This document shows positions 1-64,000 of a stretch of DNA of 64,000 nucleotides, piece by piece. This DNA comes from Lingula anatina (lineage: Eukaryota > Animalia > Brachiopoda), in assembly GCA_051362555.1 (NCBI GenBank), contig CM120642.1:14198001-14262000 (forward strand), written 5' to 3'. A program made the position numbers and the translations under genes. The notes under the pieces are model-generated. The model searched no databases. It was not told the DNA's origin and saw only the letters and a list, made by a program, of their open reading frames with translations. How positions within the stretch are numbered: the first letter of the stretch is position 1; each line of letters begins with the position of its first letter.

Positions 1-95
1 GAGTGTCCTAGCTTACACTTTAATTTTATCATTTACAATTGAAGTATTCAATACTAACATGCTTTACGTTATCTTATTCCATGCTTAAATTTTAG

Positions 96-427
96 AGTAC
101 CAGAGCATTCTTACCATGAGACAGCATCATGACCACCCTTCAGCCTTTGGGCGCTCTGACATCTACATCATCTGTCGCCTCTCGCCTGAGACATACGACC
201 TTCACCCCTGCTCTACTGAGATCTCGGCCTGCCAGTGGATGCATGTGAAAGAACTTCTGTCACACGAGGATACCTCATCACTCACTAAAACTCTGTGTAA
301 ACTGGCTCTTTATGGACTTGAAGAAGGTTTTGATAAGGTGGACATTTCATCTGAGATACATGAGTCTATATACCAAGGTTACCAGTTTAAACTGTTTCAT
401 AGGCCACTGCCAAAGAAGTGGAGTTGA
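96..427 (+). CDS. NUDT6: Terminal coding exon of a Nudix hydrolase 6 (NUDT6/GFG) homolog; upstream exons lie outside the window
   Basis: Acceptor ttttag at 90-95, then (E)YQSILTMRQHHDHPSAFGRSDIYIICRLSP...CQWM...LALYGLEEGFDKVDI...YQGYQFKLFHRPLP*. This tracks the vertebrate NUDT6 C-terminus (SIRQQH..PGAFGKSDMYIICRL...CEWM...LLLYGYREGFDKID...YTGLFYKLYH). Confidence 0.93.
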
Positions 428-1334
428 TGTGGCCTTTCTAAATGAAGGCTAAAGATTTTAGATCATTTGTTTTTGCTTCTCATCAAGGCCAGGATACTTT
501 TTTTGGCTCTGATGCCTTTTAATATTTTATAAAGATATAAAATTTTGTAAGTTAATTATATATATATACCAGTGTGTACATATATATTTTTTCCTTCACT
601 TTGTAAAATATGAACTAGTCAGTTTGAAGTTTTAGTCTATGAAGGCATTTACTATTGAACGCTGATATAAACGATGCTTGAATGAAAGAACATCTCATTC
701 AGTTGTGTATTAGAGCTCTTAAAATTACTGATTATGACAATAACTATGCGATATGCAAAGGGGGAATGGAAGTAGCATGAGTGGAAGGTGGGTCTCATGT
801 CACAGGTTTTTTTTTTTTTTTTTTTTTTTGTAATGACAGTAAGTAATTACACTTTTTTGCTTTCTTCATTCCAAATTTGCCCATTAAATATGGCACAGGT
901 GCTGAGCTATTAGATGCCCTAATTCTTAGGACTCTTAGTGAGCATTCCATTCCAACTCTTATTATAACTTGCTAGATCACTTCAAAAATGTATACATAGA
1001 TAGATGTATGCTTTATCAAGAATTGTACATTCTTGGTATTATGAATACTTAATTTCAACACTTTCACAAATTCAGGATTGCATATGTTTGTTTCAGTATT
1101 TTTTTCAATGTGATGTAATGAGGGTGCATCTCCAAGGTGCATGGTTTCTGTAAGTTCAAGTTAATTATATACTTCCAAATATTTTGTTTGGGTGTGGTAA
1201 CTTAAAAAAAATTGATTTCACTGATGAAATGGGAGTTTCTACAAATCATCTTGTGATATTTTCCTTTACGAAATATGTAATCAGGTAGCACAAGTTATGA
1301 TCATGTATTAAGCATTACCATAAATGCATATCAC

Positions 1335-1355
1335 AATAAAAAGTTAATGAATAAA
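1335..1355 (+). terminator. Tandem AATAAA poly(A) signals, probable NUDT6 3' end
   Basis: AATAAA at 1335-1340 and 1350-1355, followed by GT-rich sequence (gccttgttgtgcctggatgtgg). Confidence 0.65.
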
Positions 1356-1959
1356 GGAATGCCTTGTTGTGCCTGGATGTGGAAGCATATTGTACAGGAT
1401 GTGGTGTGAGAGAGCTGTAATTTTTCAAATGCGGTTGTTGAGATATGAGCACATCAAGAGTACTGGTAGAGATTCTTTAAATCACATCTACTGCAATTTG
1501 CTGTGAATATAGTGAGCAGTTCTAACTTCCTTGCAATAACATTGATTACACATTTATCCAGAAGTACTGAGAAAACTGAATTTGAATTTTGACTTTTTTG
1601 TATCATTTCAGTTAAAAAACTTGCTGACAAGCTTTTTTTGATAGAGCAGCTAATTGATTTAATTTCATTATCATCTCAGAATTAAACTCAAGATGTATAT
1701 GTAACTTTTATAAATTTGTATTCTAGTCTTGAAAATAATTCAAAATTTCAAATTAATTTTCAGGAAAGGACCACAAGGGTGTTTATGATAATATTCCAGT
1801 ATGTTTGAATTTGCACATTGGTAATCTCTTCAGTAGTTTCCTGCAGATTGCCATCTCTTTTGCAGTACAGCTTTGCATTAATAATTAACACATTTGGTCT
1901 AAAGCAAATGGCATTCTAAATGAAGACAAAAACAAGGAAATACTTTTCAGATCAAAGCA

Positions 1960-1965
1960 TTTATT
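1960..1965 (-). terminator. Poly(A) signal of a minus-strand transcript converging on NUDT6 (cleavage ~1945)
   Basis: Minus strand reads AATAAA, then ~15 nt, then a GT/T-rich element (GTATTTCCTTGTTTTTGTCTTC). The plus strand turns A/C-rich to the right of this point. Confidence 0.65.
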
Positions 1966-4512
1966 TACAAGCTAATAGCACTAATAATTGCAAAGATGAA
2001 CAAACAAATCCCGATTAATATTATAATACTATTAATATTTAAGCTACAAACAGAGACAAAGAGACGAATTTCACCAATTTACAGAAAATACATTACACAT
2101 CCCACATGAAATACAAAGATGGTGTATCAGTTGCTATAGCAACCAATGTAAATAAGCACCTTCTGAACCAGTGACTTGATGGAAATTTCCCATATGGAAC
2201 ACGAACTAAATTTGCTTGATAATGGCACTAAACTGAGTGTAAAGTTGGTTTCTTGAGAAAAATCAGAAAATTAATAGAAGACGGTTGAAATGCAACTTTG
2301 TCCAAAGCTAATTATATGTCATGAATCTCTCAAGATAAGATAAACAATCTGATAGGAAAAGTTTGTTTTGTTACTTAAGCCTAAATACTGAAACAGGCAA
2401 GATGCACAAAATGTCAGCAGCAAGTTATCTCGGTCATCAATACTGATGATGTGAATACCACAGTTTGCCTCCATACAAACTAAGATGCAACCAATCTAAA
2501 ATCCAACTTCTGTCACCTCAAACAAACCAAACATCACATGGTTTCACAAAATGTCATGATCCAAGTAAATTCTTACTGTACACTTTGTTGCAATGCTGTT
2601 TGGTAAAGAATTACCAATTTTGTCTATTACTCATGAATTTGACTCATAATTCTACATTTTACTCAAAGCAGATGAAAATACCCTATTAATACAATTCTAA
2701 TGCAATTACTACCCTAGAATCTATTCTACCCTCAGTGTAAGTTGTGCAACCCAAGTTGTCTATCTTTGGCAAGAAATTAGCTGTATGTTACATTGGCTTC
2801 TGAATTGCAGGTGCCCTCCAAGTTCTGCAGCTGTCATTGTGATGGGTGAGACAAGCAATTACTGTTGTCATGCTAAGCACAATGTTACAATAACCATTGT
2901 GATAGCAGTTGTACAATTGCATCCAATGTGACTTGTTGTGTGAAGCAGAGTTGGGAGAGCAGCTAACATATTCAGCTAAAAGTTTAAAAACCAAAACCAA
3001 ATTATTGAAGTAAAAGCTATCTATATGTATCTGAAATGTTTCTACATTTTCTAAACTACACACCTAACACTAGCTATTATGTACAGCTAATTGTCACCTG
3101 CAATTGTTGAAACACATCATTATAAACTTCCACTTCAAGTACATGTACAGTACATTAAGATTTCAATTCATTCTTTACATTTAATGATTTACAACAATCA
3201 CATATAAATACCAATCATTTAACAAAGACAAATTAAATATGTATATGATGACTACTCTACTTAAGTATAACTTCCAAGCTAACAAAGCCTTGCATGCATA
3301 AAAAGAAGCTTTAAAATAAAAGCTGGTTTCATATGACGAAGAGAAATCACTGTGATCGTCATCAAAGGTCAGGTGACACTCTGCATGGCATCATGGGATT
3401 GACTGTACAAGAAGGTCATCTTGTGGAGTATGACGTACATCTTTTTTTTAAAGAGCACATGTCAAGTCAGTCAAATTCAGCCACTTATGCAAAGTGAGAC
3501 TCCTTATATCCAATAAAAAAATTCTTTAATCAAAAGTTACTTTTTTATGAACTGCATCAGATCACAGGACATTCTTCTTCAAATCCAACCTGTTCTCTTT
3601 ATTCAATCTTAACTATTTCAAATGATAACTGTACAGACAAAAACTGTAATAAGACGTTTTCAACAGCATTATATGTGCTGTCAAATTAACAACATGAAAG
3701 TAACAGCTAAAACGGGGGCTACACACTGTGAAGGTTTAGAAAAGCAGTTCTATATCCCACTCCTAGTGTTATATTACCACTGAGATCTTAGAAAACTGGC
3801 TGAGAAATCTTTTCAGATTTTCTCCAAAGGGCGCACTCAGAACCATAATTACTTAAACTGGAAATAGGCTTACTACTGACTTCAGATCATATACTAACCA
3901 CTTGACTCGGATATTCAATTTCATGTTGACCAAGTCATCAGGTCATATGTAACTCTCTCTCCATTTTTTTTCTTGTTTAAGTAAACATGGTTTTTAAGGC
4001 CCCTTCAAGTACACTATGGCATCATGCGAGTGAATACCAAGGTCTAAGTTATAGTATGCACTTTTGAAGTGACAGGAATATTAAGCTACAATAGTGACAG
4101 CATTGAACACACTAATAGTTACAATATTTATGTATTTGGCCAGTGGCACAAATGTCGAGTTGTCACGAATGTAAAATTTATATGACAAGCTTACGATGGC
4201 ATTATGAAACTTCACAACCAAAACAGTTCACTACACTGACAACAGAATAAAAAACAACACTTAACAGAACAATGTCATTACAAATAGTGTTACATCTAAA
4301 GATGGCAGCTTTAGGTTTCACCTTTTTAAACACCGCTAATATGAGAATATACTGTCCTCCTGCACAAGCTAATTAACACAACTAAAATTCAACACAGATA
4401 CATTTAAGCTAAAATATATAATAATGTATTTACAGAAAGATGCAGCGTAAACTGTGCACAGCAAAGTTGCAAAATCTAAATAACAAATCCATAAAACAAA
4501 CTGCTTAAATAA

Positions 4513-4764
4513 GGCTTCGTTCACATGCAATGTCTATTTTCTATTTTCTATTTTCGGTATGTCTTATGATCACGGTCTGTGCACTGAATATCCCGCCGCG
4601 TAATTACTGGCAGCGCGAGCCAGTTACTTATAGTAACTTATAGTAACTGGCTCGCGCTGCCAGTAATTACGCCGCGGGATATTCAGTGCACAGACCGTGA
4701 TCATAAGACATACCGAAAATAGAAAATAGAAAATAGAAAATAGACATTGCATGTGAACGAAGCC
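4513..4764. mobile_element. 252-bp fold-back MITE, PIF/Harbinger (Tourist)-type
   Basis: Near-perfect palindrome GGCTTCGTTCACATGCAATG...CATTGCATGTGAACGAAGCC flanked by TAA (4510-4512) and TAA (4765-4767); no coding capacity; CpG-rich in CpG-poor surroundings. Confidence 0.9.
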
Positions 4765-7700
4765 TAACTATAAACTGAAGCATAACATTAAGGGTAACTA
4801 TGCTTATATTCATAATCATACAAGATACAAATATACACATATATATATAGATCATACTAAAAACTGTCAAGTTAAAGATATTTTGCAGAAGCTACTCCAA
4901 TTATTACAAATATTAACATACATTTTAAAGCTACACACCAAAGTTTGTTAGAAAAAACAAAATCCAGTATACGCCATAACATGTCTAATATCTTGACTAA
5001 TATCTTGAATAGCAGTAATTTCTAATTACACTTATAAGGCACATTTCAATATGGAAAAAAAATACGCTGGAGCAAAAGTGTGCAGTGCAGATCATACATG
5101 TATATCATTTTAAACTTCACACCCATTTTTATCACTAAAGGCGATCAAGCTTTGGTGTTTGTGTTGTTTTAGGGAGAACTGTGGGTGTTTTATGTAATTT
5201 TTCCATTAGAGATTTTTTTAGTCAAAATCAATTTCTTAAGGGGTCTGGCTGGCAAAAGTCAGGTAACATTGCATTCCCCCTACTTGTGTACAAATTAAAT
5301 AAAGGTAAAACAAGGCATTAGTATCTAGAAGATGGTGATATTGAGCTGGGCAGGTGTGCTACACAGTTACATCTACCTGAATGTCAGGTAATACCTGTGT
5401 ATATGCATAGTTGAGCACTAGATCGAGACTATGATATGATATTGAGCAATTTTCAATATTCTTTTTTTTAAATCTATTTTTTTTTTCTAATTGGCAATCA
5501 AAATATAGATTTACTAGAAATGTGTATCTAATTTGTCTACAAATGACAGGCTATTCATTACGCATGTGAATGGGATGATTGAGATTCTTAATCCATATAC
5601 CAATGTGAGCATTGACTACCTTGGACTGACTTTCAGGGGCAACCAGTGTCATAGTACTTAATCTGATGCATAGAAAGGACACCAATGTAAATGTGATGGC
5701 TGGAAGGGGAGATGAGAAAACAACTGTGTCATGTTTAAACAATACACAATAAAACAGTCCCCAGTTTTTTTCGGAATCAGCAGTTATATATACATTGAGT
5801 GATCTGGTGCTGACAGAATGGGTGACAGAAAATGATGCCAGTGACATTACAGTGAGAGTGTGCGTAACTGTACAGAGTGGAAGACATGGGTGTCGTTGAA
5901 GCTCATACTCTTGCTTGAAAAAGCATTTATCATGCAATGAGTAACGAAATACTTCACAAATTACAATACTATGAAATCTGGGCACTATACAGGTGTAAGT
6001 TTACGGCAAATCAAGTCTAAAGATGCAATACTTTCAGAGAAGCCCTTGACGAGGACTTGGAGATCAGAGAGGGGGAGACTTTAGCCTGAGGAAATGTTCT
6101 ATGGAGAAAATATATTGCCTAAATTTAACCATCTTAATTTACAACTTCATCAACAATATGAAATTCCCCATAAAACACCAATGTACATTCTTGATGAATG
6201 TTTTAATCATAAAATGCACATTATTAAAGGTGAGTTGAAGAGTGTCAAGGAATACCAACCACTGCTGGATTATTTCCTACCAATCTCCTTGAAGCATTTG
6301 TTTCAAATCTAAAAACATTTCAAAAGAGGAAAGTGTCTTGTGTCAGCATATAGCTTTGGCCATGTCTTATTCTATGAAAAACTTAGACTTGAATACAGAC
6401 AAAGTTCTCTTACAAAATGCAGTTATTTTTAATAAAAGGCACTACAATGCCATTCACAATTAAACATTTATTTGATTGAAAACAAAAAAAGCACCTTGAA
6501 TGCCAACAAATATGCAGATAATAGCAGTACATCAAAAACTTTTTTCAAAAAAAAAAAATAATAATAATAATAAAATAAATAAATAAAAGAAATAAATAAA
6601 TAAGAAAAATTATTAGCATGTTATGTATCTATGAGGTGCAACTTCTAATTTGTAAAATTTAGTGATATTACTTATCATTAGACATTAATACACACACACA
6701 CAGATAAATGGGTATTTTTAAGAAACATTGTGCCCTTTAGTCATGTGGTAAAAAAAAAAAAAAAAAAAAAAAAAAGTTACATAAAGTCATCCATCTTATA
6801 CTATCCTATAGAGTACACTTTTACATCCATTTTGATTTGGATGCTCTGCCAGACAATGAACAATTAACGAAACTACAAACCACAGAGCTGCCAGAGGAAT
6901 AATTATTTCCTTAACAGCTACAATGTACAGGAGACAATTTAATACTAAATCAATATCAATTTGAAGGAGCACATGACATACATGCGTAATCTGTAGCTTT
7001 TAGCTAAAAAGCAAACTGAGGTGATGAATCACTAGGAACAATTCACTTCCGTTAAAAGGTCCAGGACTTGCGTGACTTGATTGTTCAAAGTTCAGTGAAT
7101 TCAGGCAGTGACAGAAGCAAATTAAAACCACACAAAGGAGAAAAAACTCCTTTTGTTCTTTTCAAAGAAGTAGGACATTTACTCATCATTTAATTGGTGA
7201 TGCTGGTTCAGTAATATAATACATAACCTTTAAATGGCACACATATGTTCTCCTCTAGTTACACATGGAGTGCAGTGGCAGACAAATCATTAGCTGGAAA
7301 ATCGGATTCTTGCCCTGATATGTATAGATTATTGGTGGTGGGATTAAGCAGCAAGATTATCCAAGAACAGATATCGTGCACTTACCACATTTTTAGTTGT
7401 CTAGAGTGAATTAGTGAATTACACAACAACCCCAAGTTAATGGTGAATAATTTGATCTGTGCAGGGAAATGATGGTCGTTGGGTTGAGCAGTCGGTCTAA
7501 AGAAAACTTTAGGATGAGGTGGAGTGTGTTAGTTGTGACATTCTGCTTTGTGCAATAAGAAAAATTCTATCCCTAACTTCTTCACTACGAACAGCACACA
7601 CATACACATACACATTAATCTCTTTGGTAATTTCACCATTGTAGACAAATATATCTTTTTCTTACCCAATATTTTTAGCTCCTGTACTAGCACAGGTGGT

Positions 7701-9452
7701 GAGATTGTCAGCAAATTTAAGTGCGTGTGACAAGAAATTGCATTTGTATATAAGCACAACTTTGGTGTTCAAGGCACTAACGTGAAATGTCAAAGAATGA
7801 CCACACAGACAGGCAAACATACACACAAATAGCACCAAATCTATAATACCATTTAATTCAAAAGCTATTTCGATGATAGCATGAGGTTATAGCTCATTAT
7901 CTAAAAAGTCATCTAATCTGGAAAAGTGTAGGCTGATGACCCATGGTAAGACTACTTAGGACAAAGGAAGCAGGCTACATATGCTCCAACCACAAGCTGA
8001 TGAGTAAACTGAAGATTTCAATAACCTGGGGTGGTGGTTAGTCCCCACAAACCCCACAGCCATCTGCCAGAAGAAAAAATCATTTCAGTATAATATTTGA
8101 CAAAATGTACAATGAATTATTTCATCAATATTTCAATCAAACTGTGCTGACTATAAACTACTGGTATGAGGGTGCTCCTGTGTTCCTTATTCTTGACAGA
8201 AGCAAGAAAAAAATTGTAGAGAAGAAATAAATTTTGGAGAAAATACTTCAGTTCAAATCCAACGGAAATAGTTTCTTTGTTTCTTAAAAATGCTCTCCTA
8301 CATCCACAAGGACAGACGGAAAAGTGGTGACTTCAGAACCCACAAGACAGTGCTACAATTACTGACAGGAAATTATCAAAAGCCACAAATTACAATTAAA
8401 ATTTAGTTCCCAGAGAATTCTGAATGTAGATTGTCCATCCTACAGATGAGATTTCGAAAGCCGTGGTTTTTGCCACATCTGTTGTGGTCAAGAGACGGAG
8501 GGGGTTTTAAGGGATTTTTAATCCTTATCTTTTTTATTATAATCCCCTTATATAGTATTCAACAGCTAGGAAGATATGTCTACTCTCTGCAGATACTTAT
8601 GCTTAGTATATTTCCTTGTGAATAGTTTTTGTGCAGAAAAGATGATTATAATATGATAAATATGTGCTCTACTGTATATATGCTGCATATTAACTGTACA
8701 TTTGCACATCAGTCAGATAGCTACCACTGGATCTTGATTAATAATATTGCTAGACTAAATAGTATAATGTAATTGTTAGTAAGACACTCGAGTGAATATG
8801 TAAGAAAATTGAGCATTTCAGTTCAGTTGATAGACCTAACTACTTTTTCCTCCATGTTTGGATTTCAGATGATTATTATCAAAACTGACAGTTACCACCC
8901 TACTGGCCAATGGCAAGCAGTTAGTTGTAATTCATTTTCAGATCTCTTCTTCACAGCACCATTCAAAATATTTTAGTAATGATTTTACAGTGTAATACTT
9001 ATATATATAAATGCAGTGTTTGAAGCAGAATTTCACAATGCTACACGTAAGACCTAACTATATTTTGGACCTTGGATATATGCTTGTAGGACCATTAAAT
9101 TTACGTAATCATCACTGGTATTGTGACTGATATGTTTCCTCCATTTATGTAGATAATATCATTTCATAAATTTCCATCTTTGATTTTTTCATGATTTCAA
9201 CTATGTTAATGGAACATATGTCATAACAGACAAGTAATGGTCATGTAATATCTGTTCTTTAATAGCACCACTGAAATGTTTATTTGAAATGGACAAAGGA
9301 ACCTACCATGTCATACCGTTATTCCCTCCCTGCTTTTTCTTGTTACAGAGCATCAAAAGTTTTAACCCATCCAACAATGTCACAACCTATAATATATACT
9401 GCAGCTTTAACACGATGGTAACATATCTCCACACTACTTAGCTATTAGTACT

Positions 9453-10082
9453 TAGCACCACATAAAACCAGTTACTTTCACCACTTTAGGTTGGCACCAT
9501 TAAAATTTACTGGAATTTACTAACTGAATTTTATTAGGTATAACACACCACTACACTGGCTCATTGGATTATATTTTAGTATACAGCACCATCATAAGTT
9601 AACTGGCATTTGCTAAAGGAATGTTAGAGCATGCACCATCACTAATTTTACTTTGTGCTTTATCTCATAGCATATAGCACCAATAAAATCACTGGCATTT
9701 ACTAATTAGATTTTACCTCAGCAAATAGCACTTCTGAAATTACTTGCACTTATTATCTGGATTACCTCTCGGGATATAGCACCATTAAAATTACTGGCAT
9801 TTGCTAAGTGGATTATCTTTTAGCATACAGCACCACTTAATTTATCTCATTTACTAATTGGATTATCTTCAGGCATGTTGCACCATTAAATTTGGAGTAC
9901 TGACCAATAAGTTTGCTGGCATTCACTAACTGGATTATCATAACACATATAGCACCACCAAATATAAGCACCATAAAATTAACACCAATTTTCCAATTGC
10001 TCTACTTTAAGCATTAAGTACCACTAATGGGTATCTGCAGCTGTTATATATGCTCTAGTCTAAGTATTTCAGTCAAGCACCA
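9453..10082. repeat. Degenerate tandem repeat, ~51-bp unit (approx. TAGCACCATTAAAATTACTGGCATTTACTAATTGGATTATCTTCAGCATA)
   Basis: GCACCA-anchored units recur at ~45-55 bp spacing (e.g. 9675, 9726, 9777, 9828, 9879) with shared ACTGGCATTT and TGGATTAT blocks. Confidence 0.85.
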
Positions 10083-11409
10083 CTAAATGTCAGCACCTTA
10101 ATAATGACATGATAAAATTTTACATGCCTAATTTCCGGGAATGAACTATATCCACTTTTCAGCATGGAATATGATGCAGTAAAAACATCAAAATCATGTA
10201 ATTTTTTTTTACCAAGTGCATAATGTGTACCAAAATTATGCAAATTTTCACCCAAAAAATTACTACAAATTGTAAATTTGAGAATATATTTTTGATACTT
10301 CTGATGCTAATCACATGCAGATGTTTGCTGCTCTTTTTTTCCCCCAGACTACCAACTGTCATGACTAAAAAACACAAGAAAAGCACCTGTTTTGAAATAA
10401 TTAGACCGTATGATGCACACAAGCTCCCAGCATGCTAAAAAGTTCACATGTTTTAATGTTGTCAAGTCATTTTGTTAATTGAAAGATGTCATTTATAATG
10501 AGTTCTCCCTGCCATTGAACAAGGCCCTATACCAATGACTAAGACACCTGCACTGCTGAGAATAATGGTGCCATTAGAATTATTAATTTCTCATACAACG
10601 GATACAATATAATCATCATTTCCATCATGCAATTATACATTCAGAACAAATTCACATTTTGAAACAAAGGAAATATGGGTAGTATTACCTTGCCTGTTCA
10701 TACATAATTCCAAAGTAAAATATATATGCAGAACAAGATGTGGACAGAAAAGCCAGCATCATTTGAATTTAACAGAACTCAAATACAATAGGCAGGTTTA
10801 AACAATAGCAGCAGGGGTTGAATAATGAAAAGCGATTCTTTTATAAAAAAACTTCAATAAAATTTTATTTAGCATAGGTAGAACTGTTAGATATATTTCT
10901 ATTTGTTAGATCATACTCATGAATGAATGAGAATGGCTTACAAAAATTATAACAGAACATGACTGAGATGGAGTATTTTTCAGATCTATTGATTAGCTTG
11001 GTTCAACTTGTTAGTTTCAATAAAAAAATGAAGAAAAGTGTGGAAAACCATCTCAAAATAACTGTGCCACCTAGAATCAGGGACATATCTACTTTTGCAA
11101 AAGCTAAAATCCATCACCAATACATCAAGTAAGATTTAATGACTTTGTTAAAATGCTTTTAAGAACACAAGAGGTTATTACACTAATGTCCTAGCTCAAG
11201 AGAGGTGCATCAAACAGTATTAAGATCACTAGAATATGTGCAATCACATGCTTATATTTTAAGAATATTTTGTCTTTGGTTGAACACTATTTTACATCTT
11301 CAATACATGAAGTGTATGATAATTTGGAAGAATTGAACTTAAACATGCATTGAGAGGACTCACAGACAAAAAAAGATAACCAGAAGCTTTTTTATCTTGT
11401 TTCTAACAA

Positions 11410-11796
11410 TGAGATCAGAAGGAATTGTGCTATCACTGTGACAGATTTGTACTGCATGTTATCAGTACTTGTAATGTTGAGATTTCTTGGAATTATTCTT
11501 GAAATACTGTTGAACTTAAAAGAACTTTAACAAAAAATGAGATCAGTAGGAACTACATACATGTATGCACAGCTTTTGGAAAATTAGCATGAAAATCTGT
11601 TAAAGAATGAAATTCATTAGAACAAAAAAAAAAAAAAAACATGCTGTGATTGTAATGCATCTTTTGTGTGTTTTGGACTGAGATCAGGAGCACGCTACAG
11701 CCAAGATGTTTTGTACTTGTGCTCTAAGTAATAGATATACAGTACCCCAAGGCACAGACTTTGTTAGACTGACATGCAGTTTTAGTTTTGAGATCA
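11410..11796 (-). promoter_or_regulatory. Cluster of four bantam 8mer seed sites (TGATCTCA on minus)
   Basis: Plus-strand TGAGATCA at 11410, 11538, 11679 and 11789. Confidence 0.65.
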
Positions 11797-12027
11797 TAAA
11801 GGTGTGCTTTTTGACAACATCATATTTAAATATTATACAGATTCATATCATAATCAAAATGTGCATGGCTACTTGCCTACTGGTACATACAAATTTACAT
11901 CAACCAACCACAGTAGAAATACTATCATTAAAAACATCCATATAACTAAGCCTATACAAAAAGGGCTAAGAAAAAGCACAGAAAAAAAACAAGAGCTATA
12001 AGAGTGAATACATCCTACATATTAGTA

Positions 12028-12054
12028 AATAATAATAATAATAATAATAATAAT
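12028..12054. repeat. (AAT)n microsatellite
   Basis: Direct reading. Confidence 0.95.
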
Positions 12055-15000
12055 TACAATGGAGTTCTATGCTACAGTGGTTTTGACGCATGCACCGGTG
12101 CACTGTTAAATGTAAAAAAAAAAAAAAATGCAAATATCAAGTATTGCACCCAGCCATTGTTAACATTTATGAGGATTGTGTGTGTATAGTTATATTGAAA
12201 ACCATCACCAGGGTCAAGACAATGTAATTTAGTAAAGCCAACATTAATTTTTTTAACCAAAATATCCATACTTTGGGTTTCCTGAAAGATTTTTTTTCAG
12301 AAACAGAATTATAAGTATTAACTTACAATAAAGTTGGGAACGTTCATCATATATGGACAGTCATTAACTACATGCATTTCTATGTGTTAAAAGACTACTG
12401 TCAGAAAAACAATTCTCTGATTATACTTGTAAATAAAAAACCAAACCCAAGTTATAAGCAAAGTAAGCAACTGGCGCCATGTTACTTATGTTGGAGACAT
12501 ACTGTAGACATAAATGAATACAGTAACTACAGCTCACATAAAATCTATTATTCTGCATGGATACAGATACAAATCCATAGCATTGGGACCCCACACCCAG
12601 GATTCTACACTAAATTCTTATTGGTGTACAACAAAGAAATATAAAATAATGCAGATCTTTCATGCTCATGCGACATCATTTCCTTAAGCCAGAGATGGCT
12701 CTTTACACTGGGCAATAACACTTCCTTTAAAGCCCCTTCCACTAATGAAATGTCCATTTTTACATTAAGTTAAGTGCAGTCAAGGAGAATGAGCAATTAC
12801 CATTAGTTAATTAAAAAGCAGCTGACCACTGTCTGCCCATGCACTTAATCAACTCTTGGACACTAGAGTGACCCTTAAAGGTGGACAATACTGACCACAG
12901 CATCTCAACTTATTGCACGCTGTCTTTGGCTTTGATCTTTTTGTCATGCACATGCTCGATCAAAGAACTAACAGAACACAGAGCAGAACAATAGGTACAT
13001 CTCACACAGTAAGGAAATCCTTCCATTCTTTGCCTTGATGCTTTTTAAAGCAGAATACATCAAACACGATAACATTTTACACAAATATGCAAGACATGAT
13101 ATGTCATATATTTGGACACATATACCCTGAGATTGCTGCTTTGTTATTATTCATTCAAAAGCATATTACACTTGGAAACAGTTTACAAGCAAAGCTTTTT
13201 CCTATTTACCACTCCGACTTTCAGAGATTACTGGAAATTCGCCTTTATTACTGAGAGGTAATTTTTTTAGTAATTTCAAAAATACAGGGTGATATCTACA
13301 TGCATTGGAAAAACAAAGCATAAAATGAAAAAAAAACACACCTTTCGAGACATGCAAGTGACATTCTTTTGTGAAAAGTCATAAAAGATTTAATTTCATT
13401 TGTTGATGTTAATGTATATTGAAAATACAAACACATTGCACTGAATGGCATGCAACTGTGGTATTATCCATGGACAAGCTGGTAACTACTATATATTTTG
13501 AGAAATATGTTTTTCACAGTTTCTATTGTACAGAAAATAAAAAAGTGTAGTCCTATTTTGTCTCATTATTTTAAGTAATGGCCTGGGTTAGCATCGTCAA
13601 AGGTGTGTTTCCGGCATTTTATTTCATAAAATTTCTCCAACGCAGACATTGTTGGAACAAAACAAAGTAAAATAATGAATATTTGGCTGTTGTAGTTGTT
13701 GTTTCACTTCGATTGCTGCATGGTGGGTTTTTAGCGTCTCAAAGCTGAAAACAGAGCAATTACAAGTAAATGCAACACACCTCTTTGACATCAATCCTCC
13801 CCCACCACCCACATACTACATGTACTACACAAAATCTGGTTGGAAGACAGAATCTTTTGTCAATTAATTTCCTTATTTGTACAAAGAACATGAAGCACAC
13901 ATCCACCCACATATACAATGTCGCAGACACAACAAACAAAAATCTGTGAAGTGTGCTTAATTATATTCAAACTACAAGAAGCATTAAGGTGCAATTGCAT
14001 TTTAATATGAGTAAATCCTTTCAAGTGTAGGTGTTATACACAATTCCATAGAAAAACATGGACCATCAACTTCACTGAAATGTGAACATCAGTCTGGCAC
14101 ACTGCAGACAAACTAAGCATTACTGGATAAAAACAAAGTCATTAAATTTACTACTCCCTCACAACTCCCTCCACCTAGCCAAAGTGATTTTAGTATACTA
14201 GCTGCAGACATGCACAGAAAAATTTATTTTACATAAATGTGCAAGAAAACCTATCTAAGAGATGAAGACGTATTAACAAATTGATCTACCGTAGCCTCAG
14301 AAGTTGCCTGAAAAAGTTTAAATATACTATTTTTTCTACAAGTGGGTTATTAATCAGAAGGCACTTGGGAATATCATGAGACAAATAAAAGTATGACAAA
14401 TTAAATAAAATGAAAGTTTTTCTCTGAAAATCTCACTAGTGTCTGCATGATTAGTTTATCCACACCAACACCAGGAATCGTTACTCAGACAATAAAAATT
14501 ACCATCAGAATTTTAAAAAAATAGCAGTGAGGCTGGGAAATGATATCTAATGCACCCAATACACCTGAAAGCACCTACTCATTCACTGGAGTAAAACTCA
14601 ACCAACCATGCACATTGGATTGTTCTCAACACTTCTATATTTAATATCTAATCATCCCATGCAGCTGAAGCAATAATGAAAAAAAAAAAAAAGATATTCA
14701 ACACGTGCACCTTATTCAACCAAGTTAACTTTAGTGCCATTTGTTTATTTATTTGATTTATAAGATTTCAAAGATGGGAGAAAATAAGGCCATGTAAACA
14801 AAGGTGGCAACCCGCAGCAATGTACTGTAGATAAACAACACAAGTGCTGTTTATTTCTTTCACAGTGTTAGCAGGCAAGCTGATTTATCTGATGCGCAAT
14901 ACACCAACTCTCTGGCTTCATTGAAGGTCAATGGCCTACTTTTAATTCCTGAAAAGTACTTTTACCAAAACATGCCAAACACTGTGCAATTTCAGTTCAC

Positions 15001-18000
15001 TTTGAATAACAAAGAAAAAAGGTTACAATAGTTGTTAGTAGGTGAATTTACGGAGGCCTCTAAAAATAGAGTTCTACTAAAATAAACTTTAAGAAAAAAA
15101 AGGTCAAGTTAGCCCAAGTACATGACACTAAAAATCATAATCCAAAAGTCAACATAAATCTGCATAATATTTAGAGTGCACCTATATCCTTCCCTTTTAG
15201 AATGACTCATATTAATTTCCATGCACAAACAAACATGAAAGGTGCGACAATCCAGTAAGAAGTTCAAGGTCCAGGCAATCAATAGGTACATATCCACCTA
15301 TAATAAACTGCATGACCCACACTATTAGTAATATGGGGACCTGGGAGTGGAAATAATGCCAGCACCAGAGATAAAAGCATCCAGATCAGAAAGACCAGAT
15401 CTAGGGACAGGTACACAAGGGACATACAACTATTGACACAACAGCTTACTCATCTCGGGGAGTATTGATCAATTTTCGGACACAAGAAGGCTGTAGAACA
15501 GTTATGTCGATAACTCCAGGTTTTCTCCCACCATTCTGTCTCTCTCCCCCCCCAAATCCGACACCAGTTCCCCTCACCTCGGCACACCTAGGTGCCCAAC
15601 CCCTCACCAATTGATGAGGAAAATGAAAAAGAATATATTTTACTATGCAATAATGCACTCCTTGCTCTTGCTGGCCCAATTAAGGTTGGGTTCAATGACA
15701 AAAGTTAACAGTAAAATATCCTAACCACAAGTACACATGAACATAACCATCATGACATAAATCTAAAAGTTGCTTAGTTGCTATAGTTCTTTAAGGAATC
15801 AGCTCACTGTTCATAAAAAGGGGAGTACTGAATAACCTCATTTGTGACGTTATAAAAAGTCAGAAAAAAAGAACAATGGCAAGTAAAAAGTCTTGTGAGC
15901 AGTCTTGGTCGAATGAACTGCACCAAGATACACAGACACTGCCTTGGACGACTGTCCCATTGTGTTGTGTAACATACCAAGATCAATGGTCACATATGAC
16001 TAAACTCACAAGCTGTCCTTAATAAACCCCGCAGCCACCAAATCACATACCTTAAGGATTTCAGACTAATTAAGGATTCCAATATCATGATGGATTTTTT
16101 TTTGTCCTGGTAAGTGGCATGAAAGGTCCATACATCTTGGCATTGGGTAATGGAGTTTTGATCATAATCATGAGTGGTTTAATTAAGTAGAGAAGTAGCA
16201 CCAGGCAGGAGCAGACCACTGCACTCTGTTGTCAAAGCCAGGGTTTACGTCAGTGAAAACAATTTCCATGTCATTTTGAGTGTGCGGTTAATATGCCAGC
16301 TGGTGCTTAATGGATACAAAATATACATTGTTTAAATTAAAAGCATCAGATTTGCGTCAGAGGCATGGCTGTGGTGTCAAGATGTATTTTCAGTAAAAAG
16401 AGTGTGGTTTGAATGAATATACATGTGCATAAAATAGATGTCCTTCACTGAAAAGTACCCGGTTAATTTTGCCTCCTCCCCCTCTCCCTCTCTCCTGCCC
16501 ACTGCCACACTGCTCCAATTAAAACGTAACAGTTAACAACGGATCTAACAAATTGCAATCAATTAAACTTACATGAACTTGCACAAATGTATACAAATTA
16601 CATTAACTAATGCATAGTTGTATGACATTGTCTGTAGGCATGATGGGAGGATACAGAGTACACAACGAATACATTACAATTTGGCTTTGATATTTCATTC
16701 TAAAAGAGACAAAGTCCAAGTTAACTTATTTCAATGCCATATCATTCCATGTTCCTATGGTTGATCAAACATGTCATTGTGCTTTTCCCAATGACTTCAC
16801 AGACAGTGTCATACACAAAAGACAAGGACACATATGAGGACACAACATCAGAACTTTACCAATTCCAAACTCCATCAGCACATATGAGAGCACATAAACT
16901 AAAACATTTACAATAACATTTTCATACTGGAACACAATCTGATACAGGCTGCATTTATCATCAATAAGGAAAAGTGCCGATTAATTTTTTTTCGAAGTCA
17001 TTACTACAGGCCATGTCTGAACACCAATGGTTAAGAGGCCCTTTCAGTTGTTAAGGACACTAAAATAATGCCTTTTTTCATCTCAACTTGTTGCATTCAA
17101 GTGGTATTTCAGGACAGGCAGGTTCTTCACCGCAAGAGGCATTTCACAGGATTTTGTACATGATCCTTAACAAGGCAAAGATCAATGAACTGCCTATTTA
17201 CTGGATTTCTACTGAGACTGCCATTACTTGATCATGACCCTGTAGGGACATGATCTAAACAGACACCTTTCATCACTACTGCCAATTCCAATGGATTATA
17301 CTGCTTCTTGGCATTAATACTATGATGGAGTTTTTCCATGAGCCTCAACCCACATGACCTGCCATTATTGATTTATACAGTGTCCTGGCTCCACATTTTA
17401 CAGTAGGGGCACTGTATTGTGGATATAACCAACCTGTCCTGACTTTACCTCAGTTTACTGAACTGATAACATCACTTTCTCCTGGCAGTAGCTGCTATAA
17501 AAAGGCACTATAGCCTTAGATGACTCTACTGCACTGTCAATAGTAAATGCTGAAATTCAACATCTAATGCAACAAGCCAAGTGGAAAAGGATGTCCTTAA
17601 GAAATGGGGTTTGTTCTTAACACTAATTGGAGTGTAACCCTTCAAGAGCCATGTCTTAGCCTTATGGTCTTATTGTAAGGTTTTCATAATTTTATTTATC
17701 ATATCTCATAAAATGCAGATGGAATTTGTAAATGGTGACATTTCAATTTCAACACATTTCTTTTAATTCTTAACTACTTAAAGAATACTTTCAGAATTTT
17801 TTCATAAAATAAAAAATAACATCAATACTGGCCAAAACATATTCATCTAAACATTTGTTACAAACTAATCCTTCCTCTAAATACTCTACAGCATATCCAT
17901 TTCATCCTCATCATCTTAACTAATGAAAGCGAGGGACAACTCTCTTACCTAAAAACCTCTTCTTTCTCAGTTTACAATTTTTCTTTGCAACTTGCAGCAA

Positions 18001-20478
18001 GGACAAAGTATTGGTAACAGTCCAATTTGGCAGCAGAGTCGTCTTTCTCTTATCATCACTGTCTCTTCTGGTTCAAGTTGTACTTGGATTAATTGTTTCT
18101 GTTGAGAAAGGTCAACGCCACAGCCTTATTGCCCATCAGTTAATCTTTTGGCAAGGCAATGTCCTTGAGTATTACAGGTACAATTCTGTCTGGGATGAAA
18201 ATTGAGGAATAGCTGAAAACTGTCTGGAAGTAGAGAAAGTCCACCACTTTCCTCGACTCATGCTGGTTCTCTCTCTTTTTTTTTCAATTTGGCAATATTG
18301 CACACTCTTCTTCATACTTTTTTCTTTGACATGTCTTTGTCATTATTGCACAATCTACAAGTTACTTCAGCTATTATTACCCACTGTTCAATTCATCTTT
18401 CTGTTTTTCTTCTTTTTTTTGTTCCATATTTCGTTTATTATGCTTAATTCTAATTGATCGATTGTTCCCACTTCATTATGACATTATTCTTTTCTGGTCT
18501 ATCAAAGAACAGGAGTACACTGCTATTTCACTAGATTTCTAACTGTAAATTCTCTTAACTACTCATAATATTCAATATTTTCTTGAAAGAATCATAAGAT
18601 TCAATATTTTCTTGAAATGAATAAGATCTTTGGAATAATACTGTCTTTGGTAAATGCTGGATTGGAGTCAGTACTAATACAAACTTCGTCTAAGATGACT
18701 CTTACAATATAGTCATCAAACCTTAATTTCTACTGCATTCATGATCTTTCCAGTAACAAATGTTGACAAGATTAAAGAGAATGATTGCTCACTGACCCAA
18801 CAAGAATTGGCAAATGCAGATACTTTCAGTGTCAGTAACTGAGGATACATCAGAATCATTACTAACTGTGAGATCATTACTGAAGAAAAGAAACCAACAA
18901 AGCCAAACAGAAGCTTGAGCGAGTGATTGATGGAGCGTAGTATGATTAACTAGGCAGTCTGAGTCAATCCTCTTAGTAAAGTTCTAATGGGCTCTGGGAA
19001 ATGACTGGTTCACTGAATGTTGACCATAAGTCCATTGTTGGCACAGGTCCAACTACCTCTGAGGTGAAACATGGAAAGCTGCGATTATCATGCCCAAAGA
19101 AGGTGAAACGCATTTGACAAAGTCATCTTCTGTAAGAGAGAAACCCCTCTCTTAATACTGCAGTCCTCTATGGATTCACATCAATTGTCCCATTTCTGTG
19201 AAAAATTTATGGTTATCTTCACTTTTTGTGTCAATACAGAGTCAATGACCCTCAAATGTTATCTATAACACTTGTCCTTGGATTTGTTGTTTTTGTGCCA
19301 AAGTTATTAATTTAAGCAGAGTACAGATAAGGTATCCTTTGTTTATAGGTAGTGTAATACTGCTATACAGTCCTACTGGCCTCTATCCCTGTAGAGTATC
19401 TAAATCATCTGATAAATGTAGTGTCTCCTTTCTCTGTTTCTGAAGGCTTTCATAATCGTCATGCTTTTTAACTACTCGACTTATATTTTCACTGTCATTA
19501 AAAAAGAAAGGGGGATGTCTTGTCATGTCTTGTTGACATTTACGATCCTGTTAACATTGCCTTATGTGATAACTGAGATAACGGCATATATTTGATGTCT
19601 CTACTTCTTGTTCTTTTGTCTTGATTTCCCATGGTGAAATTGACACTCGATATACTCCAAATTGACAGTTTTTTTTTTTTGGGTTTTTTTTCTGTTTCTA
19701 TCATGAGAAAAAAGATAGTGCCTCTCTCAGCATCTCACATTACTTAACCTTCCTTACTGAATCGAATGACTGACATATTCTACTCTACTTCTACTTTTCT
19801 TAAACATCAAGGAACATGACAAAGATGCAAATACAGTTTGTCTACAAACATCAAAATACTAATACTGAATGATATTACAGAATAGTAAAACAAAGAAAAA
19901 TAACAGAAGATCTTCAAACTGAAAACATTAATGAGTTTCTTTTGTTTGTAAATTGTCTTTGTTTCTCCTACTTATGACCTGGTTGCCATGCAGAAATGAT
20001 GGATCACCTTTGTTAGTTGCTTATTTCATAAATAATGCATCAACTACAGACCAAAAAGGTATGCATTAATAGTACCAGAAATAAATGTTAATGGCATGAT
20101 CACATTTGCAATACATGGAATGCTGGTATATCAGTGAGAAAGAGCATTTGTTGTGATAACAATGGTTTTCTCATAAATTATATCATTTCTTCCTTTTTTC
20201 TTCTTTTTTTCTCTTTTTTTCTTTTGATTAAAATAAATGCAGCTAGGATTTATGCTGAGATCGGAAGCATGTTGTAAATTCTTTCTTTGTTGTTAATGTC
20301 CTTGTCGTTAGGTGACAAATCAGGACTTTTTTCATTTTTCTTTATTTCTTCAATGTTTATTTCAGTCTTTTTTTTTTCTTTCTTTGTTCTTTTCGACTTA
20401 ATTTTTTCTTCTTCAAATCCTGTAATAAAGTTTTGTTTTGACCACTTTTTTGAAGGTCACATCTTTCGTTGGTTTAGA

Positions 20479-21754
20479 TCTTTGGATAGTTTAGGTTGCT
20501 GGTTGATGTAGGTCTTTGGTTTGCGTTAGTCTTTGGTTGGTTTAGGTCTTGTCCTATGCACCACTTTGGTAATTAGCCATTAAAGCAGCTACCTTGAAGA
20601 CTGTATTGCTATACAGAATACTCTAACTGCAGGTGAGTAATACCGCGCTTGAGTGATCACCGCTATGGTGATTACTTGAGTATTGATTAATAAATGTCTC
20701 ATCCTTACTTCATAATTAAGAACCGCAAAAGCTGTTCACGGAGGTCTAGACTTTGATTACCATATTATGCAATGTTTCTATTCCCAGGAGTATGAGATGG
20801 AGGAGATTGGATGCAGTGGGTGGGTTTCGTGGTCAGGAACAGCTTTCGTTCTGGTAGACCAATAATGAAGTGGAGAGCTGACTAGCTGAGATTCATAGTA
20901 GTAAATACGTGATTCATCCTTAGTGAGCACCTTGTGATTGTAAGTTTCTTTGTTTACAGCTCCCCTGAGCTAAGAGTGATTAAAATGCACCGAGTGACCC
21001 CCGGCATCTTCATACGTCTCTCTGGAAAGACTAGTCCCAGGAGACCGCCTATTGTTCAACTTCCCAATCACCCTCGTTCCGAGCTTGGAGAATGAGATCA
21101 GAAGGCAGAGGTTAGAGCAGTTATCATGAGGCATTAAAAGTTAATGGCAGTGGCCTTCTTTCTGTGCAAAAGTTATTTCGTTGGAAGACATTACACATAG
21201 TCAACATCAGCGGCTCTTCCACTGGTCAACAGTAACATGTATGATGGAAGCAACTGACTATTTATTGTATCATACTAGAATCTGTAATAAAGGGGAAGAG
21301 CTACAGAAACATATGACACCCTCTTCAGGCTCATCCTTCCGTACCCTGCTGTTGTCTGTTACCCTGAGTTCCTCTGAGACTCTTCACCGGACATTTCCAC
21401 CAGACGCTTGGGTGTCTGGGGCCTGCACTAAGAACGTGCATTCCTTACAATCTTCTGTGAGATGCGGGGTGATGACGCTTTAGCTGACAACGATGAACCT
21501 TTTCCCTGAGACTTTAGCTTTGACTAGATGGAAGCCCATGTTGGACTGGCAATTGGCACTTGACATTCGGATTTCACATCCATCTTGATTGTGACGTCAC
21601 ATCACCCCATTACATCAAACAGAACTACATGAAATCATCATACCTTTAAAAACGCATCCCTATATCTGTTTCATGGCACAGTGATGAGAAGGTTGCTGGT
21701 ACCGACATCATGGAATCCCCTCTTGGCAGTGATATGGTGTGCATGATGAGGTAG
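20479..21754 (-). promoter_or_regulatory. Dense block of seed-match sites for many conserved miRNA families
   Basis: Plus strand spells the 5' ends of miR-9, -137, -12, -1993, -279, -1175, -219, -125, -277, -71, bantam, -34, -7, -10, -36, -96, -183/263, let-7 and others (coordinates in findings). Confidence 0.7.
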
Positions 21755-22639
21755 CAACTCTAGAAATATAGAGGGGAGACCACTGGGGCTCTTGTGCAGC
21801 TATATTTGGGAGGCGGCCAGGTGTCGGTACCTGCAGAAGAAGGTGGTAGTTATTTTTTTTTTAGATCAAGTACAAAACCACGGCATCTCAGTTTTAGTTT
21901 TAAAAAATGTTATTTCAAATTAAAATTAAACTAAGAGTGTTCTCTATGCCCCTGTTCACTATCTTATGGCTAAATGAGTATAAATGTGTACATTCTGTTT
22001 GTTAAAAAAAAATAAATAAAACGGTCAATATGCCAAAATAAATGTATTAACTACAGGCATGATCAGGCACATAACACATTCTAATATCACGATTCTGGGT
22101 AAGGCTTGTGTACTAGAGTGAACAAAATACTATAAGAACTGGTACTTTTAAGTGCAAATTGACGTATTCTTTTATTTATTTTATGGATATAAATACTAGA
22201 ACACACCTTTCAGCTTGATCAAAATATATATCCGGTTTGAGATTTGAAAACACACGTGCTGTCCCAGGAAGTACTACACTTCCTTTTTTAAAAAAAAAAA
22301 CTTGGTGTGAAAAAGTTTGTTTTCATTATCGTTCAAAACATTAAGCTGAGAAATATTTGAACTCTAGCCAAATTTTGTTCCTACAGAGCATCAGCTGATT
22401 TCAGTTGATTTGGGTCGTTGCCAACAATGTCACTGACTTTAAAACCAGCCTTTTTTATAAAAGCCGTAAAAATTAATACACTTAATTGCCAAAAACTTGA
22501 ACCTTTCATTCTTTCCAAAAAAATATAAACACAGAGGACGGGCGGGACAGGTGTCTCCAAACTACGCAGTGAACGTGAAGCTGCTACTCACCAGCATAAT
22601 CGTACGATCATCCACCGTCATGTGTACGCGGCATTCCAT
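21708..22639 (-). CDS. Possible 56-aa spliced small ORF (join 22639-22592, 21830-21708): MECRVHMTVDDRTIMLVPTPGRLPNIAAQEPQWSPLYISRVATSSCTPYHCQEGIP
   Basis: First ATG after the inferred TSS, open across a phase-0 intron. No recognisable homology; overlaps let-7 and miR-34 sites, so it may be incidental. Confidence 0.25.
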
Positions 22640-22676
22640 CGACAGCACTCTGTGCTCCACGTACTCGGCCGCCTCT
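22592..22676 (-). ncRNA. Putative first exon of the long minus-strand RNA
   Basis: Strong donor CTG|GTGAGT at 22592/22591; CpG-rich; Inr-like TCAGA at ~22676, 31 nt downstream of TATAAAA. Confidence 0.7.
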
Positions 22677-22700
22677 GAGATGACACGGTTTTACGATCCC

Positions 22701-22855
22701 TTTTATACGGCGCACGTCACACGTTTCCTGAATTTGAGGTCTTTGTTGAGCGTGGATCCGTGTCAGTGATGTAATTCATTCACGAATCTCGTTGTCGAGG
22801 AGGGAATCCCATGTGATGTTGGTCACGTGACCGGAATACCCCTTTCCTTTTATAG
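22701..22855 (-). promoter_or_regulatory. Pol II promoter: TATAAAA (22707-22701), TGACG half-CRE (~22716-22720), palindromic E-box GGTCACGTGACC (22821-22832), second TATAAAA (22854-22848)
   Basis: Motifs read directly; canonical TATA-Inr spacing; lies at the CpG-poor/CpG-rich boundary. Confidence 0.65.
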
Positions 22856-25800
22856 AAAAGCAAGTTTCTCGAAGGATTATAGGATTATCTCCAATAACGG
22901 ATAACACGCACCTTTTAACCGAGTAGTGTGACAAAGCAGGTATCTTGCTTTGTTCGAATGTAATAATTTTACTCATCTATAAGTAAAGGAAATGTGTGGA
23001 ATAAATATATTTATATGTAACAGGAAACGCTTTGTGGAACGAGAGATCAAACAAAGAAGCAACCAAACAAAGAAGCATTTTTAGTAAACGTGACTTAAAT
23101 TGAGGTCACGTAACGGGCACGGGTTAAATCAGGTTAGATATATGTGGGATTGTTTGTGTACTGGTACTTTTAGTTATTTAATGACTTGATGTTCGTGATA
23201 ACATTTAAAACAGTTCACTGCAAAACTTGTTTTAATAAAGCGTTTTATTCGTCCAAGTTAATATTTAGCAGATTGGGGGCGTGTGCGTTGTTCATTATTT
23301 TATAATATTTTAAATGTTATTTCTTTTTATTACACCAATTACCGTGAAATCTGTGACGTAGACCTATTTCCCACATGTGGGTACATTTTAAACACATTGT
23401 ACACAAGATGAATTATTTATTTAATCGGGTTATTACACCGAGTAATTTTCAGTTTTGTTGCATTGGTCTTTTTATGGGGACAACAAAAACAAAAACATTT
23501 CATTCAATTTTGGTTTTAAGATTTAAAAAAATTGCCCGAGCAAGGACCCGATAAGGAGGTCAATATTTCAATTACCCACTCAAGCAAGACGGGGACATCG
23601 ATTATTCACTTGTTTTCGTAAAAACTCTTTTGTGTCGTCAGTTGAAGTGTATTTTCACAGGTAATACGGGGCCACGTGGCGCCGCTAATGTGGTAACTTA
23701 AAACCAAGACCCAGTAAGTATATATTGGTTCCCAGTAACCATATAAAATATCAGCAGCTCTTTCGTTCAATTAACAGGTATATTTTGTCGTGTCCTCACA
23801 AAACCAGTTAAGAATGGGAGAATGGAAAATAACTGTGTTTCATACCATTTTTAAAACCATCATCATCATCATGATATTTATTTAATTGATTTTCTATCAT
23901 TAATGTATTAATCATTAAATATGTTAAGAAATGATCACGGGTAAACTTCTCTCTCAAAAGAAATTAGAAAGTTGTTTTAAGCCCCCAATTATGTCGAGGA
24001 AATTTCATTAACCTCTGACCCACAGCTGTCATGGCGACTGTACGCTACAGAAATGAGCACGGGCAACATGTTAAAGCGAAAATCAGAGAGTATCGGACAG
24101 AGTCAACAAGAAAACGATCGATCGAAAATCACGATCGCATTGAAATGGAAAACAAAAAGTGACGTGAATTATGGTTATTATAAAAACACCTTTCACTGAA
24201 CTCTCTGTTGTTATTGCCTTCATTTGGGTCATTCTGCGAAATTTGACCTCGGCTTATGTGAAAAAAGTACAGTAGATAAGATTATGAAAGAAATGCATAG
24301 CAAGGAAATTGATCCAAGATCACGGCAAAGGTCAGGGATAATAAATCGCGAAAGGTGTTTTCGATTTTTAAATGCATCCTACTTTATATTTCAGGTTATT
24401 TAAAACACCATATCTAACACCAGTGGATAACTGTTAGCGTGTTATTTTCAAAGTAAAAATGTTCGCATAACGTATAAAGAACTTTTTTTTTTATCAAGAA
24501 TAGTGTGTAAACATTTTGTATTGTTAAATTTTATAAACGCATTTGCATTCTTTGATGTTTGGACCTTCAGTACTGAAGAAAGGTACTTGTGGTGAGCACT
24601 GCACTTAAATGTGTGTTTGTTTTCAAATTAATTTTTAAGACTTTTTCGGTCAAAAAAAAAAAAAAAAAAGGAAAAAGAAAAAGAATGACGTCTGTCCATA
24701 TTCCAAGTCTCGCTTTCACAAGCAGCTCAGTTTTTTAAATGTGGCATGTAATTCTAATTGATAACAAATAAACTTGAGAATCAGGACCAAAATCGGCTAT
24801 CTGTACTCTAATATAACACAAAAACATACTTTCATAAATACATACTTGGACTACGTCACGCTGGTAGGTGGGTCCTAGATATAGAAGATCGCCTCTCATG
24901 CCTGTAAGCTCGCTCGTGGAAAATACTTGTCCAGAACCTTTAGTAATCTGAATAATTTTGCAACTTGACTTGAAGATAAAATCTAGATAAAAGGAAAAAA
25001 GATTGTTAAACAGAGTATTCTGAAATCGATATAACGTACATGAAAATCAAATTAAGCTATCATGTTTCTTTATTTTATTTAACCTTTTAAGTCGGACAAG
25101 ATTAACGGGGATTAGTTTGATAAAAAATTCTACAATCGAAAAAAGTTACGTGTTGGGCCTCATTGACGTAATTGAAAGTTATTGCCTGATCGTCAACGAA
25201 ACAGCAGTTTACTCCAAAGGCTTTGTGCTTATTCGCGCAAAACATTTCCACTTAAAAACCAAGAAAGAAACTGGAGACTGGTGATTAAAAAAAGCGAGGA
25301 ATGCGCAAAAATAGAATTAGCAATATCCTGTACTGCACACCGTGAGGCATGTCGTGATCTGTTATCTTTTTGTTCTTTTCTGGTAGTTTGTTACACGTTA
25401 CAAGAATTTTTTTTTTCTGAAGTTGATAGACACGTTTTACGTCAAAGGTACAGCGAAAGAGAAGGTGTTTTCTTACGTGATGTGTCTTAAAGGGAATAAA
25501 AGATGAATTCAAGCTTCATATATAAGATACATGTGCGCGTTTGTCATGTACAAAATATTGTTATTTATGAGCTCTACCCATTACACAAATACACCCACTT
25601 GGTTCTAATGTTCTGGATTGTTTCATGATATACCAGTACAATCTGCATCTTGACTCTATAAGGCACTAGTCAACTGTCGATCTCTCCTTTTTTTTCTTCA
25701 AAAAAGTGGCTGATGTGTCAAATTTTGTTGGATACAAGGAGTTGAGAATGAAATATTCTAGTTATGACAGCTCATCATGTGATAAAAAAGAGAAGGTTTG

Positions 25801-27239
25801 AAACTTCGACAATATGCATGGGCGATAAATCAATGTTTTTAAAATAACCATCTCCTTCTCTTCTTACGGCCTCTTGACGCATTAGACGACAGCTACGATG
25901 TAGATCAAAATAGCGCTTTTATATTTTCAGCATCATTTGTAGGTGGTAATTGGGCTATTATAAGAATGGTTTAAAAGTCACGTTAAAGTGTGGTAGGGAA
26001 AACACCCTAGATGAATACATGCGTGGTCGCTTTTTTTTTCGGAATTTTGCGAAAAAATTAACGGAACTTCCTCCTTTTTTATTTAAGCGTGAAATATTCG
26101 AATTATTTGATGTTATATCGATTCGCGAACAAGTCACTCATAATGTAGATAAAGAGAAGAAATGGGTTGTTCAAAAATTTTGTGAAGAAGCTATTTTCGT
26201 CTTTGCCAATAGAACGCTATTTGAAATGGTCAGAATCGTTAAGAACTGAAGATATACTGTATTACATCTCGAATAATCTTGGTTATTGTTTATGTATGCC
26301 ACCTTTATGTCTCATAAGAATATGGTGAAAAGCAGCAACGAGGTGTCCTCCTTGTAATGCAAGCCAGGGCATAGATATGAAGACCCTCAATCCCCCTATC
26401 GGCCTTTCACGACATCTTCCTGAAACAGTACCGGCACATCCGACAATGATGAGGCCGCAGCTTTTGTCTTCTGTTGGTTCACTGCTGTTTCAGGCCCTCA
26501 CAAGGAAGTGAGTGCTCACAAAACCAGGGACGCAATTCCCTAGGCCAGAAAAATGTACCCTGCTACAGAAGAAAATAGAAGTGCAGGAAAGATGCTCAGT
26601 TTTAGACCCATTTATCTCCCACGTTTTAAATCAGTTACAGTTATGTGGATGCTTTAGAATGCTTACTAAATTTATTTTGCAACAGTCATTACTCTAATTA
26701 AACACCACCCACTGTATACCATAGCGCCAGTCCCTTTAGGAATCACTTGGTCTCAGGTGAGTTAGAGGATATCATTTTTATCTAGGCAACGCGCAACTAA
26801 CACATTTTAAACAGTTCCTTATTTGCTGTGAGTGTTTTTCGAGAATCTTATGTATTTCTATGCAAAATCTGACCAACCATATCAAAACTATTTTTTCTTT
26901 TATCTTTTCAATGATCTACACTAAATTTAAGTAGACAATGTGTGTTGGATGTGTAACTCTTTCCAAAAATGGTTTGTTGATGTTTTTTTCTGATGATTAT
27001 CTTGTAATCCTTTATCTTCCATTTTTTAAACCATGGTATACAAACACATTCCCCCTCTTTAGGTGTTACATTAATCTTTTTCCAAACGGTCAACATAAAA
27101 TAATGTGTCTGTTTTCTGTATTTTAATATGGTCTCCCTGCGAGATTTGGTATTTCGATATTTTCAACCCTCACCAATTTAAATGCTTGAAACAATAACAG
27201 GATACATGCTATTCATACAATTGCAAAACCCGTGTTAAG

Positions 27240-27242
<3 letters not shown>

Positions 27243-27278
<36 letters not shown>

Positions 27279-27290
27279 AGAAGAAGAAGA
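27243..27290. repeat. Compound (AG)n(AAG)n microsatellite
   Basis: Direct reading. Confidence 0.95.
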
Positions 27291-29094
27291 AAAAGAATAA
27301 TAATAAGAAGAAAGTATAAAAGGTATCTAAGCTATGACACGAGGCAGACGCAGTACTTCATCTACCCATAAGACCATCTTTTGGCCCGGATGATGATCAG
27401 TAACACCGAGGTCTAGAAAATATATGCACTTTTTACGTGATTTAAATCTAAATAAGTAATTCCAAATTTTAAAAGAAATTCTAGCCAGACTTTGTCTAAT
27501 CATCTCTGATTATTTAAAATCTATTTCATCTTTTTAGTTGTTCTTTCTCTAAGTTCTATCGTAAAGGTTAAAAGAAAACCATTGCAAGAACTCAGATGAA
27601 AATAATTTTCTGATGTGTTATGTACATTATTTGTAATAATATTTATTCAAATAAGACCTTTATTGTAATATTTGGGAAAGGATATGCTATGACCTTTCAT
27701 TTAGTACGAATTCTGAACAAAAAAAGGGGGCTTGCAGAAAAAATACTCCCCTCAAGAAGTAATTTATTTGATTTCTTAGCTCAAAAAGAAGGTTAACGCA
27801 ATAAATTTCAAGTATCTTGGGTTAAAGAAGAAAGTCTTTTGGTTAAATACTGCTTTTTTATTTCATTTACCCATTCTGTTGTTTTGTACGTTGGACAGAA
27901 GTTACATATTAATCCAACAGCCATAAGGCTAACAGATTTACTATCGAATGATGCTTGAACTTTTTGTTTTGTCCCCCCGGCGCCTACTTTATTCCCGAGA
28001 ACTAATAGCTTGTATTAAGCATCCTGTGTAGCTGAGGTTTCTGCACTTCGAGGGCCAAATAGTTTAAATGGTGATCTGAATTCAATATATTAACAACTAT
28101 TACCAGATTGGTATAACGTTTTAAGTAATATGCTCCCGGCAAAATCATGGTTTAGACTTGTCTACGCTTCTCGCAGTCTGCCCCGGCTGGCACGAAAATT
28201 GCATTAGTTGAGACAGAAACATTACTCAGCTCGTTTAGCGCAATAGATTGTGGATTTGAAACGTCATTTCCATTCAACACCACAGACTACTCTGCTTGAA
28301 GAGACGGGCGGAATTTAATTTTAAAAACTTTGCAAGCTCAGGATATCTTCCCCCCTTTTCAGTATACATGTACCTTACCATCTCCTACAGTCCCTGTCCA
28401 TATGTTGTTTTGTATGTGGTATTGGTATTTAAGTAAAGAACAATAGGCCCTACAGCTTTTTTGAAAGCCAGCATTTAATTTTTTATTTAAGAAAATCATA
28501 TGATTTTATTTACCTTCTTAATTTTTTTCTTATTTTATGGATAAACCAATAATTCCAAATGGAATATGTTAGATCTATACTGATCATGTCCTAGCCATTT
28601 CTTCACAGTTACATTGGAAGTACCAGTGCAGTTTTCTTTGACGCCATCAGTTGATTTCATTTTATTAGATAACATTTTCTCAAACGATTGGGTGTTGTGG
28701 TAATCAAAATGGTTTTCCCCCCTGTCAACATTATTAATTTCACAATCTAACCTATCTACTTGTTATTCTTCTTTCATGTTTGATCTTTAAAACAAAAAAT
28801 AACAACCCTCAAGTTCTTCTCAACATTTATTTTCGTTATGATATAAAAATAGACTTCTTATTTCTTTGACATTTACATCTGTGTGCATGCTGAGCTCTAC
28901 GCAGGGAACTATGTTCATTACTTTGCTCGAAGGATCGTTCATTTACCACGCGTGCTGTCGCCACGTGCATGACGTAACGTGGCAACTAGCCGCATGCACG
29001 TGATACCTAACATTGTGCACCTATGTCATTGTGCAACTGTAAAGTGCGTCTCCCACAACAGCTACGTCAAATGTGAAGATTTGAAAGCGACTGT

Positions 29095-29100
29095 TTTATT
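29095..29100 (-). terminator. Candidate FGF poly(A) signal
   Basis: Minus-strand AATAAA ~1.45 kb past the stop codon, followed by a GT-rich element (GCTGTTGTGGG). Other AATAAA candidates exist nearby. Confidence 0.45.
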
Positions 29101-30545
29101 TCAAACAACAAAAGCAAAGTTCAACGATGAAGACGCAAGAAACTTTACCAACCAGACAACGGGACACTACAATATTTTGTTCCAAATACCACGCACACGT
29201 TACATACAAAACCGTTTTCGTTCTTAATTCGTTCAGATAAAAAATACCAATTGAAAAACAACATTATATTTTTAAAACGTCTCTATAGCTTAGATCACTC
29301 ATGTGTCTAGTCTGTCGTCAAACATATTTGGCAGTTTCATTTCAGTTCTTCGACATGATAGCAGTGTCAGTCGAATAGCACCAGCAATATGAACTGAAGA
29401 AATCTGTTTCAAAGCACTGAAACCTAACAATCTTACCTTGGCTCGCTATATAATTTTGTGATCCAATAATTTTTCATAGACAAGTTGTCCCTTTTATACA
29501 TAGTTTTATATAGAAACAGGTGTAAAAGCACGATTAAGACGGTTTCTTATTGGCTACATATTAGTCTGATTTTGACATTCAGAATCTATATTTCTTAATG
29601 GATGACCGTTTTGCTTATTAACCAACGCAAAAACACGAAGTGCATACAGAATACACAAGAACACGCATTTAAACGCACGTGCCTGTCGCCAGTTGCACCA
29701 TCTGTTTTTCCTTTACAATTGTCTGAATACAACATGCCTCTTATTCCCAATGAATAAATTAATAAATATAACAATAAATATACTCAATAACTTAATAAAT
29801 AAAAAGTCAATTACATCATTACTGTAGATTGAGTAAGCTATTGCCAATCTTCGCCTTTGGTTAACATTGCCATTCGGAGAGTCGATATTCCCTTTGATTC
29901 AAATCAGAGGGGGGCGGCGGGGTCGACATGGGAGGGTGGAATAACATAAATAATTGACGCAGTTTGACAGAGGTTGGGCGGTGCAATCATCGTAATTAAC
30001 TGTAACTCGAATTTTGAATTATTTCCATCCCATTAAAACACAAAGCCGTTTCAAAGCCGTGACTTTGTTCCTTTCTACCCATAAACTCTTGTTTGTTATC
30101 GATCATGGTATTTCTACCACGTTGTCGGGATTAAGGAGATCGTGGTGTTGGTCTTCTATGTCATGTGCAGTTTAACTGTGGCAGTGACTTATGAGACAAC
30201 ATGAAGAAAAAAGAAATGCGTAATGAAAAGAATCATAGAACCCCCTGCCTGAACCGCTCTTTAAGTTTAAAGAGACCATATCTGATCAAAGGCTCAGCCT
30301 AATACAGACATACGCTACTTGCGTACTTAACTCTTTATCCTGTATGTTTTTTATATACAGTGAGCATTTATACACAGTTTTGATTCACAACTTTTGGCTA
30401 ATCTGCGTCTTATCACATAACAACTACATCATTTCTTCTTAGCGAATGCGGGGGCGCGCAGGGCCCTACTTCGATGATGTCAAACCTTGAGAATCATAAA
30501 TATTTTACATATGTACACTATAGCATTATTTCTAGTGGTGAAATG

Positions 30546-31337
30546 TCATCCACTGATAGTCCTGTCTCTGTTTCTATTCTTCCTATGCCTTTTTCCTTTC
30601 CTCTTTCGTCGTTTTCTGTGTTTCTTTTTCCTCCTCCGCGTGGATCGAGACTTTGACGTGTCCCCTCCCCCTCCTCCACATGGGATCTCGGAAGGGTTTG
30701 TGGGACGAACCGCCTGAAGAGCCGTTCTAGACGCCGCATTTTCACCGACATGCTCTGAAATTGTTTCAGTCTTTTGGTTTTGGCTTTGCAATTTCTCGTT
30801 TTGCTTCGCAAGAGACTTGTCATTGCCAGACAGTTCCACAATAAGACTTTCTACGTCTTTTTTGCTATCTTCACTGACAGCCCTAAGGTCTGTTTTCTTT
30901 TGACTCTCTTTTTCAGCGCGGTCCCTATTATTTTTATTATCATTATTATTTTTGTCTTTATTATGCTTCTTATTCCTCTTTCTACTTCGCCCACACCCTC
31001 GCCGCTTGCGTCTGTTGCACCTTTTGTTGTGTTTACTATGTCTAATATGAGGGGTTTCGGTTGTCACAGTAGCCATCGTACTCCCTACGTAGCCAAACAC
31101 CCTCTCGTCACCTCCCTTTGGTGCAAAAACATCGTCTAGGGGTTTTTTAATCCACTGGGCGCGGTCTTGTTGACTCAAAGTTTTCCGTCCCGATCTCGGC
31201 CTTCCGTTTTTGTTCATAGCAATATACCATCTCTTCCTTCCGCTTGTAGAGTTTGTATAATACTTTTTACTGTAAAACACTTCGTAATGGTGAGGAAGGT
31301 ACTTGCTATAAAATAAACACTCGTCCGTTCGGTTGAT
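30546..31337 (-). CDS. FGF: FGF last core exon plus long basic, low-complexity C-terminal tail
   Basis: Poly-T acceptor TTTCAG at 31338; phase 0; INRTDECLFYSKYLPHHYEVFYSKKY...RWYIAMNKNGRPRSGRKT...QWIKKPLD matches the FGF ECxF and YVALNKDGxPRxG motifs. Confidence 0.95.
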   Translation of the reverse strand: MNRTDECLFYSKYLPHHYEVFYSKKYYTNSTSGRKRWYIAMNKNGRPRSGRKTLSQQDRAQWIKKPLDDVFAPKGGDERVFGYVGSTMATVTTETPHIRHSKHNKRCNRRKRRGCGRSRKRNKKHNKDKNNNDNKNNRDRAEKESQKKTDLRAVSEDSKKDVESLIVELSGNDKSLAKQNEKLQSQNQKTETISEHVGENAASRTALQAVRPTNPSEIPCGGGGGDTSKSRSTRRRKKKHRKRRKRKGKRHRKNRNRDRTISG

Positions 31338-34300
31338 CTGAAAAAAAAAAAAGAAAATAAATTAAATTTCTGCTATATGACATTGTTTATGATTGCACAA
31401 AAATATATGTTTGTAAAAAAAAATAGATATCAACAATTATGTTGCGCAGAAGGAAAACTTACATATTAAGTAAGGATCAGAATTTATTTTCGTTTCTTTC
31501 AGATGTGGTGAGGCAGTATATGTTATATTGTTTTCTTTATCTCTATCAAGACCACATATAAATCTGCAACTTATTTGCAGTCTGTAAATATGAAATGAAT
31601 TAAGACAGGAGAGGTCGTTTTTGAAGTTTGCAGCTCCAGACGCGTCGTGGGCCATAATTCATTACGATCAGAAAGCACATCTCTCTGACCTCCAGTTGTA
31701 ACACACGTAATAATAAACTCGACTTTTGTATCGGAAATAAAGCGAAAACCAAACACCTATCAACATCTAATAAATGGAAGTATTGCTTATTGCATTTCAC
31801 TCATGTTTTGCTTTTATTCCGGTCACGTTTTATAGGAGATTGGACAATAAAAAGGTCAGATTGCCTACCGATTATGGCTGAAAAAAATACAAAGGTCAAT
31901 ACACTATCTAAAGGCGACATAAAACAGACCGACTTTTTGTTCTTATGGCCTTTTTTTTCGTCAAAAACATTTTCTTTAATAGTCTGGCTAATCTTATTTT
32001 TTCGGCCATTTTGAACGTGTCTATAAACAAGTGAATTGATGGGTCTACGAAATTTTAATATTTTAAAATCTGTGACAGCATATTAAAATTCTAAAATTTC
32101 ACTTTATTGGTTTATGGCACACCATCCAACAAATGACCAAATACGGACGCTGTTCATCCTGATTTTCGGCGGTGGGGGTGGCGGTAGAGGTGGCGAGGGA
32201 GAAAAGGGAGGGGGGGGCTATATGGTTCTATTAAGCACTTTCTTTTTCAGCCTTATAGGTCATCTAACTTGACATGGGTTACTGATCCCTTATTTTTTTC
32301 TAGCTCGGTTGCATTATGATGATCCGTTTGAAATGTGCGACTTTTATTGTCTAATTACGTCTGATATAGATTTTATACAGTTCTTAACTAGATTAATTAT
32401 TCTACAATCACTGGAGACTCAATGCTGAATAATGGGCAAAGTTGATTAAATCACTTATGTGCATTCTTTCCTGGTCTGCTGAGACTGGTTAAAGGCGTGT
32501 ATGAGTTATTAACGGAACAGAAAAGGTTGGCTTTATCTTGGCCCTGAAAACAATGGGATATACAGCAAGTGTTTGATTGAACGTGTATCGAATCAATAGA
32601 TAACAACAATGTGAGAAGTATTAAATTTTGCTGGGAAATAGACCACTAGTCATCGCCGTGCGCCCACGTCCTTCCTGTTTTAATATCTTGTCCACTTAAC
32701 AGAAATATTATCACGCTGTTGATAAATCAGCTATTTCGAGTGTCGCCTGGTTAGACCCACAATTCACATTTCTCACTCTCGGCCTACCAGAACAAGAGTT
32801 AGGAATTTTCGGCTAACTAGTAAATCTAGATTATTGAAGTGATGCAAATTTTGATCCAAATATATCCTTTTAATAATGTTTCTTTTTATGTTTAGTTTGC
32901 CAGTCTATACCCTTTAATTATCTTAGCTCAGAAAGATCCTTTTATGCTACACCAAACACGTGTTTAATACACTAAAAGCCAGCCGGCCCCTGGTCGAACT
33001 GGCCTCAGCAATGCCTCTAAAGCTGGCCACAACTTATTATAACTTATTATTTTCACCTGTTTTCTGACTACACACGGTTGTTTATGGAATTATGCGCGCA
33101 CGTTTATCCCGTGTTCTCACGACGGGGGCTCCCCGTGCACAAGAGGCTGGGGAATACTCAGTGCAAAAGTCAGATCGAAGCATGTAGACGGCCGATAATC
33201 CTTAAGTCATGCCTTCGGCACTGCACTGGGCACAAGACTAGCCCCTTCAACAGGCCGATAACTGTAATCAAATATTACCTTTAATAAAACATTTATGTCT
33301 TAGCTTGGTCTGGATTTTTTTTTTGTATTTTGCTCCATTTTCTTCTGTAACTTCCCATGAAATAAATTACAAAATAAATAAGTGTGCAACTGCTCCTTTT
33401 TTGCATGAGATTGCACTGTCTTTGTGGGAGCCGATTTTAGATAAAATGCTCTGTGAAATTATTGATGGAAGTAACAGTTCAAGTAAAGACAAAAGTTTCC
33501 ACCTTACCAAGGACAAGCTCATTAAGTCCATAAACAGATCCGGGAAACCGACTAAACGAAAAAAACATCAAAAGTTTCGATTGATTTGTCATGCGTAAGG
33601 CAAGGCAAGACTATCACTGTTTCGATATCAAATAATCTTGTAGGCTCCCCCCCTCCCCGGTCCCCCTGATGTTAACATACACCAGGACAGAGGTAAAAAG
33701 CTGCGTTTCCTCCTAACTCCCTTTGCCACAATTATATCGTCTGCAGGCAGATTTCCGAACTAATCAGCAATGTTTGTGCAATTTATTTCACTTCAAAGGT
33801 TGTTGAAAGATTTACCTTTCCCAAACTGACGTAAAAAGCCTGCGTCTATCTACACAGTCGATTACTTGCATCAAATCCCAATATTTGCTTTACAATTGTT
33901 AGACACAACACGTAGATTGGAGGTGTTGGCGATCACGTTGGTGGGACCACAGAAACACTCGTTCTAACTTAATACCACCAGTTCCAGGATTTGTGTAATG
34001 AAATTGTTGCTCAATGTCACCGATATGTGATACCTCAAAAATATGGTTTGTTGGATGAATTAATAAAGAACATTTTAGTTCTCTTTACATTTATTAAATT
34101 CAGATACTGTAGTCTTTGAAATGAAAAATAAAGGGATGTAAAGTCACGACTTTAAATACAAACTTCTTTAATCTTTGGTGTATTACAAAAGATTTTGTTA
34201 CTATTGTGACTTGCCAAGAATTCGTAAAAAAAACAAGAAAGCGAAATAACGTTGGAAAATGAAAAAAGGCAAAGGTAAAGGAATTTGCCTAACGGCGGGA

Positions 34301-35976
34301 TATATCACGCATGTTTTCAGATCTTTTAAACAGGAGACAACAAATTGAATCAGAGTTTTCCAGCAAAGCGCCAAAATAGATATCAATCCAGCAAATTATC
34401 TTTAAAGCAAGCACCAAACGCGAGCACGGCCTGTTGCCGTCTTTACGCGCGTTGTTGACATGATAGATTAATCTAATTGTTCCTGGCGATATGTTGACGT
34501 ATCTGGGTGTATTGGTGGACTATCTTTAATCGGCGATCTGTTACGTGACGGAGCTTACCCAACTTTAATGATTCGATCAAATGAAAATTATGTTTCACGT
34601 CTTTATCGGTTTCCCATTAACTCTACCTCTACCCTTACGCAATTTTGCCCCCCTTTATTCATCAATAAACACAACACAAACTCAAGGCAGACTTGGCTTA
34701 TATATTGTGAAATTTTACGAGGTCCTCCATATCTATCGGTGGACGATGGAGGCAACCTGGCTAACCTCCTTATCGCCCTTATCTTGAAGTATCGATATAG
34801 GAGTATTGAGACGCCCGCTGAAGACAATGGCCTATCAATACGCAGGCACCAGTGTGATTGGGGCATTCGGTGCAAACTGCTTCAGATAAAGAAGGGATAT
34901 AATATGTAAAAGCAAACAGCTCGGATGGAGCTTGTGATCTAGTAAGTCAGCTGACGCCAAGGTAACCGCATAGTCCGGATACCTATAAGGTGTGAAATTC
35001 ATGCCATTGAGAGGGGGAAGGGTGGGGGGAGGGGTGTTCCGCTAGGACATAGTTCATTAGTTATACAACCACATAACAGAACCACACAAACAATACATTG
35101 GTGGCAGAGCGCGCCGTTATTGTGGCTTCGTGATGCTATTTAAAGACGAATTATTATGTGACACTACAGTGTGGTAACGAGTACAATTCTTAAGTGGTCG
35201 TCCGTGAGTCTGAGCCAGCGGTTCAACCACACCAGTGAGCAACCACAAATAACGATGTCGCACTGGTGAAAAGTTAACCATTTGTTTACAGCGACTCAGC
35301 AAGCAGGACACGCCATGACGGCAGGGCGCACGACAACTTGACTGATCACCACCAGGGCAACGTTTAGAGCAGCGTTCCCACCCCTTACCCTTAACAAAAC
35401 CTCCCTAATCCGAAACGGCGCCTCCAAGTTATACTTTTTCTTCACTAACAGCGCCACGGTGAACTTTTTCCGCTATACATTTGACTTAAATCCGCGATCG
35501 CGTTAACTTTCATCTGTGAAAGATCAGATAGCCAACCCCCTGGTCGCAATAACGGAATTTTCTTTCCATTAAGAGAGAAAAAAAAGAGTGACCTTTCAGC
35601 GTTCCAGCAGTAAATTAACAGGACAGTTTGATTCTCGTCTCTCTTGTGGGAAGCGAAGTGCAAGGGGTAATCGGGATACCCTCCAAATATCTCAAGGTCA
35701 TGAGGTTAACTTTATTAACCTGAAAATTCCCAGTGAGTTAAGTATTATGAAGATGTGCCTCTACTGGGACATGTTTTCGATATTGTCACCGCTCAGTGTG
35801 ACCTGATGCCGCAACACACAATAATTGCACTTCTTTGCCAAAACAATCCAATATGGAGAAGTCGCTCATGTACACGAGAAATTGTTTCTTCAGAGATGTA
35901 TTTCTAAACCCAATCTTTAAAAAATTCATAAAAGTATAAATAAAGGAAAATTCAAGATAATTCAATCAATACATAC

Positions 35977-36125
35977 CCCTCCGTACAGACGTCCTCTGTT
36001 ATCCATGCACAGATATCGCGAACTTTTAATCCCCTGTATGCTTAGCACTGTCTGTGCAGGTTTTTTCTTATCGGCTGGCCATTTATATGCCATAGAAGTC
36101 AATACTGTGATAAGATTCAATATAC
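35977..36125 (-). CDS. FGF: FGF middle core exon (149 nt)
   Basis: TTTTTCAG acceptor and GTATGT donor; (G)ILNLITV...VLSIQGIKSSRYLCMDNRGRLYGG is the canonical FGF V.I.G..S..YL.M...G.LYG motif; phases 1/0 fit both neighbouring exons. Confidence 0.95.
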
Positions 36126-39100
36126 CTGAAAAATAACAGAAAAGAAACGTAAGCATGTGTGCATCAGTATGTATCTTTAAAGCGACATTTTTTTTTTTGG
36201 AAAAACACTCATGGAGAGACTGCAGTACAAAAAATATATAACTAATATGTTTTTTTAAATAAAGACGTTTGATTTACAATTAAAAGAAAATATTAATACT
36301 AAAAAGTGAGACTAATAAATATAAATGAACTCCTTGTTTCATTTAAGCTCATCGTTACTGATGTTAACCCCGACAAGCTGATTAAATGAAGATGATGATG
36401 GCAACCAATTTTTCAATACGTTATATTATCTAATCCTCTGAAATACATAGATCAAGACAAGCCAAACGGTAGCTCATTAGGTAGTGATAATGGGTAAAAG
36501 AGTGCGAATGAGCGAGCTCAATGCATCCTAGCGAGGGCATGGCACGCGACGAGCACGTTTCCTCGAAAGGCGGTAAAGATCAAAGGTTTCTCATGACCAG
36601 GATTAAGTGCTGAACACCCAGGTAAGAACAGGTGGATGTCAGATTGTGTTAACTACTCAGCCACGAGACGCCGTGTGTATTACAACTCTACTGTGGTCAA
36701 TTTCACTTGTATATTTCACATGACAGATGTGACAGGTGATCAGGGCCAGCGTTGCTTAAAGAGCGATTACGAGCAGATTAAGTCCTTTCCCGTACACACG
36801 CTCATTAGAATGACTTAGAGTATATACCCAACACGTTAAACAGTCACGAATGACAGACACATGCAGATTTAATGACTTTGATTTCAGGTATCGTACTTTA
36901 AACATCATTGTGTTTTGGAAAAAAAAACTACACAAACAATTAATACATAAAACAGAATAAAGATGGATAAACAGTTCCTTTACACCGCTCCAATCGACAT
37001 ATTAAAACCCAGGCAAAATGTTGCGTGTCACGGTTGTGGCTGTGATGACACAGTTTATTGCAAGGATTAAAGTCCAGCTGAACGCTAGTGGTGACTTTAT
37101 TGGTGTGAATTATCCTTCAGCATCAGGTGTTCACCCACGTCTACCACGCCATTGAGGACGTTGTGTCATGGCGTTATCTATGCAGGAGGCAAAGTGCGAA
37201 ATAACTAGCGGTTGTGTAAGGTTTAAAATATACGCCTCCACACCTTGAAATTAACCCGTATCATCAACTGATATTGAAACTATGTTTCTCTTGTTATGGG
37301 CAGGTGTCATATTAATATGGCAACTTAATAAGTTAGAGAGGTGGCAGTAGGCATCATTTCAGATGATTGTAAGTGAACTGCTAATTCATCACTTAATCAA
37401 TAGGACAATAAATTAATACAATCAATCAATTGGTCGATCACTTAATTGATTCTATCTCTGATAAATATTATTCTTTGGCGTAAATTAGCTTTTCCGAAAT
37501 GAAGCTTTTTTTTCAATGTGGTAATTGACCGTGGAGAGGGCCATCAAAAAGATGTTCTTGCGAAATCCAACAAGCTTTTATCTTCCTAAAATCACCATTT
37601 TAGTAACCCAAGATCTCTTCGCTGCTTTTGATTGCTAAATGTTGTTTATTAACAAGCGCGCACCTGCCATATAAGCCGGCAGTTCTCAACTTCTCCTGGA
37701 TTCCACTTCAATACAGTCCTGCTTTGTATACCTAAAGCCTGCACCAGCGAACTAGGCACGCGCGCGTTCGCCCTTGACTTTATGTAAAAGATTACACAAA
37801 ACTTGTAAGAGTGCGGAAATAACCGTTAAAACAACATACAAAACTGCTTAGCTAACATCGAGGTGCCTTGGACACTTTAGTAAACGGTCAAGGGTGGTCA
37901 AGTTTAGGCCGAACGCTGGTCAGAGGGTATAACGCTGGTCTAGACTGGTAGTGCCTCTTGACCATTTGCACACAGGCAGGTAATTTTTTTTAAACAGAAG
38001 GTACCATATTGGTTGCTGCAGACTGCGGTGTGAAGAACATTAAATCGGTCAGTGGTGAACTTGGGTGCACTGAATTAGTAACCGTACTTGAATAAAGCTC
38101 ACAAACAAGTATTTTTTTTTCTCAAAAATCAAAACAGCAAGACAAATCATGTCTGTTTACGTATTACCAGTTACAATTATTTTTTCCCTCTTCTCCAGAC
38201 ATTTACCCAAATGCACTTTCATTTGTTTAACATACATAACTTGAACTTTTTTCTCGGGTCGTCCTGTCACCGACGGCTTATGATATTAATACTCGCATAC
38301 AGCATGAAATTCCCAAAACCGAGGTCTGACATGTTGACCGATACTCCCTTCCCGCCGGGGTTTTTGACAGAAGACGAAGAAATAAGTAGATTGAGATCTT
38401 CCGAATACTCCGTCATTAGTCATATTTATCACATACCCTGGTGTCCCGAAGGCAAAATATGTTCTAAAATTTAAAGCACACCGACGTATAGATTAGAATA
38501 TGGTTTCATTTATGTGTGTGTATGTGAGAGAAACAGAGAGAGAGAGAGTATGAACAAGGGAATATCTGTGAGGGCAAAAGACAAAATAAAAATGTAACAC
38601 CAAGCTGAAATAGATTCCAGACCAGAATAAGAACTTTTTGGAAACCTGAGATAGCCCATAATATGCGATAAGTCTGCACTAGCTCCCACCTCTTCACTTT
38701 CCACGCGTGCTTGTGACCGATCACACAACAAAGCTGAAAAGTGATGCCTTTTCTTACTCAAAATGTTTGGCACCTTACAAGCGCTAGGTAATTTGATAAG
38801 ATGGTAAGATTAACAGCATTTCTTAGGCATGTTTTAAGTTTTGTTAAAGCTTCAAATCGTGTGCAAATGAAATTACTTTTTTGTCTAGAAAATGCCAAAA
38901 ATCTGGTCTCTTTCGCAGTCCAGCTCGTTGGCGCGTGCGTGCGATATCATAGGTCACTCGGTGCGTCATCCAAAAGTGCAAATTGCTAATCACGCGTTAT
39001 TGATTCAAGGAAATGTCCAGGTGAAAACGTCAACAATAGGCAAACGACTTAAAAAGTTCTCTAATTTACAACACACAAAGACAACTGAAACTTCAGACTT

Positions 39101-42100
39101 AAAAAATTAGTCTTAAAAAAAGCAAACGAAAACTGCAACAAGCCACATTTTTTTCAAAACATGTTCCAAAAAGCGAAGAACCCATTTTTCATTTGTTTCA
39201 CCGCGTCGGTTGCTTTTCTACCTCATTCCCTGAAGGCTGAAGCATTTAAAAACCCATTCCGCTGTGGTTGGTTGGCCCTACAAGATGGAGGGGCGGCCCA
39301 GGTCGCTGCAAATATGTTGCTGCTTCCGTTAAGATCTGTCATCAGGTTTCTCACCCAACGGTTTTCTCTAATGTTTCTACATAAATTGTCACTGAAACTG
39401 ATCCTCGTACATCGCCTGCCGAGTATGCGATATCACAGAGGTCGGGAAACCACTTGACTAAGTAGAGGAATCACGCTTTCACCGAGAAACTTTCTGAAAT
39501 GCAGCCAAGACTATAGAAATAATGTTTTAATCTCCTAATGCACGTAGTAAGGGCTCATTCCGAATGAAATTATCGTTGCAAATCCTCGGGGACTCTTGCC
39601 GAATGCAATCAAATTAACAGATTAACAAGCCTCCTCTTGTTTGCAACGTACTCGTATAATCATAAGCTTTTTTGTATTGTACTCAACGCCAAGAAGAGGC
39701 CTGTTATTCTGCTTATCTAATTGCATTCAGCAAGAGTCCCCACGGAGTTGGATCGATCTACGTAGAACGATAATTTCATTGGGAACGGGCCCTAAGGCTC
39801 GCAAGGCGTTGCACAAAAATCACCTTGTCTGATCTCCCTTGAAAGGGTTTGGGTTATGTCTAGAAATTTGAAAACTTTTTCTTAAATAATATATCGATCC
39901 AAGCTCACCACACGAACAAATTAGACATATCATTTGCTACGCTTTCCAGGCTGTTTGCGACTGTCGAAAATGGGGCACACTAGACCCTAACATACAGCTG
40001 ACGGGCAAGGCGGGGCAGTCGGCCGGGTGACAGGACTCCAAAAATCAGGAACCTTTTCACTCCAGGCACTTTTTCCAGCCGCTCTAATAACTTATCTTCA
40101 TCTCTAGACTCCTGCCACAGTAAATTAAAATTCTGACACGTTTTATCATTTTCTGAAATCGTTTCTCAGTTTCTTCTTTTTTCATTCGAAGGTTATGTGT
40201 CGAAACAGGAAGTAATCCAAACAAGCCAGTTGAAACAAAAGTTTAGAAAATTAAATAGGAGAAGAAAACATTTCTTTCTTACCTCAGAATTTTTTGAGGT
40301 TGGTCTTCAAATAAATGAAACCAGTTCTTTAGAAAATATATTGGGAAAATAATTAAAGATAAATGGCAAAAATTAAACTACTATAGGATAAAAGCGAATG
40401 TCCAGCACATTAAAGTGTCATATAAGTCCGAATCACTGGTATTGTAACTCTAATTTAATGTTATGAAAATGATATCACAATTATTCAACTTAACACAAAT
40501 TTACTGTTTATACTGTATTACACATAAATCTCACAAACTATAGACCAACCATCGCTTCTTAGCATGATTAGATAATTTATGAGAGGCACGATACAATACG
40601 CCTAAATGGAGCGCAGAGAAATCTTCAATGGTGTGCACTGACTTGGACTTGCTGGATAGCGAGTATTGCATGGGCAAGAGAGCGCAGTCCTATTGGGCAT
40701 TTGTAGGGACCTTGTACGCAAGATTCCAGTCTGCATGGTTTGTGCCATCTCTTTACGCATCAATATTGAACAGTCAACTTAATCAATTTTTGAGCAATTC
40801 ACATTTCCTTGACAGATAAAGGAATTCCTTTCCTGAATCCATTTACAATTTTATTTTCTGTTTAACCAAATATAATTAGTTATATGTAAAAAAGAGATGT
40901 CCCTTCCATCGATAAAATTCACTACGCAAATTTTAAAAGCCACTTGTTGAAAAATTACAAATTTGTCATACAGTGAACGGTATTCCTCGCTTTGGAACCC
41001 AACCAAAACTTGGTACTTAAATGGGATTACACGTTATTCCGTGTATCTAACTTCTTGGTGTATGCTTCACTAGGCCCTGGTATCTCATACAATACTTATA
41101 TCTTTAGTAAGACTTTAGACAAAGTTATGACAAGCATATCTTGGGGAGTATACACTTTAATCTGGCTCTGAACAAGCTTCTTAGTGCTCTTATCGTGTTG
41201 AATAAACTCTCATATGAAGTTCTTGCAAAATGGATCCGCATAAACCGATCGATGAAAAGACCTGTAAAGTAGGGGTCGTCTTTCTTTCACTGGATATGGT
41301 GTTTTCTTCCATTCACAAGTTTCCCTGTCTAGATTTTCCTTGTTAAATATTGCAACGAAATTTGAGCAAAATGTGTACCAAGATGTTTGATATTAATGCC
41401 ATCTGTGTTTTAACGTTCATGAACTGGATGTCAGATTAAGGGTTGTCAAAGGGAAGTATTGGAATTCATCTTTCCCCAGCGTCAATCACAAGGATGCAAT
41501 AAATACAAAGACGGGTCAAATTTCTGAGTCGTATACCCAACAGCTTCAAATACAATATTCTAAAATGCACAGACTTTCCCCACTTATGTTTAAACGAAAA
41601 CGTGGATTGCACGACTATTTCTAATAATATTGCCAACCCAATAGAAACCTCTCCAACACATACACGCACAATTAGTAGTTACAACTATCGTCTTTCTCTT
41701 ACGAACCTGATTTTACTAAAGAGCTTGAGACCCCACACGTTCAAATAGTTGCACGTGTGTGACGCCACGGCACGCAGCCGCTTGTTGGTCTAACATTCGA
41801 TTGCCGCTTTGAACATTTTGAAACATCAGTTACGGAATTACAACTGTTGTGTCTGCTAAAGTGCAATACCGTTAAGGGGTTAACATAATATCAGTCAGGG
41901 CCGTTTTTTATTAAGCGGGTGCGTTAATAGTTCACGGCATCAAGACGCTTGCGAAATAATATAGTTGCAGTTATAAGAAAGTGAACGCGGGGTAAAAATA
42001 AAAGCCGGCGATGGTTAATTGACCACAGGTTCAAAACAACTTTGTCAAGAAAGCCGCTTCAAAAAGAAACACTTTAAAAACTTTGCGAATGTGTACTAAA

Positions 42101-44259
42101 ATAATCTTCCGAAAACAAAACTCCACAAAAGATTTCAAAGCCGCCAAAGCGCATTAAAAGCGAACAGCCCTGATTATTTTCCTATTAAGTTTTTGAAGTG
42201 ACTGGGCTCGCCCTCTGTCATCGTCGAATCAAAAGTTGTACGGCCTTCAATTACCAATGTGTTGGTTGTCAGAATAGCACTTTTTATGGTTATTTTGACA
42301 CCCTCTTATCAATAATTTGGACTTTATCTCAATTGAGACGCATGATAATTGGCCAAATTAACACTCGAGGAGAGCCAGCTAGACGTCGCTAGTACTTTGA
42401 CAATGGAGCTCTCCCCCAGACTATAGCAACGCCTTAGTAAATTGATGTCAGGAACGAAGAGTTCGTAGGCAAGGAGAACAAGGTGAACACAGTGCTAATT
42501 CATATTACTTGGTCAGGTTGATGATCGTAATTACACCAAGAAGATTTATCTCTGCTTTGATATTCTGTAATAAATCAACCCATGGTTAGAAAAAATACAA
42601 TTTCTTTTTTTTTACTTAAACATTTTTTCATATCTTTTGACAAGTGCCTTCAGATTGTTAACAATTTTCAGTTGAATGTTTTGTCTGTCTGTCTGTCTGT
42701 CTGCACACAATCGAACACAGCGTAGTAGGACTAATGTTGTAGGAGGATTCAGAACATAAAAGTGGATATTGTCGGTTACATTACATCAGCACGGGGTGCA
42801 AAAGGCAACTCCATTATTATCATATTATCAGACTCTTGCAAAGCGTTCCAGACGATTAAGGGAAGCGGCGAGTATCATGTGTTACTCTGCCACTATCCTA
42901 TCTTCATAATCGATTTTTTCAACTGTCGGAAGCCTCTCCGCTTTCAACTAGGAAGTGTCTACTGGGGATTGAACGCACATGGGTTTCCCTCGCATGAGGC
43001 AAAACCCTCAGACTATGTTTTCATTACATGTTCGTCACGCTACATTAAAACATAGATCCGTGACGCAGAAGACAACTTTGTTAAGTCAAAACGTGACACA
43101 CGATCCGGCTTCAAATGCCTGAAGTGAAATAAGGTCGTCAAATCCGCCATAGAAAATCCACTTCATAAATTCTAGGAGTCGAAGTGCATGTCCTTATCTC
43201 ATTTAAGTGTCTTCAGAATCCATAAATGCATGCGCGTCAAATTATTCAACAAGGTTAATTAGTTTATGTGAACAAATATCAATTTCTTTCTCTAATTTAC
43301 ATAAAATCAAGCACTGCCAAGGACACATCGTGAGTCGGTTATAAGGATGCGCATAATGATACAGACGTGGTTTGCATATGTATATCTATATTATCCTACT
43401 GCTTTACTGTCAGAATCGATTATTTTCAAATTTGATATAGAGAGACACGACAACGGACTATCACGCCGGTTCTTTACTATATAGTCCGCTCTCTAGACCT
43501 CTTACATTGATTCATGGTTCTGATTTGGATGTAGATACCATTCGTTTTTCTGCAACAATATCTAATTCTAAAAGCTGCCAGTGCTGTTCGTGTGCTACAT
43601 GTACTTCCTATCTAAATTAATGGGCGGATGCAAAAATGCTTGCAAAGTGCACTGCTTGTGAGATGTTATATAACACGTTCTTATTGAATATTCACCGGGG
43701 CTATATTTTTTCACGGAAAAATTTAATTGAATTTTCACCTGTGCCACACATCTATTAGTCGTGTAATATCTAACGTGTCATTTCCGACAGCATTTGTATT
43801 ATGACAGCGTACCATCACTGGCTACGTGTGTGAACTATGTCATTATAGAGGGTGAATGTACACAATGTATGGAATTAGAGGTTTGCAGGTGAGAGTTACG
43901 AGTTGGCCTGGCCAGCCCATTAGTTCCCACCTATTTGGAAGTGATTTATCTTCCCGGGGTTAATCTTCATACCTCACCACAGGGAAGTAACGCTAAATCA
44001 CGCTGTCTGAGTAATTGACGATGTTCCTTGGAATGATATAACGAGACTAGAACAAGAAGCAGCTAATGAAGATGCACCTACTCACTCCCCAGAGCAGCCC
44101 TCTCCTCTCTCTCTCTCTCTCTCTCATCATGCGCGCAGTATAAAACATGAAATTCATTTTTACATCCAGTTTGAAATTTTAGTCATCTGCATACTCTACA
44201 ATCACTTCACATCTTTAAAATATTGTTTCATTTATTTTACTTCTTTCATTATTATACCT

Positions 44260-44265
<6 letters not shown>

Positions 44266-44313
<48 letters not shown>
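44266..44313. repeat. (TA)n microsatellite in an FGF intron
   Basis: Direct reading. Confidence 0.95.
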
Positions 44314-44316
<3 letters not shown>

Positions 44317-47300
44317 TGAAATATGCAAAGTCTACACAGTTTCCCAAAGGCAAGGAAATAACTCTCTCCCAGCCCATACTTCCCCGCAAGACTTACCCGC
44401 TTGCAAGACAAAAGACATCTCCAACACAAATGGTGATGTACAGCACTTTACCCCACGCCCATCTTTTGATGGTTTATTTCAACAGAGATGAGAGATACCG
44501 TCCACAGATGTTATCACAACGATGAAACTACTGTCTTAATTTCAGGTAGAGTGTACGTACGACCCCCCTCCCCATTCATTACTATCATCATCAACAGAGC
44601 CCTAATCACCTCTGGTCAGTTGTTATTAACTCCTAGTTCGGACATCATTGGTGCAGTTCAATGTGTATCTGTTGGTGTGGACAATTTGAAGTATTCACAC
44701 AATAAAGTACGGGTTGGAAGTCTGTTATACTTTCAGCTTTATAAGTGTAAATGACATTTACATATATATTAACAGGAACCCGAATTAATTACCGCGCTAA
44801 TTTAATAGTCCACTTCAACAAGCGTCTTTTATTGAAAATTGGTTTCGAAATTAATTAGAGGGAGTTTCCGAGGCTGACAATGAGCCTTATTATAGGGTGG
44901 GACCCTGTCATCCCTGGGCTACATCTACATTGTCCTATTGAAAGTCACAAATAAACCACAGGTATTCGTTTCCTTTTGAAAATGTTCTTGGTGACGAAAA
45001 ATTAAATTCGTGATTTTAAAATTATTTTTCACCTTATAATGGTATGTTATGTTAGTCATCCAGTCGTTTCATTTCACACTACATTACACGTATGTTGTTA
45101 ATAAAATATATCTACTGCTGTAATAAGTGCACTGAAATATGTTTAAATATTAATTTTCGTATATTCCAGGTTATATGTATAATCTTACAATAAAAAAATC
45201 CAGTAATATAAAGATATTACAACGGAATCTCATTCTAGTTATTGATTGCGTCCGGGTGTAAATTAAGTTTGATTTTTATCAGAGCCAAACCAAGTACTTT
45301 GCATTATTTAAACAGCAAAGAGGAGCGTTTTACGGCTTCCAAACAAAGTTAATGTTGTGAAAGGTGACAATTGTTTGTAATTACAATTAGCCTTCGAGAG
45401 ATAAAGGAAGCGTTATTTGATGTTATCTCAGGTAATGACACGGTACAGTTCGACCCATTCTTTGCGCATACCGTGATTGCAATTATGCCGCAATTTACAC
45501 GGGCCCACCTATTTTTTCTGGTATTTTGGTTATGTTTGAAGACAGGAAGATGTGCCTGGTCCAAGACGAAGCCCCAGGCAGGACGACAGACCCCGGTCAT
45601 GTGACAGATGGGGGGTTGCGTGACGGGAGAACTGGCCCGTGTCGGTAACATGCGGTGATAACCTGCCGTCACGCACTTGTTCACCGGCACTCACATTTCC
45701 CTTCTTTTTTTCTTTTTTTCTCTATTCCACCTACAGCCTCCCCCAGTGTACCCACGTACTGTATAAAAAGTAACTTTTCTTGTTCTGCTTGTGCATAAAA
45801 GAAAAGACAATGTTTATAAAAAACAAACAAAAATTCTGTCACATATTTTTGCTATCTGTATTTTGGCCCATTAAATCACTTTTTAGTCCCTATCCTCCTG
45901 TACCCACTTTTTCATTCAGTTTGATTCAAAATTAACTTCATTTGACGTTCCCTAAATGTTTGCGCCTGATATTTTTATTAAGTTTTCAAAATGAAAAACG
46001 AATGCTGTACCCGTGCTTTTGGACTGATGCAACATAATTCTACATAACTCATAGAACATTTCTTAGCTTCGTGTCTATTTCAACAAGTGTTGAGGGGGGG
46101 CACTTTCACTCATCCTTAGAGAAAATTAATGAAAGATATAGTTGCAATGGAATACAAATGCAAAACATTATCAAAGTGTCTCCCAAGGTCTTTCTCCATC
46201 ACTTCCCCGCAGTAGTGTCACCTGGGTGATAACAGTTTTAACAGACACATCCATCAAAGCGTTCCTCCCAACAGCCTTAAGTTTTTTCCTTTTATCTGTT
46301 GGACACTTCACATTGCCTCATCTTTTAAGCCTGGGCGTGAAGTCTGCGGTGCCCCCAGGGCATTTAAATATAAACCTACGACTTAAATAGTACTTCCTTA
46401 AAATGTATCAATTTCACTCTTCACGTGGATCATTCCTTCTCCAATTCGACAGTAATTACAACAAAAAGTAGTAATAACAAACAAATAAGTTAATAATGTC
46501 ATCATGTCAATGAAAAAAACTGCAGCACGTATTCAAATATGACTAACGTTTACAAGATCTAACCAACCCATTGCGTCCTATGACGTTTAGTAATCAAATT
46601 GCTGCTATCGGTAATAGAGAGATATTTCTAACAAGTATGATAAGGAGATATATATCGTTATTGTGCAGTATCATTCAGCAACGTCTCGAGATCTCGTGTT
46701 CCTATGGCCAACTACAATAGATCGATGACACATGCTCTTACTTCATTGATACTAATTCTAGCATACAATACATATTATTAGTAATTATGTTGCTGTTGAT
46801 AATACAAACTCGTGATTTTTTTTTCACTTTTGCACCCCACTTTGTCGGCCCCCTTTAATATTGCCACCTAAATTAGACAAGTTTATTTAAACCGTTCGAC
46901 TTAACGAACTCGCACCCAAGCCCTTCCCCTCTGTCTTTATATAGCTATTGCATTTCAAACTCTCCCCCTCTTCCGTGTCGTGTTATTTCTGTGGTTCTCA
47001 CTGATAGACGGATTGATTGATTCATGAGGCTATGAAATGGCTATCAAAGTAAAAGAAACACACACAATAATTACTACTAATAGTTGTGTGTTATTGTAAT
47101 GTCAATGCGAGAGCCCAAGTGCAAACTATGAAAGGAAGGGCGGTCGCAATAGCCCCATCTGCAGATCAATATTTTTAGGGGCTCAATTTTTATGACCACT
47201 TTGGAACCTCTTAAACGTTCTGCGACAGAGTTGGGTAGTTATATGTTCTACTGACCGTGTTTAAATTTACTCGGCGGCTTTTTAGCATTGAACTGACTGC

Positions 47301-49824
47301 AAAACTTCACCAAGCGCACGAGACATGTAAAAGGGGGTAGATATTACAAGGGACATTGGAGCTGTGTGTTAATTTGTCACTGATCGGGGCGTTTGATCCT
47401 TGTTATTATATTTGTTTCTCCAGTGATAACAATAATGATTAGGTCTATACCAGATCCCCCGAGTGACCACTTAAATAAAGCAGTACTTAAATATTGTTTA
47501 AACATATAAATAAGAGCGAGTTGACACGGGACCTTTCGCTCTTTGCAAATTACAGGTAAATGCCTGTAAAATCAACACTAGGTTATTTGTCAGTCCTTGG
47601 GTAAATGTCTCGATAATTGTATCGAGATCTAAAGAACTGGCAGCGAATTCTACACCAATTCCTCCAAGCTCAACACATAAAAGAGGACTAAGACACCCCT
47701 TGAAAAGCACCCCTGAACCGCCGGGAGTGTTAAGTCAGCGCTCTCGGGGATTTCGTGGCCGGGGACTTCCCTGTTCTAGAGTGCGTATATATATATATTT
47801 CATGTATAAGCACCGCTGTGTTATCGCGTTACCGTTACCTTGTGTCAAATATAGGCGTCCCCATGACCCAAGTATGTACACAAATACCGCCAGTTCAGGC
47901 TGCGACCTGCTCGTGATGATAAATCTCAATTAAAGATTTTACGCTGTTCGGTTAAACTACCCGTTCAACAAAGTTATAAATGACTAATCATTTTTATTAA
48001 TTAGGATTTATTCGCGACAGGCGATTTGGACCAAATGTTTCCGACATGTACATGCAGCCATTGCCTTTTGTCCTAAGCTGCAGTTAAGACTCACTGCATG
48101 CCATAGCACAAAGTTACATGCTGTAGATCGACGTTCACTGCTTATATTGTCACTATTTTTGTCACTGTGGATTTCGTGTGGTTGTCAAGTAGCTGAGGGA
48201 AGACGTTCACAGCCCGTCGATCTCACGTTTTGCCGTTACCGACGGTTATCTTTTCTTGCAGCTCCTTAGCTCATTGCCTAGACGCACGCTTCAGGAACAG
48301 TGCTAACGTGGCGTGAAATCAACAATAATGTCAGTTTCACATGCAACAGTCGATTACACCGAGTTTTCACTGATATCAGACTTATCTGTATTGCATACTG
48401 CACCAGTGAACGATGATGTGCAAGGTGGTTTTACCACGCGAGTTCACTGATACAATAAACCCGCGTGCACAGTGGATACAGCATCGTGATAAAAGCATAC
48501 TTTGGCTACAGATCCAATCCTTACAACTCATTAAGGAAATTTACCTCTTCAGACAGTCGCTCACACGGAAGAAAATCTTTAAATCTAGTCTTCATTTTAA
48601 AAATTCATATACTTCATTATGTCGCTGCATAAGCAACTTCTGAATGGGAGCATTGATCTACAATTGGCTGTAATGATCCCATAGTCTTGTTATTATACAA
48701 AAGATAAAACTTGCCTTCTTTGCAGATTATCGAAAAGTTGTCGTAATGATATGGCAAATTAAGTTACTATTTGTCAACCTGTTGTTTTAACGATGAACCC
48801 ACGTTGTCGATAGGATCGATTGGACACATTCAGAACTGTTTTGTCGTAACTTATATCGGCTGAAACACCGACTCTAACAGCTCTCCCGCATCCCTCGCGT
48901 TAAAAATGCTACAACCATGCTGCTTTTACATACTCATTCAGAACAGGACGGCCCAGTACTAAACACGTTTTCGTAATGTAGTCAAGATGCTCGTGGTGTA
49001 CCACGAATGCTCGGTCAAAATACTGGAACGTGCCACCTTCGATGAATTACAGATATAACCCCATTTTTTCAAACAAAAATAGAAAAATTGCGGAGAGCGT
49101 TTACGTCAATCTGTCTCGCCTTCTTCACGTTACACTAAACAAGTTTTCCCACCATTTGTGTTAGGAATTATCATTTCTATGCGATCTACAATTCTTCTTC
49201 ACAAAAAAATTGTGGAAGACATCCCCTACGTTATAACGTTGGTAGACATGATAGCCCATGTAGCCGTCAGAGTCATTTAGCTCTGACAAGGCTATTGAGC
49301 ATACTACACAGCGGGCTAGCATACTGAAGATGACACGCTGGCCCCGTGTGCGGCGGTCTGGCAGGTGAGAAATAAATAGATCGAAAATTAAAACTGAAAG
49401 TGCTGACAGCAGAACGAGCCATCAGCACCTTGTAACACGGGCCATGTTTCATGCAACACATCCTCACAGACGGAAACCGTGATGATCGAAATCTACCCTT
49501 AGACTAATGGGAGGGGGGAAATAACCCAAAGGAGGTTATATTCCCATAACCTCCCCTATATAACTTGCTGATGTATCTTTGATAGTGATAGAATCTGAAA
49601 CGTCCATGCCCCATGTATTGACGTGTTTGTAATCTCGCGGGTGTTTTAAGGTGACTTAAAGTTACGTTTAATGTCTACAGTGTCTTTATCGAGGGTTCGA
49701 AGTCGACCTAGAGAGAACAGTACTATCTGCGATGGGGGTGTGACTTCGACCTATTCAAGCAGTGTTGACAATAAAAACAGTATAAGATAAAAACTGAATG
49801 AGCTATAGAATAAAATCCACCTAC

Positions 49825-50206
49825 CGTATGGCGAGTTCTCTGCTGTGTTCGTACCGTTCACGGTACCGTCAGGCCAGATTTGTAAAATCCTTTCTGTTTT
49901 GCTAAAAAACTTTACTTTTCTTTTCACATGTCCTTGAAATAAACTCCTCTCTTCTCGCCGAGACTGTCTGAGTAATTTTTTCCGATGCTCTCGTCTTCGC
50001 TTCTTATAATCCGATGTCCTAGTATAATATCTTGCGTTCGGCTCATCATTTAAATCCCACTTCAAACCCGCTGCCATTTCGGCGTTCAAGCGGGGGTTCA
50101 GCGTTTCTTTACTCACCGCCGCTGCCGCCGCCACGGATGTAAAGGTAGGGAGAACGGTACTGGTGACGATGCTGTTAGCGGCAGCCGGTAGCAGCGCCCC
50201 GTTCAT
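49825..50206 (-). CDS. FGF: FGF first core exon from the first in-frame ATG; FGF9/16/20-like; joined product ~440 aa
   Basis: ...GHVKRKVKFFSKTERILQIWPDGTVNGTNTAENSPY(G) aligns with FGF9 [32 protein letters not shown]; phase-1 donor G|GTAGG at 49825. Frame stays open up to a TAG at 50255-50257, so the true start may be upstream. Confidence 0.9.
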
Positions 50207-50370
50207 GACGTGACCCTGTAGACGGAATGGTGAAGGCTGAAAAGTCCACAAGTCCTATAGGATTGTGTTGAGACTTCGATAAATCTCTACTTGGCTCAGG
50301 TTCAAATTTTACATGGGACCCCAGACAACTAGCCCGTACAGTTGACCGTAGTTAAGAGAAATATACGTAC

Positions 50371-50412
50371 ACTGTGCTGATAGCATTCAAATCTAAAACA
50401 ACCAATATCCAT
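50371..50412 (-). CDS. Candidate upstream FGF coding segment MDIGCFRFECYQHS
   Basis: ATG at 50412, donor GTACGT after 50371, in frame with acceptor CTATAG|GAC at 50255/50254; weak polypyrimidine tract. Confidence 0.35.
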
Positions 50413-50940
50413 TCTATCGTCTTAGGCTGGAAGTTACTTGAAAAAGGCCCGTCTGCTGGCTGTGACTGTTCAACTATTGTGCTAAACCGGCCGTGATTGC
50501 ATGGTTAAAGCCTAGAGCACATTTGACAGTTGTGTCTCCACGCGCTGTCCGACTCGGAACACCCCCTTCCGATTCCAGTGTGGTGGGTGAGAGCGGCACA
50601 GCAGCTATTAAGGCCACGTTAAACCGCAATTATGTCTTTGTAGTAGTATAATCCTCTGGAAGTCCCTCCTTGCCGCAGTCTCCCAGAGTACAAAACTGAA
50701 GGTAAAAGGTGCCAATCAGGCAACTTGTAGGGCTCGGGAGTAATAAACCATCCTCCTCAACCAAATTATGTTACTGCAGCGTATGTTTCCACATGATCAC
50801 ATTGTACTTTAATAATAGTGTAGGGAGATAACAGATAATAGCCACAAAGGGGCCGCCCCGCAATATCGGCGTATTTTGCACAAGCATTTAACTAATATAT
50901 CTCCGTTGAATTTCGTCGAAATAAATGACAGATCAATTAC

Positions 50941-51076
50941 CTGTGGTCGGAATAGCGACGTTTAGTTTCTACGTTAAAGCGAGCGTATCTCTCTCGGCGG
51001 CGTTTCACTAGTGACTGACAATCGAAATCCCCAGATTCTATTTTAGGTTGTTAATACCTGTCCGTATCTGACGTCA
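50941..51076 (-). promoter_or_regulatory. Candidate FGF promoter and non-coding first exon (Inr TCAGT ~51016, CRE TGACGTCA 51069-51076, donor CAG|GTAATT at 50941)
   Basis: Motifs read directly in CpG-rich DNA upstream of the coding exons. Confidence 0.5.
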
Positions 51077-52031
51077 CCCCAAGTCATGCGCTCTCCCTTT
51101 TAGTCCAGCTAGCGCCACACATTAAGTAGATTTACCTCTGTGTACATCAGGAGGGGAGTAAGCAGCCCGTGTTAACTCTATGCAGTCGTGTAGACGAATA
51201 GTACGGTGCACTGGGTAGTCGGCTCATATGGTTTTCATCACGGGAGCGACTGCGAGGCCAGGTCGCTGCGAAAATGACCTTCTGTAAGGAATAAAGTAAA
51301 AATATTATTTTTGATTCGCGTAATGAAAGGCGCACCGCCTCTCTTCCAACAACACTATAGTACACGTCTTCGGCGGCAATCGTTCTTGATATTACTAGCA
51401 CTATAATTGGTCCGCGCCCTCTAAGATCGATATATAAATAATCCCCATGATTTGATAGTGACTGTATAAACTTGCTAATTGTCTAAAATGATTCGCCGAG
51501 CACAATCAATGAGTTCTGCACTAAATTATCCTCTCCTCTCTGAGAAAACAAGCCCACACTATGTCTTTATGTTCACCAGACTGACCGCCTTATGATTATA
51601 GGTCTTTAACATTAGCGGCACTCTAACCGGCTTTAAAAAACTTAAAGGGTGGTCTACCTTCAGTGAGAAGCTGTTGTTCAATGCAATGTGATTTCAACGT
51701 GCACTGTCTTAAAGTGAGATATAAATAACTCAGATATGCTCAGACTTGCCAAATCCTCAGCGGTATTACTTAGATATCAAAGAAGTGACATCATCAAAAT
51801 TTTGTTTACTTATTTGAATCATGTAGTTAGGATTAAAATATTTCAAGAATTTTTCATATAACAAAAGAGCGGCACTTCAATGAATTTTATTCCATTGCTG
51901 TAATTTTTTCTATTTTAATTCATAATAATGCCTGTACAAGTGAACATTTTCCCCTGTTCGGCCCACGCAGAGATTGAAACAATCACCTGTAAACACCTAT
52001 TGCGCATTTTATGGGAAATACACTTTTACAT

Positions 52032-52063
52032 TGAGCATGCGCAAAGGTTACCAAAATGGCGGC
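52032..52063 (+). promoter_or_regulatory. NRF-1-like site (TGAGCATGCGCA, 52032-52043) and YY1 motif (CAAAATGGCGGC, 52052-52063) overlapping the start codon
   Basis: One mismatch to the NRF-1 palindrome TGCGCATGCGCA; exact YY1 consensus; typical of housekeeping and nuclear-encoded mitochondrial genes. Confidence 0.55.
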
Positions 52064-52280
52064 CGCCTGCAGAAGACGAATTCTTCGACTTTTAAGGCAA
52101 TTTGAAGGCGATAGCAATAATTTTATGAAGAATGCACCCCTAAATAAAACACGAACAATTGCAGCATTGACTCTAGCGGTATCAGGCGGAGCGACGTTTT
52201 GTTATTTATGTCGACAACGGCAGAAGTTCACTTTTAATGTCATCCCCACAGCTTACGCCCAGACGCAGCCTCAGGAGCAG
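52056..52280 (+). CDS. Exon 1 of a mitochondrially targeted protein, probably MICU2/3 (EFHA1/2) calcium uptake regulator
   Basis: Good start context; Arg/Leu-rich presequence MAAACRRRILRLLR; hydrophobic segment IAALTLAVSGGATFCYLC; phase-0 donor CAG|GTAAT at 52280. The MICU identity rests on N-terminal architecture and vertebrate FGF9-MICU2 / FGF20-MICU3 linkage; no EF-hand exon is seen in the window. Confidence 0.6.
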
Positions 52281-55200
52281 GTAATATTCACCAATAATTA
52301 CGCTCCAAATCGGTCTTTAATCATCTTGCCATCAGGTTTTTAATGACTAATGTTAACATGTTAGACGTGGTAATATTATTTATGTAGGTGAGGTGGGAGC
52401 ATTGCTTGTAATGTGGGGTGCTGTAAATGTGGTGTTCTTTTGAATGGTATCTCTGACTTTGGGGGGGGGGGTATTTTACTGGATAATGTTATGGTTGTAT
52501 ATTTATCACAATGTTTAAACACTATGAAACTAGGCAGATTTCAGTTTAAGCAGATGGCAGTCAAGACAATAGAGCAGTTTTTTTGTTTACATGAAGCCTG
52601 TTGTGGGAAAGAAGTTATCAATTTTCTCATGGATGTCTTTTTAAATGACCTTCTTGAAGTATTTTCTTTAACTCTATTACTGTATTGATATGTCACTTTG
52701 TGTTTTAGTTTTGTATTAGTTGAACAGTGATTCTTACTCTGGTTTTCTCTGTATGTTAGTTTGTAGATTGACAAAAGCATGTTATTTGACATGATAATCA
52801 TAAAATAACCACTATAATAAGTTCTCTATACAGTTCTAAACACTACACAGCAGAAGGACTAAATAGTATGTTGGTTGTTAAAGGAGATGTTGTCAAGTAG
52901 GGTCAAGTAGGGTGAAGATAAAGCACTTGCCAACTGGTAAAGACAAATCCATTTCTGCTTTGGTAAGTGTTTTGAGAGGCCCACTTACCAAATGCATTGT
53001 TTCCTTTATTAACAAATATTTGTGAGAACTTTCTGTCTTTGTCAAACTGGTTAAATGGCAAACTAATCTGTACCCTACAAAGACTTTTTTAATATTAACT
53101 GGTTTAAAATAGTCTTGCATCTTTTTACAAAGGTCAGTCTCAGTTTGTTTCACATTTCATCCTCTGCAATTTTTTTACACAGCCTATGCTATATTTAGGT
53201 TCAGACCTAGACTGTTCAAGTTTAAAAACCACTTATATGGTATTGAAGTGCCAAGTTATAGGAGAACCCTTACATGCCTGAGCAATCTGGTTACTACATA
53301 GTGTTTAGACTTATAGTGTTTTTTTGGTCTGAAATGTTTACTCAATAGTAGTCTAAAGTAAAATTTAAAAAATCACTTAATTGCTCAAAGAAGTGTGCCT
53401 GTTATTGCTTGATATTGAGGAATTTATCTTAATCATCTTTATAAAAGGTCTGTCAGTGTTTTCAGTGTCCTGCATGCTAGGTTGATAGTCTTTTATTCAG
53501 GCCACCTATTTTCCAAATTCATTTAACAGTTAAAATACAAATCTTTCATTATACAACAATATTTTAGCAATTCTCCAGTAGATCTGAAAGACTGCCTCAA
53601 TCTACCCCTACAGGGGCTAGATATTGGAGGGGGGGGGGAGAAAAAGGGCCCTTCTGCAATGAACTTTTTTGTCTGTGGATCATTCCACAGTACTTCTAAT
53701 TTTTAGAAAAATTCAGGCCTGATAAAAAAATTGCAATTGTTAAATTCTCCTGAATTGTCAGAAAAAGAGAAAACAAACGAGCACTATGTTATATGTAGGA
53801 GATGTAAGATGGAGAAAAAATATTGTTGAATAGGTCCTGTTGCAGCATAACAGGAACAATTTCAAGGTCATCACAGAAAGGGCAAAACCGAGAATTAACA
53901 AAACTCTTAAGTGTTTTTTTTTCTTCTTGTAAAAGTGCCTTAACATTAAGTGTTTTCATTACCACAGCTAAGTTTGAAACAGTGTTGGAATTGTCTGAAA
54001 TGATAAATTAGAACAGTTTCAGATAATATTGGCATTTTGTCTCAAAGGTGAAGGCATTTAGTCAACATGTTTCTTTACCCTCTGAGAGCAGTTACACCAA
54101 GCTAGATGTGGTCTCTGTGCAGAGATATAAACATGTATTACTTCACCGGTCACTGCATGTGACCAGTGTTTTTTGTAAGATAAATTTAGAAAATAGAAAA
54201 GAAAAAAGCTCAGGTTGTGACCCTTATTTGGTTTGCTTTGACCTCTGCTAACACCGGATTATTTACTTTTCATTATTTTGTTCAGTAGTCTGCAATATAA
54301 CAGATTTTTTTATTCTCCCATTCTGATGGGATCAGACATGAAGATTGATCAGACAAAATTTTGCAAATCTTGTAGATTTTGTAGTGGGGCTTGATGTTTA
54401 ATGATAAAATATGATATTTTGCAATTCAAGAATTAGATAAAAAAGCACTGACCTAAGGCAACCTGTGGATGATTTGTAGTTTTTTTATTTTTCGGGATGA
54501 GTGATTATGGCCTTGTGATTTCTTTTTATTTTCAACTCCAGCGGCTACCCCAAGTCCTTTTCCATGTCTAACAAAATGACAACTTTTGAAGGTCCCCTGG
54601 GGGGCAATTTTCATGTTGCCAGACATTAATATAAAGATCTACAGCAGTGATCAGTAATAATTTTGACAGGACTTGTCCTGAATGTTCCCTGGTGATTTTT
54701 GATATTCATGTCTTTTATACTTGATTTAGAATTACTGGGCCAGGAAAGAGGATGGTGCGTTCCATGTAGAGCATCTCCCGAAGCAGACACAGGAAACATG
54801 CTGTGAGTTGCAGCATCACCCGAGAACTAAGTCTTTGTGAAAGGGGGGAAAAAAAGAAAGAAAAGGAAGAAATATGTGAGAGAACATTTGGACAATATCT
54901 CCCAGCTTGAAAGTAAATTGAAGAAAAGTCCTTTTTTTTGTCTGACCCCTTGATGTGCTCAGAAGACCCTTCCTCACATTACAAAGTTGCCGCTTCTGCA
55001 TTAGAAGACCTTGTTTTGATTTTTCAATACTAACCCAGCCATAATGACAGAGAATTAAATTCAATAACTTTATTACTAAGTTGATAAAGATAAGTAAATC
55101 TTTAGCAGAGTAAAGGAGAAAATGGATCGGATATTGTGATGTCATATATTGGTGTTAATTTCTTTTTGCTTGCAATTATACCATGGTGTGTTCTGTAAGC

Positions 55201-56461
55201 AATTTACTATTGTGATATTTGATATCATGCAAACAAAAGCACATTAAACCAGGAGGGTCCATTGTACAATAAACCTATAGTGAGCAATAATACACCTGAT
55301 GATGATTTGTGCAATTGAGGGTAACAATGGCGTAATGGACGCACTTTAAGCCGCTTTGTCAGGTGGCGGAAGCAGGGAATTCTTTGAAGTTATTCTGATT
55401 TGTGCGGCTAAACCACAGGGCTAACAGTAAATGGTACAGGGGGTGGATTTTCTGGCAAAGATTTTAAAAAATGTCGAGTGTTTATTTACTGTAGTATCAA
55501 TAAAGTTCCACCTTTGATGACTTTCATAGCAACTTTGAGTGTAGTTTGTATAAGATATTTTATCATAGCCCGTGTTGATAATCAGGTTTGTCAGGTCAGT
55601 TTATGAGGCAAGTATGTGTGCCGTGTGAAGGGGGTGGGTAATGCCTGGCTCGATCAAAAAAAAAAAAAAAACCTTTGGACCAACAAAGAATTGGTTGAAT
55701 GAAGAAACATTTAAGCCAAATACGACTTATATTTCTTATTTCTTTGTTATTTCTTTCTGCCAAAACAAAATAATTCTAGACTTTGGGGAAATGATTTTAA
55801 TTATAACAATATTCTATACAAGTGAAGATGCAGGAAGTGAAAACAATGATGTTAATCATAGGAAGTAGTAGGAGTTTGAAAATTGTGTAGGCTGGTGACA
55901 ATCAACTCTCGGACCAGCCTTACATAATGACTGGCTTCAGCCAGAAAGACGGAATTAGTTTCTACAAGTGCCGACATGCCTTTTATGTTCCATGTTTTTT
56001 TTATAGAAGTCCTATGGCATATACTTGTATGTTGGTAACTCAGTTAAAAACACCAAACCCACACGAAAGTCCTCCTGACATCCAGTTTGGCTGGTTGCTT
56101 TGGTTTGTGAATGTCAATTTACGTAGATTTTTAATGAGTTTATCCGAAGTATGTTTTACTGGACTCGTTACTCTTTGAAAGCAAGCAAGGGGATAAGCTC
56201 ACTTTATCTAAACATTAATAAATATTTGAAAACCTATAAGCTCTTTTAGGTCTCTTCTTGAATAAATTGTTTGGCAAGTTGTCTGCTTTTTAATTAAGTG
56301 TAGATGAAAAAATGTGTTATATGATTTAAAAAAGTTGAGTCTGATTAAGGGTGTACTTAGTATATAACATTTTATTTTCAAAATGTTGTCTTAGGTCAGA
56401 CCTGTGATGTGTAGAATGTGACTGCCTTACAAATAGTGAACATATGCTTTAATTTGAACAC

Positions 56462-56697
56462 ATTTTAGAGCAAATTTAAAACTTAACCTCTGCTTATTTC
56501 TTACTGCTGAAGGAAGGAAGATAATTAAATTTCTTTTCTTTTTTACTATTTTTAGCAAATTGCTCTTACTATATTGAGGCAGTTAAACATATTTTTAGAG
56601 CAAATATTAAACCATTACTCATGAATGTTTAAAACAAGGAAGCTCATTGAATCTTGTATTCTTTTATTCTATTTTTGGTGAATTGTCCCCACCATAT
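56462..56697. repeat. Degenerate ~130-bp tandem duplication in intron
   Basis: Two copies beginning (a)ttttagagcaaat...aaggaag...ctattttt...aattg...atatt. Confidence 0.55.
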
Positions 56698-59600
56698 TAC
56701 GTCTATGTTTAGACTTCGGTGCTAAGAAAATAATTTTAGTCATTAGGACATCTCACTAATTGAATACAGCTTTATAGAAAGATCAGACCATATTTTTGGA
56801 CCCCCATACTGTTCTTTGTGGTATTTTTTGTGTATTTCTCATATATTTCAGAATAACTTGTAGAATAAAGCATTGTGCCTCTTCTCCTTTCATCCCTTAC
56901 AATACAATCCTCCAGTGTTCAGTATCTAAACAAGGAATTGCTGAAAAAGTGATTAGAGAAAATTAGGAGCAACTGTACAAATTATGTGATGACTGGCCCT
57001 ATTAAGAAGTATTCATAATTCAGTATATGGTAGGGTGGGGTGGTCCAGATTGCAGTAATTCACATTCATTTGGTAGTTCACTCACTTGTTGTATTTGGAA
57101 CCTAATTAGGGGCATGAGTAACAGAGAATACCACTAAAAGGGGAAAAAGGATATATTTGTAACTTAAATGTACATTATTGTAGATTAAACCATCTCTCCT
57201 TGTCATGAAGTGTCAGCTTGGGTTTCCCCGTCTGATTGCAAGTGAATAATACAAAATGGGTCTTGGATGGCTTTTTGATCTGTGTGTGGATGTACTTCTA
57301 CATTTTATTTGAGGAATTGGGTGTTGATGGGTTTTTAATTCTCAGTGTGACATTCAGTCTTCCTCTTCAACATTTCGTTAATAAGATCATTTTTCTCTGG
57401 GGATAAGGAAATGTTTTAAAGCATGTTTAAGAGAAAAAAAATCATCCTAATATCTCAAGTGCATTACCTTGAAAGTGACAAAGCTGAATTCAAGCATATT
57501 CTTTCATGGTTAATAAATTTGATTATATCCAATATTCTGAATTTTAATAAGAATAAGATTGTGTTGTTGTTTGACTAGACTTACTGTCAAGCTATTCACA
57601 AAAGAACTTGCACAGTCAATTCAAAATTCCAATTAAAATAGATAAAGAATACTGTCTCCACGCCAGAGGTGTTAAAATGCGTGATTACCTCCCGGACTCC
57701 TGAGATTCATAAGTATGAAAACCATTGATCTGGGAGTTAAGAGAATTCATTTTGTTGGTGGGCCCTTAATTACTGCAGGACTGCCTTTATTATTGGGCGT
57801 TAAAAGTGGAATTATCCAATCCCCTAGTCTGTTCTATTGTGTGGATGTTTGTCTTGGGTCTACTTTTGATGTGCCGCTATCTTCTAATGAGCTACGTTAC
57901 GTTCTTGCGTGGATTAGCAGATTCAAGTATAGGCCCCTTGTAGTTAAGCCCCAGTAAATATTTGTACGCTCCTTTCTCTTCTTTCTATTCAGACAGAGCC
58001 GATTTTGGGGGTTAACTTTCAAACAGTGCGGAGATGTGTCAAGCAACATCCACCTCCTATTTTGTCGGTCATTCTTCACCTTTGATTCCTAAACTTGGGA
58101 CTTATCCATTGCAAATATAGGAGCATGGGCATTATAGAGGAGAGGGCATACAAAGCTGCACAGTCTTCCTGGGCTACACCAGTCTGCACTAGGAGGCTTA
58201 TCTGTGGCTTGGCACCTTGGTACAATTTCTCTGGGTGTATCTATATGGGAAACCCAAATATTAGCTCAGTATTTGTTAAGCAGACGGGATAATAGGTTGT
58301 TGGCACAATTGTAATGATCATGTAGTTTTTGTGCCCAGTTTATAACCTTACAACTCTCCACTTGTGTGCCATTACTAAATGAGTCTGGGGGTTAAGTGCT
58401 GAGACAAAGATGTGAGAGCAACAGTGGGATAATTTGGTCTGGATTTATCCATGACCTTTGGGTGGGAGTCAGGTGGAGAACTTATTCTGGCCATTGTTCT
58501 CTCAAGTGCACCCTTCTAGAAATGATTGAAGATTTTGTTGGGAAACCTGGTCTCTAACCTTCTGAATTGACTAATACCTTCCTAAAGCTAGACTGTATTT
58601 CACACATCGAGGCAGAAATGAATTGCACAGATCATTCCTGCTGAGCGCACAACGGGGAGTTGGCGCAAAGGTACCTTGCTTGCTTTGGCGGATGGCGGAC
58701 AGTGTCTCATGTTACCTGTGGTGTTGTTTTGCTGCAATTTTCTCAGCTGATTGGGGACAATAAAACTTGTTATAAACCTGTCTTCTCGCTGAAGACTTGT
58801 TGTAGGCTTCTATTGAGATGTGTTCAACCATCTAATCTGGCACAATTAGTGACATCTGAGCAAGAGCTGAGCTGTCGGCACAGAGCGCTTTGTGAAGGAT
58901 TAGTGGTGCCAATTACCTCTCGGTTACACAGTATACTTCTGGGAGGTCGGGGAGGGGAGGGAAAGTATAACCCGCTATTATTATCTGGGGTACGGAAAGA
59001 ACCCTGGGCCCCAGTATGTGCTGTTGCACTGGCAATCACATATCAGACAACACCAACCCGACTTCACCTATTCCACCTCTAACTGACAACTCAATTTCTC
59101 CCAGCTGAGCTGAAGGGACTCACAATGATACTTGTTTGGGAATTTGAGATCAAAGGGAGGCGTGCAGTACGTTTGTATTGGTGTCATTGTGCCCACGCCA
59201 TTGTGTGGAACCTAGTTCTACACTGCAGTAACAGAGTTAGCAAACTCTGGGTAAACACACCACTTCCAAAAAGGTCCAAAAGTAAATAAATAGTCGAACT
59301 TTCCACTGATGCATAGTTGTGGTTAAACTTTCCCATGATATTCACACAACAGAATTTTACAGTTTGATTACCAATATGTCAAGCCAGCAAGGTAATTAAA
59401 GAAATATTTCAGAAATTCAAACCTTTAACCTGTCTTTCTACCTGTGTTTTAATTCTGATTGTCAGGACAAAGCCTTGTGACTCAGAGGCATTTATTTACC
59501 ATTTTTACTGTTTAAAAATCTAATTATGGCATTCGGTTGACAAATTAGTACAAATATGTGAGAAATGGCAGGAATCCGTCGGAAAAATAAGTCGTAAGGC

Positions 59601-59960
59601 ACTTTTGAAGCCTTTAAGTCAAGTCCTAACTTTGTGGCTTAGCCAGTCACGTATTGTTTCCCTGAATGCTCTAAGCTGATTGGATGAGATGAGGCATGCA
59701 TAATCTCATCAGGACTCGCTAGGCATCTAATTATTTGGACAATTAGTGAGGATTTAGCAGATTTTGCAAAAGGTTGTGATGTTTGATATTGAGATATTCA
59801 ACTTCTCTGTCAATAGTGTAGCACCAAAATAATTATTGAGAGTGATCTGGATTTCAGGAGAAATGAACCAAGGGGAATCGGTTACGTTTATATGATTATG
59901 TCATATTTATGTATAATTATATTAATTGATTTTTCACTCTTCTTTTTTATTTTGATGCAG

Positions 59961-59999
59961 ATTGTGAAAAACTGGTTTTTATGGAAGCTGTTACAGGAG
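59961..59999 (+). CDS. Candidate 39-nt frame-preserving micro-exon (IVKNWFLWKLLQE in phase 0) of the plus-strand gene
   Basis: Long pyrimidine tract plus TGCAG acceptor and GAG|GTAAG donor; no stop in phase 0 or 1. Confidence 0.5.
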
Positions 60000-62900
60000 G
60001 TAAGAGGTTGGTGACCCTCTTTTCACCTGCCCTATTACAATATCCTGATTTTGAACACAGTTTGAACTAGATCCTGTCACCGTCCACACATTTTCCCACA
60101 GTCCCTTGTGCATGACATCAACCTCTATTTAATTAGAACAATTATATTGCCAAAAGTCTGTTGGTTCTGAATGATTTGATTTGTTCATCATATTAAATAT
60201 GGTAGACATAATTGTTCCAAGCCCCCATATTTGTTACAGCCAATTTGTCATTTTTGTTTGCCGAGGCTGCTTGTGAAAAGGTAACATGGCTCCAAGTGAT
60301 ACTGTTAAGTCTCTTGTTGCAAGGACAGTTTACTCCACTGTATTGTCATAATACATTCGGGTTATGAATTCTATCAAGGCTTTATTTGTGTGGCTTACAA
60401 ACAGCCCTGGGTCATGATGGATAATGAAAAGTAAGTTAATACAACTTAACTTACCAATAGGGCAAGACTGACAAGTGCTTGTGTTGGAGAAATGATGTGA
60501 TTTGGGCATTTGCACATGCCACTGCATGGTCATTGTATTGCAGTGCACGTGTTGTTGATTCCTTAGACATGTAATATGATGCGAAAATGACAATACTTAA
60601 CTTTGCGCACCTGAGCTTGTGGTTTGGAGGCAACAACAGTTTAGAAGTTAGCCCTCCCTATGTTGCATTTTCACCACCTTTTAATGCTTTTGAGCAGCCC
60701 ATGTATTGATTGTTGGGAAACATAAATACAGCTGGTCCGTAGCATTCCATGAGAAAATGTGGGTCTTGTTTCTGCTGGTCTGAAGAGCTAATTGACCTTT
60801 GATACCTGAAAGTAACTTTGCGTCATTGCCACTACATTGAAACACCTGAGCTCTCTTTGAAGTGGGGCTCTGGGAGGAACCAGCAACCAAACCACCTTGG
60901 AACACCTGTAAGAGGTTCAGACATACCTTACAAATGAGGGAGAAAGAGAGCACCTTTTGTATGTGAGAAAGTGAGACCAAAGGCTTTGGTAACTTCACAT
61001 ACTTGCAATCAATTTGATTTCGTGTCAATATCAAACAAACAAAACAAATGAACACCTGTAATACCAAATTGAAGCATACTCCATGTCATGCAGTACCTTG
61101 GACAAGACACAAGCTATAATGCAGTTGAAAGTTGCAGTATTTCCCTTACAGATATTCTATATTGTTGTACATTTCCTGTGTCACATTACTCTTATAACAT
61201 GTCTGTTATTACAGAGACATAAAGCAACATTTTCACCTGTACAACACAACAGGTGAATTTAGCCTTTGACCCTCAAGTGAAATGAAGATGAATTGTCCAA
61301 AATCCATTTTGAACTCTAATAGATTTGATGTTCATGATTTTCAGTTCCCTCTAAGGTGACCATTTGATATAATTCAATACCGAAATTAGATGATTAAATC
61401 TTTGTGTCAGTGCTTTTATGCAGAATAACCCAAAAGGAAATTGAAAATGGGAATATACTCCACTAAGCAGTTTTTTTGTAAGATAAAAAACACTGCATTT
61501 TCTTAATGCCCTCAATATTTTCTTGCACTCACTGACCATCATTTGTAAGAGTTTCAAATTAAAAGAAAGTCTTATTATTTATTAGTATTTTCACAAAAAT
61601 AGTATTTTTAAGACCAGTTATTTCTGTTCTTGGCAGGTGACCTGTGATGTGGATTTCTTGCAATTTGCCTTCTTTTAAAAGAGTAATTATTGAACAAGAG
61701 CAAGAATTCCATTACTTACAAAGGATACAGTGTGCTTTTGGGCTATGTCACAGGCCAGCTTAAAAGAAAATTGGAATATATAAGACAATGACAGTTCCAT
61801 GAATGAGCTTATCCCCTAAAGCTTCCAAGGATAATAGCACATGAAGTGTAAATTCTTAGAAAATCAAATTCTTTGTAGAAACAGCATTTGTGGTTTTAAG
61901 AACAGTTGTTCCCTCATCCAATAAAGAAAATACCATTTTCCTTAGCAAATGATTGTTGTTTTGTCCTTTCTTCAAAAACGTGTTATTCCTGTAAAAAGTG
62001 GGCGTGGCTGAAAATAATTAATCCTCTGTTACAACATATGTCTCTTTTTTTTTCTCTGCAATTATGTTTTATAATATTATTATAGTTGTGATGTAAAAAA
62101 TAACACATTTTGACTTTGAAATGGGTACAGGTATTTTCAATTTTAAAACTAATAGAAAGATATTGAGAGAGGATACTATTAGAGAGAAAAAACATTTCCA
62201 ACCTTCCAATTTGGTTGAACATTGTTTTTAAATAAAAGAAAGTTTGATGGCAATATTTTATATGTTATTTTCAAATTTTCTCCAAATGATACACCTGCAT
62301 TCTCTATAATATAACATTGCCTTTTCAGGCTTTTAGTTTTCCATAGTGTTTTCCCTGTTTTACAATCCCCCTCCCCCATTAGATATGTTAACGACCCTCA
62401 AATAACATAATGTTGATGATATGCAAGTTGGTGTGCATGAATATGCATTTTCACATAAAAAGAGACCATGTTTGCATGAACCAAAACATCCTATTGTATA
62501 GTTCTACTTCAAATAACTTTTCAAAGAGGTGACATGTTTTAAAGATATAATGTAAGTGTACTTTGCCCTGATTTATATCTGACTTCTGAAGTTGCGGAAT
62601 GTGTGTTGTTATTTCCTGATTTTCCCCACACTCACTATGTTGTGTCATACAATATGTGTTGTAGTGAAGAATCGGTGTTCACTTGGCACAGCTAGGGGCA
62701 ATGAAGCAGTGGAGCAGAGAGTACAAGTGGTCAAATACTTAACACCAAGTCAGCCATGCAGCAGTGCTACATGGCAAGAAACTCTGTGCTTGTTCTTTGG
62801 AAAAAAAAAGAAGAAAATGAACATTAAGAAAAGTTTAAATGCTGGAGGTTCTTTAGGAGGAGAGAACTTTTTTTATGTCAGCAGCAAGTAGGACTGCTCT

Positions 62901-64000
62901 GTGGCAGAAAACTTGGTCTCTGTTGTAAGAGCATGTTGGGGGTGGGGTTGGGGGTGGGGCTATTTCAAGAAAATCTAATAAAGGAATATTCTTAGCCACA
63001 GTAAATTATCTTTATCAATTAGTAGTAATTACCATGCTACTCTTAAGTGTGAGCCTGTACACTGGTAGCTAAGGAATATTTGTATATTTCTACCTGTTTG
63101 CCTGTGCAGTAGTAATAATAATGATGCAGTGTTAGAGCATTCTTACCAGTACAGTGCATTCATTGGTGGTATTAGATGAACCTATAGATGCATTTTCTCC
63201 CAATTTGGTTGCATTCAGATTAGATGATTCTCGGATGGTCTCCCTGCCTCCACATAGATTAAATTTTGGCTTTGAGGTTTGATTGCTTGGCTCCTGCAGG
63301 GAAGGTGTGTGTGGAGGCGGGGAGCCCATTAAGAGATTAGGTGGTCTTGCTTTCATATAGGGTATGCCATGTTTGATCCTCGGACCAGTAGATCCAAGGA
63401 TAATCTGTTGTGAATGCGACATAAGTCACACTTGTGTGTAGACTACAGATGTTAGGCCCCATTCCCATAGACACCATTGGTCTACATAGATTGATCCAAC
63501 TCTGTAGGGATTCTCACTGAGTGCAATTAGGTGACTGAATGACACACGGCCTCCTAGCTTTACGTAGAATTCAGTAAAGCTGATGGTACTCAACAAGTCC
63601 CTGCAGAGTTTGATCAATCTTTGTAGACAGATGGAGTCTATGAGAAAGAGGTCTTATTGGTTTCATGATCTTGTATTAGAACAGTATATAAAATAACAGG
63701 GATGGCTTGATAGAATATATATCTTGTACATAAGGTTCAGTGTATTATATGGATTCCACTTACTTTTGCTTTGAACCAACCTTTCTTCTTGTAGAGAAAG
63801 TCAAGTATTGAGATCAGTTGATTTTAAGAATACTAGTATTGTCTGGTATAGAACTGCAAATAGTATTTTTTCAATTTAACCGGATTTGTGGCTAACTGAT
63901 TCTTGTGTTAATCTTTTTTTTAACCTGCTTGTATCATGTTCTGACGTGGTTCTGAATGGATTTTTTAAACTTTTCATGCTGTCTCACGAATCACTTGGCA

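Follow-up and report, generated by a model that had tools for sequence, protein, structure and literature searches.

An abundant minus-strand RNA between NUDT6 and an FGF gene of Lingula anatina carries excess seed sites for dozens of conserved microRNA families

We identified a minus-strand transcript between NUDT6 and an FGF gene of Lingula anatina that, judged by its predicted sites, is well supported as a microRNA-binding RNA serving many families. In the 64-kb window (the whole stretch of DNA analysed), this unit holds 143 sites when scanned with 55 conserved guide seeds; the opposite strand has 70, and about 62 would be expected. The excess is specific to strand, to guide and to site type. 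The initial annotation had read the plus strand here as spelling the 5´ ends of conserved miRNAs, such that the minus-strand RNA would pair with them. That reading is borne out, with strong enrichment over shuffled and antisense controls and also over passenger-strand controls. The unit and its neighbours are arranged as follows:

89..427, plus strand: last coding exon of NUDT6, the convergent neighbour (E 5.7e-30 to human NUDT6)
1960..1965, minus strand: poly(A) signal AATAAA, with the RNA end near 1945
1945..21830, minus strand: long exon 2, with sites for 42 of the 55 guide seeds and reads over 1640-20180
21831..22591, minus strand: predicted intron (donor after 22592, acceptor before 21830)
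22592..22676, minus strand: predicted exon 1, with an initiator-like word and a consensus donor
31 nt downstream of the TATA box, minus strand: initiator-like TCA
22701..22707, minus strand: TATA box TATAAAA, a putative promoter
22713-22719, minus strand: CRE-like word just upstream of the TATA box
22849-22855, minus strand: second TATA-like word
30546..50206, minus strand: FGF gene (let-756), the upstream neighbour, on the same strand as the RNA
50206-49823, 36126-35974 and 31349-30549, minus strand: FGF exons

Exon 1, the intron and the promoter words, which we take to be TATA and CRE-like elements, are predictions from sequence. The elements originally proposed to define the unit (TATA-initiator, donor at 22592, acceptor at 21830, poly(A) signal at 1965) are all present on the minus strand, and the donor is among only five such consensus matches in 1.9-30.5 kb. 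The CpG observed/expected ratio, 0.04-0.6 below 22.5 kb (0.82 in one bin), rises to 1.06-1.32 at 22.5-23.7 kb. We infer that the RNA would start at the 22.7-kb TATA promoter and undergo a single splicing event. The FGF protein of the window is 98-100% identical to the Lingula anatina let-756 protein, and by that name the gene is FGF9/16/20-like, following the let-756 subfamily placement given in part of PMC3420111. Its stop lies about 8 kb upstream of the RNA unit.

Four of nine Lingula RNA-seq runs (X1, X3, X4 and X7) were mapped over bins up to 20180. Two of the four, X4 and X7, have depth in 30/30 bins and unbroken coverage over 1.64-20.18 kb (every bin from 1640 to 20180), and among the joints listed none of intron type falls in the covered body. 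The stranded run X4 places first mates on the plus strand in all 29 bins from 1640 up, indicating a minus-strand transcript, and on the minus strand in the NUDT6 UTR bin only, an internal control. The postulated minus-strand transcript is thus found over the body, and this body is not mostly intron; from 1640 to 20180 the RNA is transcribed, longer than 200 nt and mostly exonic, as a lncRNA should be. Near the 3´ end X4 depth is 197-546x, compared with 1.2x for the NUDT6 3´ UTR, and it drops from 197x in bin 1640-2279 to 0 on the minus strand over 1000-1639; fragment ends accumulate at 2010. Normalised per kb and per million records, read counts are about 45-52 in X4, 13-21 in X7 and 0.2-0.3 in X1 and X3, a roughly hundredfold difference between samples, with near silence in X1 and X3. 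The short reads do not establish that the 20 kb form a single molecule, and depth in X4 climbs again towards 20 kb, which hints at a shorter 5´ species.

The guide set was fixed from an annelid (Platynereis) table, rows up to miR-1994; miR-137, -193-P1, -2001, -33 and -1994, which have no sequence in the table, were left out of the counts. Control DNA holds 258 sites in 82 kb (62.6 per 19.9 kb), and matched random 7-mer sets give 61 +/- 9 with a maximum of 106, none of 20,000 reaching 143. Seed by seed, the minus strand is richer for 31 of the 55, poorer for seven and tied for 17 (sign test p 1e-4). The excess tracks site strength: minus and opposite strands have 66 and 18 8mers, 77 and 48 7mer-m8 sites, 70 and 68 7mer-A1 sites, and 120 and 138 6mers, the last class showing no excess. 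Shuffles give 22.5 8mers, so that the strong seed match expected of TDMD triggers is well represented. Forty passenger-strand seeds, counted by eye, show no excess (59 sites versus 55 on the opposite strand; 59/55/56 overall), and with arrays and dense block masked the excess persists (98 versus 57 sites; 41 versus 18 8mers). In an unbiased k-mer scan without miRNA input, the seed words of miR-29, miR-9, bantam and miR-125 came out on top among non-homopolymer words, and each occurs 0-2 times on the opposite strand. The unit joins a large number of sites with high transcript abundance, the combination sought in a sponge.

The enrichment is uneven across families. Thirteen of the 55 seeds are absent from the unit (among them miR-133, -184, -242, -375 and -281), and several, including miR-2, -216 and -252, are at background level. 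The predicted intron is also at background seed density (2 sites in 761 nt). Site accessibility showed no bias relative to GC-matched positions (p 0.5), and a metagenome scan with a three-site pattern gave 0 matches. Forty of 1270 substitutions and 12 of 177 indels were inspected; none of these falls in a site, but the numbers are too small to tell. Apart from microRNA sites, Pumilio-type words number 4 versus 4 and AU-rich words 7 versus 4 between the strands.

Both the homotypic arrays and the dense heterotypic block of the initial annotation were recovered:

9264..10082, minus strand: miR-29 array, a degenerate ~51-nt repeat with nine seed sites
11411..11796, minus strand: bantam array with four 8mer sites spaced by 110-141 nt, their flanks hardly alike
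20450..21830, minus strand: dense mixed block, 25 7mer-m8/8mer and seven 7mer-A1 sites for 22 seeds, lying 5´ of the read-covered 1640-20180

The 25 sites of the block compare with 3 on the opposite strand and 4.8 +/- 2.0 in shuffles, and no window of its size in the 64 kb is richer (at most 11 sites outside the unit). Its seeds include let-7, miR-34, -96, -279, -125, -10, -7, -71, -277, -1175, -1993, -12, -9, bantam and others, each family being represented once or twice and neighbouring sites lying mostly 12-75 nt apart; some miR-10-family matches overlap. Folding of 20850-21830 revealed no unusual structure (z +0.9). Across five copies of the miR-29 repeat, identity is 100% in the six seed columns and 81% elsewhere, with a second block about equally well kept. 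A back-joint of 188 nt, seen in run X7, suggests that the copy number of this array varies.

A subset of sites has a trigger-like build, with pairing beyond the seed:

2384..2410, minus strand: miR-8 site overlapping a miR-31 seed site; 6 contiguous 3´ pairs, -14.9 kcal/mol
6436..6455, minus strand: miR-124 site, seed plus nt 15-21; 7 contiguous 3´ pairs
7317, minus strand: second miR-190 site, nt 18-24, by eye
9264 and 9676, minus strand: further miR-29 sites
9454..9475, minus strand: miR-29 site, 10 contiguous 3´ pairs including two G:U; -10.5 kcal/mol
13098..13116, minus strand: miR-190 site, seed plus nt 12-21, by eye
13842..13864, minus strand: miR-7 8mer with a central mismatch, nt 15-20 paired, then two G:U; by eye
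18167..18183, minus strand: miR-12 8mer plus nt 13-19, by eye
18637, minus strand: miR-8 site similar in build to the miR-12 site, from the scripted pairing check

Pairing was checked by script at 53 sites and by eye at 90, with annelid guides, whose 3´ ends may differ, standing in for the Lingula miRNAs. At least six contiguous 3´ pairs occur in 12 of 13 validated triggers (PMC10899785, in its section 10), and 10 of our 143 sites likewise reach six Watson-Crick pairs, against about 4 expected (p ~0.01). The figure of at least nine extended sites given initially therefore stands as a count, part of it attributable to chance. The dense block contains none of the ten. Within the six best-represented families, run length gave p 0.011 against control sites and 0.13 against random flanks, and duplex energy p 0.06 against control sites. 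The 3´ pairing energy of TDMD triggers ranges from -9.6 to -17.1 kcal/mol; only 3 of 53 sites, in these six families and computed from nt 9 with another program, reach -9.6. The miR-8 site at 2384 stands out against random flanks (p 0.002), and the energy of the miR-29 site at 9454 is beyond all 600 of them. Overall, the 3´ pairing signal is modest.

We propose, with moderate confidence, that the abundant minus-strand RNA is a many-family decoy that holds Argonaute-microRNA complexes and probably triggers decay of a subset of the microRNAs. The sites would be kept by selection and bound by Argonaute, and the tandem copies for miR-29, bantam and miR-9 would raise the binding dose. At some six to ten sites, seed, loop and 3´ pairing (miR-8, -29, -124, -190, -7, -12 and -31) might leave the microRNA 3´ end exposed and bring in ZSWIM8. 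Switching the gene on would then make many microRNA activities fall together in one cell state. Repressing a non-coding RNA would need few sites, and with about 80 excess sites, tandemly amplified, action on the microRNAs would fit better. Of the hub first proposed, the multi-family binding RNA is well supported; decoy and degradation are inferred, most sites being seed-only. In the Discussion of the Kah preprint, a synthetic fourfold trigger is described as less effective than a single one.

A broader version seems rather unlikely to us: that one inducible RNA would reset a large part of the ancient microRNA repertoire of bilaterians, with some thirty families degraded or sequestered, and that unalignable orthologues of the same site content lie between NUDT6 and FGF9/16/20 in other spiralians. 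If true, such a master trigger would explain many ZSWIM8-sensitive microRNAs without a known trigger; fewer than 20 endogenous triggers were known against more than 100 such microRNAs, by the figures in a passage of PMC12324485.

The strongest competing explanation, possible though unlikely, makes the RNA a target under heavy repression: a small-ORF mRNA of Nrep layout (56 codons plus a 19.7-kb 3´ UTR), or a lncRNA with another job, confined by its sites to cells poor in differentiation microRNAs, which would themselves be little affected. The initial claim of no long ORF holds (the longest ATG ORF in the unit is 98 aa), but it had missed one feature:

21708..22639, minus strand: putative 56-codon ORF from the first ATG, spanning the predicted junction (16 codons in exon 1, 40 in exon 2)

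This ORF, opened by the first ATG, speaks for the repressed-mRNA reading and makes a Nrep-like small-ORF mRNA possible. However, 5.7% of shuffles give equal length, the start context is weak, and let-7 and miR-34 sites lie inside the frame. Nor was a credible homologue found for its 40-residue exon-2 part, which had 0 matches in Pfam and in a word search and no usable match in ESM Atlas. Seven weak multi-stretch matches were judged to be chance; of the four scanned, two are immunoglobulin-repeat proteins and two have short DUF3640-like matches only. The tight spacing of mostly seed-only 8mers and 7mers and the near-zero expression in two of four runs suit repression, and passages of PMC7798263 read the extra seed-only sites in Cyrano and libra likewise, as regulating the lncRNA rather than the miRNA. 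Against this, X4 and X7 show the RNA at very high abundance in spite of its sites, and a subset of these has trigger-like pairing. As for TDMD triggers, whose sites lie outside translated sequence, 141 of the 143 sites are 3´ of the ORF stop. A microRNA host gene or Rfam RNA was considered and rejected: Rfam gave 0 matches at gathering score in the window, known-family precursor hairpins included, and two weak unrelated matches in 20300-21900.

Improbable, in our view, is a scaffold that concentrates Argonaute-TNRC6 complexes in granules, or a reservoir that stores microRNAs and shields them, in neither case destroying them. CDR1as has been proposed to store or protect miR-7 in this way. The very high multivalency and length, the homotypic arrays and the mostly seed-only sites would suit such a role, but the trigger-like sites would be superfluous. 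It is very improbable that the RNA belongs to the FGF gene, as an extension of its 3´ UTR or as an alternative last exon, with the sites tuning FGF mRNA. The shared strand, the distance of about 8 kb and reads reaching only 20.2 kb would allow it, but the FGF UTR is closed by ten AATAAA signals between 27.6 and 29.1 kb, promoter and splice signals (TATA box, initiator, donor) lie at 22.6-22.7 kb, where CpG content shifts, and the near FGF UTR is at background site density (2.3 per kb). It is hardly credible that base composition or repeat expansion produced the sites by chance: the miR-29 array is a degenerate tandem repeat and CpG decay raises CA and TG words in the region, but the excess remains against block-wise dinucleotide shuffles, against the opposite strand and against matched 7-mer sets, is not shared by passenger seeds and persists when the arrays are masked.

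It is a long-standing question whether the sites and copies of any natural RNA suffice for a broad sponge, and an abundant RNA with about 80 excess sites over dozens of families is a direct test case. Even as a repressed target, it would represent extreme combinatorial microRNA control. The literature searched, mostly open-access, yielded no description of the Lingula NUDT6-FGF RNA and no lophotrochozoan trigger or decoy RNA.

Like the Lingula RNA, CDR1as/ciRS-7 carries a homotypic seed-site array, but it is circular, mammalian and directed at essentially one family. The initial premise, that described decoy and trigger RNAs mainly serve a single family, goes too far: Kah degrades two, and libra/Nrep has conserved sites for nine miRNAs. 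libra/Nrep, a zebrafish lncRNA and mammalian small-ORF mRNA, combines a trigger-type miR-29 site with conserved seed sites for eight more miRNAs and shares with our unit a possible short ORF (parts of PMC7798263 and PMC10899785). It is vertebrate, about 2.2 kb long and has one trigger site, whereas the Lingula RNA has 20 kb, a nine-site miR-29 array and 42 seeds; no protein similarity to Nrep was found for the exon-2 part of the Lingula ORF. Cyrano (OIP5-AS1) is a lncRNA with a miR-7 trigger and conserved miR-25/92, miR-137 and miR-153 seed sites (PMC7798263, in part), and the Lingula RNA shares its sites for miR-7, -92 and -153. Cyrano has one very strong 14-pair site, in contrast to 6 pairs and two G:U at the best Lingula miR-7 site, and the Lingula families are far more numerous. 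C. elegans tts-2 and Drosophila marge are likewise developmentally regulated invertebrate lncRNA triggers, and tts-2 needs only seed pairing, so that seed-only Lingula sites could act too (sections of PMC12324485 and PMC10899785); each serves one family, and tts-2 is only 882 nt. The Drosophila Kah trigger cluster differs in being a protein-coding mRNA and in being demonstrated by experiment, and its two families match the largest endogenous trigger cluster that we found in the literature. libra/Nrep, Cyrano and Kah carry several families too, but far fewer than the Lingula RNA.

The minus-strand RNA predicted between 22707 and 1945 carries a large, specific excess of strong microRNA seed sites. 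When k-mers were ranked without microRNA input, the top non-homopolymer plus-strand 7- and 8-mers were the seeds of miR-29, miR-9, bantam and miR-125, the miR-29 word occurring 13 times versus 2 on the other strand. For 55 guide seeds (nt 2-8) fixed from parts 1-2 of a Platynereis table (PMC12257675, supplement 3), full 7-mer tables gave 143 sites in the orientation that would let the RNA pair with the microRNAs versus 70 on the other strand, in line with the pairing described in the initial annotation; a scripted count of the 42 seeds that occur gave 143 again. The 82 kb control sequence held 258 sites (62.6 per equal length), control-count-matched random 7-mer sets 61 ± 9 (maximum 106 in 20,000), and block-wise dinucleotide shuffles 70 ± 9. 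A site-strength hierarchy was found (RNA versus other strand: 8mer, 66 versus 18; 7mer-m8, 77 versus 48), with weaker types at 70 versus 68 (7mer-A1) and 120 versus 138 (6mer), and 40 passenger-strand seeds from the same table, counted by eye, gave 59, 55 and 56 on the RNA, other strand and control. Removing the six top families left 90 sites versus 52 ± 9 in matched sets; masking the miR-29 (9264-10082) and bantam (11411-11796) arrays and the mixed dense block (20450-21830) left 98 versus 57 on the other strand. That block, of a kind also noted initially, has 25 sites versus 3 on the other strand (shuffle mean 4.8), and windows of its size outside the unit have at most 11. We infer that selection for functional microRNA sites would leave such a pattern, although 13 of the 55 seeds have no site in the RNA, another 7 have more sites on the opposite strand than on the RNA, and the sites are not unusually accessible relative to expectation.

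Four of nine same-species RNA-seq runs were mapped to 1000-20180. First mates of the stranded run X4 lie on the plus strand in every bin of 1640-20180, and on the minus strand solely in the NUDT6 UTR bin (1.23 vs 0); thus, the RNA comes from the minus strand, as originally proposed. It is abundant, at a sample-dependent level: X4 reaches 197-546x near the 3´ end, drops to 2-12x mid-unit and stands at 102x at 19.6-20.2 kb; the unstranded run X7 has reads in 30 of 30 bins, in most of them at no more than 10-40x in each orientation; and runs X1 and X3 reach 0-2x outside repeat bins, a near-silence that may reflect tissue, stage or divergence. The interval could have been mostly intron, but within 1000-20180 no intron-type joint was found among 15 of 25 read joints, which involve the miR-29 array, stretches of poly(A), a repeat and a palindrome that is polymorphic. 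Over 17000-20180, X4 depth climbs from 9x to 102x toward the 5´ end, with a fragment-end pile at 19965 that has no adjacent poly(A) signal. This rise would fit shorter isoforms as well as capture at internal stretches of A, and an isoform containing the dense block is possible.

The RNA contains a near-perfect, MITE-like palindrome at 4512-4765 (96-nt arms, 99%) that would form a long hairpin. X4 reads jump it (joint 4509-4765), and in every run many reads match it only partly; it is therefore a polymorphic repeat insertion. About 20 nt at 11291-11311 are common to a transcribed repeat elsewhere, and many X1 and X3 reads run off there. Rbfox-type hexamers in 1945-21830 number 20 on the RNA, versus 10 on the opposite strand and 6.3 for the control, an excess that may be partly due to CpG decay.

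Of validated triggers of target-directed microRNA degradation, 12 of 13 show six or more contiguous 3´ pairs, as given in section 10 (part 1) of PMC10899785. Among the six commonest families, 5 of 53 sites do so by script (control, 1 of 47; random flanks, 2.9%), as do 5 of the remaining 90 by eye.

Sites with at least six contiguous 3´ pairs
2384 and 18637, minus strand, miR-8
2768, minus strand, miR-31
6436, minus strand, miR-124
7317 and 13098, minus strand, miR-190
9264 and 9676, minus strand, miR-29
13842, minus strand, miR-7
18167, minus strand, miR-12

The total of 10 of 143 (p ~0.01, with a null rate borrowed from the six families) agrees with the "at least nine" first put forward, although ~4 are expected by chance. 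Annelid (Platynereis) guide 3´ ends were used, possibly understating pairing. The duplex-energy shift of the 53-site group was not significant (p 0.06), and just 3 of 53 reach the range of validated triggers. All ten sites fall in the body, outside the dense block, suggesting that the RNA may be built of two modules. By eye, sites 5879 and 21025 each look like a match to miR-7 as well as to miR-71 across 12-14 nt, the seed match to one of the pair being broken by a single mismatch or bulge.

Three features lead us to favor, at about even confidence, action on microRNAs: the RNA remains abundant, sites for single families are tandem-amplified, and a minority of sites are trigger-like. Argonaute would bind the seed sites, and regulation would run from the RNA to the microRNAs; tts-2, as described in PMC12324485, indicates that seed-only sites can trigger decay too. 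The main rival, to which we give appreciably less weight, is a lncRNA or small-ORF mRNA that is itself under tight repression. The predicted spliced RNA (~19,970 nt from sequence signals) has a longest ATG ORF of 98 aa, in keeping with the claim of no long ORF, yet the frame that starts at its first ATG runs for 56 codons through the predicted junction; 5.7% of shuffles have a first-ATG ORF at least as long, and no credible homologue was found for the 40-residue exon-2 part. A role as scaffold or reservoir is unlikely.

That the RNA extends the FGF gene is similarly improbable. The let-756 protein (P0001) of Lingula anatina matches the FGF exons at 97.8-100% identity and ORF 89-427 matches human NUDT6 (E 5.7e-30), bearing out placement between plus-strand NUDT6 and minus-strand FGF, and the signals proposed for a separate unit were all recovered.

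Predicted signals of the minus-strand unit
22707-22701, minus strand, TATA box
31 nt below the TATA box, minus strand, initiator-like word
after 22592, minus strand, consensus donor (1.9-30.5 kb contains five in all)
before 21830, minus strand, acceptor
1965-1960, minus strand, AATAAA

These words point to a promoter and a single splice. The CpG observed/expected ratio is 0.04-0.6 over the unit, except one bin at 0.82, and 1.06-1.32 at 22.5-23.7 kb, a pattern typical of methylated gene bodies downstream of unmethylated promoters. At 22813-22855, ~150 nt upstream of the first TATA, lie what we take to be a second TATA-like word and, just below, a palindromic E-box 10-mer; with the first TATA, a tandem, inducible promoter is possible. 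FGF has a head-to-head neighbor with a first exon at 52047-52280 (+) and a mitochondrial-targeting-like start; Pfam and Atlas searches with the exon product gave no match. MICU2/3 adjoin FGF9/20 in vertebrates. Chance origin of the sites is nearly excluded, given the matched sets and shuffles.

Overall, the initial observation is confirmed and its interpretation, a multi-family microRNA decoy or degradation hub, partly supported. Rfam gave no match anywhere in the 64-kb window, and no description of this RNA was found in the literature at the level of titles and opening abstract lines. Its proposed mode would resemble that of libra/Nrep, Cyrano, Kah, marge and tts-2; trigger membership is not established, since the defining criterion is functional. 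The view that known triggers serve mainly one family each is overstated: PMC7798263 describes conserved sites for miR-29 plus eight other microRNAs in libra/Nrep and for four in Cyrano, and Kah, in a preprint (10.1101/2024.12.11.627053), directs degradation of two families. The novelty here lies in the scale of the site set, the dense one-per-family block and the lineage, Lingula.
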